From Rebecca billardiae RCC1528 (Eukaryota; Protista; Haptophyta): a stretch of DNA of 64,000 nucleotides. The position numbers were made by a program, and so were the translations under genes. The notes below the pieces were generated by a model. The model was not told the origin of the DNA. It was given only the letters and a program-made list of their open reading frames with translations, and did no database searches. Numbering within the stretch: the first letter of the stretch is position 1; each line of letters begins with the position of its first letter. This document shows positions 1 to 64,000 of the stretch, piece after piece. The stretch spans positions 434,001-498,000 of the forward strand of contig OZ251226.1 of the NCBI GenBank assembly GCA_965240325.2, read 5' to 3'.

Positions 1-545
1 GCCGGTTCAACGAGCTACAGTACGCGGCAACTGGCGCCACCACGACACGTGCTCGACTCGTACGAGTAACGAGCACGTGGACTGCCGCGTCTACAACCTC
101 GAGCAGCACGTCGAGCGGCTCTTCCGCGGGACTCTGACAGAATGTCGCGCCGGTTGGCGCGGTTTGGCTCCGAGACTTCCGATGCCGGCCAGGTGACCTC
201 CGCCTGACAGAGTAGTCCAGACCGATCGGCGCCGCGCCGGCACGCCCCGCGGCCCCGCGCGAAACGGAAAGACACGACGCCACTGCCCAATCACCGCCCC
301 ACATGGAGCGCAGCGGAGCTCAGGCGCAGCATCGCGGACTAGTACTGCCGTCGCAGCTCCGAGCACGGAGCAGACGAGGCGCGCATCATGATGCGCAAGG
401 GCGCGAAGCCCAAGCAGTTCAGTGATAGTTAATCAGTGACTACGATGACGACGAATGCGGAATGACGTAGTTTACATCCCAAGGCCAAGGCGCGACGTCT
501 GCACGGCACGCGCTTCATGGCTTCAGCTATCCGCACCGCACCTAC
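1..545 (+). pseudogene. Degenerate copy of the 3' part of the sulfotransferase-like gene at 2409-3347
   Basis: Colinear similarity to 3041-3330, e.g. ccggttcaacgagct, ctcgactcgtacgag, gactgccgcgt.tacaacctcgag, gagcggctcttccgcg, gggcgcgaagcccaag. The copy is broken by many short insertions and frameshifts. Its 5' part lies outside the window. Confidence 0.85.
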
Positions 546-567
546 TGGCTCCGTCTGCGCATACTCG

Positions 568-2334
568 TCACCATCTCTGGCCTCCGATCTTCCAAGGGGC
601 TGCTTGCCTCTGCAGCCCACTCGCCTGCTTCCTGAACCTGGCCTTGCTGCCCGCGTTGAAGTGCCTGCCCCACAGGCACACGTCGTCGTCGCCGCGCACG
701 CGCACCGTCGACGCGGCCAGCTTGCGCGCCGCCGCTAGCCGCTCGCGCAGCACTTGGACGTTGGTGTACAGCTCCGCCCTCGTGGCAGGGCGGCCCAAGC
801 GCTGGCCGTGGAGCACGGCGGTCGGGTGCCGCGGGTCGATCCAGCCGTGCGCGAGAAGGTCGGCGCCCGAGATGAAGTGCGCCGTCGTGTGCGCGCGCCA
901 CGCGCAGCCGCGAGCGCTCGGCCGCTGGCCGGGCGCGCACTGCGCCGCCTTGGGGTGCGAGTACCAGTGGCCGACCACGCGATCGGTCGCGTTGGCGAGG
1001 GGGACGAACTCCTGCAGGAACTCGATGCCCTTCCTCGCCGCGCGAGTGGCCGCGTCCGCCCCGGCGTCCGGCGCCAGCCGCGTCCTCTGAATGACCGGCG
1101 GCGGGTCCACCACCTCCATCCGGCCGACCGCGCGTCGCGCCGCCCGCTCGTCGCCGTCGCAGCCGCACGTGAACAGAGGGAAGTCTCGCGGGTACGTGCG
1201 GTCGCACCGCGCGGTGTCGCGGCGCGCGATCACGCGGTCTGTGGCGAGCGCGCACTCGCACGCGCCGCGCCAGCACTCCGGCTTGCTCTCGTCGATCAGG
1301 TTGTACATGAGCGGGTCCTTCTTTCGCCGCATCGCGCGCAGCCATCCGAAGCAGCGCGAGTTGCACGAGAGGTACTCGCCATACTGAGGCACCACGCCGG
1401 CCGCGCGCCACTGCACGCAGCGGTGTGAGGTGGTGGCGAGCGAGGCGTTGGGGAAGGGCGCGCGGCGCGGCGAGCTCGGCGGCGGGTCGGGCCGCTTGTC
1501 GAGGCTGAGGATGTACCGCGAGTTGGTCAGCAGCCACGCGACGCCGCCCACGTCTGCCGTGTTGGCGTCGCCCAGCTGGTCGGGGCCCTCGCAGCCGCCG
1601 TTCGGGCAGAAGTCAGTGACGCGCAGCACGCCGGTCGCGACCACGCCGTGCGGCAGCGTGCGGAAGTGCTCGACGGGCGACCACGGCCACGTCCGCCCGC
1701 GCGGGGGCGCGTCGTGCGCGCGCACGCGCACGGCGTACTGCGTCGCGGGCCTCAAGGCCTGCAGCAGCAGCCGGTGGTTGAGGTGCGGCGGCGTCGGAAA
1801 CCCGATCTGGTGCTGCAGCGCCGCGCGCGGCGGCGGGTCGCGCACGGGGACGATCTCGGGGCCGTCGTCGGCGCCGGAGTGGTTCGACTGCCACCACTCC
1901 ACCGTGTACACCGTGTGGCCCCGTGAGCCTGGCGTCGGCAGCCGCCAGCTCAGGTCGAGCGTGGTCGAGGTGGGCGCCGCGTGCAGCTGCACGAGCCCCA
2001 CCTGCCCGGGCGCGAGCGGCTCCGTCCGGCACGAGCAGCAGCGCTCGCGGCGCGACCACACGTCGTCCTTGTCCAGCGTGCGCGTCCAGAGCTGGTACGT
2101 CGTCTCCGGCACCAGCCGCGAGACGTGCAGCGCGGCCGCGTCGCGCTTGTGAAACGTGAGGGCGAGCTGAGGCTGGCAGCCCGCGTCGCCGGCGCAGAGC
2201 TGCAGCTCCGTGGCCAGCCCGGAGGGGCTGCTGAGAGTGACCGAGAGCGCGCTCGGGCCCGCCGCGACGCAGCTCCCGCCGGCGCGGACCGACCCCACGG
2301 CGCACGCCGAGAGCAAGAGCGCGCGGATCAGCAT
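568..2334 (-). CDS. Secreted fibronectin type III domain protein with Cys-rich C-terminal region (~588 aa)
   Basis: Likely start MLIRALLLSACAVGSVRAG (signal peptide) inside ORF 568..2589. FN3 signatures TSTTLDLSW, YTVEW, LRPATQYAVRVRA and WS, plus a second partial FN3 (LVPETTYQLWTRT). Confidence 0.7.
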   Translation of the reverse strand: MLIRALLLSACAVGSVRAGGSCVAAGPSALSVTLSSPSGLATELQLCAGDAGCQPQLALTFHKRDAAALHVSRLVPETTYQLWTRTLDKDDVWSRRERCCSCRTEPLAPGQVGLVQLHAAPTSTTLDLSWRLPTPGSRGHTVYTVEWWQSNHSGADDGPEIVPVRDPPPRAALQHQIGFPTPPHLNHRLLLQALRPATQYAVRVRAHDAPPRGRTWPWSPVEHFRTLPHGVVATGVLRVTDFCPNGGCEGPDQLGDANTADVGGVAWLLTNSRYILSLDKRPDPPPSSPRRAPFPNASLATTSHRCVQWRAAGVVPQYGEYLSCNSRCFGWLRAMRRKKDPLMYNLIDESKPECWRGACECALATDRVIARRDTARCDRTYPRDFPLFTCGCDGDERAARRAVGRMEVVDPPPVIQRTRLAPDAGADAATRAARKGIEFLQEFVPLANATDRVVGHWYSHPKAAQCAPGQRPSARGCAWRAHTTAHFISGADLLAHGWIDPRHPTAVLHGQRLGRPATRAELYTNVQVLRERLAAARKLAASTVRVRGDDDVCLWGRHFNAGSKARFRKQASGLQRQAAPWKIGGQRW

Positions 2335-2408
2335 GCAGATCTGGTTTTTGAAGGAGCCCAGGACCTGGCCGCCGATCTCGATACGCCTCAACCAAGACAG
2401 TGTGCACG

Positions 2409-3347
2409 ATGGGCCATGGAGGCGGCGCGGCCCGTGCCGTGGTGGCGCTCGCGAGCGCATGGATGGTGGCACTCGCAGCGTGCACGGTTTCTGCCAAAAT
2501 GGAGCGGGCCAAACTGAGGCAGCAAGTGCAGCTCCTCCGGAACGCGACGATGCTCGTGACCTTTGGCGAGGAGCGGTGCGCGTCCACATTCCAATTCTAC
2601 GCGCTCACACGGATCGCACAGGTCCTGCACAGCCCGACCGCGGTGCGTCGGCACTACCGGCGCCGGCTGAACGACACGAGCTTGGCCGCGATCGCGGCCA
2701 GTGCAGGCACGATCCACGTCGTCAAGACCCACTCGCTGCCCGAGCTGAGCGCCCAGCCGCCCAGCTGGCTCGCCTACTTCCAGGCCCTGTACTTCCCACA
2801 GGTCCACATGATCAGGCGGAGGAAGTGGCTCTCGCACGCGCGCAACGGGACGCCGTGGGCGATCGTCGAGCCGGTGTACAAGCAGGTGTACGTGCACATG
2901 CTGCAGCACGGCTGGGAGTCCGAGCTCGCGGAGTACACTCGGCTCTTTGGCCTGGCGCCGCCGCAGAGCGCGGCGCTGCACGCGCACCTCCGCTACTGGT
3001 CCATCCTGCGCCGCTGCTGCGGGCTGCAGGCGTCAATCGACCGGTTCAACGAGCTGCGCGGCAAGCCGCCACGGCACGCGCTCGACTCGTACGAGCACGT
3101 CGACTGCCGCGTGTACAACCTCGAGCACGTCGAGCGGCTCTTCCGCGAGACCAGCATCTCGCGCCGGTTTGGCTCCGACTTTGAGGCGTCCTCCGGACCG
3201 ACCGGCGCCGAGCTGGCGCCGGACTACTGCCGCGGCTCTGAGGCGCGGATGCGCGAGGGCGCGAAGCCCAAGTTCAACGTGTTCATCCCGAGGCGCGACT
3301 TCCACACGCGCTTCGGCTACCCGCCATTCCGTCGGCGGCGATCATGA
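2409..3347 (+). CDS. Sulfotransferase-like (P-loop) protein with N-terminal signal/anchor
   Basis: Coding-like codon use and hydrophobic N-terminus. LVTFGEERCASTF resembles the 5'-PAPS-binding loop and VVKTH the conserved sulfotransferase motif. Family call is from motif resemblance only. Confidence 0.55.
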   Translation: MGHGGGAARAVVALASAWMVALAACTVSAKMERAKLRQQVQLLRNATMLVTFGEERCASTFQFYALTRIAQVLHSPTAVRRHYRRRLNDTSLAAIAASAGTIHVVKTHSLPELSAQPPSWLAYFQALYFPQVHMIRRRKWLSHARNGTPWAIVEPVYKQVYVHMLQHGWESELAEYTRLFGLAPPQSAALHAHLRYWSILRRCCGLQASIDRFNELRGKPPRHALDSYEHVDCRVYNLEHVERLFRETSISRRFGSDFEASSGPTGAELAPDYCRGSEARMREGAKPKFNVFIPRRDFHTRFGYPPFRRRRS

Positions 3348-3997
3348 TGATCAACCGGACCGAGCGCATCATGACGAACTCATCATCAGCAGTGTCAGCA
3401 GCAGCATTTATTATATTAGGCGAACGAAGTGACAGTGACAAAGCCTCCGCGCGTGACCGGGCTACTTGTATACCGCGATATATATGGCCATACTACTAGG
3501 TACGTCACCCCGTCGGACCGTAGTGGTTCACAACTTCTAATAATGATGCCACTGCGCGCACCGCCTTAGATTATTCAGCGCGGTGCGGGCCGGCCCCGCG
3601 GCGACCGCATTAATGAAGCAGGCAAGCCTGGGCTCGACACTCGACAGGTCGGGATCGAGACCACATGTGAGGTTCGACGTCCTCTCCAAGGACGCCTGCG
3701 TGGCGGGCGAACCCCCTTCACCATCTGCTGACATGTGCAGCACCCTACGTTGGGCCGCGCGAACGCGGGATTTAGAGGCCGCGGTCGACACGTGATCGCT
3801 AGCAGTCGGCAAGCAGCGACAAGGAGCCGGCGTTGCGGGCCACCAAGGTGTCTCAAGGCTCTGCGCATACCCGCAGACGACCTGCGAGGCCACCTGTGCC
3901 GCCACAACCGCACCGCTAGTGCGTGGATTCCCGGCGTACGCTCGCTTGACCACGCCGCCGCCGGCCAGGCAGCCATGCCGGCATAAACGGGTGGGGC

Positions 3998-4120
3998 TTA
4001 CTGTGCACGTTAAAACATAGTAAACTGTATTCGGGCGTCAATCTCGCCTGCCTGAGCTGTGTGCGTCTCTTATTCTTAGTAAACTGTATAGTAAACTGCA
4101 TGGTACTATCATAAACTGTA
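3998..4120. repeat. Dispersed repeat containing a solo TIR (4042-4078) of the MITE at 49911-50382
   Basis: tctcgcctgcctgagctgtgtgcgtctcttattctta matches the MITE ends. The flanks ttactgtgcacgttaaaacat and gtactatcata are shared with 49878-50405. gtaaactgtat occurs at 4020-4030 and 4079-4089. Confidence 0.75.
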
Positions 4121-4190
4121 ACACGATTCGACGCCGCCGGTGCCCGGTGGACAAAGAGCCTCGAGCGCCGCTCGACACGGCTTGGCCATC

Positions 4191-7100
4191 ATGTCCCCTG
4201 CCAGCCTCGTCGGCGAGGAAGTGGTGATCATCGGCAGCGGCGCCCGTGCGCGCGTGAGCGAGTGCATCGGCGATGGCCGTCTCGTGCTTGCTCCGGGCAG
4301 CACGATCCGCGACGTCAGGCCCGACCGCGTGCTCGCGCTGCCCCTCGCGCCCAGCTCCGCGCGGTACTTCAACGAGCACAACCTCGACTTCGACACGCGC
4401 GTCGGCGACGGCTTCGTCGACCCCGGCATCTGGATGTCAAGTGATGCTGCGCTACCCGCGCCAGAGGATCTTGCTCGCCGTCACGCTGGCTCGCCAGGTG
4501 GCTGCGAGGTGCTCGTGGTCGACACGCGCATCGACGCGGCCTTGCGCGACCACATCGAGGTGGCTCGCTCTCGGCTGCAGCCCATCACGGACAAGCGCGA
4601 TCGCATCAAGGTGCTGGGCGCGCACGTGTCCGAGCTGCTCGGGGGCTTTGCGGGCAATCTCGTCGAGGAGTGCAAGCACGACATCTACGCGCTCGTGCAG
4701 GCGAAGGGCTCGATTCTCGTGCCGCTCGGCGAAATCTCGCACGGCGTGTGCCGGCACCGCGCGCTGCTCTTCAAGGTGCTGTGCGACGCGGTGGGCATCG
4801 AGTGCGCGCTGGTGCGCGGCGACTTCGCGGGGAATAGGTCTGCTGGACGGCACGCGTGGAACGTGGTGCACGTCTACGGCAGTGCGCACATCGTCGACGT
4901 GATGCACCGGCCGGGCGAGATCTACCGGCGAGACGACGAAGAGAAGTGTGCGCGCTACCACCGCTTCGCCGAGCGCGGCGCTGGCGGCGCTGCGCAGCAT
5001 CACGGTGCCGGTCTGAACAGCCTGCCCGCGCCAGCGCCGCGTCCGGAGTGGTACGTGCGCCCGGCCGAGGTCGAGATCGAGCGCGGAGCGGATGGCGGTG
5101 AGGTGCTGCTCGGCAGCGGCGGCTTTGGGCGCGTGTACGCGGCGCGGCTTGGGGGCGCGCAGCCGGTCGCAGTGAAGCGGCTGAACGCAGCGGGGTCCCA
5201 AGCGCGCAGCGAGTTTGAGCGCGAGGTGGCGATGCTGCACCAGCTGCGCCACGCGCACATCGTGAGCTTCTACGGCGCGTGCGACGTGCAGGAGAATCTG
5301 ATGATCATCACCGAGCGCATGCGCGGCGGCAGCCTGAGCGACGCACTCGCGATTGAGCCGACGCGCGTGGCGTGGGCGGCGGTCGGGCAGCGGATCGCGC
5401 TGCACGTGGCGTTAGCGCTGCACTACCTGCACACGCTCGAGCCGCCCGTGGTGCACTACGACGTCAAGCCGGCCAACGTGCTCCTCACAGAGGACTACGG
5501 TCTGGCCAAGCTCGCCGACGTGGGGCTGGCGCGCACCAAGTCGCACTCACGCGTGACGGTGCCAGGGTTCACGCTCGCGTTTGCCGCGCCCGAGGTGCTG
5601 CTCGGCCGCCACGCGAGCGAGAAGGCCGACATCTTCAGCGCCGGCGTGCTCGTCGAGGTGCTGCTCACGCAGCAGCAGCCGAACGGGCGGGCGCGCGCTC
5701 GACTGCCAGCCGGCACGCCAGTTGCAGTCCGCCGCCTGCAGGAGCGCTGCCTGCGAGAGGAACCAGTGCTCCGGCCCAGTGCGTCCGAGCTCGTCGTGGC
5801 GCTTGAGGGCGCAGCCCATGCAGCCGATGCGGCTGAGAGGGCGCTTGGTGGCGCGGCGGCGGTGCGCGCCGCTCCGCACATGGCTGCGCAGCCGTCGCTG
5901 CACGAGCCGCCCGTCGCAGTGGCAGGCCCCGCCGCTGCTGCTGTGCTCGGATCGGCAGCGCTGGCAGCAATGGGCTGGGCTGAGCTCTGCGCTGCCATCC
6001 ACACCGCCACGTCCGATCCAGCCACAGCTGAGTGCGCGGTGAGAGTAGCTGCGACGCGGACGCGATCGGAAACCGAAGCTAGGCAGCACGCGGCCGAGGC
6101 GGGCGCGCTCGGCGCGGTGGTGGGCGCGATGCGCGCGCACACGGCGAATGCAGGCGTGCAGGAGCAGGCGTGCCGGGCGCTGGCCAACATCTGCGCTGGC
6201 ACCGATACGGCTGTTGACGCGCGCGAGCAGCAGGCGGCCGAGGCGGGCGCGCTTGGCGCGGTGGTTGGCGCGATGCGCGCGCACACGGCGCACGCGGGCG
6301 TGCTGGAGCAGGCGTGCCGGGCGCTGGTCAACATCTGCGCTGGCACCGATTCGTCTGGCCTCACACGCGAGCAGCAGGCGGCCGAGGCGGGCGCGCTTGG
6401 CGCGGTGGTGGGCGCGATGGGCGCACACACGGCGCACGCGGGCGTGCAGCAGTATGGGTGCTGGACGCTGGTCAACATCTGTGCTGGCACCGATGCGGCT
6501 GGCTACGCGCGCAAGCAGCAGGCGGCCGAGGCGGGCGCGCTTGGCGCGGTGGTGGGCGCGATGGGCACGCACATGGCGCGCGCGGGCGTGCAGGAGCAGG
6601 CGTGCGCAGCGCTGCGCAACATCTGTGATGGCGGCGATGCGGCTGGCCTCGTGCGCAAGCAGCAGGCGGCCGAGGCGGGCGCGCTCGGCGCGGTGGTGGG
6701 CGCGATGGGCGCGCACACGGCACACACAGGCGTGCAGCAGTACGGGTGCTGGGCGCTGCGCAACATCTGCTGGGGCGGCGATGCGGCTGGCGACGCGCGC
6801 AAGCAGCAGGCGGCCGAGGCGGGCGCGCTTGGCGCGGTGGTGGGCGCGATGGGCGCGCACACAGCGCACGCGGGCGTGCAGGAGCAGGCGTGCGCGGCGC
6901 TGCGCAACATCTGTGATGGCGGCGATGCGGCTGGCCTCGCGCGCAAGCAGCAGGCGGCCGAGGCGGGCGCGCTCGGTGCGGTGGTGGGCGCGATGGGCAC
7001 ACACACGGCGCACGCGGGCGTGCAGCAGTACGGGTGCTGGACGCTGGTCAACATCTGTGCTGGCACCGATGCGGCTGGCTACGCGCGCAAGCAGCAGGCG

Positions 7101-10100
7101 GCCGAGTCGGGCGCGCTCGGCGCGGTGGTGGGCGCGTTGGGCACGCACATGGCGCGCGCGGTCGTGCAGGAGCAGGCGTGCGCAGCGCTGCGCAACATCT
7201 GTGATGGCGGCGATGCGGCTGGCCTCGTGCGCAAGCAGCAGGCGGCCGAGGCGGGCGCGCTCGGCGCGGTGGTGGGCGCGATGGGCGCGCACACGGCACA
7301 CACAGGCGTGCAGCAGAACGGGTGCTGGGCGCTGCGCAACATCTGCTGGGGCGGCGATGCGGCTGGCGACGCGCGCAAGCAGCAGGCGGCCGAGGCGGGC
7401 ACACTCGGCGCTGTGTTGAGCGCGATGGGTGCGCACACGGCGCATGCGGGCGTGCAGGAGCAGGCGTGCGCAGCGCTGCGCAACATCTGTGATGGCGGCG
7501 ATGCGGCTGGCCTCGCGCGCAAGCAGCAGGCGGCCGAGGCGGGCGCGCTCGGTGCGGTGGTGGGCGCGATGGGCGCACACACGGCGCACGCGGGCGTGCA
7601 GCAGTATGGGTGCTGGACGCTGGTCAACATCTGCGCTGGCACCGATGCGGCTGGCCTCGCGCGCAAGCAGCAGGCGGCCGAGGTGGGTGTGCTTGGCGCG
7701 GTGGTGGGCGCGATGGGCGCACACACGGCGCACGCGGGCGTGCAGCAGTATGGGTGCTGGACGCTGGTCAACATCTGTGCTGGCACCGATGCGGCTGGCT
7801 ACGCGCGCAAGCAGCAGGTGGCCGAGGCGGGCGCGCTTGGCGCGGTGGTGGGCGCGATGGGCACGCACATGGCGCGCGCGGGCGTGCAGGAGCAGGCGTG
7901 CGCAGCGCTGCGCAACATCTGTGATGGCGGCGATGCGGCTGGCCTCGCGCGCAAGCAGCAGGCGGCCGAGGCGGGCGCGCTCGGCGCGGTGGTGGGCGCG
8001 TTGGGCGCACACACAGCGCACGCGGGCGTGCAGCAGTACGGGTGCTGGACGCTGGTCAACATCTGCGCTGGCACCGATGCGGCTGGCTACGCGCACAAGC
8101 AGCAGGCGGCCGAGGCGGGCGCGCTTGGCGCGGTGGTGGGCGCGATGGATGCGCACACGGCACACACAGGCGTGCAGCAGTATGGGTGCTGGGCGCTGCG
8201 CAACATCTGCTTTGGCGGCGATGCGGCTGGCGAGACGCGCAAGCAGCAGGCGGCCGAGGCGGGCGCGCTCGGCGCGGTGGTGGGCGCGTTGGGCGCGCAC
8301 ACAGCGCACGCGGGCGTGCAGGAGCAGGCGTGCGCGGCGCTGCGCAACATCTGTGATGGCGGCGATGCGGCTGGCCTCGCGCGCAAGCAGCAGGCGGCCA
8401 AGGTGGGTGTGCTTGGCGCGGTGGTGGGCGCGATGGGCGCACACACGGCGCACGCGGGCGTGCAGCAGTACGGGTGCTGGACGCTGGTCAACATCTGCGC
8501 TGGCACCGATGCGGCTGGCTACGCGCACAAGCAGCAGGCGGCCGAGGCGGGCGCGCTTGGCGCGGTGGTGGGCGCGATGGGCACGCACATGGCGCGCGCG
8601 GGCGTGCAGGAGCAGGCGTGCGCAGCGCTGCGCAACATCTGTGATGGCGGCGATGCGGCTGGCCTCGCGCGCAAGCAGCAGGCGGCCAAGGTGGGTGTGC
8701 TTGGCGCGGTGATGGGCGCGATGGGCGCACACACGGCGCACGCGGGCGTGCAGCAGTACGGGTGCTGGACGCTGGTCAACATCTGCGCTGGCACCGATGC
8801 GGCTGGCTACGCGCACAAGCAGCAGGCGGCCGAGGCGGGCGCGCTTGGCGCGGTGGTGGGCGCGATGTGTGCTCACACGGCACACACAGGCGTGCAGCAG
8901 TATGGGTGCTGGGCGCTGCGCAACATCTGCTTTGGCGGCGATGCGGCTGGCGACGCGCGCAAGCAGCAGGCGGCCGAGGCGGGCGCACTCGGCGCGGTGG
9001 TGGGCGCGTTGGGCGCGCACACAGCGCACGCGGGCGTGCAGGAGCAGGCGTGCGCGGCGCTGCGCAACATCTGTGATGGCGGCGATGCGGCTGGCCTCGC
9101 GCGCAAGCAGCAGGCGGCCAAGGTGGGTGTGCTTGGCGCGGTGGTGGGCGCGATGGGTGCGCACACGGCACACACAGGCGTGCAGCAGTATGGGTGCTGG
9201 GCGCTGCGCAACATCTGCTGGGGCGGCGATGCGGCTGGCGAGACGCGCAAGCAGCAGGCGGCCGAGGCGGGCGCGCTTGGCGCGGTGGTGGGCGCGTTGG
9301 GCGCGCACACAGCGCACGCGGGCGTGCAGGAGCAGGCGTGCGCGGCGCTGCGCAACATCTGTGATGGCGGCGATGCGGCTGGCCTCGCGCGCAAGCAGCA
9401 GGCGGCCGAGGCGGGCGCGCTCGGCGCGGTGGTGGGCGCGATGGGCGCGCACACGGCACACACAGGTGTGCAGCAGTATGGGTGCTGGGTGCTGCGCAAC
9501 ATCTGCTGGGGCGGCGATGCGGCTGGCGACGCGCGCAAGCAGCAGGCGGCCGAGGCGGGCGCGCTTGGCGCGGTGGTGGGCGCGATGGGCGCACACACGG
9601 CGCACGCGGGCGTGCAGCAGTACGGGTGCTGGACGCTGGTCAACATCTGCGCTGGCACCGATGCGGCTGGCTACGCGCACAAGCAGCAGGCGGCCGAGGC
9701 GGGCGCGCTTGGCGCGGTGGTGGGCGCGATGTGTGCTTACACGGCACACACAGGCGTGCAGCAGTATGGGTGCTGGGCGCTGCGCAACATCTGCTTGGGC
9801 GGCGATGCGGCTGGCGACGCGCGCAAGCAGCAGGCGGCCGAGGCGGGCGCACTCGGCGCTGTGGTGAGCGCGATGGGTGCGCACACGGCGCACACGGGCG
9901 TGCAGGAGCAGGCGTGCGCAGCGCTGCGCAACATCTGTGATGGCGGCGATGCGGCTGGCCTCGCGCGCAAGCAGCAGGCGGCCGAGGCGGGCGCGCTCGG
10001 CGCGGTGGTGGGCGCGATGGGCGCGCACACGGCACACACAGGTGTGCAGCAGTACGGGTGCTGGGTGCTGCGCAACATCTGCTGGGGCGGCGATGCGGCT

Positions 10101-10376
10101 GGCGACGCGCGCAAGCAGCAGGCGGCCGAGGCGGGCGCGCTTGGCGCGGTGGTGGGCGCGATGGGCGCACACACGGCGCACGCGGGCGTGCAGGAGCAGG
10201 CGTGCATGGCGCTCGTCAACATCTGTGATGGCGGCGATGCGGCTGGCCTCGCGCGCTCGCAGCAGGCGGCGAACGCAGGCGCGCGTGCAATGCTCGTCGC
10301 TGCGCAGGAGGCACACCGCACCTCCGCACTGATCCAGGACCTGTCAGACAGGATGCTGAAGAACCTGAAGCATTAA
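4191..10376 (+). CDS. EDR1/CTR1/ARMC3 peptidase-like domain + TKL-type protein kinase + 29 armadillo repeats; intronless
   Basis: PLGEISHGVCRHRALLFKVLCD and HAWNVV..IVDVM mark the EDR1/CTR1 N-terminal domain. Kinase motifs: LGSGGFG, VAVK, HYDVKPANVLL, LADVGLA, APE, DIFS. ARM-type repeats AEAGALGAVVGAM..H...GVQ..AC.AL.NIC. First ATG at 4191. Confidence 0.9.
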   Translation: MSPASLVGEEVVIIGSGARARVSECIGDGRLVLAPGSTIRDVRPDRVLALPLAPSSARYFNEHNLDFDTRVGDGFVDPGIWMSSDAALPAPEDLARRHAGSPGGCEVLVVDTRIDAALRDHIEVARSRLQPITDKRDRIKVLGAHVSELLGGFAGNLVEECKHDIYALVQAKGSILVPLGEISHGVCRHRALLFKVLCDAVGIECALVRGDFAGNRSAGRHAWNVVHVYGSAHIVDVMHRPGEIYRRDDEEKCARYHRFAERGAGGAAQHHGAGLNSLPAPAPRPEWYVRPAEVEIERGADGGEVLLGSGGFGRVYAARLGGAQPVAVKRLNAAGSQARSEFEREVAMLHQLRHAHIVSFYGACDVQENLMIITERMRGGSLSDALAIEPTRVAWAAVGQRIALHVALALHYLHTLEPPVVHYDVKPANVLLTEDYGLAKLADVGLARTKSHSRVTVPGFTLAFAAPEVLLGRHASEKADIFSAGVLVEVLLTQQQPNGRARARLPAGTPVAVRRLQERCLREEPVLRPSASELVVALEGAAHAADAAERALGGAAAVRAAPHMAAQPSLHEPPVAVAGPAAAAVLGSAALAAMGWAELCAAIHTATSDPATAECAVRVAATRTRSETEARQHAAEAGALGAVVGAMRAHTANAGVQEQACRALANICAGTDTAVDAREQQAAEAGALGAVVGAMRAHTAHAGVLEQACRALVNICAGTDSSGLTREQQAAEAGALGAVVGAMGAHTAHAGVQQYGCWTLVNICAGTDAAGYARKQQAAEAGALGAVVGAMGTHMARAGVQEQACAALRNICDGGDAAGLVRKQQAAEAGALGAVVGAMGAHTAHTGVQQYGCWALRNICWGGDAAGDARKQQAAEAGALGAVVGAMGAHTAHAGVQEQACAALRNICDGGDAAGLARKQQAAEAGALGAVVGAMGTHTAHAGVQQYGCWTLVNICAGTDAAGYARKQQAAESGALGAVVGALGTHMARAVVQEQACAALRNICDGGDAAGLVRKQQAAEAGALGAVVGAMGAHTAHTGVQQNGCWALRNICWGGDAAGDARKQQAAEAGTLGAVLSAMGAHTAHAGVQEQACAALRNICDGGDAAGLARKQQAAEAGALGAVVGAMGAHTAHAGVQQYGCWTLVNICAGTDAAGLARKQQAAEVGVLGAVVGAMGAHTAHAGVQQYGCWTLVNICAGTDAAGYARKQQVAEAGALGAVVGAMGTHMARAGVQEQACAALRNICDGGDAAGLARKQQAAEAGALGAVVGALGAHTAHAGVQQYGCWTLVNICAGTDAAGYAHKQQAAEAGALGAVVGAMDAHTAHTGVQQYGCWALRNICFGGDAAGETRKQQAAEAGALGAVVGALGAHTAHAGVQEQACAALRNICDGGDAAGLARKQQAAKVGVLGAVVGAMGAHTAHAGVQQYGCWTLVNICAGTDAAGYAHKQQAAEAGALGAVVGAMGTHMARAGVQEQACAALRNICDGGDAAGLARKQQAAKVGVLGAVMGAMGAHTAHAGVQQYGCWTLVNICAGTDAAGYAHKQQAAEAGALGAVVGAMCAHTAHTGVQQYGCWALRNICFGGDAAGDARKQQAAEAGALGAVVGALGAHTAHAGVQEQACAALRNICDGGDAAGLARKQQAAKVGVLGAVVGAMGAHTAHTGVQQYGCWALRNICWGGDAAGETRKQQAAEAGALGAVVGALGAHTAHAGVQEQACAALRNICDGGDAAGLARKQQAAEAGALGAVVGAMGAHTAHTGVQQYGCWVLRNICWGGDAAGDARKQQAAEAGALGAVVGAMGAHTAHAGVQQYGCWTLVNICAGTDAAGYAHKQQAAEAGALGAVVGAMCAYTAHTGVQQYGCWALRNICLGGDAAGDARKQQAAEAGALGAVVSAMGAHTAHTGVQEQACAALRNICDGGDAAGLARKQQAAEAGALGAVVGAMGAHTAHTGVQQYGCWVLRNICWGGDAAGDARKQQAAEAGALGAVVGAMGAHTAHAGVQEQACMALVNICDGGDAAGLARSQQAANAGARAMLVAAQEAHRTSALIQDLSDRMLKNLKH
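6084..10259 (+). repeat. Tandem array of 29 x 144 bp (48 aa) near-identical coding repeats
   Basis: Counted unit by unit from the translation; 29 x 144 = 4176 bp fits 6084-10259 exactly, with no indels. Confidence 0.95.
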
Positions 10377-11064
10377 GCCAGCATATGGCCAAACGTGATG
10401 CCTCGGTACGTAACTTGACTACTACTATACTCTGCGCATACTCGACTGCGCATCATCCAGGTGCCAACTGTCGTCCCGCGGCGCGAAGCGTGTCCGCACT
10501 GGGACTCCCACTCATTTCCGCATGGGGCCGGTACGCTAGACACAGTCATCGAGCCCGCTACTCTCGCTGCTCGTCTGTAGCCCGGCCCGTCGTCTCATGT
10601 GATACCGTGGACTCGGTATATGCTGCCGCTGTGCGCACAAATCGCAGGACCCGGTGGGCTGGATGCGCTCGTCTGCCATTCAGCTGTGACGGGTAGGAAC
10701 TGCCAGCGATGGGCGCATGCAGCGCGTGCTCCAGCCTCAAGGCGGGCGAGACCACGACCTGCTACGCGGGCTCGCGGGCGCATGGATTGTCAAGCTCGCA
10801 CACGTGATGACGCACTCTCTCTACTGTACACGTGCTCGCTCTTGAAGGAGCACAAGGGCAACTGTCGAGGGAGGCCACGCTGCGGTCGCCATCGCTTTGC
10901 CGCCTTGTCGACTTCACGTCCAGTGACGTCCACCCTCGCCAGTCGGCCTGAGTGGCAGCCGGTGCGACTGTGTGTGCGCCGACTTGCTCGCGTGAGCCGC
11001 GGCTGCCAGGCAACTCTCGGCGGATTGTCGAGCGGGCATCATAGCTCGCGCGATCGGACGCCGC

Positions 11065-11788
11065 ATGCCGCGCCTCTACTTCGTGCGCCACGGGGAGGCG
11101 CTGCACAACCCGTTCATCGTGCGCGGCAAGAGGGACAATGACGAGGCCGTGCTGCGCGAGGGCAGGTCGATCCTCAACCCGAGGTAGGGCGGGTGGAGCT
11201 GCGCGCGCGCGCGCCGTGTGGGACGGTGCACTTGCACGGCGCTCACGCCCGCGTCCCCGCCCTCGCGCCGCGCGCAGCCTGACGGAGGTGGGGCAGGAGC
11301 AGGCGCGCGCGCTCGCGCGCAAGCTGGAGGCGGATGGCATGCATTTTGACCTGCTCGTCACGACGCCTCTCGCGCGGACGATTGAGACGTCGCACATGGC
11401 GTTTGGCAAGTGCTGTGACAAGTTCGTGCTCACGCCGGAAGCCACGGAGACGGCGGAGGAGCGGCTGGGCGGGCCGCAGCGCGGTTGGAGCGTGTCGGAG
11501 ACGCGCGCCAAATACCCGTTCCTGGAGAGTTGGGATCTGTCTGCCATCAAGGAGGGGAGCAACTGGGTGCTCGGGGACGAGTCCGTGCTGGGCGGCGCGG
11601 GCTGGTTCAACCCGACGCCGATCGGCGAGCGCCTCGGCCCGCTGAAGGCGTGGCTCCAGGCGCTGCCGCACGACAGGGTCGTCGTGGTCGGCCACTCGGG
11701 CGTCTTTGACAAGCTGCTTGGGCTGCAGATGGGGAACTGCGAGCTGGTCGAGCACGCGTTTGACACAGCAGAGGGCACGGCTGGATGA
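11065..11788 (+). CDS. Histidine phosphatase / phosphoglycerate mutase family protein; exons 11065-11183, 11278-11788
   Basis: LYFVRHGEALHN (RHG motif), LTEVGQEQA, TPLARTIET and VVVGHSG. A GT..AG intron at 11184-11277 restores the frame. Confidence 0.88.
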
Positions 11789-12097
11789 CGCGCTCACGGC
11801 GTGCTCGGGCACAGCCTACTGCCGCCTCGTCGCCCGCCAGCGCTGCACCGTCTGGTCAGCCACCTAGCCCGCCCGCTGTCACGGGTCACGGGGGCATGCC
11901 GACGAGCGTCGGCATTTCGTTGATGCTGGATTCAGCCTCGCCCGGGTATCTTCGATAACGAACTACCGCCGGGTGAGCGGGTTTGTTACAAGGTCGACAC
12001 AGCCTGTACGCACGGGACTGTACTACGGCCGGCATCGCGCTCATCTCCCCGCCCGTGGCCAAAGCGTGCGTAGTCGGCGCGACGTGGGCCGCGGGCG

Positions 12098-15000
12098 ATG
12101 AGCTTCGGCGGCGGGCACCTGCCGCAGCAGGCCAACTTGGCCGCGCTCTTACAGCACGAGACGGAGGTGACGATCGAGCGCAAGCTCGTGCACATCCTCA
12201 CGCTGCCGATCGCGCAGTGGACTGACGTGCAGCGTCGCTTTGCGCTCGCGGTCGTGCGCTCGCTCCCGTGCGACTTGTTCGCCGCGCTCGACGACCGGGC
12301 GATGGAAGCGTTCATCCTGCCGCACCTGCGCGTGCGCGCATTCCACGCCGAGCCGTCGCCCGCGGGCCAGCACGCCCCAACGCTCTCGGCCGCACGCGAG
12401 CTTCCTGGCGCCGAGGCGGAGGCGGCCGCCGTCGACGACGGCTCCGCTGAGCAGCTGCGTGCAGAGGAAGAGCCGCTGCCAGTCGAGGACTCGGGCGCGA
12501 TCGTGCTCCCGGGCGAGCCGCCCGCGGCCGTCTACGTCGTGCTCAACGGCGAGGTCACGCTCGACGAGCCGAAGATCTCGCACGCTGGCTTGTCGCTGGG
12601 CGGCGCGGCCGAGCCGGCTGGCGGTACGGTCGGGTCTGTGGGCGCGCTGCTCGCGACGAGGCGCTTGAAGCGCTGGTCGCAGCAGTCCCGGCGGTCGTCG
12701 CAGACCTCCGCTGGCCCCGAGAAGCCGCAGCGTCCCGCGCCGCCGGGCGCCGCCGAGCAGGCGCTGCCGCCGGACATTCGGCGCGTGCGGCTGCGCGCAG
12801 GCGGCTCGTTTGGCGTGTTCGAGCTGAGCACGTACGAGAACGCGAGCAGCTGCTACGCGTACGTGGAGCCGCAGCCGGGCGCGAGCGGCACGGCCGCCCA
12901 GCCCGCGGCGCCGCCGAGCCAGCCCCGCGCCGCGCCGCGCGCGGCGGTCCTCGAGCTGCCCGCGGCTGCGTTCCGGGCGTCGCCTCTGTTCGCGCTCGTC
13001 TCGGCGCGGATGCGCGAGACGGTGGCGCTGCTCAAGTCGACGGACTTCTTCGGCAGCTGGGACGAGCGCGGGCTCGCGCGGCTGCACTTCGTGATGCACC
13101 GCCGGCTGCTGCAGCCGGGCGAGCTCGCCTTCTCGCAGGGCGACGAGGCCAACGAGTGCTTCGTCATCTGCAAGGGCGCGTGCGCCGTGCTCGTGCGCGC
13201 GTCCAAGTCGGCGTCGCGCCAGGCGGCGCGGCAGCGCGCGGCGAGCCGGGCGCACGCGCGCTCGGACGCCGGCTGCTTCCACAGCACGCACTGGACGCCC
13301 CCGCCCGCGGACGAGGAGGAGGACGACGACACGTTCAGGCGGAGCGGCGACTCTCGTCGGAGCGAGGGCGGGCGCTGGCGCCGCTGGGCGTCGGGCTCAC
13401 TCGACGAGCCGCCGGCGCAGCCGTCCGCGGCCGAGGCGCCCACGCCCCCGGACTCGCCGCGGCTCACCGGCTCGGCCGAGGCGGCGTGGGAGCAGGAGGA
13501 GATCGAGGAGGCGCTCAAGACGGAGTTTGACGTCGCGGAGACGGTGAGCGCCCGCTGCGGAGGGCGCCGGGCGGCTGGCGCGCTGCGCTGGCCCCGCGCG
13601 CGCGCCGCCGGCCCGCGCGCCCACGGCTGCGACTGCTGGGCCTGCCGGCCGGCTGGGTCGCCCTGTGCGGTGCTCGCGCGCGCTCGCCGCGCGCGCCGGC
13701 GGGCCGCTCTCACGCGCGACCTGCGCCCCCGCCGCGGCGCGCGCCAGGCGCGCAAGCTGGCCATTCTCGCCGCGCTGGGCGAGCTCAAGCGCAGCCGGCA
13801 CGCCCGGATGATGAGCGCGGCCACAGCCAGCTTCCGGATCCGGCAGCGGGACGGGCGCAGAAAGAGCCTCGGCGTGCTCAAGCTCGGCGCCGAGGGCGCC
13901 GAGGGCGCCGACGGCTCGGACCAGCCGGCCCCGGGCCAGCCGGCCAGCCCTGCCCGCTGGCTGCGGAAGCTGTCCCTGCTGCCCGAGGACGGCCGGGCCG
14001 CCCCTGGCACCGGCGCCCCGGAGCAGCGGCAGCAGCTGCCGGAGCAGCCGCCGCAGCCGCAGCGTCCCGCGCGCGCGGACGGGGCCGCCAGGAGCGGCGC
14101 CGGCGACTCGGCGGAGTGGAGCTCCGCGGGTGGCGACGGTGGCGCTGAAGGGGCGCGCGAGCAGCGCGAAGCAGGCGGCGCCGCGCCAGGGCGCACGTCA
14201 CAACCCGCCTCGCCCGCGCCGCCGGACGCCACGCCCGCGAGCGCGCCGCGAGCTGCGAGCCCCGCGCCGCCGCAGCCGTCGCAGCTGTCGTCGGCGGCGC
14301 CCTCGTCGGAGCCGCCGATTGCACCGGCGGCGGCGGCGGCACTCCCCGAGCCTCCGCCGCCGCCGCTGACCATGTCCCTGGACACGGACCTCGCCTCCAC
14401 CTCCGCCAGGCTCGAGATGGACATTCTCGTCCGAGCGAGGCTGCCCGATGGGATGCGCGCCCCGCTGGCGGCGGTGCAGGCCGACGGCTCGCCTCGCGCA
14501 CGGCCGGGGGCAGCGGCTGCAGGGGCGACACCGGGCGGCGAGCCTCCGGCCGCGCGCGCGGCGGCGGGGGCTGCCGCCGCACCGGCAGACGAGCCCGCGC
14601 CCGCGCAGGCAGCCACGGCGGACGCCGCCGCGCCGGCCGACGCGTCACCTCGCGCACGGCCAGAGGCGGTGCTGCACGCCTCAGCACCAGGCAGCGCGCC
14701 CGCGCCGGCGGGAGTGGCAGGCGCCGCCGCGCCGGGCGGCGAGCTCGCGGTGGCGCAGGCGGTGGCGGAGGACGCAGCCGCACCGGCCGACGCCTCAGCC
14801 CGCGCACAGCCGGGCGCAGAGGATGCAGCCGCACCGGGCGGCAAGCCCGCGCCCGCGCCCGCGCCGGCGGAGGCAGCGGACGCCGCCTCACCGGCGGCCG
14901 CGGCTGCGGAGAGCGGCGGCGGAGGCAGCCCCCGCCATCTCAGCGCCGGCGCGCCGAGCGCCGCCGCCGCCGCCGCCGCCGCCTCCAGCGAGCCAACCAG

Positions 15001-18000
15001 CCGAGCGGAGAGCCAGGGCGGTGCTGCATACACCGAAGCAGCGGACGGCCCGCGAGCAGCCACCGCGGACGCAAGTGCCGGCGTGCGCTCGGCAGCGAGC
15101 GCCCGCGGGCCCGCGGCCGGCCCATCGCCGAGCGGCGCGGCGGCGCGCGGCGGCGCGCATCGCCGGACCAGCGTGGGTGGGCTCGGCCGCCCCAGCCCGC
15201 ACCGCCGGCCGTCGCTCAGCCCCGGCTGCGGCTCGTCGTCGCTCGTGCCGGCCTCGCCGCAGCGCGCGAGCGTCCGCCGCCCGTCTCTGGCGTCCGCCTC
15301 CGCCTCGCCGCAGCTCGCGGCCGGCCAGCCGCTCGCTCGGCTGTGCCGCCAGGCCTCGGCGAGCTCGATCGGCTCAGGGTCCGAGTGCGCCGCCGCCGCC
15401 GCCGCCGCGGAGGGCGCGGGCGGCGCGGAGGGCGCGTCGGCCATCCTGCACGAGCTGGAGAGCGCCCTGGCCGCGGAGGAGAGCCGCGCGCTCAGCCGCC
15501 GCCCCTCGCGCGACGAGGGCGGCACGACCAGCTTCTCGTTGCGCCGCCGGCCGTCGGTGCCGGAGGAGTCACTCGGGACTCTGCTGCGGCGGCAGCCGTC
15601 GCTCCCGGCGCACCCGAGCGGCGGCGGCCCGGCCCCGCTCGGGCTGCGGCGGCAGTCGTCGATTCCGGCGCAGGGCGGCGGCCCCGTCGTCGCGCTGCGC
15701 CGCCAGACCTCCATCCCGGCCGCGGTGCCGGCCGCTGCCTCGGCGGCGCTCGCGCCGGGGTGCGCCGGCGCGGGCGGCGCGAGCTGGCGCGGAGGCGGCA
15801 GCCGCGGCACTGCCGCGGGCGCTGAGGGCGGCTCGGTGCAGCAGCGCGACGGCGGCATGGCGGCGTTCGAGCCCGCGCAGCCGGGGCTCTCCACCCCACC
15901 GTCGCGCCCCGGCACCGTCGGCCAGCCCGCGCGCCCCGGCAGCGTCGGCCGGCCGTGGTGGGCGGCGCGGCTGAGCCTGAGGCAACTGCTGGAGGCCGAG
16001 CGCGCGGGCGCGGCGCTCGGCGGCGCGGGCGCGGCCGAGGAGGAGGCCGGCGCCGACGAGCTGGGCGGCGGCGGCGTGGTTGCGGGCGTGGGGCTGGCGG
16101 AGGACGTCGCGCTCGCGCAGCGCATGGCGCCGGCGCCCGGCGCGCCCGCGGCCGCGCCGGGTGTGCTCGGCGCCGCCCCGTCGCGCGCGCCGCCGTCCGC
16201 GCCGCCCAGCGCGACGCTGCGCGTGGCGCGCGCGATGCGCGCCGCGGCGCGCGCGGCGACGTGGTTCGGCCGCGACGGCGAGCCGGCGCTCCCGCGCGGC
16301 AGCGCCGTCGGCCCGAAGGGCGGCGTCACCGGCATCGCCGCCGCGGCCAGCGCCGTCGCTTCCTCCGGCCGGCAGGTGGCCACGCTGCTGCCGGGCGCGC
16401 TGGTGGGAGAGATTGCGATGCTCTTCCGAGGCGAGCGGCGCAACGCGAGCATCCGCGCGCTCGAGCGCACCGAGGTGCTGGCGCTCTCGCGCGCGGACTT
16501 CAACGACCTCGAGCCGAGCAGCCTGGAGCTCATCCGCGCGGAGGCGCTGTGGCGGCTCGCGTGCTCCAAGCCGGCGGGGCAGCGCTCGGCCGCCGAGCTC
16601 GGGACGCTGAGCGCGCGCGTCGCCGCCCTTCCCTTCTTCGCAGCGCTGCACCCGGCGGCGTGCCTGGCGCTGTGCCAGGCGATGCACTACCGCAGGGTCG
16701 CCGCGGACGCGATCGTGATGCGCGAGGGCACGCCGCCCAGCTCGATGCTCGTCGTCGTCTCCGGGCAGTGCGCCGTCGCGCGCGACACGGCGAGCGCGAA
16801 CCGGCGCGCGCGCGCGGCGGGCGTGCGCAGCGCGCAGCTGGAGGAGGTGGCGGCCGAGCCCTCGGATGCGGCCGCGCGCGAGCCCGCGCGCGCCGAGCCG
16901 GCCGGCGCGGAGGACACGCACCTCAACCCGTGGACGGGCACCGCGGCGCGCGAGGCGTGGCGCCGCCGCTCCGCCGTCCCGGCGCTCCTCGACCTCGACG
17001 CGCACTTGGCGGCGCGCGCGCGGCGCACGCAGAGCGTGCGCTACGCGCCGCCGGCCGCGCTCGCAAAGTTGATCGGGCAGCGACCCATCTCGCAGCTGTG
17101 GCAGCAGCCGCACGCGGCGCACGCGGCGGCGGCGGGCGCGCACGCGCAGCCGCACGCGCCCGCGCGGCGCCACCGCCGCGCCTCGCAAGGCTTGACGGCG
17201 CAGCGCGCGCGCAAGCTCGCCGCAGCGAGCGGCGGCGCCGGCGGCGGCGCCGGCGGCGCCGACGGCGGCGCGGACGAGCCGGGAGGCCGCGCCGCCGGCG
17301 CCGCCGAGGCCGAGGGCGAGCTCAGCCGCTCGCTCGGCGGCGTCGAGTCCAGCGCGCTGATGGCGTCGCCGGGGCGCGGCGCGGAGGAGGCGACGCGCGC
17401 GCGCCGCCCAGGCTCCGGCGCGCACTCCGCGGCGGGCTCGGCGGGCGGCGGCGACGGCGAGCCAAGCGCAGAGGAGCGCGCGGCGATGGCCGCGACTGAG
17501 CTCGAGGGTGCGATCGCGGGCGGCATGACGCACGCGCTGAGGGAGGAGGAGGGCGGCGGCGCGGACACGGTCGCGCTGCCGGGCGACGCGCTGGGCGAGC
17601 TCTCGCTGCTCCTCCGCGTGCCGCACGACTGCACCGCGCTCGCCACCGAGACAGCCGAGCTATTTGAAATCCCGGCCGAGGCATACGAGGCGGTGCTGAG
17701 GCGCGCGCACCGGCGCGAGCTTGGCGCGCTGCTGGGGCTGCTGGGGCAGAGGGTGGTGCCGCTGAGCCACGTGCCGAGGGCAGAGATCGCGGTGTCGCTG
17801 CCGCTGTTTGGCGGCACGAGCGGCGGCGTCGGCGGCGCGGCCGCGCACGACGCGCACGGCCGCGAGCTCGCGCGCGCGGCCGGCCTCACTGCGGTCGCGC
17901 AGCTCACGGCGGTGGCGTCCGGCGCGGCGGCGGGCGGCGGCGGCGGCGGCGGCGGGCTCGAGCTCGCGCGCCGCACGACGTGCTCGGCGGGCCAGCTCGT

Positions 18001-19786
18001 CGCGTCGTGGGCGCCGATCCGCGCGGCGGCGCGCGCCGCGGCCGAGGCGGGGGCCGGTCTGTTTGGGGCCATCCCCGCGTCCGCGCTGTCCGCCTCGACC
18101 GCCGCGGCCGTCGGCTTTGGGGGCGGCGCGCGCGAGCACGGCACGGCGGCCGAGGCGGACGGCGGCGGCGGCGGCGCGGACGGCGGCGGCGGCGCGCCGA
18201 GCGCCGCCGCCGCCGCCGCCGCCGCCACCGCCGCCGAGGGCCGCGCCGCGCAGCTCTCCGCGCCTCCGAGCGCGCGCGCCTTCTCCCTGTATGCCTTCGT
18301 CATCGAGGCCGGGGAGGTGACGCTCGAGCTGGACCGAGCGCAGCTGCAGGCTCGCGCGGCGGAGCGCACCGCCGCGGCGTACGGGCTGGCGCGGCACGCG
18401 CCACCGCGCGCGGCCGCGGCCGCGCCGGGCGCGGCCGACGGGGGGGCGGCGCTGCCGGAGCACGCCGGGGAGGCAGAGGCGGGCGCTGGCGAGCGCGCCT
18501 CGCGGCGGCAGCGCCGCCGAGGCCGCGAGGGCGCGCGCGAGCGCGGGCCTGCGCGGTGGAGCCTCGAGCTGCTCGACACTTCGCTCTCTCAGGTGCCGGA
18601 CAGCGCCGAGCCGCGCCTGCCCGGCCGGGTCGGTGGCGGCGCGCGCGCCGCGACGGTCGGCTCGCGCGGCGGCGGCGGCGCGCGCGGCGCGCGGCGCGGC
18701 GGCGGCGCGCCCGCCGCGTCGGCGCTCGCCGCGCGCGCCATCACGCTCGGCCGCGGCGAAGTGCTCTGCCTGGAGACGCTCGCGCATCTGCTCGAGCCGC
18801 TGCCGGGCGCGGACGCGCTGCCGCCGGGCGGCGCGGCGCTCGCGCACAGCTTCCGCGCCGGCGGCGCGGCGCGCGGCGCGGCGGTGGCGGCCCACGCGCC
18901 GGCGGGCGGCGGCGACGCCGTCTCGCGCGAGCTGCGCTGGCGGCTGGTGGCGTCGTCCCGCCTCAGCCTGCTGCGCATCCGCCGCGTCGAGTTCCGCGAG
19001 CTCGCCGGGAGCACGGGGCTGCGCGCGCTCGCGGCCGCGCACGCGCGCCGCGCCGACTTCCTCCGCGCCCGCGTCGACGCCGTGCTCGCCGAGCAGCTGG
19101 CCGTCTCCTGGCTGAGCCGAGAGGGCGTGGCGGTGCCGCCGCGCGCGCTCGGCGCCGCGGCGCCGCGCGGCTTGAACGCGCCGGCGCGGCCGGAGCTGCC
19201 GACGCTGACGGGGCCGAGCACGGCGCTGGCGCGCACCGCCGCGCGCCGCGCGCCGTCCGCCGCCGCCGGCGGAGGCGGGAGAAGCACCGCCGAGGCGCCG
19301 GGCCTCCCAACCCTCGCAGACGGCGCGCCGCCGAGCCGGGCGCGCGCCGCCGACGCGCCCGGCTCGGCCGAGACACCCGGCGCGGCTGACTGGCGCGGCG
19401 CGACGCCGGCGCTGCCGCGGCTGCGCATCCCGGAGCGCGCGCTGCTCGGCCTCGAGCGCGTGCCTGAGGTGCGCTGGATGGAGGCGGGCATGGGCCACGC
19501 CGAGGCGGTGCTCCACGCGCACTCGCGCGACGAGGCGGCGGGATACGCCGAGTACGGCGCGCTGCACGAGCGCGGGCTGCAGGAGGCGCAGCGCCGGCGG
19601 AGGCAGGAGGAGGCGGCCGCGCGGCGGCAGCAGCAGCCCAAGCCGCCGCCGCGCACGTTCCCCAAGACGGTCGCGCTCGCGGTCGCCGCGGGGGTGTCCA
19701 TGAACACGGCGGCCAAGCTCCAGGCGCTCCGCAAGGCCAGGGCGGCGGCATCGGAGTCGGCGGCGTCTGCCGCCGCCGCCACTTGA
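12098..19786 (+). CDS. Very large low-complexity protein with several cyclic-nucleotide-binding (cNMP) domains; probable intron 13544-13747
   Basis: cNMP motifs: LQPGELAFSQGDEANECFVICKGAC, LPGALVGEIAMLFRGERRNASIRALERTEVLALSRADF, IVMREGTPPSSMLVVVSG, GDALGELSLLLRVPHDCTALATE. In-frame 204-bp gtgag..ccag intron. Confidence 0.8.
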   Translation: MSFGGGHLPQQANLAALLQHETEVTIERKLVHILTLPIAQWTDVQRRFALAVVRSLPCDLFAALDDRAMEAFILPHLRVRAFHAEPSPAGQHAPTLSAARELPGAEAEAAAVDDGSAEQLRAEEEPLPVEDSGAIVLPGEPPAAVYVVLNGEVTLDEPKISHAGLSLGGAAEPAGGTVGSVGALLATRRLKRWSQQSRRSSQTSAGPEKPQRPAPPGAAEQALPPDIRRVRLRAGGSFGVFELSTYENASSCYAYVEPQPGASGTAAQPAAPPSQPRAAPRAAVLELPAAAFRASPLFALVSARMRETVALLKSTDFFGSWDERGLARLHFVMHRRLLQPGELAFSQGDEANECFVICKGACAVLVRASKSASRQAARQRAASRAHARSDAGCFHSTHWTPPPADEEEDDDTFRRSGDSRRSEGGRWRRWASGSLDEPPAQPSAAEAPTPPDSPRLTGSAEAAWEQEEIEEALKTEFDVAETVSARCGGRRAAGALRWPRARAAGPRAHGCDCWACRPAGSPCAVLARARRARRRAALTRDLRPRRGARQARKLAILAALGELKRSRHARMMSAATASFRIRQRDGRRKSLGVLKLGAEGAEGADGSDQPAPGQPASPARWLRKLSLLPEDGRAAPGTGAPEQRQQLPEQPPQPQRPARADGAARSGAGDSAEWSSAGGDGGAEGAREQREAGGAAPGRTSQPASPAPPDATPASAPRAASPAPPQPSQLSSAAPSSEPPIAPAAAAALPEPPPPPLTMSLDTDLASTSARLEMDILVRARLPDGMRAPLAAVQADGSPRARPGAAAAGATPGGEPPAARAAAGAAAAPADEPAPAQAATADAAAPADASPRARPEAVLHASAPGSAPAPAGVAGAAAPGGELAVAQAVAEDAAAPADASARAQPGAEDAAAPGGKPAPAPAPAEAADAASPAAAAAESGGGGSPRHLSAGAPSAAAAAAAASSEPTSRAESQGGAAYTEAADGPRAATADASAGVRSAASARGPAAGPSPSGAAARGGAHRRTSVGGLGRPSPHRRPSLSPGCGSSSLVPASPQRASVRRPSLASASASPQLAAGQPLARLCRQASASSIGSGSECAAAAAAAEGAGGAEGASAILHELESALAAEESRALSRRPSRDEGGTTSFSLRRRPSVPEESLGTLLRRQPSLPAHPSGGGPAPLGLRRQSSIPAQGGGPVVALRRQTSIPAAVPAAASAALAPGCAGAGGASWRGGGSRGTAAGAEGGSVQQRDGGMAAFEPAQPGLSTPPSRPGTVGQPARPGSVGRPWWAARLSLRQLLEAERAGAALGGAGAAEEEAGADELGGGGVVAGVGLAEDVALAQRMAPAPGAPAAAPGVLGAAPSRAPPSAPPSATLRVARAMRAAARAATWFGRDGEPALPRGSAVGPKGGVTGIAAAASAVASSGRQVATLLPGALVGEIAMLFRGERRNASIRALERTEVLALSRADFNDLEPSSLELIRAEALWRLACSKPAGQRSAAELGTLSARVAALPFFAALHPAACLALCQAMHYRRVAADAIVMREGTPPSSMLVVVSGQCAVARDTASANRRARAAGVRSAQLEEVAAEPSDAAAREPARAEPAGAEDTHLNPWTGTAAREAWRRRSAVPALLDLDAHLAARARRTQSVRYAPPAALAKLIGQRPISQLWQQPHAAHAAAAGAHAQPHAPARRHRRASQGLTAQRARKLAAASGGAGGGAGGADGGADEPGGRAAGAAEAEGELSRSLGGVESSALMASPGRGAEEATRARRPGSGAHSAAGSAGGGDGEPSAEERAAMAATELEGAIAGGMTHALREEEGGGADTVALPGDALGELSLLLRVPHDCTALATETAELFEIPAEAYEAVLRRAHRRELGALLGLLGQRVVPLSHVPRAEIAVSLPLFGGTSGGVGGAAAHDAHGRELARAAGLTAVAQLTAVASGAAAGGGGGGGGLELARRTTCSAGQLVASWAPIRAAARAAAEAGAGLFGAIPASALSASTAAAVGFGGGAREHGTAAEADGGGGGADGGGGAPSAAAAAAAATAAEGRAAQLSAPPSARAFSLYAFVIEAGEVTLELDRAQLQARAAERTAAAYGLARHAPPRAAAAAPGAADGGAALPEHAGEAEAGAGERASRRQRRRGREGARERGPARWSLELLDTSLSQVPDSAEPRLPGRVGGGARAATVGSRGGGGARGARRGGGAPAASALAARAITLGRGEVLCLETLAHLLEPLPGADALPPGGAALAHSFRAGGAARGAAVAAHAPAGGGDAVSRELRWRLVASSRLSLLRIRRVEFRELAGSTGLRALAAAHARRADFLRARVDAVLAEQLAVSWLSREGVAVPPRALGAAAPRGLNAPARPELPTLTGPSTALARTAARRAPSAAAGGGGRSTAEAPGLPTLADGAPPSRARAADAPGSAETPGAADWRGATPALPRLRIPERALLGLERVPEVRWMEAGMGHAEAVLHAHSRDEAAGYAEYGALHERGLQEAQRRRRQEEAAARRQQQPKPPPRTFPKTVALAVAAGVSMNTAAKLQALRKARAAASESAASAAAAT

Positions 19787-20353
19787 ATCTTCATCGTCTC
19801 ACTCTCACTCACACTACTGACTCACTGGGTAAAGTAGCATCGCGCAAGCCTAGCGGATCGGCGGTGGCAGCCCCAGGCTGCTGACGCTGTGAGCCACGCC
19901 GTCCGCTCTGCTGGCGCGCTCACATTCAGTCGATAATCACGCGAACAATATGATGCCGTTCGGACCGACTTCCCGTGCGCGCGGTCGGCGACGGCCCCGG
20001 ACCGCCCCGGTGGCCGAGGCCCCCGCCTGAGGCCCCGAGCCCGCCGAGTAACGCGGATCAGGATATTATGAGACAGGATATGACTGTTATTGACTGCTAC
20101 GTATCGTAGCGTACTCATCATAAATATGATGACGAGCAGTCGGTGATGTAGTCGTCATCATCCGACTGGCATCAGCGGTGATCAGCTGCGGCAGTCGGAT
20201 GCTGCCAGCAGATGATCGCCGGAGCCCAGATCGCGCGAGTCAGCCTCACTGAGTGAGCCTGTCAGGCTGGAATCAGCATCAACTATCAAGTACGGCTAAC
20301 TGTAGTACTGTAGTAGTTACATGACTACATGAGCCCCCCCGCTGTGATTGTCA

Positions 20354-21673
20354 TCAGTTTTCGTCGTCGCCCGCTGGCAGGTCGGCCTCCGCGGTCTGTA
20401 GCGCAGACGCCCCAGCGCGGCCTGACTCTGAGACCTTCGCACCCGCCGCGGCCTCGGCGTCCGCGCCAGGCGTCCGCTCCGCCCGCACCGCCGTGGCCGC
20501 GGCTGGCTCGGCGACGGCAGCTGCCGCCTCTGCGGCCGCCTCCGCGCCGTTGCCTGCCCCAGGCTCGCGTGGCGCGGCCGAGGCGGCTGCGGACGCCGGC
20601 GGCGGCGTGCGCGGCGGCAGCGAGCCCGCGCTCGGCGGCGCGGGCAGCGCGCCCGCCGCCGGATCCCCGGCGAACACCAGCCCCTCCCAAGCACGCAGCG
20701 CGCGCGCAAAGCCTGGGTTGGGCCGCGCGCACGCGCGCGCGCGCCGCACGAGCGCGACCGCGTCAGCGGCGCGGAGGCGGAGGGCCCAGATGAGGTAGGC
20801 GGCCGTGGTGCTCGGCGCGCGGGAGATCCCCGCGCCGCAGTGGATGAACACGCCCTCGCCGCGCTCGCGCGCCGCGTGCACGAACGCGCACACGGGCGCA
20901 AAGTGCGCCGCCAGCTCCGCGGCCGCGCCCTCGCGGTCGTCGACAGTCGCGTGGTAGTGCGCGGTGATGAAGGGCGGGAGCGCGCGCTTGTCGGGGCTGG
21001 AGACGACGGAGACGACGGCGCTCACGCGCCGCGCGCGCAGGGCCGCGCACTCGTTCAGCAGCGCCGCCCAGCCGCCGACCCACAGCCGCGGCGCCACCCG
21101 GTGCATCACGTCAGACTGCCGAGTGCGCGCGGCCACGACCGCGCCGACGCCGCCGCGCGCGTCGGCGCTCGCGCGGCGTCGCGCACCGCCCGGGGGCGCC
21201 GGGCCCTTCGAGCCGCGCGCACTCGCCGGTCGCGACAAGACCGGCGCCGGCGCCGGCGCGGCCTCGGCGGGCTCGTCCCCGTCGGCTGCCGCTGCCGAGA
21301 GCAGCTGCCGCGCGCCGCCCAGGCAAGCGTCGAGTGCGGCGATGGCTGCTTCGACCTCGTCGGCCGGGCGGGCGTTGGTCGCGGCCTGGAGGAGCGCCGT
21401 CGTCGCCGCCTGCGCATCCACCACCGGCTGCGCGTCGGCGCCCGCCCGCCGCGCCGCCTGCTCGACCAGCTCCTGCGCGTCGAGCGCGCGGGAGAGGCCG
21501 AGCAGGTTGACGCCGCCCGCGCCGAGCTCGCGAGCGGCGGCGGCGCGCTCGGCGGCGACGTCCGCCGCGGGCTTGCGCCACGGCCGCTGCTGCCTCGAAC
21601 GCGGTGGCGGGCCCCCGCCGCCGCCACCGCCCACGGCGATGTCGATGCGCACCGGCGCCCTTGCCGTTGTCAT
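20354..21673 (-). CDS. Dual-specificity protein phosphatase
   Basis: RVAPRLWVGG, VDDRE, catalytic VFIHCGAGISRAPSTTAAYL and ARPNPGF. Confidence 0.88.
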   Translation of the reverse strand: MTTARAPVRIDIAVGGGGGGGPPPRSRQQRPWRKPAADVAAERAAAARELGAGGVNLLGLSRALDAQELVEQAARRAGADAQPVVDAQAATTALLQAATNARPADEVEAAIAALDACLGGARQLLSAAAADGDEPAEAAPAPAPVLSRPASARGSKGPAPPGGARRRASADARGGVGAVVAARTRQSDVMHRVAPRLWVGGWAALLNECAALRARRVSAVVSVVSSPDKRALPPFITAHYHATVDDREGAAAELAAHFAPVCAFVHAARERGEGVFIHCGAGISRAPSTTAAYLIWALRLRAADAVALVRRARACARPNPGFARALRAWEGLVFAGDPAAGALPAPPSAGSLPPRTPPPASAAASAAPREPGAGNGAEAAAEAAAAVAEPAAATAVRAERTPGADAEAAAGAKVSESGRAGASALQTAEADLPAGDDEN

Positions 21674-22037
21674 GGCCGCGGTCAACAGCCCTGCCCTTCC
21701 GGCTTCCACCGGCCCGGGCGGCGTCGGAGGCTCGGAGCAGAAGAACTGCGTCTCCGGATAAAGGATTAAAGGTCCAAGCCCAGACCGCAGCGGCAAGGAC
21801 CAGTCCGGGGGCGGACGAGATAGTCTGATATTCGTCCAGGCCCGGACCGATCACAAAGCATTGAAAACATCCGGACTCTATTCAAACGATTCCTGAGATT
21901 CTGCCCACGAACAATCGCGCGGCTTTCGGCGGCGGCGGCACGAACGAGCCGCTCTCACTGGTCATTCGCCGCTTGGTGCCGGAGATCACCAAGCGGGATC
22001 CGCACAGCCAACGACGGGGCTCCCGCGGGAGGTGCCC

Positions 22038-25000
22038 ATGACGAGGGAAAGCGGCGGCGGGAGCGCCGTGGCGCTGCTCGCGCTGTTGGGCGGCGCGGTG
22101 GGCGCCGGGGCACGGCCGCCGTGCGTCACGCTCACCTCGGGCGCGCGACATACGTGCGCCTCGGCGTGCGCCAGCGGCGATCTCATCGCCTGCTGGGGCG
22201 CCAACGAGCGCGCGCAGTCGTCTGTGCCCTCGCTGGGCAAGCGCCTGCTGCACGCGAGCGCGGGCGAGGCGCACACGTGCGCCACGACGGCGGACGGGGA
22301 AGGGTACTGCTGGGGCGACAACTCGCGCGGCCAGCTCGGCCTCGGCCTGCTCGCGCCGCACGTCGGCGACGCGGCGCGCGCACCGGTGATGCTCGGCCGC
22401 ACGCGCGGCGCGGCGCCTCCGCCGCCCGCCCACGCCGCGTCGCACTGCGACCGGCATGCGTCGGGCTGGTGGCTCACGGAGGCATGCAAGCGGGAGCACG
22501 CCCTCATGCAGCCGAGGCCGCCCACCGGCCCGCCGATGCGCATCGTCGCCATCTTTGCGGGCTCGCAGCACACGTGTGCGCTCGGCGTCGACGGCGCGGT
22601 CAAATGTTTCGGCAGCGGCTCGAAGGGGCAGCTGGGGTACGGCGACCGCACGTCGCGCGGCATGAGCGCGGACACGATGGGCGACGCCCTCCCCGAGGTC
22701 GAGCTCGGCGCGGGGCGCACCGCCAAGGCGCTCGCCCTCGGGCGCGAGCACACGTGCGCGGCGGTGCGCGACAGCGGCGCCGGTGACGGCTTGGCTGCCG
22801 ACGCGCCGCCGAATCAGGTGCTGTGCTGGGGCGCGGCGATGAACGGCCGACTGGGGCTGGGCGACTCGCGCCACCGCGGCGATGTGCCCGGCACGATGGG
22901 CGACGCGCTCGCGCCCGTCGACCTCGGCTCGCGCGGCGGGCGCGGGCGCATCGACCAGCTGGTCGCAGGCGCAAGACACATGTGTGCGCTTGTCTCCTCG
23001 GCGCATCCGCCCGTGTCTGCGCGGCGCGGCGCGGGGCGCGAGGGGGCGGGCGCGGACGCGCGCGACTCGCACAGTCGGAGCCGACGGCGCTCGCGCTCAC
23101 GCCGTCGAGGCGGTGCCGACGACGACGACGACGAGGCCGCCGCCTCCGCCTCCGCTGCCGCCGTCGGCGCCTCCTCCGCTCCTCCGCCCAGTGACGGGGG
23201 CTCAGTGCTGTGCTGGGGCTGGGGCAAGCACGGCCAGCTGGGCTACGGTGCGCGCCGCCGCCGCGGGAGTGCCGCGCGCGCGCCTCCCTCGCGCGCGCGC
23301 GCGCTCTCGCGCCGCGCCCTGGCGCGCACGCCTTTTCACACGCACGCGCCCTTGCCCTGCGCGCGCGCGCGTTTGCTGTGCACGCCTGCGCTGCCGCCAC
23401 TGCCCCGCTGCTGCCCTGCTGCTGCCGCCGCGCTCCACCCCGTCGCAGGCGACGACGAGGACCGCGGCGAGACGTCCGCCTCGATGGGCGACGCCCTGCC
23501 CGCAGTCGACCTGGGCGAGGGCGCGCTCGCCCTCGCGATCGCAGTCGGCGACGAGCACACGTGCGCTATCGTGCAGCGGGCGGCGGCGCCGGGCGCGGCG
23601 GCGGCGCCGCCGCCGAGCGCAGTGTGCTGGGGCGCGCAGGGCTCGCGCCAGCTGGGCGTCGAGGTGCCGCGGGGCTCGCTGCGCCAGGACGTCGGCGACC
23701 AGCCGCACCAGATGGGCGAGCTGATCGAGCCCGTGCCGCTGCGCCTCGCCGCGACGCCGGCGATCAGCGCGGGCGGCAAATTCAGCTGCGCCGCGCTCGA
23801 GGCCGGGCGCGCGGATGCGTCTACGGCGGCGGCGGCGCACGTTGCGTGCTGGGGCGCGTCGACGGGCGGCGCGCTCGGCGACAAGTCGCGGCTCTCGCGC
23901 TCGCACTCGCACCTGCCGCTCACGCGCGAGCACGTGGACACGCGCAGCGCGAGCATCGGGCCGCTGCTCCAGATCGACATGAGCGCACTCGAGGCGCTGC
24001 CGACGCTCTCCGCTCACGCGGGCGGCTCGGCCGGCGGCGCGCGGAGCGGTGGGGACGGCGCGCGCCGAGCGGTGGGGACGCCGGCGCCGGCGCCGGCGCT
24101 GACGCCGGCGCCGGCGCCGGCGCCGGCGCCGTCACCGAGCTCGCGTGGCCCAGGTGGAGGGAGGAGGCGAGGTCGGCCGCGCCGCTCCCGCGCCTCGCCG
24201 CCGCCTGCCGCGTCGTCGCCGCCGCCGCCACCGCCGCTGCTGATGCCGCCGCCCTCGCCGGCGCCGCCGCTGCAGCCGTCCCTGCTGGCGCTTCTGCTAG
24301 GCCAGCAGCTGCCGCCGCCGCCGCCGAGCTCGCCACCGCCCGCCGCCGCGTGGCCGAGCGTGCCGCTGGTGGGGGCGGGTCGAAAGGGCACGACACAGCG
24401 CTACTGGCCAAGCCCTCCGCCGCCGCCGCCCTCGCCGCGCCGAGGCCGCGCGCGCCGCGGCTCGGGCGGGGCCGAGCGCCCCTCGCCCTCGCCCTCGCCC
24501 GCGCCCTCGCCCGTGCCGCAGCCCGCGCGGCGCGGCTCGTGGCGAGACGCGGTGAACCTCGAGTGCTACGAGGACAACCAGGCGCACGACTACCGCGGCC
24601 ACGTCTCGGTCACGGCGCGCGGCCTGCCGTGCCAGCGCTGGACGGCTGTGCTGCCTCACAAGCCGCACTTCACGCCCGAGCGGGTGCGCGCGCTCGGGGC
24701 CCGCGGGCGCGGTGGGGCCGTCCCGCGCGCGCGCCGCCACACCGCCCGCCCTCGGCTCACCCGCCCCGCCACCGCGCCGCCGCGCGTGCGCCCGCGCCCT
24801 TTCCGCGCCGCGCGCCGGCTCCGGGCCCTCAGTACCCGGACCGTGGGCTGGGCGACCACAACTACTGCCGCGCCCCCGGCCGGTACTCCTACTGCGCCTG
24901 GTGCGTGGGAGCACGCAGCATCGCCGGCCGCGCGGAACCCGAGCGGCCGCGCGCGCCGCGCGCACCGCCGCCACGCGAGCCCCCGCTCACTTGACCCCCC

Positions 25001-26115
25001 GCCCTGGCTGGCTCCGCGCGGCGGACCGGCCCGGCCCGCCACCGCCGCGCGGCTGTGTGCGCGCCCCCTCCGCCCCCTCGCGCCTCGTGTGTGCGCGTGC
25101 GGCCGTGTGTGTGTGCGCGCGCGTGCGCAGGTGCTACACGACAAACCCCGGCGTCGAGTGGGACTGCTGCGACGTGGGCATGCCCGCGGACAGGTGCATC
25201 TGGTTCCCCTCGCCGCCGCCGCCGCCGTCGCTCCCGCCCTACTCGCCGCCGCCCTCGCCGCGCCCGTCGCCGCCGCCGCCGATCCCGATGCCGCCCGCGC
25301 CGCCCGTGCACCTGAAGGACCCGGAGTGCTACACGCACTACCAGGCGCGCGACTACCGCGGCCGCGTGAACAGCACCTCGCGCGGCTTCACGTGCCAGCA
25401 GTGGACGGCGCAGGCGCCGCACGCGCACAGCTACGACCCGGCGGCATACGCCGCGTACGGCATCGGCAACCACAACTACTGCCGCGCCGCGGGCTCGTTC
25501 TGCGCGTGGTGCTACACGCAGCACGAGGGCAAGCCGGAGTGGGACTGCTGTGACATCGGCCCGCCGTCCGACTTCTGCGAGATCATCTCGCTGCACGAGG
25601 ACCGAGGCCCGCACGGCGCGCTGCCGCCGCGCACGGTGCCGAGGCCCATCGCGCCCGCGTGGGCGACGAGCGCCCCGTGGCTCGGCAGCGCGCTGCTGCT
25701 CGGCGTCACGGTCGGGCTCGCGATCGCGCTCGCCGCGCTGCGGCGCGCGCGGCGCGGCGCGGCGACGCCGCTGCCGACCAGCGTGCCCGAGCTGCTGGAG
25801 CCCACGCCGAACCGGCGCGCGCGGCACAACGGTGGCACTACGCGGCAAGCGCGCGGCGCGAGCGTGGCGGGCCGTGAGCTGCCGGCGCGCTCGAGCGGCG
25901 GCGCGGGGGGCGCGGCCAAGCCCGAGCCGCACCGTGCGAGCGGCGCGGGGCTCGCGCGGCCGCCGGCCGCGGCGCCGCGCCCAGCAGCTGCGGCAGCATC
26001 ACCGGCCCCTCTGAGACCGCCAGCGAGCGCGCCGCCGACACCCGCCCCGGCCGGGGCGACCGCTCGTCGCAGCCGCTATGAGGACGCGAGCTACCTCGCA
26101 TCGCCCATGCTGTGA
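22038..26115 (+). CDS. Type I membrane protein: signal peptide, RCC1/BLIP-II repeats, Pro-rich stalk, two kringle domains, TM; exons 22038-23247, 23449-24683, 24833-24900, 25131-26115
   Basis: RCC1-like AGxxHTCA...CWG.N..GQLG repeats. Kringles ECY...DYRGHVSVTARGLPCQRW...HNYCRAP...WCYT and ECY..DYRGRVNSTSRGFTCQQW..HNYCR..WCYT. Three GT..AG introns join the frames. TM LGSALLLGVTVGLAIALAAL. Confidence 0.85.
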
Positions 26116-26339
26116 GCAATTGTGTGCGTGTCAGCTTGATATTGAGTGAGCACGCTCTGTCGCTCAGCCTAGCAAGCTGCGCTTGGCGAATCATTGATGG
26201 ATGATGATGACGACGACTTGACAGCACGAGTACTATAGGCTCCGGCTCCGCGACATCGTCTACTACCACTCGAGTACTCCGACCGCGGACGCGGACGCGC
26301 GGTACGGCCCCGCGCCGCGGTACCGCCCCCCGCCGCCCC

Positions 26340-26593
26340 GGCTCCGGCTTCGCCTTCGAGTTCGGTCGGCACCCCCCCCACTCCCCAGTCCGGTCACTGG
26401 AGCGTTACATCTTGACACTGCAATCGGCGGGATCGCCCGCCTCTGATGACGATCTACGCCGAAATACGCCGATGCTCCTAGACCACTCCCCAGGCGGTCC
26501 CTTGATCACAACTTGATGGACGGCATTACTGTCTACTGATTACGGCCCTGGCGGATCATCAGCCACACCTCCAATCGGTTCAGACTCTATTTT
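26340..26593 (+). repeat. Small dispersed element, interior type 1 (homologous to 36007-36270)
   Basis: cagtccggtcactggagcgttacatcttgacactgcaatcggcg is identical to the reverse complement of 36199-36242. Ends are ggctccggcttcg... and ...ggttcagactctatttt. Confidence 0.85.
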
Positions 26594-26701
26594 CTATAAG
26601 TAAATACCCAGCCCGGGTGCTATTTTCGCATATGTATAGAGGTGTCCGGAACACTCCCGGACTGTGCTGAAATCTGAGTGAGGGACGGGTAGTTACATAG
26701 T

Positions 26702-26875
26702 AAAAATAGAGTCTGAACCTATTGGGAGGTGGTCGGATGCGCGACATTTCTCGTTGAAGTCATCAATCGTGAATCGGGGGTCCGGGAAGGGATTCTGCTG
26801 CATGGTCCGCTTGGTTGACTTTGGCTCGGGGCCAAGACGTAACGGAGCTGGGGGGGATGGACCGGAGCTGGAGCC
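26702..26875 (-). repeat. Small dispersed element, interior type 2 (same termini as type 1)
   Basis: Reverse complement starts ggctccagctccggtccatccccc and ends cctcccaataggttcagactctatttt. The interior matches 26905-27157 and 33228-33448. Confidence 0.8.
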
Positions 26876-26904
26876 CCCACACTCCCCAGTGGCAGCCGCC
26901 CCCG

Positions 26905-27157
26905 CCACTCCCCAGACTCCGTTAGTCGTTACGTAATAATACGTAGTCTTTGCCCCGAGCCGAAGTCAACCAAGCGGACCATCGGCATGCACTCAGCACA
27001 GAGCACTATGCAGCAGAGTCCCTTCCGACCCCCGATTCAGACTATATATTGATGATGAATGACTCAAGGGCGGTCTTCGTCCATCAATCAATTCGTGAAC
27101 GAGGAATCATGGAGAATTAGGAAATGTCGCGCAGCATCTCCTACCACCTCGGCCCAA
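26905..27157 (+). repeat. Insertion-riddled copy of the type 2 element, inverted relative to 26702-26875 (foldback)
   Basis: gccccgagccgaagtcaaccaagcggaccat, atgcagcagagtcccttcc, gacccccgattca and gaaatgtcgcgca are reverse complements of blocks in 26722-26855. Confidence 0.8.
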
Positions 27158-27675
27158 TGCCGATGGCCCAATGCGGCCCATTCGGATTGGCCAATTAAGC
27201 TTTATTGATTATATATATATATATATGGATTATTAATATATGCGCGGAACTGGCGTGCCTGGCGCGCGTGCCAGCCGAGCAGTGCCAGCGTCACACGCCG
27301 CCTGACACGGCGGGCACAAGCCACAATGCTCACGCAGCCTGCGCGGACGTGCACTCACTGCAGGTCGGGCTCCGACCCGAGCACGGCAGTCGCGCGCCCT
27401 GCCGGCTGCCGGCACGGGCCGCCGCTGCCCGCTTGCCGCACATGAAAGGCAAGTGCCGGGACCTGCTGGCACGACGGGCAGCCGCAGCGACGACGACGAC
27501 GGCCCCGGCCGGAAGCGGCGGAGCGCTCCGCGCGTGCTAGTACGCGTGTGCGTCAGCCGGGTCGATGGACAAACAATGATGGGCGCGTGGGGCCATGCAC
27601 ATGCGCCGAGACAGGCCGAGCCTGGTTGGAGGACGGGCAGGCAGACGGGCGGTGCGATCGACCACCCCGGTCCGA

Positions 27676-30600
27676 TCACACGCCGAGGCCGGTCGTGCGC
27701 CGGCGCGACACGAGCTCATCCTCGGCCAAGTCGAGGTCGACGTCCGACGGCCGTGCGTCCGCGCTGAAGTCCCAGTCAGCCTCCGCCCGTCGGGCCGAGG
27801 GTCGCTGCGAGCCGTCCGCCTCGCTGAGCGGCGCCTCGGAGTAGGCCCACGAGCGGTCGCTCTTGCCACCCGACGGGCGCGGGTCACGACTGCTGCCGCC
27901 GGCGTCGTCCGCCTCCGAGTAGGCCCACGAGCGGTCGGTCTTTCCGCCCGAGCGGCGAGACTCGCGGGCGCTGCCGGCGGCGTCGCCCGAGCGGCGCGGG
28001 TCGCGGCTGCTGCCGCCGGCGTCGTCGGCCTCGGAGTAGGCCCACGAGCGGTCGGTCTTACCCGCGGACTGCCGGCTTCGCCGCGAGCGCGCCGCGTCCT
28101 CGTCCTCCTCCTCCTCCGCCCCCTCCGAGTAGGCCCACGAGCGGTCGGTCTTGCCGTCCGCGGTGTGCCGCGCCGGCCGCTTGCCTGACGCCGCGCTGCG
28201 CTCGCTCTCCGCCTCTTCTGAGAACTGCCACGAGCGGTCGGTCTTGTCGCCGCCGCCCTCGCTGTACGCCCACGAGCGGTCGGACTTGCGCGGGCCGCCG
28301 CCGCCGTCGTCCTCCTCCTCCACGCCGAACGCGTCCGAGTACGCGAGCGAGCGGTTCGTCGAGTCGCCGCCGTAGCCCCAGGACGCGTCCGACTTGGCGT
28401 CGGTCGGCCGAGCGGGGCGCGCGGAGCGGCCGCCCTGCGCGGCGCCGCGCGGCGAGGCGGTGGTGGAGCGGCGCCAGATGAAGTCGGCGTCGTCCATCAG
28501 GAAGTCGTCGAGCGCGTCCTGCGCCTCGTCCAGCTCCTCCTCCGTCAGGTCGGTGCCCTTGGGCGGCGCGCGCGGGCTGCGCGCCTTTGGCGGCGGCCGC
28601 GTCGCCATCGGCGTCTCGTCGTGGGCGCCAAGCCCGCAGCAGCGGAGCAGCAGCGCGGCGCACGGCGCGAAGAGGGTGGAGAGCTTCTCGGGCAGGAGGA
28701 GCGCGAGGAACGGGAGGAGCGCGATGATGAGGAAGACGATGCACAGCATCAGCGAGTCCGCGCTCACCGCCGCCGAGTCGCCCGCGCGCACGGCGAGCCC
28801 GCCCGCGAGCAGCAGGCAGATGCACACGTTGCAGACCTGCGCAAAGCGCTGCTCGACCGCGCCCTGGTAGGGGTGGTTGGTGGCGACGAGGAGGGTGTAC
28901 ACGATGGCGATGCACAGCCCGAGCACGATCTGCGTCATCGTGCCCGGCGCGATCACGCACACCACCGCGATCAGCAGCACCTTGCGCACCGTGTCCACCA
29001 GCTCCCACCACCAGTACTCGGGCTTGAAGGACGCGTAGATGAAGCCGCACGCCTTGGCCGTGTTCTCGTCCGTCAGCCGGCCCTTGCGCGAGTTGGGGCC
29101 GCCGTCGGTGATGGCGAGCGCGGCGGTGACGCGGTCCTTGCGGTAGACCACCGCGAGGAACGCGCCGCCGAGGTGGTCGAGCATCGGCTTCTGCGTCGAC
29201 TGCTGCTTCTCGAACGCGTGGAAGAGCTCGGAGTTGCGCCGGTGCCGCTCGGACGACGAGCCGATGCCCTTGGACATGAGGCCGCGCAGCGCGTCCTCGT
29301 GCGACTCCCACGGCAGCTCGGGCCAGCGCTGCGCGCGCAGGAGGGAGAAGGTGAGGAAGAGGGGCATGCCTACCATGTACGTGATGCCGAAGACCAGCCC
29401 GAACGCCGCGAAGATCCACCACATGTCCGTGCCGCACTGGACGGAGAAGTCGGCGCGCATGAAGGACGCCTGCCCCAGGTCGTAGCACGTGTACAGCTGC
29501 AGAAAGACGATCGCCATCAGCGGGAGGAAGACGAAGACGATGACGAGGCGCGCGGTGTTGAGCATCGCGTCGAAGCGGAACGACGTGCGCGGGTCGCAAT
29601 TCATCGACTCGTACTTCCACCCGCGCAGCGTGCACGCGATCGCCACGATGAAGAGCACCTCGAGCAGCGCAAAGCGCGAGAAGAAGTTGTTGAGCGCGAG
29701 GAAGCACGAGAGCGGCAGGATGTAGATCTGGCCGGTGAGGATCTGCAGCGGGTAGATGAGGTAGCCGAGGCAGGGCCACGCGACGGCGTAGCACCCGAGC
29801 GTGCCGAGGATGCACAGGTACACGAAGAGGATCTTGCACAGCTCGACGCGCCGCCACTTGGGCGGCGGCGGCGCGTCCGGATCGTAGACGGTGACCGGCG
29901 CGGCCGCCTTCTCGCGCAACCGGCTCTCCTCCTCCTCGTCGTCGTCGGCGTTGGAGGCGACGATCCAGCAGCCGCAGCGGCAGAGCAGCGCGACGATCAG
30001 GATCACCGCGACCAGCACCGCCATCAGCGCCGAGAGCTGCAGCTCGAGCGCGAGCGGGCCGCAGCTGACGCACTCTCCCGAGATGGCCTCGTAGGTGGCG
30101 CCTGGGCAGACCTCGCACAGCGGGCCGGTGCGCCCGCCGGCGCACTTGGAGTCGAGGCCGCCCTCGCACGCCCACGGGTCCATGCAGCGGTAGAAGATGG
30201 TGCCGGCGAGGAAGCGCGACGTCTCGGGGTCGCCGTCGTCCACGCGGCGGAAGTCCTCCTCGATCGGCCACGTCCAGTAGCCCGCGCCCGCGCCGTTGAA
30301 CACGCCGTCGGTGCAGTCGCCGCCCTCGCCGTCGCTCGCCGCGCCGCACGGGTAGCACGAGGAGGAGCCCGAGAGCGAGAAGGTGTTCGCGACGCACCAC
30401 TCGGAGCACACCTCCGCGCCGTACCCCGGGTTGAAGTACCCCGCGGGGCACGGCAGGCAGTACGAGCCGGGCGGCGCCTCGCGGTAGTAGCCGGGCTCGC
30501 ACTTGCCGCAGTCGTCCGACGACGTCTCGTTCTTGTAGTACCCGACCTCGCACTCGGAGCACGTGCCGCTGGTCGCGTTGTACTCGGTGCCCGCGGGGCA

Positions 30601-31632
30601 CGCGCACTCGCCGTCCTTGTCCAGGTCGTACTCCTCGTCGCCGCACACGCACTCCGCGAGCGACGAGAGCCCGACGGCGTCCGCGCCGATCTGGCCGCGC
30701 AGCGACGTGTGGCAGTCGAGGCAGAACGAGTTGCCGAGCGTGCTCTTGTACTTGTCGCGCGGGCACGGGTCGCAGCGGCCGTCGACGATGTCGTACTGCG
30801 AGCCGGGCGGGCAGAGGCACGTCGCGCTGCTGCCGTCGCCGCTGAGCACGCGCTCGAAGCTCGTGTGCGCGCACACGCACTGCTCGAAGCCGGTTGCGCC
30901 CGTCTCGTGCGTCGTCAGGTGCGGGTCCGCGTCGCTGCACGGCTCGCACTGGTGGTTGACGTTGGGCTCGGTGGCGTACGAGCCGAGCGGGCAGGCGCAG
31001 CAGGCCATGCAGTCGGGGCAGAAGTGGTGCCCCGCGGGGCACAGGCACGACACGTCCGTCTCGTTCGCCACGCGCAAGAAGCCGTCGTTGATGCACACGC
31101 ACTCGTCGACGCTCGTCGCGCCCACCGTCTCCGTCGTGAGCCGCGGGTCGAAGTCGGCGCACGCGCGGCAGAACGAGATCTCGCCGGGCGGGTGGTACGC
31201 GTACGTGCCCACCGGGCACTGCACGCACAGCCCGTCCACGAACGCGCGGTCTTCCGGGCACGGCGGCGGGCTCGGCGGCGGCGGCGTGGGCGGCGGGCCG
31301 GGCGGATCCGGCGGCGGCGACGGCGGCTCTGGCGGCGGGCTCGGGGGCGGCGGGCTCGGCGGCGGCGTGGGCGGCGGCGGGACGGGCGGCGCGCCCGGCG
31401 GGAGCGGCGGCGGCTTCGGACCCGGCGGCGGCGACGGCGGCGACGATGGCAGCGGCGGCGGCGTGGGCGGCGTGCTGGGCGGCTCGCTCGGCGGCGTGGA
31501 CGGCGGCTCGCTCGGCGGCGCGGCTGGCGGCGAGCCCGGCGGCGGGGCGGGGTTCGTGGCGCCCACGAGCGGCGCGGTGGCGCACAGAAGCGCGAGCGCG
31601 GCGAAGAGCGCGGCGCGCCCACGGCTGCGCAT
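27676..31632 (-). CDS. Cys-rich (ephrin-receptor-like/GCC2-GCC3 repeats) multi-pass membrane protein with Pro-rich N-terminus and repetitive cytoplasmic tail
   Basis: Signal peptide MRSRGRAALFAALALLCA and poly-Pro stalk. Repeats CPVGTY, CPLGSY, CPAGYF, then GRTGPLCEVC. About 9 hydrophobic segments with MRADFSVQC and GFIYASFKPEYWWWELVDTVRKVLL, typical of this protist receptor-like class. Confidence 0.85.
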   Translation of the reverse strand: MRSRGRAALFAALALLCATAPLVGATNPAPPPGSPPAAPPSEPPSTPPSEPPSTPPTPPPLPSSPPSPPPGPKPPPLPPGAPPVPPPPTPPPSPPPPSPPPEPPSPPPDPPGPPPTPPPPSPPPCPEDRAFVDGLCVQCPVGTYAYHPPGEISFCRACADFDPRLTTETVGATSVDECVCINDGFLRVANETDVSCLCPAGHHFCPDCMACCACPLGSYATEPNVNHQCEPCSDADPHLTTHETGATGFEQCVCAHTSFERVLSGDGSSATCLCPPGSQYDIVDGRCDPCPRDKYKSTLGNSFCLDCHTSLRGQIGADAVGLSSLAECVCGDEEYDLDKDGECACPAGTEYNATSGTCSECEVGYYKNETSSDDCGKCEPGYYREAPPGSYCLPCPAGYFNPGYGAEVCSEWCVANTFSLSGSSSCYPCGAASDGEGGDCTDGVFNGAGAGYWTWPIEEDFRRVDDGDPETSRFLAGTIFYRCMDPWACEGGLDSKCAGGRTGPLCEVCPGATYEAISGECVSCGPLALELQLSALMAVLVAVILIVALLCRCGCWIVASNADDDEEEESRLREKAAAPVTVYDPDAPPPPKWRRVELCKILFVYLCILGTLGCYAVAWPCLGYLIYPLQILTGQIYILPLSCFLALNNFFSRFALLEVLFIVAIACTLRGWKYESMNCDPRTSFRFDAMLNTARLVIVFVFLPLMAIVFLQLYTCYDLGQASFMRADFSVQCGTDMWWIFAAFGLVFGITYMVGMPLFLTFSLLRAQRWPELPWESHEDALRGLMSKGIGSSSERHRRNSELFHAFEKQQSTQKPMLDHLGGAFLAVVYRKDRVTAALAITDGGPNSRKGRLTDENTAKACGFIYASFKPEYWWWELVDTVRKVLLIAVVCVIAPGTMTQIVLGLCIAIVYTLLVATNHPYQGAVEQRFAQVCNVCICLLLAGGLAVRAGDSAAVSADSLMLCIVFLIIALLPFLALLLPEKLSTLFAPCAALLLRCCGLGAHDETPMATRPPPKARSPRAPPKGTDLTEEELDEAQDALDDFLMDDADFIWRRSTTASPRGAAQGGRSARPARPTDAKSDASWGYGGDSTNRSLAYSDAFGVEEEDDGGGGPRKSDRSWAYSEGGGDKTDRSWQFSEEAESERSAASGKRPARHTADGKTDRSWAYSEGAEEEEDEDAARSRRSRQSAGKTDRSWAYSEADDAGGSSRDPRRSGDAAGSARESRRSGGKTDRSWAYSEADDAGGSSRDPRPSGGKSDRSWAYSEAPLSEADGSQRPSARRAEADWDFSADARPSDVDLDLAEDELVSRRRTTGLGV

Positions 31633-32059
31633 GGCGGCGAGCTGCCTAGGCGATGCCGCCGCGCGAAGCTCCTCCTCCTGCAAGGGGGCAGCAGCAGGCA
31701 GCAGCCGTGGCCTCGCCGATCCTCTTAGGCCGCGGGCCTTTAACCAACCCGTTGGCGGCCTATTCAGCGTTCCAGATTTGGCGCGGGCGCCAGCCAATGG
31801 CGCAACGACCTTCGGGCCCACTTGTTGGAATTGATCGCTGGCCACTAACTAGCGCACGCACGATGATCTCATTAGTATTTGCGAGGATGAAACCGCTGCC
31901 TCCGGACTCCAACCGTGGACGGCTCCGGACGCACTGGGCAGGCGTGACCGCGTGACACTGCACAGGTCTGCAGGGGACACCAGCGAACAAGGGAGGGCCT
32001 GGCCGCAGCAGCCTGGCGGGCAGCGGCACCAGGCCTTCGCGAGAAGTGAAATCTGCACG

Positions 32060-32932
32060 ATGGCCGGCGGTGTTGCGAGCCCGGCGCAGGCGGCGCTCCT
32101 CGTCGCGCTGGGGGTGGTGGCGGCGGTGGCGCTGCACCGCGCGCTGCGCACAGCGCGGGACAGGCGCTGTGCGCAGCCGCAGCCCGCCCCGGCGCCCCCC
32201 GCGGCAAATCCCACGCCCGCGGCTCCCCCTGGCAGCATCGCGGCCGCCCTCGCCGACGTGCGCGCGCGGATCGCCGCGCTCACCGCCGAGCTCGGCCGCG
32301 CTCGGCCGCCTCTGCTCGTCGCGGTGAGCAAGACGAAGCCCGCGGAGCTCCTCCGCGAGGCGTACGACGCCGGCCAGCGCACCTTCGGCGAGAACTACGT
32401 GCAGGAGCTCGTGGACAAGGCGCCCGAGCTGCCGGCCGACTGCGCGTGGCACTTCATCGGCCACCTGCAGTCAAACAAGGCGCGCGTGCTGTGCGCGGTG
32501 CCCAACCTGGCGCGCGTGGAGAGCGTCGACTCGGAGAAGATCGCCAACGCGCTCGACAAGGCGTGCGCCGCGCGCGCCCAGCCGCTCAGCGTGCTCGTGC
32601 AGGTCAACTCGAGCGGCGAGGACTCCAAGTACGGCATCGAGCCTGCGCGCGCGGCGGCGCTCGTCCGGCACGTGCGCGAGCGCTGCCCGCACCTGCGCTG
32701 CGACGGGCTGATGACGATCGGCGCGCTGGACTACTCGCCCAGCCCGGAGTGCCTGCGCCGCATGCTCGCCTGCCGCGCCGCGGTCGCCTCCGAGCTCGGC
32801 CTCGACGAGGCCTCCCTCGAGCTCTCGATGGGGATGAGCGCCGACTACGAGTCCGCCATCCGGCTGGGCTCGACCAGCGTGCGCGTCGGCTCGACCATCT
32901 TCGGCGCGCGCGCGCAGAAGCAGCCGCGGTGA
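32060..32932 (+). CDS. PLPBP: Pyridoxal phosphate homeostasis protein (YggS/PROSC) with N-terminal hydrophobic extension
   Basis: LVAVSKTKP, FGENYVQE, WHFIGHLQSNK, GLMTIG, LSMGMSADY, GSTSVRVGSTIFGAR. Confidence 0.95.
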   Translation: MAGGVASPAQAALLVALGVVAAVALHRALRTARDRRCAQPQPAPAPPAANPTPAAPPGSIAAALADVRARIAALTAELGRARPPLLVAVSKTKPAELLREAYDAGQRTFGENYVQELVDKAPELPADCAWHFIGHLQSNKARVLCAVPNLARVESVDSEKIANALDKACAARAQPLSVLVQVNSSGEDSKYGIEPARAAALVRHVRERCPHLRCDGLMTIGALDYSPSPECLRRMLACRAAVASELGLDEASLELSMGMSADYESAIRLGSTSVRVGSTIFGARAQKQPR

Positions 32933-33227
32933 TCCGAGTGGCCGGGGCGACCGGGGCCGCCGCGCGCTGCGCAAGCAGGGCGCAGCATCTTGGAACGCGC
33001 GCCCGCACCGAACTATCATGCGTGATGTCTAACCGCGGCACTGCTGCCTGCCAGCGGGCAGGCACCGATTGATATCCGCGCGGCGACCGTCAAGGCCGTC
33101 AACGAGTCAACGACAACGTGAACGTGATAAACGTGTCTGACGTGCCATCAATTCCAGCTGACACATACATGACGACAGCGCACTCATCAGGCGTCACTGA
33201 GTCAAGCGTGAAGCGGCGGTTTCGAGT

Positions 33228-33448
33228 GGCTCCGGCTCCGCCGCCTCCCGGCCCGGACTGCGCTGACCCGCAGCCCCAGGCCCGGCGCAGCTCCGTTATT
33301 ACTCGATCGAATCTTCGGGGCCCGACTCCCGAGCCGTTGAAGTCAACCAGCACTGAGGCCAAGCCGTCGGACCCTGCAGCAGAGTCGGCTCCGGTCCGAC
33401 CGCGTCGGTCCGGGACGTCCAGGACAGGGAGGGGTGCATTCAGACTCT
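33228..33448 (+). repeat. Degenerate copy of the type 2 small dispersed element
   Basis: ggctccggctccg...cagctccgtta...cccgagcc..gaagtcaacca...cggaccctgcagcagagtc...ttcagactct is colinear with the reverse complement of 26702-26875. Confidence 0.65.
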
Positions 33449-34046
33449 CTGGGGCCGGGTCTGGGGGGGCTCCCCCCAGGCCCAGCCGATCGAAGCATTT
33501 CTATGTGTCTGCGGCACCCTGAGCCTGACGCTTGCCCGTCGCATACTACCACGTCGTTAAATATATCTAGATATATATGTAAAAATTATTACTACTACCC
33601 AGGGTCCCTTAACAGAATAACTTAACTACTCCGAGACTTAATTCAGCACCTTACAACTACAGTAACAGTCGTCCGGGAGCGCCGTCCGGACGTACCTGTA
33701 TACATATGTGCGAAAATGTTACCCCGGCAGACTGGGTGGTATTTAGTTATGGCCCGCGGTGCAGGGCGGAGCGCGTAGCGTGGAGCCCCGCCGGGGGCCC
33801 TCACTACGTTGTCAAAAAGATCTTTTGATCAAAGAAAAGGGGACGGGGGACGATTTTGAGGGCTGTTGGAGGGTGAGTTTTCGCTTTTTCGAGGGGTTCA
33901 TTCGCCCATTGCTCTGCATTAGCAAGACGCGATTGACGAAATAAGCGCGCCCACGCCATTCCGCATAAGTCGATGGACGGACGTGCATTTGTCAGTATAT
34001 CTGGGTGAACGAATCTGCGATTTGTTGTAAATCTTCATAGCATATT

Positions 34047-34094
34047 GCCAAATAGGACGAGGACCCAAGCGCTTGGGTCCTCGTCCTATTTGGC
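34047..34094. repeat. Perfect 48-bp palindrome
   Basis: gccaaataggacgaggacccaagc is followed directly by its reverse complement gcttgggtcctcgtcctatttggc. Confidence 0.95.
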
Positions 34095-34619
34095 GCGTGG
34101 GTGCGGGCTGAGGGCTCCTGGCAAAAAGTCTTCGTCAAGTACTCAACTTTACTAACGACGAACCTTTGCGCGCTGCCAAATTACTCAACTTTACACCTAA
34201 CAATGACCCCAGTGGGCGGAAATGGCCATATCTCCCGGAGATCGGGAGTACTCACACGTGTGAGTCATGTTTCGTCCTTTTTTCCGAGACGTTGATTGGT
34301 CAAACGCTCAGCATTCTATGTCCACAATTCCATATCGACACAACACAACTCCTACCAACCTGTGTCACTAAAAACCTTGGGTTAGCTGCACAACGACCAA
34401 TCAGCGCGCAGCGAGCGGAGAGACTCGAAACCCGAGATTCACTCACGCGCATTTACTATGATGTTTGCTCTTCGCCCATGCCAACTTTGCTATTGACAAA
34501 AACGCGCAGCGGCTTGGTTACGACCCATAGAAATCTAGACGACCACCAATCAGCACACAGCAAACGAGACAACCTTCACTTTCGAGCGGGCGAAAGGAGC
34601 TTTGCCTTCAACCCGCAGG

Positions 34620-35800
34620 CATATGCGTTCTCGCTGGCACGCGGCGCGCGCTGCCGCTCGCCGCCGCTGCGCTCGATGCGAGCGCGGCCGCCGCCGCGGC
34701 AGCGCGCGGGCCGGGCGGCTGCGAGGACCCGGGCGCGCTCGTGCGCAAGCGGCGGCGCCCGGTGGGCGGCGCGGCGGCGCCCGCCGACGCGCACGGCAAG
34801 AGCGAAGGCTGCGGTGCGCTGAGTGACGCCGAGGTGGAGGCCGCGGCCAGCGAGCTCGCGCGGCCCAGCGCGCGCGCGGTGCGGCTCGGGCTGGGGCACG
34901 AGGCGCGGACGGCGGCGCGCTCGGCGGCACCGGCGCGCTGGATGCGCTCGCCTGCCCGCTCGCGCGGCACGCGGCTGCGAGGCGCAGCGCGAGCCGCCGG
35001 GCTAGGCCGCGTGCGCCGAGGCGGGCGAGACGCTCGGCGTGCTCGGCGGCGCGCTCGGCATCACGGCGCGCTGCTGGCGGCGCTGCTCGCGTGCCCTTCC
35101 ATCGTCTCGCTCGCCACATCCGCCGCGACGGAGCAGTCCAGCAGCAGCACCGTTTCCGGCATGCGCACGCTGGCGCTCGCGCACGCCAACTGCGAGTGCG
35201 GAGGCGCTGGGCGCCGAGCTGGCGAAGCGCGGCGCCGAGCTCGACGCGCTGCGCGACGCGGCGACGGACGCGCTGCCGCTGGGCGCGCGTGGCGCCCTCG
35301 TCGCGACGCCCCGTGCAGCAGCTCGAGCAGCCAGCTGTGGAGTAGACGGCCGTCGAGGCGATCGGCGCCGGGTGCCAGCGCGCACGGGCTCAGCCCGTGC
35401 CGCTGGCTCGGGCCGCCGCAGCCGTCTTCGAGGCCGACGCGGCGGAGGAGGCGGCGGGCGAGCTGACGGCGGCGCGGTCCGGCGGTGGAGCAGGCGCGCA
35501 CGCGCGGCGGCAGGCGCGACGCGCCGCTCGCCTCGTTCCACCCCGAGCTCCGCTCGGTCTCGGTGCGCGGCTGCCGGTAGCGCAGGCCGGGGCAGCACTG
35601 CGTGGCGCGCGCTCTCGCTCCGTCTGCCGGCACGAGGTGCGCCGGCTGAGTGAGCGACCAGCGGCCCGTCGTCGAGCGCATGGCGCCGCGCGAGCACCTC
35701 AAGCAGACTGTGCGCCCGCACGCGCGCACGCGCCGGCCCGCGCCGCGCGGCGCCTATCGCCCTGCCTGCGCGCGCGCGCCGCCCCGCGGCGGCCGCTTCC
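34620..35800 (+). pseudogene. GC-rich, frameshifted gene-like fragment inside the TIR element
   Basis: Host-like coding composition with plausible peptides in alternating frames (GMRTLALAHANC / EALGAELAKRGAELDALRDAA / LASFHPELRSVSVRGC) and an intron-like gtgcgccc stretch near 35710. No continuous ORF. Confidence 0.4.
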
Positions 35801-35824
35801 CCGCGCGGCGGCCCGCCGGCGACA

Positions 35825-36480
35825 GTCCTCGGCCCGCCGGCCCGGTGGGCGGCAACTGAGTTGTGGCGGTGGCAGCTCCGAGGCGAACGAACTGTTACAC
35901 ATGATGATTGTCCGACTGAGACAGCACTCAGCAGCCGACGGAGGGTGCACCGCGGGCCCCTAACTGCGTTGGTTCTACGGAAGGACCGCGGAACGCGGTC
36001 ATATACAAAATAGAGTATGAACCTATAGATTGGAGGCGCGAGTGGCTGATTATCCACCTGGCCGTCGTAATATGATGAGTAAACATCGTCCTGGGGAGCT
36101 CTCCAATGGAGTGAACTCCAAGCGGGACCGCCTGGGGACCGGCCCGACCGGGGTGGTCTGCTAGGAGCTATTCGGTAGATCATCAGAGGCGGCGATCTCG
36201 CCGATTGCAGTGTCAAGATGTAACGCTCCAGTGACCGGACTGGTGGGGGGGGTGGACCGAAGCCGGAGCCTGCTAGTATTATTAAATGATGAATATCAGT
36301 CACATGTGCGTAGTATGACCGCGTTCCGCGGTCCTCTTCCGTCAGAACCAACGTAGTTGGGGGCCCGCGATGCAGAGTCTGTCTGTGCCGGCCGTCTGAC
36401 AGTCTGTGCGGTGTGCCACCCGCTCCGTCCGACCACCACGAACACAGGCGTCACAGCGTTGCCCCCGCGGGCCCGAGTCG
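35825..36480. mobile_element. Nested foldback/MITE-like element with long inverted arms
   Basis: Core arms 35946-36003 and 36314-36374 are reverse complements (tgca.cgcgggcccc.aact.cgttggttct.acggaa..ggaccgcggaacgcggtcata). Weaker similarity extends outward to about 35825 and 36480. Confidence 0.7.
36007..36270 (-). repeat. Small dispersed element, interior type 1, lying between the foldback arms
   Basis: Reverse complement aligns end to end with 26340-26593. Confidence 0.85.
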
Positions 36481-38367
36481 CATAGCTTATACTAGCAGCT
36501 ATCTGCTATGCCGCATTCACTATCATACTATGTCAGCGTGCTGCACTAACTTACAGCAGTAACTTACCTCACGCTGCATCGTCGCGCGGACTCGCCGCTC
36601 GCAGATCAGCCTGTGGCTCTCGTGTCAGGCAGTCAGGCATCCGTCGTGCCCATCAGCGCCAGAGCTGGCTCTCAGTCACTGAGTGAGTGAGAGCCGCCGC
36701 TCACGGTCGGCGCGCACGCAGTCCGAGCTCCGAGCTCGCGCGCCAAACGCCCGCCCATGCGCCAGTCAAGCCGTCGAGACTCGAGACAGCTCGGATGCGG
36801 CGGACGAGAGCAAAATAGATGTGCGCGTGGTCCAGCTCGTGCTGCGACTCGGACTCGCCCAGTCTCGTCGCCCGCAGATCTGCGCGCGCTGCTTGCCGCG
36901 CCGCTGCATCATGTGCCAGCCAGAGGACCCTCCAGGCTTCCGAGTCAGTCAGCACGCCGCACGTGGATGAGCCATCACAGCTCGGCCATGGACGGCGCGA
37001 GCGAGGGCTTGGGCGAGCGAGATGGCCGTGGTGGCTGCTCCACATCCCGACAAAACGTCCAAGACTACCCGCTCGCACCACGCCGACTGGATCAGGCGAA
37101 GGCTCCGCACTGCACTCTGCAGATCAGGCTTGGCGAGACGCGGCTGAACCGCCGACGTCCTCGCGACACATGCCGAGAGTTCAGCTGCGCGGCGTGCGGC
37201 GTGGCGCGCGCGGGCGCGCGCATGGTCAGCTGGAAACACAGCGAGAAACTCGCCTCGCCCCCACGCGCCACGCGCATTCGCACCCAGAATATCACACACG
37301 AGGAGCATCGTCCGATGAGTGAGGAGCTACTCGACGGCTTCTTCACCGGTGAGTCAGCCGTCACGGCTGCGCAGTCAATAACATGATGAACTCGAGGGAC
37401 ACCCGATGCTGCTGTCGCCTGCGGAGTAGGCCTGGATTCACGCGTTAGGATGCCCCGCGGTCTCCTCCTCGTACCGTCGCCGACTGCTCTCCGCGCGCGA
37501 GCGTCGACATCGATTCGTGTCCGCGACGGTCGTGCTCGGTTGGAAACCGCACTGACTGGGCCGAAGAGGAATCGGCAGGGCGGGGCGCGCGGGGTGAGCG
37601 GGCACGAAAGCGACGCCGACGACCGTCGGGATACCCGCCGCAGCCGCGCGCACCTGCGCTGAGTCCGTCGGATTGAACGATCGTGCGCTGCCGCAGCGGG
37701 CCGCCGCTCGGCCTCGTTCGTTCGCTTCGTCGGCTGCCGGTGGCCGAGGCGCCTCGCAAGTTGAGCTCAGAGGGCCGAATCCAGTATTCATCAAGGGAGA
37801 TAGTATGAAGATTGCGTTGTGGTTGCGCGATCAACATTTGATCATCAAACGTCGTCGCTCCTTGAATCTCATTGGCCGAAAAAATCGCTTGTAACGGTTC
37901 GTTACGTTAGGGATCCTAAAGGGCGTGAAGTTTTTTGGACGGGCGTCACTCCCACTTTTATTATCTGAAGGCAGTGGGCGCGACCTTTTCTCGCTAATAG
38001 ATGTCTCTTACAGTCTCAAAATTCAAAACTCGGTCTCTTCCAGCCTTGAAAATCGTCCCCCGTCCCTTTTTTCTTGATCAAAGATCTTTTTGAAACGTGG
38101 TTAGGGCCCACGGAGCGGGCTCCACGCTGCGCGCTCCGCCCTGCACCGCGGGCCATAACTACGGAGTCATCACGGAACTACTGCTAACCTACTCGCGTCA
38201 GCCATCCGATGGCTCGGATGCGATCATCATCAGCTCCGATCGACCGACGATGAGCTGATCTAAGACGACTCCGAAGAAATATCTCGACGACGCGATGATC
38301 ACATTCACGACTGCTATACTACGACGCGATAATATAATTATAATTAACTTTGTACCTAGGCGGGCCG

Positions 38368-40180
38368 TAGGGAGTCCCCGCCAACTAAGCCCGAACCCGG
38401 AGGTGAGTCCGCCACGCGGGTCGCGGTTCAGCTAGGGGGGCCAAACCGCCCATTTAAAAATGAAAAGCAAAGTCGCGTCGCATTTTCGCTCCGCCCTCGG
38501 CCTTTTAGGGTGGCGCGGAGCCTTTTTCTCGGACCCCGCTCGAAAATCGAGCTTCACGCCTTCGGACGCTCAGAGCTCGGTTCCGCTCCAGCGCGAGCGG
38601 CCGGAGGCAGTGGACCGCCGCGCGCTCGCGACCTTTGAGACGCCGAGATGGTCTCGGGTGCGCGCGCGCGTGACGCTGGTGGGCGCTACTGACCCGTGCC
38701 TTTGCGCCACCAGCGGCTCACCACCCGCTTCTTGGCCATCTCGCGCCGTGCGCGGCGCGCGTCGGCCGGCTTGAATTGGCGCGCTGCGTGCGCCCGTCAC
38801 GCTACCGCACGGTGTGGCTCATGATCAACTCGCACAGTTGAGATCGATGCTCGCACCAAGTGCCCATGTATGTATGTGGATGCCCAGCTCGCCTAACCTG
38901 CCCTGCTGCGCCGGAATCGCCGTCAGCAGACCGGCGCGAGCTCGCGCGCAACACCTCCGCGGAGCTCGCAACTGTCATGTTCCGCTTGTAGGGCCCGTGT
39001 TTGCACCTGCCGTGGCACTTGCGATGGTCAGTACGTTGGGTATGGGTCACGTGTGCCCTCTGATGGCGTCTGGGCGCCTCCCATTCGCCTCTCAGGACGT
39101 CGCGGACGTGCTCGCAGGCAGCGGTTGGCTCATTCGACAGGTCCGACGTGCACTCGACCGTGCCTGCAAGCGCGCCCCTGTGACGCTCATGCCTGCAGAA
39201 GCAGATGCAGATGGGCCCTCATGCACCCTGGTGCGCCCAAGACCGGCGGGAGCGTCAGAGACCGTCTCAATCTTGACACCTTGCACACGCCGGCGCTTGC
39301 CGTTGGGCTCCGCGCAGCCAGCCAGGAGCGCTGAACAGCGCCGGATCAGCCTCTGTAGGCCGAATATCCGCCCCTAAGCCCAGAAATAGCGCGGAACAGG
39401 GTAGTGCGTACCTATATGGACCAATCCCATCCAGCCTGGTTTGGTGCAGACACGCCAGCCACCGCCTGGAGCAGACGTTTGCTGCCGAATCGCATGCTCG
39501 GCACTGTGCCGCACTGCGACGACGACAGATTTGACCTGCCTCGTAGGTCTCGGCCAGGGAGCGGTGACGGTTGGCTCGAGTCACTTTAAACCTTGACTAT
39601 GACCGAGAGCACTCCCGGGCTAAGGACGTGGGGCCGGTGCTTTGGGTCTACTATGTCTGCAATACGCCGTACGCGTGGCCGTAATACACAGTCTGAAAAC
39701 GTATCTCGCAGCTCGAGATCAGACGAGGCTGTATTCATCAGCATGGCGCCTATATACACAGTGGGTATGTAACGATCGGTGGCTTCTAGGAAACTACATA
39801 TTTGACAGCCTGCCAGTACACAGCCTATATCGCATGTTGGGACCTGCTGCTGCTGGGGACTCAGAACGATCTCGCTGAGATGCTCTATCAAAGTGAGGTC
39901 GACATGGTCTATATGTCACATATAGGACGACCGTTACGTACCGTTTCCAATAAGTTCAGGCTCATTCTAATAAGTAAATATGCTAGCCGTTACGCCCTAT
40001 ATTCAGGGTATGTGCACCTGATTTTTTTACATGGCCGGACCAGAACCCTCCAGAGGGCAAATGATCCAGCCCGAAATCAGCTCTAAACACTCGCCAGGAC
40101 CCGCGCTCGTGGCCGTCAGTAACGCTACAGTGCCACTTTGGCCCCCCTAGTTCAGCGGGTTGGCACGGGCCGGGATCCTA
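38368..40180 (-). mobile_element. Decayed hAT-like transposon relic
   Basis: Lower GC than genes. Minus-strand fragments FLEATDRYIPT, RIADIVDP and IRPTEAD..LFSA.G...R....KIETV resemble hAT transposase and its C-terminal dimerization motif. Inverted ctaggggggccaaa at ~38432 and ~40137; TAGG-like ends; no TSD found. Confidence 0.45.
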
Positions 40181-40305
40181 CACTGCTGATTTTTGCTGCA
40201 CTTCAGACGCGCTATAGGCGACAGAGATGGGCCACAATGGCTGCTGGAGTGCGCCACGCACGCTCAGCACGGTCGTGGCATATATATATATGGCATATCC
40301 GTCGA

Positions 40306-41416
40306 TCATGCGGCGTACTGCAGCACGCGCGGGCGCTTGGATGCGCGCCGCGCGTCGCCGTCGTCGCGGCGCCGATGGCCGTCGCTCCCCGCGGCGGCGG
40401 CAGTCTCGCCCGGAGCGACCTCGGCGCCAGGCGGTGGCGGCACCTCGCGCGCGGCAGCGGCCGCGCACACGGCCTCGGCCGCCGCGCGGCCACCGGGCGG
40501 AGGGGCCTGACGATCCGCCGAGGGCGCGGCCGGCGGCGGAGGCGTGAGCAGGCGCAGCGTGGCGAGCGCCTCCGCCACCGTGGCCTGCACGCGCAGCACC
40601 TGCTGCCGATCGATCGGCGCGCCGCGCGCCTCGCCCTGCGCCGCCGACGGCTCTCCCGCGTCCGCACGCGCGTCCGCCGCGCTTGGCCCCGCGTCGTCGC
40701 CCGCGCCCAGCTCGAGCACTTCGAGCGGCGCACCGCCTTGGCACTCAGGCAGCGCGTCGGCGCGCGCGAGCTCGGCAAGCGCGGCGTGCAGCTGCGGCAC
40801 GAGGCGGAGGACCTCGGCGGTCTCCTCGTCGACGCCTCCGCCGCCGCTGAGCATCAGCGCGGCCGTGCTCACCGTGCACGCGAGCGCGGGCAGCGCGTGC
40901 TCGAGCAGAGGCGCGAGCGCGCGCAGCAGGGTGCGCAGCGCGGCGGCGCGCGCGCGCACAGCCTGCATGGCCTCGCACAGCGCGCGCGCCCACGCGCTTA
41001 GGAGCGCCTGCGCCTCGGCGGAGCGCGGCGGCGCGGCGTCGGCGGCGCGCAGCGTGCGGGGCTCGGCGGGGCCCGGTGCCGCGGGCTGCGGCGCGCTGGC
41101 CGCGGCCGCGCGCTCCCAGATCGCACCCACCGCCGACATGTGGCGTTGCACTGCGCTCAGCGCCTGCTCCGGGTGGGTCGTGAGCTCGGGCGGCAGTGGG
41201 CCCGAGACCGGCGGGCTGAGACCGCCCACGACCGGCAGCGCGCCCATCTCGCAGCCCGCCGGCGCGATCTGCTCCGCGAGCTCGCGCAGCCGGTTCGCGA
41301 TCCACAGCCGCTGGAGGCGCAGGTCGCGCAGCTCCGAGGCGGCCGCGCCGGTGCGGCCGCGCTCGGCCGCGGCCGCGCCGGGCGGCGCGGCCGACGCGGA
41401 CGGCGGCGGCGCAGGT

Positions 41417-41456
<40 letters not shown>

Positions 41457-44400
41457 GGCCCGGCGGCGGCGGAGCCTGCGTGGATCCGGCGGGCCCCGCC
41501 GAGCTCGGGCGCGGCGGCGGCTGCGCTGCCGCGCGCGCGCCACTCTCAGCCGCCACCGCGGTGCGCGCCCACGCCCAGAGCGCGCGCGCCGTCTCGCTCT
41601 CGGCCGCGCGGCACTCGGCGTGGGGGCGTGGTGCGGCGGATGGGTCGGGCGCGCGCGCCGGCGGCGGCGAGCGCACGACGCCGTCTCTCAGAGCGGCGGC
41701 GAGCACGCGGCACGCGCCAGCCACCGCGCCGAGCAGCCGAAGCATCTGCGCTCGCTCTGAGCTCAGCAGCGGCGGGTCGCCCGGCTGCCAGGCCAGAGGC
41801 GGGCGCAAGCGCGCGGCCGCGAGCTCGGCGGTGCACTCGGCGGCGGCGACCTCGGCGGCGGGCGGCTCGGCGGCGGGATCGGCGGGGTCGGCGGCGCAGC
41901 ACGCGGCCGGGGCGAGGCGAGGCGGCGGTGCCGAGGCCGCCGGCGCTCTCGGCGGCGCGCCGGGCGCCGCCGGCCGCGCGGCCGGCGGCGTCGCGCCGAG
42001 CGCGCGCGCGGCGTCGTCGTAGCCGGGCAGCAGGCTCGGGCGCAGCGGCAGCGCCGGCCCCGCGGGCAGCGCGCGCGACGGCGGCGCGCGCGCCTGCTGC
42101 CGCGCACCGCCGAGCGGCGCGCACAGCCGCAGCAGCGCCAGCAGCTGGCACGCACGCAGGGCACGGACGTCACAAGTGCCCGCGCCCGCGGCCGCGCGCG
42201 CGAGCGCGGCCGCGGCGTACATCGCGGGTCCGGGCCCGGCGGCTGCGGAGGGCAGGGCGATGGCGGCGAGATGTGCGATCTCGGGGAGTGCGAGCTCGAG
42301 GCGAGGCGAGGGCTCGCACCCGGCGGCGAGCGCGCCCGCTGCGCCGGCCGGCAAGCCAGCCTCGCCGCCCGCGGCCAGCAGCTCAAGCCGAGGCGCACGC
42401 GCGCACGCGCGCCGCTCGGCGCCCGCGCCATCATCGTCGCCCGCGCCGCCCGCGGTGGAGGCGGCGCCGGCGGTGGAGGCGGCGCCGGCGGTGGAGGCGG
42501 CGCCGGCGGTGGAGGCGGCGAAGGCGGTGCACGCGCGCAGCGGCGCGGGCTCGGCGGGCGGCACGCACGCGAGCAGGGCAAACGCGCCCAGAGCGCCGCT
42601 CAGGAGCGCGTCGCGCGCCGCGGCGGGCACGCAGCGCTCGGCGGCGAGCGCAGGCCGCCAGCTCGCCCACCCCTCCGCCGAGCTCGGCGCGGCGCCGAGC
42701 AGCGCGCGCAGCGTGGGCGAGAGCGAGCGCTGCGCGGCGCGCGCGCACGCCACGGCCACGTCCGCGTGCGCGAGCGCGTGCCCGCCCACGGCGCGCGCGG
42801 CGCTCGCGGCCGCGCGCGCGCGCGCCACGGCCTCCGCCACCGCGGCCGCGCGCTCCTCCGTCGCCTCGCTCAGCCGCTGCCGCAGAGCCTCGGTGCAGCC
42901 GGCCATGTGCTTCGTCACTTTGGACGAGGACGCGGCGGCGCCCGACCCGGCGCGCGTGGAGTGCCACAGCGCGCCGTTCGAGTAGTACAGGTTCCACGAG
43001 GTGCTGACGGCGGCGTCGGCGCCGCTGCCACCACCCTCTGCGCCGCTGCTGCCGCCGCCGCCGCTGCCGCCGCCGTCGCCGCCGCCGCCGCCGCCGCTGC
43101 CGCCGCCGTCGCGCCGCTCAATCCGCAGCTCGATGTCCGTGCGCTTGCCGGCGTGCCACTTGCCCACGCTGAGCGCGCGCGCGTGGCGCAGCGCGTCCGC
43201 GACGTCGCGCACCGCCGCCGCGCCGCCGCCGCCCGCCGCGGGCAGCTCGTCCCACCAGAGTCCGGTGCAGTCCTGCTCCTTGCCCCGTGCAAACGCGCCG
43301 CCGTACGCCGAGCGGTCCGGAAACAGCCGGAGCGCGTCGCCGTGCGCCCGGCCGTCGACGAACTCGCCGGCGGTGAGGGCGCCGTCGAGCGCGCTGCGCA
43401 TCACGCCGGACCCGTGCGGCCGCGACGCGCGCAGCTCGCCCTCGTACTCGAACGCATGCGTGCGGAGCACGCCGAGGCCCTCGGCAGCATGGCCGCCGCC
43501 GCATGGCACAGCGGGCGCGGCCGCGCCGCCGCCCCTGCCCGCCGCGGCCGGCGAGGGCCCGGGCACCATCTCGCCGGCGTACCAGCACGGGCGCGAGCGC
43601 TCGCGCCAGGAGAGCACGCCCGGCCCCGTCAGCCCGGGCGGCTCCACCTCCGCGCGCCCGCCGAGGCCGCACGCGCCCGCGTGCGCGCGCTGCACGAACG
43701 TGCCCTCGGCGGCGAGCCCGCTGCCATTGCTCGCGGCGTACACGCACACGCCGCGCGCGTGCGAGCCGTCCGCGTGCCACTCGGCGCTGAGGGCGTAGCC
43801 GTTGCGCAGCACGCCCAGGCCGGCCGGCACGAGCGCCGCCGCCGGCGCGACGCCGCCCTCGACACCGCCCGCCGCGCCGCCGCCGCCGCCCCGCCGCAGC
43901 CGCCCCGCATACACTGCTTCGCCGCCGGCCGCGCTCGCGCGCAGGATGCCGCGCAGCGCGCCGGCGCCGCCGTCGTCGACGGCGACGACGGCGAAGTCGC
44001 CACCGGGCGAGAGCTCGCCGAACACGCCGTCAGCCGCGCCCTCCGCCCCCGCCCCGTGCGCCGCGCGCGCGTGCGGCACATCGCCCGGGTCGCCCTTGAC
44101 TCTGAAGTGCGCGCCGCCCACGTGCGCGCGCGAGAGGCGCACGGCGCCGGGCACGCACTTGAAGAGCTCGATGGCGCCGGACTGCGGCTGGAAGACGTGG
44201 ACGCACGGGATGCCGTGCTTCAAATCTTCCCCGCGCAGCGCCGCGACGACCACGCCCTCGCGCCAGTAGCCCGTGTCGTCCGGGCGCGTCTCAACAATGT
44301 CGTCACGCTTCAAGTCTTCGAGGGTGGCCGCGGCGTCGGCGGGCGGCGGCGGGCGGAGGCAGCGCGCGTGCACGTCCTCCTCGAGGAGCACCGTCTGCGC

Positions 44401-44625
44401 GTCCGGGTCGTAGATCGCCTCGTACCGCACGCGGTAGTGCCGCCGCCCGCCGCTGTGCGCGGCGCACAGCACACTCGCCACCTGCTGCACGCCGTAAAGA
44501 TGCTCCTGGCGAGAGCCGTCGTCCTCGAGAGAGACGTCGTTCGGCTTGGCGCAGCGCACCTCGACGCGCTCGCCTTCACGGAGGAGGCTGTGCGCCATGG
44601 CGCTCTCGGGGAAGTGGGTGCTCAT
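40306..44625 (-). CDS. Agenet/Tudor-like + MORN-repeat protein with low-complexity C-terminus
   Basis: N-terminus LREGERVEV...YRVRYE...LRPPPP...DIVE...YWREGVV resembles tandem Agenet domains. MORN repeats YEGELRASRPHGSG, GEFVDGRAHG, YGGAFARGKEQ, GKWHAGKR. Confidence 0.65.
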
Positions 44626-45143
44626 CGGCGGGGGTGGAGCTGTCGGCGGCGTCCTCGGGAGGGCTGGAGTCGGCGACCGACGGAGCGAGTGCCCACTGCA
44701 GCACCGCGCGGGCCGCGGCGGCGGCGGCGCTGCGCTGTTTTTTTTCGTGATGAGAATGCGGGCCGCGCCGCTCGGGTTCGCCGGACCGCTCAGCGGCCCG
44801 GACCGCTCCCGAGCCCCGACTGCTAAGATGGTAACAGCTTAACTAGCGACGCTATACGTCGTCTACATTGATAGCGTCGTTCGACTAAGTCTAATACAGT
44901 ACGACGTAGTACGTGCGATCCGCTGCGCCTACTGCCAAGCTGCTCGGCCCTGCTGCGGGCTGCTGCCGCGACCTGCGGCGGCGCGGCGGGCGGCGGCGAG
45001 CGATCTGATCGTGGCGGGCCGAACGGACTCTGTCCTCCCGGCACGGCAGCAGGCAACCGACCTGTCCCCGCCCAAGCCGACGGGCACCCCGCGCCCCACC
45101 CAACGGCGACAGCCTTGGACCGGAGTCCTGAGATCTCATCCCG

Positions 45144-46136
45144 TCAGACGATGACGAGCGGCCGCTTCTCCCACTCGGGCCTGTGCTTCTCGTACATCTC
45201 CACAAACGTGTCGATCACGCGCTGCAGCGTGCGCTCAATCAGCTCGTCGGAGGGCTCCTCGCACTTCTCCACGCGGATGTGCTTCCCTCCCACCATCTTG
45301 ATCGGGTGGCGGAACGGGATGGGCAGCCCCCACCGCCCGTAGAAGATCACGATCGACATCTTGAGCTTGCGCGAGATTGTGCGCAGCAGCGCGCTGTCCA
45401 CCTTGCGCAGCGTGCGCGTGTTGCCAAAGAAGAAGACGGGGATGATGTGCGCGCCCTCGCGCAGCGCGAGGCGGACGAACCCCTTCCGCTTCTTCAGGTA
45501 AATCCGCTCCGCGTCGCTCGTGTCCAGGAACATCTCCGCAATCCCGCCCACGACGACCGCGGCCGAGCCGCCCTCCTTCAGGATCGCCTGGATGGACGAC
45601 GCGTCTGCCGAGCGCGTGCCCGTGGCGAAGTAGAAGTGGCGGAGGATCGGCGTGTGCAGGAGCACGTTCGCGACGACGCCGGCCACGCGTTGCCCCGGGC
45701 AGATCGAGCTGAGCACGCCGTACGAGAGCAGCTGGCCGATCGGGTAGAGGGCGTGCGGGAATTCCGCCATCAGGTACTTCTCGCCCGGGACGAGGTCCTG
45801 CTCGATCACGGTCTCCCAGCCGAAGTAGGCGCGCCAGGCGTCAAAGACCCAGCTGTTGCAGAATGCGTTTGGCGAGAGCTTCGGGTTATCATACGGCACA
45901 GACATGTCGATCAGCAGCGCGGCGAGCACGAACGTCGCCCATTGCGAGCGGAGCGCGAGCACACAGTAGAGGAGGACGAGAGCGACCGAGATGAGGAGGT
46001 AGTACCAGCCGGCGACGAGGCCGAGGCTGGCCGCGGCGAAGAGGTCAGACAGGGCGCCCCGGGAGCCCTGCGCGATATTCCGCTTGTCCACCGGCTTGCT
46101 CGCGGACTGCTTCGCCTTGCCATCGCTCGTCGCCAT
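45144..46136 (-). CDS. DGAT2: Type-2 diacylglycerol / monoacylglycerol acyltransferase
   Basis: N-terminal TM, then AYF, EFPHALYP, VVGGIAEM, LKKRKGFVRLAL, IPVFFFG, GLPIPFRHPI..VGGKHI. Confidence 0.9.
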   Translation of the reverse strand: MATSDGKAKQSASKPVDKRNIAQGSRGALSDLFAAASLGLVAGWYYLLISVALVLLYCVLALRSQWATFVLAALLIDMSVPYDNPKLSPNAFCNSWVFDAWRAYFGWETVIEQDLVPGEKYLMAEFPHALYPIGQLLSYGVLSSICPGQRVAGVVANVLLHTPILRHFYFATGTRSADASSIQAILKEGGSAAVVVGGIAEMFLDTSDAERIYLKKRKGFVRLALREGAHIIPVFFFGNTRTLRKVDSALLRTISRKLKMSIVIFYGRWGLPIPFRHPIKMVGGKHIRVEKCEEPSDELIERTLQRVIDTFVEMYEKHRPEWEKRPLVIV

Positions 46137-46340
46137 CGCGTTCGCGTCCGCGGCTCCGCGCGCGGGAGAAAGTCGTGCACCTACCTACCTCACTACGACT
46201 CACGTCTCACGGCCGCCCGCCCGCCCGGGCCCTCCGGCCGGCGCAAGGGGAGTCCCCTTGGCCGGCCGGCCCAAACTCTCAAGTCTCATCAAGGGGGTTT
46301 CATCATCAAAAGTCAAAACGGGCTAGCTCATTTTGAAACC

Positions 46341-46613
46341 ATGGCGGCGGCCGGGTTGCCCAAGCTGCCCTGGGCGTATAGCGGAGGCTTCGCCTCTGCA
46401 GAACGCGACGAAGTAGGCGACTCGTTGCGCGAGCAGAAAGAGGAGCCGCGCCTCTGGGAGGTCTCGACGGAGAACCAGCGCATCATCGGCTACGGGGGCC
46501 ACCTACCGCGCGAGGTGCGCTCTGGGCGGGAGCGGAGCTCAGCAGATATCAGCTCGGCATTGTACGAGCACTCAAAGTTTGTCCCCGCCGGCGGCGGCGG
46601 AAAGACGAAGTGA
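46341..46613 (+). CDS. Small hypothetical protein (~90 aa; may be spliced further)
   Basis: accATGg start, divergent from DGAT2, coding-like. IIGYGGHLP resembles the GYxGxxP motif of ciliary microtubule-inner proteins. Confidence 0.4.
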   Translation: MAAAGLPKLPWAYSGGFASAERDEVGDSLREQKEEPRLWEVSTENQRIIGYGGHLPREVRSGRERSSADISSALYEHSKFVPAGGGGKTK

Positions 46614-47796
46614 CGTGGAAGAAGTGCTTGCCACTTTGGTATTGTTCATGTTGGATGTGCCCGGGGCGCGCGAGGACGCGCGATCGGCGCTGTCTTCCTC
46701 GCGAGCTCGCTGTCTTCACGCTGCTGGCAGCCGACTGGAGGCTGGCAATAGCGGCATGTCACGCGTGGCACGTTGTTCGACCGCCATGGGGCCCAAAAGC
46801 ATGGCGTCACGCACCGCCCCTGGCCCTGCGCTTTCGTGCGAACGAAGTTGATCGCTCCCGCATGGGCTGCGATCAGTCGCTACGGGGTCACTTGGGGACA
46901 GTGGTCGGGCGTGGCGCCTGTTCATAACGCCGACCCGGTGCCGCGCTTACCCGCATTTGAGTTTGGACTTTGAGGAGCTGAGCCGCGATGAGCGGCAGAA
47001 TCCGTGCGGTGCAGACGGTGCTACGTGACGTTGATCGAGCCGTCACTTGTCAGGCGTCAGGACTCTGACCTGTCACTGTCAGCCGGCCGAGTTCCGACCC
47101 GACCGTCGCGGAGCGGCCCGCGCGTCCCGTGACTCCCGCGTCACTCCGTGCGGCCTGCACGGATCACCGCGCGGCCGCGGGTCGCCGGGTCCGGGAGCCG
47201 CTGGCGCTGCCCCCGTGGGCGTGGCCATCACCCGTGCCAATCGAGTCCCCGATGACGAGCTACAAGGCTACTACGCCAAACTGTTTAGAATTATAACTGC
47301 CAACCCCAACCGGGTGAACCGGCAACGGCAACTGGGCACCAGTGACACTGACAGTGTGAGTGCCACTGACGAAATTTTCATTATTTTAATATAAATTAAG
47401 AAGTACACGTCGACGATCTGTATCGTGTTTCAGGAGCCTTACCGCTTACGTGCACGCCAACTCCACGTCAGTCAGACTCTGGCGCACCCCTCACGGCTCA
47501 CCGGCCCGCTGACCGGCTCACCCCGCCCATGTCGGGCGTGCCCGGCGCCGCAGGCCGGCGGCGCGCTCACTACGCGCTCACGGTGCGGCTTGGCCCCGAG
47601 AGAAAGCAGCGGACAGCAGAGCCTCAGCGACTCTTCGTTCAGGCCCATTTCTGGGCGAGCTCAACACGAGCTGCGAACCGAGGTGAAGACACATCGGGGG
47701 CCGTTGGGCAGCCGCAACCACACTGGCGAGAGCGCCCAATGGACACCATGGTGCTGGCACAGGCCCCGCGGGCCCGGCAGACCTCCAGCCCCGCAA

Positions 47797-48117
47797 CTAG
47801 CGGTACTTGTTGATGCCGAGCGACAGGTCGAACATGCCCTTGGTGAGCGCAAGCGTGCCGATCGCGACGCCCACCACCATCACGCCCATGGAGAGCGCCG
47901 GGTTGCCCGCCCAGCACGTGTTGCCACCCGTCGCCTTCTTGAGGGCCTGCCAGGCGGCCTGCTGCTCCTGCGCTCCGCGGGCCGCCGCGGCGCGTGCAGG
48001 ACACGGGCGGAGGCGGTGGTAAGCAATGAAACGCGGGCCAACAGTCCACTCCTGGGGTCGTGCGCCCCCGCGCTGCCCCTGTGCGCGCACGCCAGGGCAC
48101 ACCTTGATGGCGGACAT
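47797..48117 (-). CDS. Cytochrome c oxidase subunit VIIa-like (61 aa); exons 48117-48103, 47967-47797
   Basis: Spliced product MSAIKEQQAAWQALKKATGGNTCWAGNPALSMGVMVVGVAIGTLALTKGMFDLSLGINKYR has the Q..(F/W)Q motif, a single TM and a G.Y/F..S.GI.K end like plant/algal COX7a homologues. Confidence 0.6.
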   Translation of the reverse strand: MSAIKVCPGVRAQGQRGGARPQEWTVGPRFIAYHRLRPCPARAAAARGAQEQQAAWQALKKATGGNTCWAGNPALSMGVMVVGVAIGTLALTKGMFDLSLGINKYR

Positions 48118-48354
48118 GGAGGCGAGGGTGTCCTTGGTGTGCTCGCACAGCCTCGGCGTCGCGAGCTCCGGCTGGAGCTCAGGACCTGCTGCGAAGGCCT
48201 CACTGTCAAGGAAGGGCACCCACGGCCCGGACTCATTTATCACACCCGGACTTTCCCTGGGCCCTGCACCCGAGCTTGGGCTGCAAGATTGCGGGGACCC
48301 GACGGCAGAGCAGGGGAGCAGTCTCGCCTCGGCGAATTGCAGGGTCGTGGCACC

Positions 48355-48939
48355 ATGGATATGGGAACATGTGCGGGCTGCGCGCCGCGCTCGGCGCGCG
48401 AATCCCGCGTTGGCGCTGTCGGCACATGCCGCCCCCAGCACGTCGCAGCCTGCCCCCGCCGCCCCGTCTCATTCTCCGGGCCCTGCGCGTGCACGGCGCG
48501 CTGCAGGCTGCGCGTATTTCTGCACCGGAGTATCCGGATTTGGCATCTTGACTCTGGTGCGGCGCACGGCGGCGACCCGGGGCCGGCGCCCGCGCGTGCG
48601 GGCGGGTCACAGTCGGCGAACCCCGCTCGCCGGGCCGCACGTGCGCACCTCGGGGCGCGAGGCCCACGCGCACGAGGTCGTTTGCTCACGCGTTTGCGCC
48701 GATCCCGCGATGCACGCGCTGCCCGCGCGCAGATCGGGGTGACGCTCACCCTGAAGAATGAGGGGGGTGCGCACTACATCAGCGAGGACTTTGCCCTCGG
48801 CGAGATGGACGCGGCGGTGGCGGCCAAGGCCACCTCGGGCGCGATCATCATCTACCTCGCCTTCTTCCTCTTCTGTGGCTACCGTGTGTACAGCATGAAC
48901 AAGGCTGGGCCCAAGCAGATCACAGAGGAGGCGGAATAG
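48355..48939 (+). CDS. RNASEK: RNase kappa / V-ATPase subunit f homologue (90 aa); exons 48355-48370, 48507-48556, 48733-48939
   Basis: Spliced product MDMGTCCAYFCTGVSGFGILTLIGVTLTLKNE..ISED..AIIIYLAFFLFCGYR has two TMs with the C...S..G...L, ED and A..Y..F..C pattern. Both introns are GT..AG and frame-consistent. Confidence 0.7.
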   Translation: MDMGTCAGCAPRSARESRVGAVGTCRPQHVAACPRRPVSFSGPCACTARCRLRVFLHRSIRIWHLDSGAAHGGDPGPAPARAGGSQSANPARRAARAHLGARGPRARGRLLTRLRRSRDARAARAQIGVTLTLKNEGGAHYISEDFALGEMDAAVAAKATSGAIIIYLAFFLFCGYRVYSMNKAGPKQITEEAE

Positions 48940-49910
48940 ACGCGCGGCGCGCTCTGTGCTCCGAGCCAGCGCGCTGTGCAGGTGCCTGCCGACCAGGCCG
49001 CACAATCAGCCGAAGCCGCGGCGCGCCGGCAACCGGCACGTGCAGGGATTGGCGCGGCGCGGCGCTGGGGCGCTCTCGCGCCGCAGCGGCAGGTGTCGTC
49101 GGCTTCAGCGGCGGCGTAGGTGTCACGCGCCGGGCCGTCTCGGAGAGACTGGGGCGCCGGAGCTCGCGTGCTACCGCATGTCGAAGCGAGACGCGTGCAG
49201 CGTCACTGCCGTGTCCCTGTGCGTCTCGCTGCGATGGGCAGGCGCTTCGCTGGTCCGTCTCGCGGAGATCGTGCCGTGCCGGCGTGACCCGTGTCCGGGA
49301 CCGGGACCATTGGCCGAGCAGGATCTCAATTCTCAGTGCGGAGCGGCTGCCGGAGTGTGGCCCCGTCGTGGCTCCCGGCTCAGGCGTGAACGGTGAAGTT
49401 GCAGCATGTCGCATGTAGCATCGATCACGGTGGGGTCCAGTGGCAGTGGTGACTGACCCGCCCGCGGGGCCAATTGGCAATTCCGCTCTGATTTAACTTT
49501 ACGTATTCCCAGTTTCCTTCCGTCCTTCCGACCTTCGTCCTTCCCGCTGAAAAGTTGTGTCACCCCGGTTCAGTGTAGTCGTATGATTGTATCCATACAG
49601 TATACGTACGTTAACGACGTGGTATGCAACGGGCACTGCGTCAGAGTCAGCAAGCTGTAGCAGCAGTCAGCAGATCGAGCAGCAGAGACAAACACCAGGA
49701 TCAGCGCTCCTCGCCGTCGTCCCCCCCCCTCGTAGCCGCCCATCACTCCATCGCCGAGCGGATGAGCTCGACCGTCGACGCACCGTCTGGCGTCGACGCG
49801 CGCGCGCCACCGCGGTTGTCGCGGTGCCACGCGTCGTCAGCCGTCGTCTCGAAGTAGTCGTCGTACGTACGTACAGTTTACTGTGCACGTTAAAACATGG
49901 TGAACTGTAG

Positions 49911-50382
49911 TAAGAATAAGAGGCTACGCACACAGCTCAGGCAGGCGAGATCAGTACCTCTGACTCACGGCTGATAGCGGCTCCACGCCCCACGTGACGC
50001 GCGAGGAATGTGAGTCGCGACGACGACGAGGCGGACGAGCGCCACAATTGTGTTCGTGCACTCTCCGGTCACCAAGGATGAAGGAGTGCACGAGGTAAGC
50101 TACACTGAAGAGCATGGGGCACATGCCAGACTCTCTTCGCGCTCGCGCGTACGATCCAAGGCACTGGCAGATTTTTTTCTCACAACAGCAGGAGTGACCT
50201 CTGCATGTCGCCGTCGGGCCGAAGCACGGTCCGCGAAGTCGTGCGGCAAAAAGGCTAAGCACATATATATATATATATACAGCAGTCCCAGGCGCAGCGG
50301 CATGATGCAAATGTTTAATCACATTTCGCTACAGCTCAGCGCCCTTCGCCTTTGCCTGAGCTGTGTGCGTCTCTTATTCTTA
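49911..50382. mobile_element. 472-bp MITE with ~40-bp TIRs and an apparent 11-bp target-site duplication
   Basis: taagaataagag(gct)acgcacacagctcaggca at the left end is the reverse complement of tgcctgagctgtgtgcgtctcttattctta at the right end. Flanks are gtgaactgtag (49900-49910) and gtcaactgtag (50383-50393). Confidence 0.75.
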
Positions 50383-51278
50383 GTCAACTGTAGCGTACTA
50401 TCATAGATCGATTGCGCCAACTACGACGTGCCATCACTACCTATCCGCAATCGCGTGCCGACACCCGCACCGTTAAAGACTATGGCCGCGCAGCGCCCGG
50501 CTGCCAGTGGCCGTGTCTCATGACGGCCGACGAAGGTCCGAGTGGTCGTAACGCCGACCGTGAAATCGACGCAGAAAAGGATTTTCGCGCATTTACTGCG
50601 GAACAAAAGCGGGGCCGCGGCCGCCCGTCGGCTGGCGTCCCGCTGGCGATACGTCAGACAGGTCAGACAGGACGTAAGGTACCGGCCCGCACGCCGCGGC
50701 CTCGCACGGCGCGGAGAGCCAGAGGCAGATCCATGGGGCGACAGCCGCTCGCCCGCTCGGGCGCGGTCCAACTTGACGTTCTCGAGGTACGGTCGACAAC
50801 GCCGAACGACCCTGCACGCCTCACCTCAGACACCTCGCCGCACACAAGCGCGTTCACTAAACGGCCTCCATCGAGGCTCTCTGCCGTGGCCAGTCAATTT
50901 ACTGAAATATGAATTGAGTGAATACTGCCGTTATATATGTCCATCAGAGGACCGGGCTCGCCTCGTTGCCGTGCCGAATAGAACTAAAACAGGCCGCCTG
51001 CTGCTGCACCCTGCGGGTAAAATATTTTCATGCAGCTTATATTCACATCGTTCTAATTATTATTCAATAAGGTGTGCTATGATCATACAATCATTATAAT
51101 AATCATATTGCCTATATATTATTATTTATTAATATAACACGTTGACGAGCTAGTTCCGCATACTTCGTGCGCGCTGATGATGTTACATTATCGGTCAGTC
51201 GGTGAATATATATGGTGTACAGCTGCTCTACGTATACAACAGCCAATAAGCCGTAGTGCAGCGCGATATTGACGACAA

Positions 51279-52435
51279 TTACCTCTGCTCGGTGATGCTG
51301 ACGCTCGCCGTCGCAGCCGCGAGAGCGTCCTCCTCGCCCGCTGCCGCCTGCTTAGGACCGCGCCGGGGTAGGGTGCGGCGCCGGGCACGAGCGGCCAGGT
51401 GAGCACAACGCCAGCGACGGCCGTTGCGAGTGCGCGCGCGCGCGCGTCTCCGTGTCGCGCGCACGGGGCGCGAGCGCGCACCTTGGTGTGGGCGTTCGCG
51501 CTGTCCGCGCCCTGCGGCTGCTCATCGGGCTGAGCCGCGCGCCGAGGGAGCGCGTCGACGCACTTGTCGATCGAGACGGTCTCGGAGATGGCGTCCATCT
51601 TGGGCACGTAAGTGGTGAAGTGCGGGGTGGCGAAGTGCGCCTCGAGGTGCGCCATCGACGCCCACTCCTCCGTGATCACGAAGCGTGTCGGCGAGTCGGC
51701 CGACTTGACAAAGTTGTACTTGAGCACGCCGGGCTCGCGCCACGTGTGGTGCGCGAGCTTCTCCGCCATGGCAAGCCACTCGGCCTGGTTGGCCTCGGGC
51801 ACCTCCTTCGTCACGATCACATGCACCGCGCAGTGCGCCATCGGCGCGCTCGCCGCGTCCTCCGCCTTGGCCTTCTCCGCGGTCGCGGCGTCGTCCGCCT
51901 TGGTCGTGAGCAGCGGGTGCAGCGTGCGCCGGCCGTCGACGAAGACGGCGACCCACTCGGCGAGGCGCAGACCGAGGCGCTGGCACGCGAGCTTGTCGTG
52001 CTCGTTCCGCGGCTGCTTCGCCACCACCGCGCCGTAGTGCAGCGTGTGGATCTTGTCGACGTAGTCGGTCACGCCGAAGCTGAGGAAGCCGAAGTTCATC
52101 AGCACGGTCGACATGGCGAGGCAGGACATCTCGGCGCCGCCGCCGTGGCCGCCCTGCGAGGAGAAGACGGTGCAGAGCTTGCCGTCACATTTGTTCCAGT
52201 TGTCCGCGGCGAACTCGTCCCACCACTTCTTCATGCGCCACGCGATGCCGCCGAGGTTGGTCGGCGTGCCGACCGCGAGGCCGTCCGCCCACAGCACGTC
52301 CGCGTGCGTGCAGTCCTCGGTGGAGCGGAGGCGAATCTCGTGGCCGGGGATCTGCGCGGCGCCGGCGGCGACGAGCTTGCCCATCTGCGACGTGCAGTCC
52401 GTGTTCGAGTGGAAGAAGACGAGGATGCGGCCCAT
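51279..52435 (-). CDS. WrbA-type flavodoxin-like NAD(P)H:quinone oxidoreductase fused to an ABM (YgiN/LsrG-like) domain, ~340 aa; exons 52435-51482, 51347-51279
   Basis: WrbA: ILVFFHSNTDCTSQM (FMN loop), ADGLAVGTPTNLG, DGK..VFSSQGGHGGGAE, YGAV. ABM: TWREPGVLKY...PTRFVITEEWASMAHLEAHFATPHF. GT..AG intron 51481-51348. Confidence 0.88.
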
Positions 52436-52915
52436 GGTGCGTCGTGCGAGAGGCAAGGGAGTAATCGGCCGGAGGTTCTTGCGGCTGTCCGTTGCCGGTA
52501 GAGCGTTGCCCAGTAGCAAGCGTCGCCGGGGAACCTTGGCCTGGATTCCCCCTGCACAAGGCACTTGGGAGGCGGAGGACGCCGGCAGGTATCACTAGTA
52601 GGGAGGAAGTAGTAAGCAGTATTATAGCGGCGAGTTGCACCGGTGACCGGAAAGATCGCGGGCTTATCAGCTGCTGAGCGGGACTTGGAGGCTGCTGCTA
52701 CCCAGCGGGCTAAGCGAGTCGTAAAGATCGCGCGTCCTCAATATGGCTTGGCGAGATCCGTCCTGATTGATGGTGGATTCTCGTAACCAAAGGTCCATTC
52801 AGATTCTCGGCGGCCGCCGGAGATGCAGAAGGCGACCACCAAAGTTCTCTCTTCTATTCCTTTGGTTCCACGCAACCGCTACCGACTCCGATCAACCCGT
52901 CCTCAACCCGTGTAC

Positions 52916-55767
52916 ATGATGTCGTCCTCGTCCACCATGACTCGCCCGCTCCCGCTCGTCGGCTTCGACACGATCGACTGCAGCACCGACGCGGAGAACA
53001 CCAAGAAGACCATCCTCGAGGCCATTCGCTCCGGCATGCGCCTCTTCGACTGCGCCTCGCTCCACGGCAACGAGAAGGAGGTCGGCGCGGCGCTGCGCGC
53101 CGCGATCGACGCCGGCGAGGTGTCGCGCGAGGAGCTCTACATCGTGTCCAAGCTGTGGTGCGCGGACGCGGCGCCGGAGGATGTCGAGGCCGCATGCCGC
53201 AGCACGCTCGAGGACCTCGGCCTCGACTACCTCGACGAGTACTCCATGCACTGGTGCGTGTCGCGCGGCGCGCCGGTACTCGACACCGCCTAACCGCGCG
53301 CGCGCCAGCCAGGCGCATCAGCTGCCAGCCGCTTCGCGCGCGGGCCCACACGGCCGCCCGACCGCTCTCGCGCGTACTCATGCTCTCGCGCCCACCCGCT
53401 CGACCCCGCGCGCCGTGCAGGCCCGTGCGCATGACGCCCGAGTCGGACGCGGTCGACTTTGAGCTCGTGCACAGCGGCACGCGCGCGGGCATCGCCGAGA
53501 CGTACGCGGCGATGGAGAAGCTCGTGGAGGCTGGCCTCGTGCGCACGCTCGGCGTGTCCAACATGAACGCGCGCATGCTCACCGAGCTCGTCGCGGACTG
53601 CGCCATCAAGCCGCGCGTGCTGCACGTCGAGATGCACCCGTTCCTGAGCCAGCGCGAGCTGCTCGAGCACTGCCAGACGCTCGGCATCCAGCCCGCCGCG
53701 CACTTCCCGCTGGGCATGGTGCGCGGCCGCCGTGGTGCCGCGCCCACGTGCGCCGCGCCCGACGCACGCCCGCACAGCGCGCGCCGCCGCTTGGCCCGAC
53801 CGCTCACCTCGCTCCCCGCGCGCGCGCACGCGCACACGCCACGCCGCCTCGTCGTCCGCGCGCAGGTGGGCGCCGCGGCGGTGCGCGCGCACGCTGACCT
53901 TCGCCTCTACCCGGCCGTCCAGGCGCTCGCGCTCGAGGTGGGCAAGTCGGCGACCGAGGTGCTTCTTCGCTGGGGCGTGCAGCGCGGCACGACGGTGATG
54001 CACACCTCCGTCGAGACCTCCGTCCTCGGCGTGCTCGACTGGCAGCTCACGGAGGAGCAGCTGGGCCGCCTCGACGAGCTCGAGCAGGGCCTCCGGTTCG
54101 CGCGCGTGCCGTGGTTCGACTTCGACGCGAAGCCGCCGCTCAACGTGAACGTGGCGCCGCCGGGGCAGCCGCTCGTGAAGGAGGGCGAGGAGGACGAGCG
54201 CGGCTTCTACCGCAACACCTTCGGCCGCAGCGGCAAGACGATGCACACCGAGGTCGTCATCCGGCGCGGCCTGCTCAAGCGCGACGAGCTCGCGGCCAAC
54301 GCGAAGCACTTCCTGCCCGAGAAGTGCCACGGCGCGCCGATCCACGTGGTGACGGACACGGTGGTGGACAAGATCTATGGCGAGCAGGTGGTCGCCGGCC
54401 TGCGCGCCGCCGGGCTCGAGGTGCACAAGACCGTGATGCCCTCCGATCTCGCCGACGCCGCGGGCGAGCCCTCGACCGAGCACCACAAGACGATGGCTGT
54501 GCTCGCCAACTGCGCGGACGAGATCCTGCTCAACGGCATCAACAAGAACTCGGCGATCGTCTCGCTCGGCGGCGGCGTAGTGAACAACCTGGCGGGCGTG
54601 CTCGCGGGCATGCTGTACCGCGGCATCTCGCTCGTGCACCTGCCCACCACCACCATGTCCACCTTCGACGCGGCGCTCGACTTCAAGCAGGCGGTCAACC
54701 ACCCGCTCGGCAAGAACCTGCTCGGCTGCTACTACCCGGCGACCACGATCGCGATCGACCCGGACGCGCTCTCCACGCTCACGGAGCGGCACATCCTCAA
54801 CGGCATCTCGGAGGCGCTCAAGCACGGGCTCACGCAGTCGCGCGAGCTCACCGACATGATCGTCGACCCGCTGCGCGCGGGCAAGCCGCTCACGGACGGA
54901 GAGTACCTCGAGCGCATCTGCAAGGCGGCGCTCGAGATCAAGGCGCCCACGCTCGACGCGTACGAGAAGACGGACTACAACGAGGTGTGCCCGCAGTACG
55001 GGCACGCGATCGGGCACGCGGTCGAGCACCTCTCGTGGAGCGGCCCGCTGCACCGCCCGCTGCTCCACGGCGAGGCCGTCGCCATCGGCATGTGCGTCTC
55101 CGCCGAGATCGCGCTGCGCAAGGGCATCTGCACGCAGGCGGTCGTGGACGAGCACTACGAGCTGATCGGCGCGACCGGCCTGCCCACGTTCGTGCCGCGC
55201 TCGATGGACGCGGACAAGCTGGTGCGCCAGATGCGCTTCGACAAGCACACGCTCAAGAACCCGGCGATGGGCCTCTGCGCCGCGATCGGCGGCATGGCCA
55301 CTGACGCGGAGAACGGCACCTACTTCTTCGACACGAGCGTCGACGAGCTGCACGCCGCGCTCGAGGCGAACGCCGCGCGCCGCGACGTGTCCGAGGGCTG
55401 CGTGCAGTGCGCGCCCGAGCCGGTGCGCGCCGCCGAGCCCAAGGCCACCGAGCCGAAGCCGCCCACCGCCGGCTCCACGAACGACCCTGACGCGGAGCGC
55501 AGCACGCCGCCGCCGGAGGTGCCGGAGGTGGACCCGACGCCGGTGGTCGAGCTGCCGCCGCTGCAGCCGTTCGTGCGCGCGGTCGACCACGAGAAGCTGG
55601 ACCAGTACCGCCGCGAGTACATGCAGTACCGCATGGGCTCGGCGTGGGGCTCGCGCGGCGAGCTCGAGCGCCTGGCGAGGTCGCGTGGCAAGCAGGCGCG
55701 CGCCGGCAACTCGATGACGTCGACGCAGCAGCAGCAGCAGCAGCAGCCCATGGTCGGCGCCGCATAA
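52916..55767 (+). CDS. Aldo-keto reductase fused to a sugar-phosphate cyclase (2-deoxy-scyllo-inosose synthase-like, DHQS superfamily); exons 52916-53253, 53421-53718, 53866-55767
   Basis: AKR: GMRLFDCA, REELYIVSKLW, LDYLDEYSMHWP (across intron 1), MEKLVEAGLVRTLGVSN, EMHPFL, LRWGVQRG. Cyclase: LGGGVVNNLAG, YRGISLVHLPTT, KQAVNHPLGKNLLGCYYP, EALKH, YGHAIGHAVE, HGEAVAIGM. The frame is continuous from the AKR C-terminus into the cyclase. Start may be 52937. Confidence 0.88.
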
Positions 55768-56238
55768 ATGCGCGCTGGCAATGCTGACCAAGATTGACAC
55801 TGTGGCTGCCCACCCGCTGTGATGAAGTCGAAGACGCAAGCAAATCATCAGCATGATCATCATCATCTCATAATCAATAAGTAGCAAAATAAGCAGCGCT
55901 CTGATGCTTGCTAGTGTCTCAGCGTACTGCCCTGTGACGGCCGACTCGGCTGATGTCGGCCGTGGGCCGTCGGCAGCCTCGGCAGGGCGCCGCCATCATA
56001 ATATAGAGACATTATTCGTCATTCGCGCGGCCGGCAAGTTCCGCGCGCGCGGGCCGACGAACTCGGCAACGGACACGGTTGCAAGCCGCGCGCCATATAT
56101 CATCGCAGTGACGCGAAGTTCTAACTACGAATCAGGCTGCGCGCCGCCCAGTCGGTAGTTACGAACTAGCAGTAGCTACTCAGCAATACGTCGCACAGTC
56201 GATTATTGTCGATCGACGCCGGGCTAATGATCATATCA

Positions 56239-57563
56239 TCAGTCCTTCACGCCCATGCGCTTGCGCCGCACATCACGCGCGTTTGCTGCCTGCCGCTCGT
56301 CCATGCGCGCCATGAACGCCTGCTTTTCGATGTACCCGTCCTTGGCGAACTTGTCCATCGCCTCGACCTCCTCCTCCGCCTGCGCGCTCTTGAACTTGCG
56401 CCAATCGAGCTGCGACTTCTCCATCGTCGACATCTTCTTCGGCTTGTCGATCTTGGCGAGGAGGGCCGCCATGCCGCCGCCGCCGCCGGCAGCGGCGGGC
56501 AGCGCGGGCGCGGGCCGCGCGGGCGGCGCGCCGGGCGGCGCGGCGGGAGTGCCGCCGCCGCCGCTCCCACCGCCGGCGCGCAGCGCGGCGAGCGCCGCCT
56601 TGGCTCGCGCCTCGCTGCTCCCGACCGGCGCGGCAACGCCCCTGGCGCCTGGCAGGCTGCCGCCGCTGCCGCCGCGAGCAACGGCGCCGCTCGCACCGGC
56701 GGCGCCGCCAGCGACTCGGAGGGCGAGCTCCTCCTTGCTGCCGATCTTCACCTCGCGCTCAACCTCGATCTTCTCCCCCGCAAAATCCTTCGTCTCCTTG
56801 ACAATGATGACGCCCGGCTTGGCCGCAGCCTTGCCGCCGCCGCCGCCGCCGCCGCCGAGCGCGCCGAGGCTGGCGATGCCGCCGACCGTCGACGCGGCGG
56901 GCTTCTTCGGCGCGCTAGAGGACGGCCCCTGCATCGATGCCCAGATGTCGTCGATCGACGAGCTCGGCTTCGAGCCCGCGCCCGTGCTGCTCGCACCCTC
57001 GGCCCCACCGCCCCCCCCAGCTTTGGCGCCCGCGCCCCTCGCGGCCGGTGTCGGCTTGGCGTTCAGCTCAGCCCACAGCGAGTCGACCTTGCTCTTCTCG
57101 GCTTCGGAGGGCTCTTCGAGCGCCTGGGCGGCCGGCTCTGCCTGTTCCTCCTGCTCGAGCAGGTGCTCCTCGCCCTCAAGCACGATGCCACCTTGCCTGC
57201 AGGGCGAGGGTGGCGCACGCGTGCAGCCGCGCGTGACGGGGTCACACACCGCGCAGCGCGCGCGCGCTGAGCGCGGCGCGCAAGCGGCGAGTCGCGCGAG
57301 TGCGCACCGGCCACCGGCGCCACGCCGACCCTTGGGCTTGGCCTTTGAGCCGCGCGCCTTCTTCTTGGCCGGGCCGTCGCCGTCGCTGTCGTCACCTGCT
57401 CAACGAGCGGTGCGCGGACGTGCGGGCGCGCCGTGAGCATCGTCACTGCGCGCGGCAGGTGCACTCGCGCGGCGCCAACGGAGGGCCACCGTGGCAGGGG
57501 CGTACCGTCAGGGACATAGTCCTCGTCCTCCTCGCTGTCGTAGTCCTCCAGCGGGTCAGGCAT
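56239..57563 (-). CDS. CFDP1: BCNT-domain protein (CFDP1/Swc5, SWR1 complex); exons 57563-57506, 57395-57308, 57196-56239
   Basis: Acidic N-terminus YDSEEDEDYVP, then VDSLWAEL, DFAGEKIEV and the BCNT C-terminus KMSTMEKSQLDWRKFK...DGYIEKQAF. Two frame-consistent introns. Confidence 0.88.
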
Positions 57564-57822
57564 CGTCCCCCACGCTCAGGCGGGCGCCGGCACTGCCACG
57601 CGCGCAAGCGGTCCTGACCACCGTCTCTCAGCTTGTTTCGTCTCGATCGGCGGGTGCGCAAGGCGCAGGACTCGCGAAAGCGCGCGCAGCATTCTTCCGG
57701 ACTCTGGGAGATGACGCCGCCGTTCCGTTGCCGTTGGTCGACATGAAGCTGAAAGCACCCTCCCCGGCTCGCGCGTCCACAAACCCGCCTCGGCAGCAGC
57801 GCCGAGCGCGACGACGACGGCG

Positions 57823-60683
57823 ATGTTCTCGAAGTGCACCATCCCGAGCTCGCCACAGCGACCCCGCCGCAAGCGCTGCTCGCCCGCAACCGTAGAGTGC
57901 GAAACTCGAGTTTCCGTCGCGGCCGCTGGTCCGGACACGCCAAAGGGCTCGGCGCCGGTGGCCTCCGCGATCCTCCTCGAGACGCCCAACTTGCGCATCT
58001 CGTGCGCGAGCTCGTCGGCGTCGAGCGTGCACTCCTCCACGTCGGCATGCATCGGCGTCGAGCTGCCCGGGGCGGAGGCAGACGTCAGCATGGCACCATC
58101 CATCGGCATCGACGTGTGCTCACCGACGGCAGACCTCAGGAGGAAGGCGAGAAAAAATCCGCGATCAATGAGCCATGCGGGCGTACGTACCTCGGCGTAC
58201 GACCTGGCGCGCGCCGAGGTAAAGGTCGCCGCGCCGCGCTACCGATGGGACTTCGAGTTTGAGGACCGTCAGCTCGAGGCGGACTACCGGAACGACGAGG
58301 TGAAGGACGTCCTCCAGCGCCGGATGACGGCCTGGTCCGTCACGATCATCGCGCTGACCACCGCGTGGGTGGTGGCGGACGCCATCGTCTCCTCCGGCCG
58401 GAACGTGCTGTATGTGGCCTTTGGCGCCGCCGTCTCGGCCGTCTACCTCGGCACCTGCGCGTACGCCGCCGCGGCGGCGCGGTACGACCTGCCGCTCGGC
58501 CTGACCGAGGGCGTGCTCGTGTGCACCTTCTTGCTCAGCTCGGTCGCCTTCACCGCCCTCCTTGGACGTTCGAGCGGGGCGGAGCTGTTCGACGTGCGCA
58601 CGCCGACCAGCGCGGCCATCACGTACCCGCCGTGCCTGCTGCTCCAGTCCGCCACGGTGCTCTCGCTCATGGCGGTCTTCATGCCGATCCGCCCGGTGTT
58701 CTACGCGGTGATGGCGCTGACGCCGGCGCTCGCCACCGTCGTCGACGGCACCGTCGAGCACGTCGCCGCGTTCCAGCGCGGCGGCCTGAGCGGCGGCGAG
58801 CGGCTGTGCGCGCTCGTGCGCGTGCTCTGCGCCCAGCTGTCCTTCCTCGCGCTCGTCCTCGTGCTGATCGTGATCAACGCGCACATCTCGCGCGTGCACC
58901 GCGGCGCGTACCACTTCTACCGCTCGTTCGAGCACGGGCTGCGCGAGCGGCAGCGCCTCGTGCGCGCAGAGGCGGAGCGCGAGGCGGCCAAGGCGGCGCG
59001 CAGCCGGCTCATTCGCATGGTGCGAGCCGCGCGCGCGTGGCGCGCTCTCAGCCGCTCTCAAGCCCCTCTCTCTCCCGCGCGGCCTCGCCCGCTGACGCGG
59101 AGCCCGCGCGCGCGATGGTGCGCCCCCGACTGCGCGCGCCGCGCCGCGCCCTCAGGTGATGCACGACCTGCGCAGCCCGCTGCTGAGCGTCTCCCACCTC
59201 GCCGCCCTCCTCGCCGAGACGGCGCCGTCGACCTGCCTCTCCGACCAGGAAGTTGCGGGGAACCTTCGCTCGCTCATGGTCTGGTGCGCGCGCACTGCCC
59301 CTACCCCCCGCCCCACGCGGCGCCGCGGCGGCTCGGCTTGACGCGCGCACGCGCGCGCGCGGCCGACCCCGCCGCGCGCGCAGCTCCGAGCTGATGCAGA
59401 ACATCATCTCCGACATGCTCGACTTCGAGCGGATCGAGTCCGGGCGCCTGGTGCTCGTGCGAGCGCCCTTCATGCTGGCGCAGCTGCTCGAAGCGGGCCT
59501 CGCCTCGTTCGGCGGGCTGGCCAAGGCGAAGGGCGTGCACCTGCACGCGCGGCCGCTGGCGCCGTCGCTCGCGAGCACGGCCTACATTGGCGACGCGCGC
59601 CGGCTGCAGCAGTGCCTGAACAACGGCATCTCGAACGCGGTGCGCGCAGCCTGCGCGCGGCGTCGCGCGGGGCCACGCCGGCGCGCGCGAGACCGCCGCG
59701 CCGCTCCGACCTGAAGCAAGCGCGCGCGCGCGCGCCGCGCGCCGCGCGCGCAGATCAAGTTCACCGAGGCGGGCGGCAGCGTGACGCTGCGCGCGGAAGC
59801 GGAGGGCCCGCGCGCGGCGCTCGAGCCCGCGGCGGGCGCCGCGGTGCTCGTCGAGGTGCGCGACACGGGCTGCGGCCTCACGGCAGCCGAGCTGCTCTCG
59901 CTCAACAGCGGCGAGGCGTTCACGCAGGTCGGCCGCGGCCAGCTGCAGGGCAGCGGCGGCACCGGGCTGGGGCTGAGCATCGTGCGGCAACTGGTCGAGC
60001 TGCATGGCCCCGGCTCAGGGCTGGAAGTGAGCTCGGACGGGCCGGGGTGCGGCACGTCGTTCCGGCTGCACCTCGAGCTCGAGCGCGCAGCGGCCGGCAG
60101 CGTGCCGCCGCGCATCGCCCACCAGCCGAGCGGCGGCGCGCCCGCCTGCGCCGAGCCATCCGCGCGCGCGGCCAAGCGCACGCCGCTCGCGTGGCCACCG
60201 GACTTTCGAGTCCTGCACGTCGAGGACGACGCCGTGCTGCGGCGCACGATGCAGCTGCGCGTGTTCCGCCCGCTCGGCGTGCCGTTCGACGTGGCGGAGG
60301 ACGGCGCGGGCGCGGTGCGCCTGATCGCCGAGCGGCGGGAGGGCCGCACGTACGCCGTCGTGATCATGGACAACCAGATGCCTCTGATGACGGGCGAGGC
60401 GGCGACGCGCGCGCTGCGCGCCAGCGGCTTCAGCGGCGTGATCATCGGCATGACGGGCGACCCGATGGGCTGCCCGGAGCGCAACGCGTTCGAGGCGGCC
60501 GGGCTGAACGCGTGCTACGACAAGGATCGCTCGGGCACCGTCGCTCTCGGCGCGAGTCTCGCGGGGTTTGCGCTCGGCCCCGCCGACGCCACCGAGGATG
60601 CCGGCACGCTTGGGTTGCCGGCTGCTGTGCACGCCTGCAACGCTGCCGGGACCGCCGTGCCGCGCGATGACGAGAGGGATTAG
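57823..60683 (+). CDS. Membrane-bound hybrid histidine kinase (TM sensor, HisKA, HATPase, receiver); introns 59020-59155, 59284-59383, 59640-59753; start uncertain
   Basis: About 5-6 TMs. H-box MVMHDLRSPL, N-box GDARRLQQCLNNGISNAIKFT, G-boxes DTGCG and GTGLGLSI. Receiver LHVEDD...IMDNQMP...GMTG...K. Confidence 0.88.
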
Positions 60684-60963
60684 CAGCCATCGCGCTCGCG
60701 TAGACGTGCGAATGTGAGCGGGCGGCACGGCGGCGGGTTGGATGCCACGGTGCTGTGGAAGAGATGCTCCTCAGCCTGCCGTACAGTCGTCAGGACTTTG
60801 GCCAGCCATCGTGTCGTGCGTCCGCGCAGGCGTGTCCGCTTTGTGTCCGCCGCCCGCCGCCCGGATGCACACAGGCAGGCCGCTGTTGATCACAAGTCCG
60901 GTGACCACCGCCCAGCTTGAATTTTCGAAGGCGCCAAGGCTGGCGTGGTGGTGAGCACATCCG

Positions 60964-63900
60964 ATGGTGGCCGCCGCGGCCGGGCAGGCAGATGGCGCTT
61001 TGCCCGAGCCAATGTACCAGGCGGCCGACCCAAGCCGCGCGGCGTACGTGCCGGAGGGCATGCTCTCGCTTCTCCTCCGGGTGCGCCCGCCGCGCAGACG
61101 CGTGCGACCGCGCGTCCTCCCCTCATCGTCGCTCGCGCGCCGGGGCGTGCCCGTGCTCGTCGCGCCCTTCGCGCTCGCCGCACGCACGCGCAGTACGCTC
61201 CCGAGGAGCTCTCGAACGTCGCGCTAGCCAACGGCGCTCGGGCGTCTTCTCTCGAGCGGCGCGACGCACGCAGCTCGCCCACGCCTCGGCGCAGGTCGCC
61301 TGCTCGCCGCGCGGCGCAGCACGCGGCGGCCAGCGCGCCGACGCTCGAGTTGCATTTCTCTGAGCGCGTTCGTGTGGCGGCGGGGCGCGAGGCGGACGCG
61401 CGCGCGCGAGGCACGGCGGCGCATGCGTGCGCGCCCGGCGCCACCGCCGCCACCGCCGCTGCGCCGCCGGCCGATCCGTCCTCGCGGGCGCCTCGGCGCC
61501 TGCGCTCTGCGTCCGACGCCGACGTCTCGGCGGCGGGCGGCCGCAGCGGCGCTTCCGGCGGCGCGCAAGCCGCGCCGGGCGGGCTGACGTGGCTGTCGCA
61601 TCCGGACGGGGGCGTGGCAGCGAGCGCGCCGCCGCCGCGCCCGGCCGTGCGCTCGACCCGGCCCCCGGCCGCGGGCGCGCAGCCGCGCGTCGCGCGGCCG
61701 ACGGTGCCGGCCAGGGCGGGCGCAGCTGCTGCGCCGGGCGGCGCACGCGGCGCGCGCCCGCTGCCGGCGGGCAGAGCCGGCGACGGCGCGCCCCGGCTCG
61801 CACCGACGGCGCGCTCGCGCTCGGCCTCGCCGAGTCCCGGCGCTGCCGCCACGCAGCGCGCACGACCTGCCCCGGGCGCGGGCGCGGCCCCGACGGCCGC
61901 GCCGCGCTGGGCGGCGCCGCGCGTACCGCGGGTGGCGCGCGCCGCGCCCGAAGCGGCACCGGCTGGCGCGGGCGATGCCGCCGGGGATCCACCGCGCGCG
62001 CGCTCGGCTCCGCACGCGCATCGGCGGCCAGTGCGCGCGCGCGCACGCGCCGCCTCCGTCGGCGCGCGCCCGGCGCTGGAGCTCGCTCCGGGCGCGGACG
62101 GCGACGGCGCGGGCGCCGGCAGCGGCGGCGGCGGCGCGGAGGCAACCGGCGGCGGGCCTGCCAGCGGCGCGGCGTCCGCGCGGCTCCGTCGCGCGCCGCT
62201 CGCCGGCGTGCCGCGCGAGCGCGCCCGCGCCTCCGTGTCCGCGCGCCCGCGCCCGCCGACCGCCGCCGCCGCCGCCGCCAGCCGAGCGCCGCCGCCGCCG
62301 CGCGCGCCAGACACGTCCGCACGAGCGAGCTCTCTCGAGCGCGCGCGGCCGGCGCGCGCGCTCACGCGCGAGGAGCGGGCGGAGGCGCGGGCGTACATGG
62401 CGAAGCAGCGCGCGCGCCTGCGGCGCGGCGAGCCGCCCACCGCCGCCGCCGAGGGCACGGCCGCAGACCTCAAGTTCGCCACGCAGTCCGACGCCCTCGT
62501 CGAGGCGCTCCCGCCGCCGCGCGCTCGCACGCCGCCGGCGCCGGGCATGCGGCGGCGCGGCGCGCCGAGTGCGCGGCCGAGCGGGGCCGACGCCGAGGGC
62601 GTGGACGGTGCGGCCGCCGAGCTGGCGGCGCCCACGGGGCTGCTGAGCGCCGCGCTCGCCGCCGACATTGTCGCCTCCGCCGCCGCGAGCTCTGCGGAGA
62701 CCCCCGCGGCCACGGCAGCGGCCGACGGCGGCGTCAGCGCGGCCGCCACTGCTGCGTCGGCGCCGGCCGCACCGGAGCTGCGTCCGGGTGACGTCCTCCC
62801 AGCCGCGGGCGATGGCGCGGGCTCGGCCGCGCCGCGGGCGCCGATCGACGCCGCCGAGCCCGTCGCGCCCAGCTCGGCCGCCGCCGATGCCGCCCCCGAG
62901 CCGGCGCGCGCGCGAAGCGCCGACCCGGCCGCGTCCGCGCCGCGCGCGCGCTCGCGCGGCCGCCGCGCTGCTCGCGCTGCGGATGTGCTGCCGCAGCGGG
63001 ACGAGGGCCTGCCCCCGCGGCGCGCGCGGCCGCCCGAGGAGTCGGCGAGGATCGCGGCCTTCATGCGCAAGCAGCGCCTCGACGCGCGCCGCGGCGCCGC
63101 GCGCAAGGCCGAGGCCGAGCGCGAGCTCGCCGCCGAGCGCGCCGCGCAGCTCGCCAGCCTGCGCCACTTCTCGGAAACTTCGCGGCGCGAGTTCGTCGCG
63201 GCGCGCGAGGAGCGCGAGCGCGCCGCGCTCGCGGAGGCGCACGCGCCCGGCGCGGAGGCGCCCGGCGCGGCGGGCACGGGCGGCGGCGCCGCGCGGCCGA
63301 CCGCGCCGGCGGCGCCGCCCAACCCTGGGCGCGTGCGCACCGCGCAGCGCGCGCCTTGGTCGCAGGAGTGGGAGGGGGCGCCGCCGCTGCCGCCGCCGCC
63401 CGCCGCCGGCCGCGGCGGCGCGGCGGGTGGGCGGCGTGCGGCGGACGGCGCAGAGCGCCGGCAGCCGTCGAGGCACGCGCAGGCCGAGCAGGCGGCGGCG
63501 GCGTACGCGGCGGCGCTGGCGCAGAAGGACGCGGCCGCGGACGCGCGCGTGGCCAGCCGCTACGAGCGCGTGCGCGCGCTGGCGAGCGCGCAGCGCGAGG
63601 CCGCGCGGCGGCACGCGCGGCGGCGGCAGCAGCGCAGCCTCGGCGGCAGCCGACGCGGCTCGGCGCACGACGCGGCGGCCGGCGGCGCCGCGCGGCCCCA
63701 GGGCAAGCGCGCCGCTCTGGAGCCCGCGGCCGCAGGGCTGGGCGCCGACGACTCGGCCGCGAGCGCGCCGCCCGTGCGCGCGGGTGCGGCCGCGCATGCC
63801 GACGGGGACGAGGGCGCGGCGGCGGCGCTGGGCGCCCCGGCGGACACGGGCGAGGAGGGCGCAGAGGCGGCGGAGGCGCAGCGGCCGGGCGCGCGCGCGG

Positions 63901-64000
63901 TGCGCGCCGCCTCCGCCGACGCCCGCCCCCCGAGCTTCGCGGCCGCGGCCGCGGCCGGCGTCGTCATTGGCGGCACGGGCGGCGGCGGCGGCGCTGACGA
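60964..64000 (+). CDS. Partial low-complexity / coiled-coil hypothetical protein running off the window; intron 61081-61193
   Basis: Exon 1 MVAAAAGQ...LLLR, then a gtgcgc..cgcag intron, then an open frame with helical blocks (REERAEARAYMAKQRARL, ARIAAFMRKQRLDARR). No stop seen in the parts I read. Confidence 0.55.

Follow-up and report, generated by a model that had tools for sequence, protein, structure and literature searches.

An EDR1-kinase protein with a 29-unit armadillo array of conserved helix-3 modules in the haptophyte Rebecca billardiae: a candidate peptide-docking domain

Several described systems share parts of the arrangement reported here. Importin-α and the designed armadillo (ARM) proteins are built from 4–10 units of 42 aa with a W-x-x-x-N motif on helix 3, a modular geometry and an acidic groove, in which pockets arise between neighbouring ARM modules (PMC11228518; bioRxiv 10.64898/2026.03.18.712636) and in which E30 and W33 of the designed proteins lie at the surface of the peptide-binding site (PMC4756613). 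Near-identical tandem repeats are found in the fungal NLRs (the HET-E/D/R NWD family, with ANK, TPR and WD repeats; PMC4986451, PMC12222747), where closely related paralogues have repeats of different number and order, the scaffold undergoes concerted evolution, variable sites lie on the predicted binding face with dN/dS >1, and heads, which have NACHT or NB-ARC, are combined with tails in several ways. Arrays of high internal conservation which diversify on the binding face are a hallmark of these fungal immune and allorecognition receptors, and the threshold used for them is an identity between repeats of 85% or more, over 100 aa or more; ARM repeats were not among the repeat types found in the fungal survey (PMC4986451). 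The Ectocarpus ROCO–LRR and NB-ARC–TPR candidates are a lineage-specific algal signalling family with shuffled repeats under diversifying selection, produced by exon shuffling with one repeat per exon and having a GTPase or NB-ARC core (PMC3341825). The plant CTR1/EDR1 Raf-like MAPKKKs have an EDR1/CTR1 papain-like domain followed by an RD-type TKL kinase at which the protein ends, the LRRK2/ROCO and MLKL-type kinases have an ARM solenoid and a kinase in one polypeptide, and animal ARMC3, which is reflected in the name of the Pfam family PF14381, has this domain and ARM repeats in one protein. ARMC3 is without a kinase and its ARM repeats are N-terminal and diverged, with no array of high internal conservation, a comparison that draws on the Pfam description.

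The gene described here is located in a window of 64,000 nucleotides (the whole stretch of DNA that was analysed) from Rebecca billardiae RCC1528, a very GC-rich alga and pavlovophyte haptophyte with a long-read grade assembly. It is intact and intron-less, and is enclosed by an intact open frame of 6.2 kb (4140–10376) with GC contents of 0.78/0.55/0.86 by codon position in the CDS (Table 1). We placed the start at the first Met (4191) because an identical N-terminal peptide opens the paralogues, and the start, caps and stop are all conserved relative to these. The original prediction of an ARM array linked to a kinase was borne out by the Pfam domains (PF14381, Pkinase and Arm), with Transglut_core also matching the EDR1/CTR1-type domain weakly, and the array and its cap account for approximately 1,430 aa after the kinase. 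As there is no recognisable membrane-targeting domain, the protein is presumably cytosolic.

Table 1. Features of the EDR1-kinase-ARM gene, numbered from the first nucleotide of the window.
Feature	Position	Strand	Basis or remarks
Complete single-exon CDS, EDR1-kinase-ARM protein	4191..10376	+	2061 aa + stop
EDR1/CTR1/ARMC3 peptidase-like (papain/transglutaminase-like) domain	4356..4922	+	PF14381, E 9.4e-31; match covers residues 73–261, numbered in the frame that opens at 4140
TKL-type Ser/Thr protein kinase domain, non-RD	5106..5795	+	PF00069, E 3.6e-40; PF07714, E 5.7e-35
Ala/Pro-rich linker and N-terminal cap ahead of the array	5796..6083	+	Translation; cap motif also precedes paralogue arrays
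Units 1–2, diverged edge units, EQ class with A-like loop	6084..6371	+	16–30 bases from all other units
Units 3–28, core array (8 A, 10 B, 8 C)	6372..10115	+	TRF, typing, Pfam Arm, AlphaFold model
Unit 29, edge unit, B-like with Met31 and Val34	10116..10259	+	Unit cutting and typing
Degenerate C-terminal capping repeat and stop codon	10260..10376	+	Similar cap closes the C1 and C37 paralogues

Our best explanation of this gene, to which we give a probability of roughly 55%, is that a groove-module ARM array acts as the docking or sensor domain of an EDR1-kinase protein. The protein consists of three parts, an EDR1/CTR1-type papain-like domain, a TKL kinase and a 29-unit capped ARM solenoid, in which the helix-3 W-x-x-x-N would hold an extended peptide with side-chain pockets between neighbouring units. 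Unequal crossing-over and short-tract gene conversion would have grown and reordered the array, keeping the scaffold homogeneous within it while the helix-3 classes persisted, and the array would recruit or regulate the kinase by docking or sensing an extended polypeptide ligand. The gene is part of a lineage-specific family whose members share the head but end in an ARM or an LRR tail, and whose sister arrays diversify quickly. Ligand docking or sensing would be the most likely function of the array, with a sensor role being plausible; peptide binding, kinase coupling and a role as sensor are inferences, and the anatomy, fold, site pattern, mosaic and family are what the analysis showed.

Tandem Repeats Finder identified a single array at 6083–10284 (period 144, 29.2 copies, 85% matches, 0% indels, score 5875), and cutting every 144 bp from 6084 yielded 29 units in frame, each of 48 aa, with the degenerate C-terminal cap after them, in agreement with the 29 indel-free 144-bp units at 6084–10259 reported earlier. 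Independent typing reproduced exactly the order originally given for units 3–28 (ABCBABCBAABACBABACBCBCACBC) and confirmed the three helix-3 types, including type C as QYGCW(A/V)LRNIC(W/F/L)GG. Units differ by 1–14 bases within types and by 15–31 bases between types, and mean pairwise identity is 80% at the amino acid level (82% for units 3–28) and 88% for DNA. A single helix-3 peptide is common to all eight A units and likewise one to all ten B units, with type C made up of five variants which differ at positions 28, 32 and 38. The array had been described as a shuffled three-letter code, which overstates the case: the A and B helix-3 proteins are invariant while synonymous sites vary (dN 0 and pS 0.05–0.11 in helix 3 within each type), so the ‘letters’ are conserved modules, and their invariance points to purifying selection and not to ongoing diversification.

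Two further claims about the array held in part. BB and CC are indeed missing from this array, with a probability of ~5e-4 against random permutation, but this significance is not robust to duplication history, as simple block-duplication models gave P values of 0.01–0.16, or 1.0 with even-sized blocks; a sister array (C37b) also holds three consecutive EQ-class units, counter to a no-repeat order rule, and for these reasons we dropped the permutation significance. Linker variants had also been expected to recombine between types, and KVGV, Leu16 and Thr18 are indeed common to more than one, but linker positions 45–47 go with the helix-3 type in 25 of 26 units (Y in type A, L in B, and D/E in C) and MAR is confined to B units.

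The ARM fold was recovered by profile and by structure. Pfam Arm (PF00514, E 7.6e-43) matched six separate stretches over units 1–10, an AlphaFold model of units 3–10 (pLDDT 91, pTM 0.89) placed three helices in each 48 aa with helix 3 at unit positions 23–36, and the best Foldseek matches were designed ARM proteins in complex with (KR)n peptides (E ~3e-11, probability 1.00, TM ~0.65–0.8), the model and fold search both describing a three-helix ARM solenoid. A nucleic-acid reader of the TALE/PUF/PPR type was rejected, as both Pfam and the fold search indicate ARM and the net charge of the array is -11 across its 1392 aa.

Importin-α and the designed ARM proteins (5AEI, 5MFM and others) were the best sequence and fold matches to the array. 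When aligned to 5AEI, W31 falls on W33, Y/Q28 on E30, N35 on N37 and position 38 on S40; the backbone contact of Asn37 is known from importin-α structures. The type-defining residues are concentrated in helix 3 and the following loop, where types differ at approximately eight positions, with one further co-varying position in the next helix 1. The variable residues had been predicted to lie on helix 3 around the conserved Asn, and mapping them onto the groove by the 5AEI alignment and helix periodicity placed them opposite the residues that contact peptide in designed ARM proteins and importin-α. W-x-x-x-N is present on helix 3 of all A and C units, and B units retain the Asn but have Ala at the Trp position. 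We propose that the groove may be a fixed mosaic of three pocket chemistries, and homology of fold and motif suggests that it may bind peptide, although the lack of the Trp in type B counts against this. The array differs from importin-α and the designed ARM proteins in having 29 units of 48 aa, the Trp-less type B, and a groove predicted to be aromatic and of mixed charge where theirs is acidic.

The head has PF14381 N-terminal to the TKL kinase, as in the CTR1/EDR1 Raf-like MAPKKKs, and plant SIS8, EDR1 and CTR1 were among its matches. In contrast to those proteins the kinase is not C-terminal, as the 29-unit array follows it, and the catalytic loop is not RD: it reads HYD, opposite the YRD of ScRIPK in our alignment, without the Arg of the HRD motif, and DVG stands in place of DFG. 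The closest solved kinases were ScRIPK, FERONIA, CTR1, BAK1 and TAK1, and judging from its sequence the kinase retains all catalytic residues and is apparently active. The protein shares with ARMC3 the presence of ARM repeats and PF14381, and with the LRRK2/ROCO and MLKL-type kinases that of an ARM solenoid and kinase, although the domain order and partners in these kinases are different and their ARM domains are diverged and not near-identical.

The head recurs in approximately ten paralogues, joined to an ARM tail in some and to an LRR tail in others, and the ARM tails have 29, 17, 13, ~9, 7 and 5 units. A comparison of unit number and order across paralogues, which the original prediction had called for, found strong differences: C37a and C37b are neighbours on another contig with heads 98% identical, but have arrays of 13 and 17 units in a different order, with only the end units in common. 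Outside this genome, an EDR1-kinase-ARM protein was not found in a word-indexed search of 5.8 billion proteins, nor among the best 150 matches of a HMMER pass over 1.84 billion representatives (in the full-length architecture search the Pfam scan covered matches other than the longest, P0134, of 6833 aa), and the domain combination is new relative to the public protein collections searched. A metagenome scan with the kinase–array junction returned distant ARM proteins only. Relatives in Pavlovales sp. CCMP2436 have heads 55% identical, followed by an LRR-like stretch and assembly gaps, and in environmental relatives related ARM arrays occur in fusions with MLKL_N plus kinase, a caspase or a ROCO core. 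One neighbouring member of the family carries a four-helix head, to which Rx_N and MLKL_N gave weak, sub-threshold Pfam matches; an MLKL/Rx-type identity was rejected for this head, as the Pfam matches are below threshold and BLASTP against an MLKL_N-kinase-ARM protein returned nothing. In Foldseek an Rx coiled-coil ranked only 28th.

The parallel drawn earlier with the highly conserved repeats of the fungal NLRs is a good one (PMC4986451), and raises the possibility, which we consider rather unlikely, that the protein is an intracellular immune or non-self receptor with an ARM array diversified by recombination for variable pathogen or conspecific peptides and signalling through the kinase. 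Like the fungal repeats, those found here are near-identical, differ in number and order between close paralogues, have a scaffold that evolves in concert, place their variable sites on what is predicted to be the binding face with pairwise dN/dS >1, and occur in a family in which heads and tails are variously combined, here with the same head taking ARM or LRR tails. This reading is also consistent with the MLKL_N-kinase, caspase and ROCO fusions of related arrays, with the four-helix head of the neighbouring member, and with the algal precedent of shuffled repeat receptors in Ectocarpus (PMC3341825), although in our gene there is a single exon, unequal crossing-over and a kinase core. Against it, mean unit identity (80%) is below the fungal 85% threshold, two of the three helix-3 types are invariant in this array, as expected of purifying selection, and the Rx_N and MLKL_N likeness is below threshold. 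In place of a NACHT or NB-ARC NTPase, which the Pfam scan did not find in the 653-aa head, there is an EDR1 domain and kinase, and Pfam identified no NOD or other oligomerisation module. The non-RD state of the kinase can be read both ways, as non-RD kinases are tied to plant pattern-recognition receptors (PMC3411088), but this link stems from plant receptor kinases in which the replacing residue is usually Cys or Gly, whereas here the residue before the catalytic Asp is Tyr.

A wider and more doubtful proposal is that pavlovophytes have an NLR-independent recognition system in which EDR1-kinase or helical-bundle-kinase heads on recombining ARM solenoids would read peptides module by module and signal by phosphorylation; were this true, the 29-unit gene would be its largest member. 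If ARM repeats do follow the fungal pattern, the principle would widen to include a new type of repeat, a new output domain (a CTR1/EDR1-type kinase) and another eukaryotic supergroup (haptophyte), and natural arrays of a few discrete conserved ARM modules are relevant to the engineering of modular peptide binders.

The array is a recombinational mosaic, as had been proposed, carrying one clear old ABCB duplication: units 3–10 read ABCB ABCB and the two halves match at 395 of 401 bases. A minimum of six recombination events was found, by a four-gamete signal which could be inflated by CpG hypermutation. A simple higher-order repeat was rejected as a full account, as exact self-matches are no longer than 170 bp and near-identical blocks extend to only 401 bp. 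Scaffold distance is 0.05 within an array and 0.15 between arrays regardless of class, whereas helix-3 distance tracks class across arrays; the scaffold has evolved in concert and the helix-3 classes are older than the array-specific scaffold.

Evidence for selection at helix 3 was mixed. The dN/dS test among units that had originally been suggested gave values above 1 in pairwise comparisons. These gave dN/dS of 1.5–3.8 for helix 3 between types and 0.19–0.37 for the scaffold, and the C37 arrays, used as a replicate, gave 4.3 in helix 3, 0.51 in the scaffold and 0.34 in the heads, with values resting on 1–2 synonymous differences per comparison and on non-independent pairs. Common replacements also cluster in codons 27–40 (P = 2.7e-4 in this array and 0.017 in the C37 arrays), and the same positions are hypervariable in independent arrays. 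However, event-count Fisher tests of distinct changes found no significant excess of helix-3 replacements (p = 0.34 and 0.19), and we dropped an excess by event counting as a result.

These non-significant tests are also what would be seen if the array were a structural, scaffolding or autoinhibitory solenoid in which unit types are a historical accident of ABCB amplification and have no separate ligand specificities. We consider this unlikely, although the near-identity of the ABCB halves, the 1–16% of block-duplication runs (and all those with even-sized blocks) that yield no BB or CC, the ordinary, diverged arrays that many kinase-ARM and SAM-ARM genes elsewhere in the genome have, and the mainly structural or autoregulatory ARM domains of LRRK2-like kinases are all in its favour. 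What counts against it is that replacements between types fall non-randomly on the predicted groove face, that the helix-3 classes persist across separately homogenised scaffolds, and that the helix 3 of each type is conserved against synonymous drift. Were the array merely a scaffold, the gene would still be a clean case of concerted evolution in a coding tandem array. An assembly artefact or a dead gene is a very improbable explanation of the array: mis-assembly is a common hazard in tandem arrays and the last unit of one paralogue (C11) has a stop where the Trp codon would be, but here the frame is unbroken, its start, caps and stop are conserved, codon-position GC and purifying selection on the scaffold are typical of coding sequence, and mis-assembly is unlikely given that all 29 units are distinct in DNA, no exact repeat exceeds 170 bp and the assembly is of long-read grade (72 Mb in 41 contigs).

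We note that a TIR-like N-terminus considered for a SAM-ARM gene on C5 had no Pfam support, and that the arrays of many other kinase-ARM and SAM-ARM genes in this genome are of the ordinary, diverged kind.

The array lies within a single open frame (see the table for coordinates), and the N-terminal peptide beginning at its first Met is identical at the start of every paralogue. Pfam recognises an EDR1/CTR1/ARMC3 peptidase-like domain (PF14381, E 9.4e-31, plus a weak transglutaminase-core match) and a protein kinase domain (E 3.6e-40) in the head of the protein, and Arm repeats (E 7.6e-43) in the tail. PF14381 is a papain/transglutaminase-like domain which is a frequent fusion partner of kinases (PMC10318531). 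This kinase belongs to the TKL group, with ScRIPK, FERONIA, CTR1, BAK1 and TAK1 as best solved relatives, and in translation it retains the VAVK Lys, catalytic Asp and Asn, DVG and APE; in the alignment it has HYD where an RD kinase has YRD, which makes it a non-RD kinase. The protein is a CTR1/EDR1-type non-RD kinase with the longest array of its ARM-array family, and the GC content by codon position (0.78/0.55/0.86) fits coding sequence of a GC-rich alga.

Coordinates of the ARM-kinase gene, its neighbours and related genes (window positions unless a contig or handle is given)
Feature	Location	Strand	Remarks
Open frame with array	4140-10376	+	first Met at 4191
ARM array	6083-10284	+	
Antisense open frame	5547-10316	-	1589 aa
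Neighbour frame	568-2589	-	fn3 or purple-acid-phosphatase N-domain
Neighbour frame	12098-19786	+	2562 aa, cyclic-nucleotide-binding domain, DNA ~80% GC
Neighbour frame	22032-25553	+	RCC1 repeats, weak Kringle match
Neighbour frame	27676-31845	-	ephrin-receptor-like repeats
C37 cluster (L011, L012)	C37:253000-271000		
Helical head, third C37 gene	L012:6925-7380	+	
TGA in C11 paralogue	L018 ~7048-7050 (C11 near 601548)	-	
Four LRR-tail paralogues (L013-L016)	C15:977500-996499, C5:45000-54999, C39:314500-324499		
ARM tail with N-terminal RD-type kinase	L027 C15:956k, L028 C25:887k, L030 C15:1238k		
ARM tail with SAM domain	L029 C35:533k, L031 C5:1285k		

Tandem Repeats Finder reports one array (period 144, 29.2 copies, 85% matches, no indels), and cutting in 144-nt steps from 6084 gives 29 in-frame 48-aa units, with a degenerate cap and the stop codon after them, in agreement with the original prediction of an indel-free array of 29 units. 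Independent typing of the helix-3 peptides in core units 3-28 returned exactly the predicted string, with eight A, ten B and eight C units, while units 1, 2 and 29 are diverged edge units. Every one of the 29 units is distinct in DNA sequence (mean unit identity 80% for protein and 88% for DNA), and unit pairs of one type are 1-14 bases apart, against 15-31 for pairs of different types.

An AlphaFold model of units 3-10 (pLDDT 91, pTM 0.89), for which other stretches of the window array and the C37 arrays served as alignment input, places helix 2 at unit positions 8-18, helix 3 at 23-36, a loop at 37-41, and helix 1 from position 42 into the following unit, up to its position 5. In Foldseek, designed ARM proteins with bound (KR)n peptides rank highest, and the best sequence matches are designed ARM proteins followed by importin-alpha, in which Asn holds the peptide backbone. 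In the sequence alignment with designed ARM proteins, W31 of the array is equivalent to W33, Y/Q28 to E30, position 34 to S36, N35 to N37 and position 38 to S40, and this bears out the prediction that the variable residues lie on helix 3 near the conserved Asn. In designed ARM proteins, E30 and W33 lie at the surface of the peptide site (PMC4756613), and ARM side-chain pockets arise between pairs of neighbouring modules, the central helix 3 contributing to both (PMC11228518; bioRxiv 10.64898/2026.03.18.712636). The types are defined by positions 27, 28, 29, 31, 32, 34, 38 and 40, while 30, 33, 36, 37 and 39 are invariant, an alternation expected if one face of the helix is exposed and the core is buried. 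The independent C37, C24, C11 and C1 arrays, on other contigs of the assembly, vary at the same positions, and codons with at least 30% non-major residues cluster in 27-40 (P 2.7e-4 for the window array and 0.017 for C37).

The longest exact self-match in the array is 170 bp, and no near-identical block is longer than 2-3 units. The clearest pairs units 3.4-6.2 with 7.4-10.2 (6 mismatches in 401 bp) and is an old ABCB duplication. Four gametes occur at 168 of 741 informative site pairs, with a minimum of 6 recombination events in the unit frame, and part of this signal could be recurrent CpG change. Linker variants had been claimed to recombine between types; the KVGV haplotype (four substitutions), common to A units 17 and 19 and C unit 22, does cross types and is hard to explain without exchange, but linker positions 45-47 track the helix-3 type in 25 of 26 units and do not recombine freely. 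Scaffold distance is 0.05 within an array versus 0.15 between the window and C37 arrays, regardless of class, whereas helix-3 distance tracks the QY or EQ helix-3 class, also across arrays, and so the scaffold has been homogenised per array and the helix-3 classes predate homogenisation. The edge units are the most diverged, as unequal crossing-over would have it. The heads of the tandem paralogues C37a and C37b are 98.0% identical, but their arrays (13 and 17 units, with 16 helix-3 types among the 30) coincide in no more than the initial helix-3 type and the final three, which indicates that the arrays of this family remodel much faster than the heads; unit number and order both differ between paralogues, in keeping with the original prediction of a recombination-diversified array.

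The order of types had also been read as a code in which BB and CC never occur. This absence is real (P ~5e-4 versus permutation), but it is also seen in 1-16% of runs in which an array grows from ABCB by random-block tandem duplication, it always arises when the duplicated blocks are even-sized, and C37b has three consecutive EQ-class units. The rule is therefore no evidence for a code.

Nei-Gojobori dN/dS values by region, which are based on pairs that are not independent and on 1-2 synonymous differences each, are 3.8 (A vs B), 1.6 (A vs C) and 1.5 (B vs C) for helix 3 and 0.19-0.37 for the scaffold over the three type pairs, and likewise 4.3 and 0.51 for helix 3 and scaffold of the C37a/b units, with 0.34 for the C37a vs C37b heads. 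The linker has replacements with almost no synonymous differences. That replacements concentrate on the predicted groove is well established. The evidence for positive selection between types is suggestive and falls short of proof: the helix-3 ratios exceed 1 between types, but the excess in distinct-change counts (odds ratios ~2.5) is not significant. Within types A and B, helix 3 has zero replacements though pS is 0.05-0.11. We read the modules inside the window array as conserved, not diversifying.

The window is C8:434001-498000 of a 72 Mb assembly (41 contigs), which holds about ten paralogues of the head. Besides the window gene and the C37 pair, ARM tails are found on C24 (~9 units, diverged), C11 (7 units) and C1 (5 units), and RNI-type LRR tails with introns on C15 (two genes), C5 and C39. 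The introns of these LRR-tail genes are GC-rich, and the copies at C15:985k and C5:45k, each a 980-aa frame, are near-identical, suggesting that a segment was duplicated recently. In the C11 paralogue, a TGA at the Trp31 codon of the last ARM unit removes the last helix 3 and the C-cap, and this copy may be a pseudogene or truncated allele. The C37 cluster consists of three adjoining genes with a common ARM scaffold, and in the third this is joined to a different, helical head with a kinase after it. That head has sub-threshold matches to Rx_N (E 0.017) and MLKL_N (E 0.1) and is modelled as four long helices (pLDDT 80), for which the coiled-coil of potato Rx comes no higher than rank 28 in Foldseek. 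More distant ARM-tail genes, with RD-type kinase or SAM domains, have ordinary, diverged arrays; the N-terminus of the C5 SAM-ARM gene looked TIR-like by eye but has no TIR match in Pfam.

Outside this genome, the head is closest to proteins from Pavlovales sp. CCMP2436 (55% identity); next come a prasinophyte match and SIS8, EDR1 and CTR1 of plants. This supports a haptophyte identity of the alga. The CCMP2436 relatives (L020 and L021, GCA_026770615.1) are annotated as proteins of 536-630 aa; long N runs follow the head in both, and an LRR-like stretch follows it in L020, and these gene models are therefore probably truncated at collapsed repeats. The EDR1-kinase-ARM architecture was not found by a word-indexed search of proteins of 1143-3636 aa, nor among the scanned proteins of the best 150 matches in a full HMMER search of 1.84 billion representatives. 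In environmental and protist data, ARM arrays akin to this one are joined to MLKL_N plus kinase (P0138), a caspase (P0140), an LRR-Roc-kinase (ROCO) core (P0145) or a kinase alone (P0148).

The anatomy and evolutionary pattern of the array are real and unusual. The ARM arrays of the family evolve in concert, and their variation centres on the predicted peptide groove. On the best-supported reading, the array would be a modular domain for peptide docking or sensing that is coupled to the kinase. The original prediction went further, to an immune or non-self receptor. The ARM fusion partners and the helical head make a sensing or death-signalling context plausible on circumstantial grounds, the array behaves most like the repeat domains of high internal conservation in fungal NLRs (PMC4986451), and Ectocarpus offers an algal precedent for shuffled repeat receptors (PMC3341825). 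The window protein does not belong to the NLR class, as Pfam found no NTPase domain in it and unit identity is below 85%. The immune or non-self receptor stays a hypothesis, which we regard as rather unlikely. A TALE- or PUF-like reader of nucleic acid is unlikely given the ARM fold of the array and its net charge, -11 across 1392 aa.

We note that the antisense frame spanning the array is without domain support and is best explained as a by-product of the stop-poor, GC-rich repeat. The neighbouring long frames encode unrelated proteins, and the ARM-kinase gene is therefore a singleton in the window, outside any cluster.

What the first reader, a model, noticed from the sequence alone, without database searches (positions are those of the whole stretch)
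51279..55767. Candidate eukaryotic deoxy-cyclitol (quercitol / cyclohexanetetrol) biosynthetic mini-cluster: DOIS-like cyclase+AKR divergent from WrbA+ABM
Seen: two fusion genes lie head to head about 480 bp apart and carry four enzyme domains: sugar-phosphate cyclase, aldo-keto reductase, FMN oxidoreductase and ABM. Established: 2-deoxy-scyllo-inosose synthase (BtrC family) cyclises glucose-6-P and is known from bacterial aminoglycoside clusters. Pavlova/Diacronema (Monochrysis) lutheri accumulates 1,4/2,5-cyclohexanetetrol as a salinity-responsive solute; I know of no assigned genes for it. Inference: if this genome is from that group, cyclisation, dehydration/isomerisation (ABM), C=C reduction (flavoprotein) and keto reduction (AKR) are the steps needed for a mono- or dideoxy-inositol, so this pair could be the missing osmolyte pathway.
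Basis: partly seen in the sequence, partly recalled or inferred. Interest (0 to 1): 0.88.

Follow-up and report, generated by a model that had tools for sequence, protein, structure and literature searches.

The report
Conserved algal cyclitol gene pair, trimmed copy
Two back-to-back fusion genes in this Diacronema-like alga belong to a gene cluster shared by many marine protists, built around a new type of sugar-phosphate ring-forming enzyme; it is the best candidate for the unknown route to their deoxy-cyclitol salt protectants, though this copy has a crippled reductase half and lacks one domain.

Summary
Gene A (+, 3 exons, 52916-55767) is an aldo-keto reductase (AKR) fused to a DHQS-like sugar-phosphate cyclase. 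Gene B (-, from 52435) is a flavodoxin-like domain fused to an ABM domain. They lie head to head, 480 bp apart.

The pairing is not chance. The same cyclase sits beside the same flavodoxin/ABM(/ThuA) protein in Diacronema lutheri, three diatom loci, a pelagophyte and one unnamed contig, with shuffled domain orders. A ketoreductase is always present: AKR fused to the cyclase, SDR adjacent, or SDR fused to gene B.

The cyclase is neither DHQS nor canonical DOIS. It belongs to a separate clade (about 110 protist sequences plus bacterial nucleotidyltransferase fusions). The catalytic core is intact, and three positions, R264E, N268Q and K356H, are invariant in the clade and match no reference class.

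This copy is trimmed. Its AKR differs at 9 of 17 catalytic or cofactor positions (including Tyr to His), and gene B lacks ThuA. The D. lutheri orthologues keep both.

The scan had already noted, on other pieces of this genome, a DOIS-like gene and a flavodoxin/ABM/ThuA triple fusion.

The product (cyclohexanetetrol or quercitol) remains untested.

The parts
52916..53253 (+). Gene A exon 1: N-terminal part of the AKR domain. It carries Asp, Lys and His of the catalytic tetrad, but His (CAC) where the catalytic Tyr should be.
   Evidence: Pfam Aldo_ket_red. PDB alignments to aldehyde and aldose reductases show 'CASLHGNE' against 'CASVYGNE'. Splice model.
53254..53420 (+). Gene A intron 1 (167 nt, GTGCGT..GTGCAG).
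   Evidence: It is the only GT..AG option that restores the AKR motif 'MHWP' and keeps the frame. Homology to the D. lutheri gene stops at 53254.
53421..53718 (+). Gene A exon 2: middle of the AKR domain.
53719..53865 (+). Gene A intron 2 (147 nt, GTGCGC..CGCGCAG).
   Evidence: Best-fitting in-frame option after 'FPLGM'. It agrees with the orthologue alignment.
53866..55767 (+). Gene A exon 3: AKR C-terminus (degenerate 'MHTS' in place of 'IPKS'), linker, cyclase domain, non-conserved tail and stop codon.
54205..55383 (+). Sugar-phosphate cyclase domain (DHQS-like fold, new clade). Metal and catalytic residues are intact. E, Q and H stand at AnDHQS positions 264, 268 and 356.
   Evidence: Pfam DHQ_synthase + DHQS_C. 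PDB hits to DOIS and DHQS. Fingerprint table. Trees.
52436..52915 (.). 480-bp divergent intergenic region between the two start codons. It is the presumed shared promoter region; this is an inference.
   Evidence: Coordinates. No expression data could be obtained.
51896..52435 (-). Gene B flavodoxin-like domain (aa 1-180). It is 2ARK-like rather than canonical WrbA.
   Evidence: PDB 2ARK at E 6e-66. 76% identical to the D. lutheri-type orthologue. Bacterial relatives at 50-61% identity.
51548..51841 (-). Gene B ABM (ferredoxin-like alpha+beta barrel) domain (about aa 199-296).
   Evidence: Pfam ABM at 1e-16. Only 1 of 21 family-conserved columns is changed.
51188..51547 (-). Arg/Ala-rich ORF tail with no homology, running to the first stop codon. 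Orthologues have a ThuA domain at this point, and it is missing here. The true 3' end of gene B is unknown.
   Evidence: Homology to L002 ends at 'SIDKCVD'. tblastn finds no ThuA anywhere in the window.

Best explanation
The window holds one copy, a trimmed paralogue, of a conserved protist metabolic module that makes a carbocyclic polyol from a sugar phosphate.

Shown:
1. Gene A encodes a DHQS-fold sugar-phosphate cyclase of a previously undescribed clade. All NAD/metal/catalytic residues are present. The DAHP-carboxylate arginine is replaced by Glu.
2. Across lineages this cyclase is always accompanied by a ketoreductase: a fused AKR, an adjacent SDR, an SDR fused to gene B, or (in bacteria) a fused or adjacent SDR.
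3. In six further loci from at least three eukaryotic lineages it lies next to a flavodoxin-like/ABM(/ThuA) fusion protein.

Inferred mechanism:
1. The cyclase takes a hexose 6-phosphate, most simply glucose 6-phosphate. It oxidises C4 with bound NAD+, eliminates phosphate, re-reduces, and closes the ring by aldol reaction to give a deoxy-inosose.
2. The ketoreductase turns this into a deoxy-inositol (a quercitol-type pentol).
3. The flavodoxin/ABM/ThuA protein does further redox or enolisation chemistry. One plausible route is beta-elimination of a second hydroxyl via the enediol, then reduction of the resulting 1,2-dione. That gives the 1,2,4,5-tetrol known from Diacronema and from diatoms.

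In this particular locus the AKR half has lost its catalytic Tyr and its NADPH site, and gene B has lost ThuA. This copy probably contributes only the cyclase and flavodoxin-ABM activities. The complete set would be supplied by the second locus that the scan noted elsewhere in the genome.

My odds: about 0.75 that this is a functionally coupled cyclitol module; about 0.3 that the end product is cyclohexanetetrol or a quercitol osmolyte.
For: Domains.

Conserved adjacency of the cyclase and the gene-B family:
- D. lutheri L023.
- D. lutheri-like metagenome contigs L002-L004.
- Nitzschia inconspicua L006.
- Cylindrotheca closterium L008: two cyclases, two SDRs, an MFS transporter and an extra ThuA gene.
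- Pelagophyceae CCMP2097 L009.
- L011.
- L025/L026, with SWEET and MFS transporters.

Domain shuffling and co-distribution:
- Both domain orders occur: Fld-ABM 20 times, ABM-Fld 39 times.
- The two families share the same taxa: diatoms, pelagophytes, haptophytes, chlorarachniophytes and choanoflagellates.

Bacterial relatives:
- They sit in glycopolymer clusters with the core CDP-alcohol phosphotransferase, cyclase, SDR, APH-type kinase and nucleotidyltransferase.
- Some are NTP-transferase-cyclase-SDR triple fusions.
- This means the ketone product is reduced to an alcohol that can be phosphorylated.

Cyclase classification:
- Fingerprint: the core is kept; T153Q as in DOIS; R264E, N268Q and K356H are invariant in 109 eukaryotic and 11 bacterial members.
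- The clade has 100% support. Grouped with a DOIS-like Streptomyces protein it gets 100/97.8.

Producers: cyclohexanetetrol is reported from Chaetoceros and Nitzschia (PMC5334607) and putatively from Isochrysis (PMC7998644). D. lutheri, the classic producer to my knowledge, carries the intact cluster.

This copy: AKR degeneration; ThuA absence.
Against: - No enzyme of this clade has been assayed, so substrate and product are inferred.
- Global similarity does not favour DOIS over DHQS: the family profile scores 205 bits to a plant DHQS and 190 bits to BtrC.
- The AU test does not reject a placement with AroB (p = 0.20).
- The module also occurs in choanoflagellates, euglenids, red algae and an amoebozoan, for which I know of no cyclohexanetetrol report.
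- It was not seen under the names of model diatoms.
- No function is known for ThuA. The roles assigned to ABM and the flavodoxin are chemical plausibility only.
- Prymnesium has cyclases without the neighbour. The Monosiga genes lie on different scaffolds.
- No RNA data could be found for the window.
Confidence: 0.6

Rival explanations
1. The module makes a redox-active aromatic or quinone-type metabolite rather than a saturated cyclitol osmolyte. The deoxy-inosose would be dehydrated to a trihydroxybenzene or hydroxyquinone. The flavodoxin-like domain would act as an NAD(P)H:quinone reductase and ABM as a quinol monooxygenase, as in the E. coli MdaB/YgiN cycle.
For: - The flavodoxin domain has weak WrbA and quinone-reductase similarity.
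- The ABM domain hits the YgiN quinol monooxygenase among PDB entries.
- The two domains are always fused.
- Sugar transporters in the diatom clusters could equally serve export of a signal compound.
Against: - A ketoreductase is a constant partner, and the bacterial relatives clearly use the reduced alcohol.
- No aromatic product of this kind is known to me from these algae.
- ABM similarity to YgiN is weak (E 1e-4).
Confidence: 0.13
2. The window locus is a decaying duplicate with no remaining role. The real pathway is encoded only by the complete locus elsewhere in the genome.
For: - The AKR differs at 9 of 17 catalytic or cofactor positions, while close relatives keep 16 of 17.
- ThuA is deleted and gene B runs into non-homologous Arg/Ala-rich sequence.
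- There is no flank synteny with D. lutheri.
- Earlier scan notes describe a triple fusion and another DOIS-like gene on other pieces.
Against: - Both reading frames are open, and the modelled introns have GT..AG ends and keep the frame.
- The cyclase changes only 1 of 105 family-conserved columns and keeps every active-site residue.
- The flavodoxin domain changes 3 of 58 conserved columns and ABM 1 of 21.
- ThuA-less Fld-ABM proteins and degenerate-AKR fusions recur in other taxa, which suggests a viable variant architecture.
Confidence: 0.15
3. The module is catabolic or a salvage route. It would take up an external sugar or cyclitol through the linked transporters and oxidise it (ThuA stands for 'trehalose utilisation'), with the cyclase only incidentally linked.
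For: MFS Sugar_tr and SWEET genes flank the diatom clusters. In rhizobia, ThuA is associated with formation of 3-keto sugars (my knowledge of the Pfam family description).
Against: DHQS-fold cyclases are biosynthetic ring-formers. The cyclase is the most conserved member of the cluster. The transporters are absent from the Pavlovales loci.
Confidence: 0.07
4. The cyclase is the organism's 3-dehydroquinate synthase of the shikimate pathway, and its neighbours are unrelated.
For: The best NCBIfam model is aroB. The family profile scores DHQS structures slightly above DOIS.
Against: - The aroB score of 199 is below the cut-off of 305.
- The carboxylate-binding Arg264 is Glu, and Asn268 and Lys356 are also changed, invariantly.
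- The protein is fused or linked to reductases and never to shikimate genes.
- It is present in heterotrophic choanoflagellates and euglenids.
- It forms a clade separate from four AroB references.
Confidence: 0.02

Closest known systems
2-deoxy-scyllo-inosose synthase (BtrC/DOIS) of aminoglycoside clusters
   Same: - DHQS fold.
- 'KQAVN' motif (Gln after the catalytic Lys), Tyr at position 269, Lys250 and His275 retained.
- No carboxylate-binding Arg.
- Best single-sequence PDB hit (2D2X).
- Sister position in the trees.
   Different: - Position 264 is Glu (Gly in DOIS).
- The DOIS-specific Glu243 position is Gln.
- Position 356 is His (Gly in DOIS).
- Sisterhood is not secure (AU p = 0.20; the profile scores DHQS higher).
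- The family is eukaryotic, contains introns, is fused to an AKR, and has no aminotransferase partner.
3-dehydroquinate synthase (AroB/DHQS)
   Same: Same fold, metal ligands and catalytic Lys/Asp/Asn. The phosphate-site residues are conservatively replaced (Asn to Gln, Lys to His).
   Different: Arg264 to Glu. The score is below the aroB cut-off. There is no shikimate context, and the family forms a separate clade.
[quoted passage not shown]
   Same: A recently recognised hexose-phosphate cyclase that had been annotated as DHQS. It also occurs in algae.
   Different: The reference from Gloeothece has a different fingerprint (H250, S264, D268, Q356). EboD is plastid- or bacterium-encoded and has UbiA/TatD partners. 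It lies far away in the tree.
Vertebrate EEVS + MT-Ox gadusol gene pair (PMC4426668)
   Same: A eukaryotic nuclear two-gene cluster in which a DHQS-fold cyclase and a tailoring redox fusion protein together make a small protective cyclitol-derived solute.
   Different: It uses a sedoheptulose-7-phosphate cyclase class (M250/P275 type), has different tailoring domains, and makes a UV sunscreen rather than a presumed osmolyte.
Uncharacterised bacterial (Patescibacteria-type) NTP-transferase-cyclase(-SDR) fusions in glycopolymer loci
   Same: Same cyclase clade and the same E264/Q268/H356 fingerprint. The cyclase is coupled to a ketoreductase.
   Different: The product is apparently phosphorylated, nucleotide-activated and transferred to a polymer or lipid. 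There is no flavodoxin/ABM/ThuA partner.
E. coli MdaB/YgiN quinone reductase + quinol monooxygenase pair; LsrG (ABM-fold diketone isomerase)
   Same: Gene B combines a flavodoxin-fold FMN-type domain with an ABM domain. It has weak sequence matches to WrbA, YgiN and LsrG.
   Different: The matches are far below family cut-offs. The flavodoxin domain is 2ARK-like. Orthologues are fused to ThuA. The protein is linked to a sugar-phosphate cyclase.

Membership tests
Sugar-phosphate cyclase superfamily (DHQS fold) | DHQ_synthase N- and C-terminal domains | tested here: met
   PF01761 at 2e-27 and PF24621 at 8e-22, both above their cut-offs.
Sugar-phosphate cyclase superfamily (DHQS fold) | Metal ligands Glu194/His271/His287 and catalytic Arg130, Asp146, Lys152, Asn162, Lys197 (A. 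nidulans numbering) | tested here: met
   All are present in the window and invariant in the family.
3-dehydroquinate synthase (AroB) | Score above the curated aroB model cut-off | tested here: not met
   TIGR01357 scores 199 bits against a cut-off of 305.
3-dehydroquinate synthase (AroB) | Arg264 (DAHP carboxylate), Asn268 and Lys356 (phosphate) | tested here: not met
   The residues are E, Q and H, invariant in 120 clade members; four AroB references have R, N and K.
[quoted passage not shown] | Gln after the catalytic Lys ('KQAVN'), with Lys250 and His275 kept | tested here: met
[quoted passage not shown] | Glu243 (BtrC) at the Asn268 position, with small residues at 264 and 356 | tested here: not met
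   Gln at position 268, Glu at 264 and His at 356.
[quoted passage not shown] | Phylogenetic grouping with DOIS | tested here: inconclusive
   Sister to one DOIS-like reference with 100/97.8 support, but on long branches. The alternative placement is not rejected (AU p = 0.20).
[quoted passage not shown] | Converts glucose 6-phosphate to 2-deoxy-scyllo-inosose | not testable with these tools
   Needs an enzyme assay.
Sedoheptulose-7-phosphate cyclases (EEVS/EVS/DDGS) | Met at position 250, Pro at 275, Asp or Ala at 268 | tested here: not met
   The window has K, H and Q. It is also distant in the tree.
EboD / DEIS | EboD-type fingerprint and ebo-operon context | tested here: not met
   The fingerprint differs from the Gloeothece EboD-like reference, and there are no ebo partners in the window.
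Aldo-keto reductase (active enzyme) | Aldo_ket_red fold | tested here: met
   PF00248 is found on exons 1-3.
Aldo-keto reductase (active enzyme) | Catalytic tetrad Asp-Tyr-Lys-His | tested here: not met
   The window has Asp-His-Lys-His; 27 of 36 family members keep Tyr.
Aldo-keto reductase (active enzyme) | NADPH-binding residues (Gln183, Tyr209/Ser210, Ile-Pro-Lys-Ser 260-263, Arg268, Asn272) | tested here: not met
   The window has H, H/F, M-H-T-S, V and a deletion; 9 of 17 positions differ from the consensus.
WrbA (type IV NAD(P)H:quinone oxidoreductase) | Score above the WrbA model cut-offs | tested here: not met
   TIGR01755 scores 37 bits against 132.5; NF002999 scores 47.6 against 141. 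The closest solved structure is the flavodoxin 2ARK.
ABM domain family | ABM profile match | tested here: met
   PF03992 scores 61 bits against a cut-off of 23.
Eukaryotic metabolic gene cluster | Non-homologous pathway genes adjacent in several independent lineages | tested here: met

The most novel reading that the evidence does not exclude
The E264/Q268/H356 cyclases would be a further, undescribed functional class of sugar-phosphate cyclase. Together with a fused or adjacent ketoreductase and the flavodoxin-ABM-ThuA protein, they would form the long-missing pathway from hexose phosphate to the deoxy-cyclitol compatible solutes of marine protists. These solutes include the 1,4/2,5-cyclohexanetetrol of Pavlovales and diatoms, and possibly quercitols. 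The ABM/flavodoxin/ThuA unit would carry out a new kind of second deoxygenation of a carbocycle.
Probability: 0.3. Interest if true: 0.85.

Novelty: new variant of a known kind. Interest (0 to 1): 0.7.

Why it matters
Cyclohexanetetrol and quercitols are abundant compatible solutes in haptophytes, diatoms and thraustochytrids, and I found no paper assigning biosynthetic genes to them.

A conserved, portable module of two to five genes gives concrete candidates that can be expressed, assayed and knocked out.

It would also add a new class to the sugar-phosphate cyclase superfamily. That class is shared between marine protists and candidate-phyla bacteria, where it apparently feeds a cyclitol phosphate into a surface polymer.

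It would be a rare example of a metabolic gene cluster conserved across eukaryotic supergroups.

Finally, it warns annotators that these proteins, currently named '3-dehydroquinate synthase' or 'aldo-keto oxidoreductase', are neither.

Tried and rejected
- RNA evidence: the look-up of sequencing runs listed no run. Splicing and co-expression are therefore unverified, and read laying was not used.
- ThuA, MFS, SDR or His_Phos genes inside the window: none found by tblastn.
- Flank synteny with D. lutheri: none. Only the two genes match, at 75-80% nucleotide identity.
- The TPP enzyme next to the D. lutheri cluster was tested as a possible IolD-like dione hydrolase. It is an acetolactate-synthase-type protein, so I dropped it.
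- Bacterial homologues of the flavodoxin domain (18 loci) have no cyclase, AKR, ABM or ThuA neighbour. They give no functional lead.
- The ThuA domain has no sequence match in the PDB. Literature searches on ThuA gave nothing useful.
- Wu et al. 2007 and Tanoeyadi et al. 2024 are not held. Residue roles therefore rest on my knowledge of the DHQS and DOIS structures plus the alignments.
- The idea that the window's AKR is globally fast-evolving was not borne out. The ratio of AKR to cyclase divergence is like that of its relatives, and at a 90% conservation threshold only 4 of 50 columns differ. The loss is specific to catalytic and cofactor positions.
- Literature searches for genes of cyclohexanetetrol or quercitol biosynthesis, or for salinity-regulated 'dehydroquinate synthase' in diatoms, found nothing.

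Full report
**1. What is in the sequence**

The region is GC-rich, 60-70% here and about 71% over the window. It carries two divergent genes.

Gene A lies on the + strand. It is best read with two GT..AG introns:
- exon 1, 52916-53253;
- intron 1, 53254-53420;
- exon 2, 53421-53718;
- intron 2, 53719-53865;
- exon 3, 53866-55767.

Pfam places an Aldo_ket_red domain across exons 1-3, followed by DHQ_synthase and DHQS_C.

Gene B lies on the - strand and starts at ATG 52435. It encodes a flavodoxin-like domain and then an ABM domain.

The two start codons are 480 bp apart.

The next gene downstream (56242-57249, - strand) is an unrelated BCNT-domain protein.

**2. The organism**

The closest relatives of both proteins are 72-76% identical. 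The 90% cluster of one of them contains Diacronema lutheri KAG8466660.1.

The D. lutheri genome has 73% GC (PMC8379373).

The window is not that locus:
- only the two genes match, at 75-80% nucleotide identity, and the flanks share nothing;
- in the tree the window branches outside the whole D. lutheri-like group.

Earlier scan notes on other pieces of this genome describe a flavodoxin/ABM/ThuA triple fusion and a further DOIS-like gene. A follow-up agent called the organism 'related to Diacronema'.

I could not read those pieces. I take them as a lead that this window holds a second, paralogous copy.

**3. The pairing is conserved, so the genes belong together**

| Source | Arrangement |
|---|---|
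| D. lutheri | Fld-ABM-ThuA (589 aa, -), a His_Phos_1 gene, then AKR-cyclase (+) |
| Nitzschia inconspicua | ABM-Fld-ThuA head to head with AKR-cyclase; an MFS sugar transporter alongside |
| Cylindrotheca closterium | two unfused cyclases head to head with ABM-Fld-ThuA; two SDR genes, a second ThuA gene and an MFS transporter |
| Pelagophyceae CCMP2097 | an unfused cyclase directly upstream of a 1012-aa SDR-ABM-Fld-ThuA protein |
| Diatom-like contigs L025/L026 | SWEET, AKR-cyclase, ABM-Fld-ThuA, MFS |
| L011 (unnamed) | cyclase, SDR, Fld-ABM-ThuA |

Further points:
- Both domain orders occur in the gene-B family: 20 Fld-ABM and 39 ABM-Fld.
- The two families share the same unusual taxon range: diatoms, pelagophytes, haptophytes, chlorarachniophytes and choanoflagellates. 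The cyclase is also found in red algae and euglenids, and gene B in Stereomyxa and Rhodomonas.
- A ketoreductase is always present but is supplied by non-homologous proteins. This is the signature of a required pathway step.
- Linkage is not universal. Prymnesium has lone cyclases, and the Monosiga genes are on different scaffolds.

**4. What the cyclase is**

Global similarity does not decide between DOIS and DHQS.
- As a single sequence, its best solved relative is BtrC DOIS (2D2X, 144 bits), barely ahead of a plant DHQS (139 bits).
- As a family profile, DHQS entries score 191-205 bits and DOIS 190 bits.
- NCBIfam's aroB model scores 199 bits, below its cut-off of 305.

I built trees using references taken from annotated plasmids and from E. 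coli: four AroB, a PGAP-named DOIS, three sedoheptulose-7-P cyclases, a DDGS from a mycosporine cluster, an EboD-like protein and an aminoDHQS-like protein.
- The roughly 110 eukaryotic sequences form one clade (100% support).
- That clade is joined, with 99% support, to bacterial proteins in which the cyclase is mostly fused to a nucleotidyltransferase.
- In a careful 42-row tree this group sits with the DOIS-like reference (100/97.8), but on long branches.
- An AU test does not reject a placement with AroB (p = 0.20).

The active-site read-out is clearer (A. nidulans DHQS numbering).

| Position | This clade | DHQS | DOIS |
|---|---|---|---|
| 130, 146, 152, 162, 194, 197, 250, 271, 275, 287 | all retained | retained | retained |
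| 153 | Gln | Thr (Val in one of four AroB references) | Gln |
| 264 | Glu | Arg | Gly |
| 268 | Gln | Asn | Glu |
| 356 | His | Lys | Gly |

- The residues at 264, 268 and 356 are invariant in all 109 eukaryotic and 11 bacterial members of the clade.
- Arg264 binds the DAHP carboxylate in DHQS (established from the A. nidulans structures; my knowledge). A Glu at that position argues strongly against DAHP as substrate.
- The phosphate-site changes (Asn to Gln, Lys to His) are conservative.
- Glu264 lies one helical turn from the position of the DOIS-specific Glu243 and could take over its role. This last point is inference.
- Lys250 and His275 separate the clade from the sedoheptulose-7-P cyclases, which have Met and Pro there.

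I conclude that this is a separate, undescribed class of sugar-phosphate cyclase. It most likely acts on a hexose 6-phosphate.

A 2026 review of the superfamily lists DHQS, DOIS, EEVS, EVS, DDGS and DEIS and mentions no such eukaryotic class (PMC12904256).

**5. What the bacterial relatives add**

In two independent contigs the bacterial cyclase is flanked by a CDP-alcohol phosphotransferase, an SDR, an APH-type kinase and a second nucleotidyltransferase. These sit inside a glycosyltransferase/flippase locus.

Some relatives, named as Patescibacteria or Parcubacteria, are NTP-transferase-cyclase-SDR triple fusions.

The simplest reading is a sequence of steps: ring formation, ketone reduction, phosphorylation, nucleotide activation, and transfer.

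This supports 'cyclase plus ketoreductase gives a cyclitol' as the ancestral core of the system.

**6. This copy is trimmed**

- At 17 canonical AKR catalytic and cofactor positions, most family members match the consensus. The Pavlovales relatives differ at only one to three of them (D. lutheri type: one).
- The window differs at nine: Y55H, Q183H, Y209H, S210F, I260M, P261H, K262T, R268V, and N272 lost in a 4-residue deletion.
- Eight other family members show comparable decay. Loss of the reductase function in a cyclase fusion has therefore happened repeatedly.
- Gene B aligns with its D. lutheri-type orthologue up to 'SIDKCVD' (about position 51553). It then runs into non-homologous Arg/Ala-rich sequence where the orthologue has ThuA.
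- By contrast, the cyclase changes only 1 of 105 family-conserved columns, the flavodoxin 3 of 58, and ABM 1 of 21.
- ThuA-less Fld-ABM proteins also exist in choanoflagellates and others.

The copy looks selected for its cyclase and Fld-ABM parts, but not for AKR chemistry.

**7. Mechanism and product**

Shown: the domain set, its linkage, and the intact cyclase catalytic core.

Inferred:
1. Hexose-6-P is converted to a deoxy-inosose by the DHQS-type sequence of NAD+ oxidation, phosphate elimination, reduction and aldol closure.
2. The ketoreductase makes a cyclohexanepentol.
3. For the 1,2,4,5-tetrol, enolisation of the inosose and beta-elimination of the C5 hydroxyl would give a 1,2-dione with the two CH2 groups para to one another. 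Two reductions then give cyclohexane-1,2,4,5-tetrol.

ABM-fold proteins such as LsrG catalyse related diketone/enediol isomerisations, and flavodoxin-fold enzymes reduce quinone-like diones (my knowledge; only weak matches). ThuA has no known chemistry.

Points consistent with an osmolyte role:
- Cyclohexanetetrol is reported from Chaetoceros and Nitzschia (PMC5334607), and putatively from Isochrysis (PMC7998644).
- D. lutheri, the classic producer to my knowledge, carries the intact cluster.
- Proto-quercitol is a main solute of thraustochytrids (title cited in PMC4873566).
- The named diatom carriers (Nitzschia, Cylindrotheca, Amphora, Entomoneis) are genera I know as euryhaline and benthic.

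Points that caution against it:
- The module also occurs in taxa with no such report.
- It was not found under model-diatom names.

**8. Verdict**

- linkage, non-DHQS identity and a cyclitol theme hold;
- 'DOIS', 'WrbA' and a working AKR at this locus do not;
- the product is untested.

This is a new variant within a known superfamily, embedded in a conserved eukaryotic gene cluster. It makes an old question in algal physiology directly testable.

Noticed in passing
window 56242-57249 (-): The gene next to gene A is a BCNT (Bucentaur/CFDP1/Swc5-type) domain protein with long Ala/Gly-rich stretches. It is unrelated to the cluster.
   Followed up: partly
P0050, P0028, P0061, P0073, P0047, P0017, P0014, P0056 (AKR-cyclase fusions from other protists): The AKR half has lost its catalytic Tyr and/or NADPH-binding residues repeatedly in different members of the family, while the cyclase half stays intact. 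This suggests recurrent conversion of the AKR into a non-catalytic scaffold, perhaps in second copies.
   Followed up: partly
L001 8941-14330 and L024 7096-13726 (bacterial contigs); P0213, P0216, P0218: Candidate-phyla bacteria (named Patescibacteria/Parcubacteria) carry the same cyclase class fused to a nucleotidyltransferase, and sometimes to an SDR. It sits in a conserved core with a CDP-alcohol phosphotransferase and an APH-type kinase inside glycopolymer loci. This looks like a pathway to a cyclitol-phosphate-decorated surface polymer or lipid.
   Followed up: partly
P0001 (935 aa, JGI metagenome): This protein has two tandem cyclase domains of this class in one chain (residues 181-584 and 595-910).
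   Followed up: no
window 51896-52435 (-); L027-L044: The flavodoxin-like domain is 50-61% identical to stand-alone bacterial proteins (Planctomycetota, Anaerolineae, Melioribacter, Aquificota; PDB 2ARK from Aquifex). That is unusually high for a eukaryote-bacterium pair and suggests acquisition from bacteria. The bacterial genes have no cyclase, ABM or ThuA neighbours.
   Followed up: partly
L006 4841-6727, L008 1-1127, L011 16276-17379, L025 1731-3305 and 10138-11550: Diatom-type versions of the cluster are flanked by MFS Sugar_tr and SWEET (MtN3) transporter genes. These are possible carriers of the product or precursor. They are absent from the Pavlovales loci.
   Followed up: partly
L023 8905-9765 and L002 3025-3885: In D. 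lutheri a histidine-phosphatase (His_Phos_1) gene lies between the two cluster genes. It is absent from the window, and its role is unknown.
   Followed up: no
window 14001-20000, 24001-26000, 42001-44000, 62001-64000: These stretches have 80-85% G+C, far above the already high window mean.
   Followed up: no
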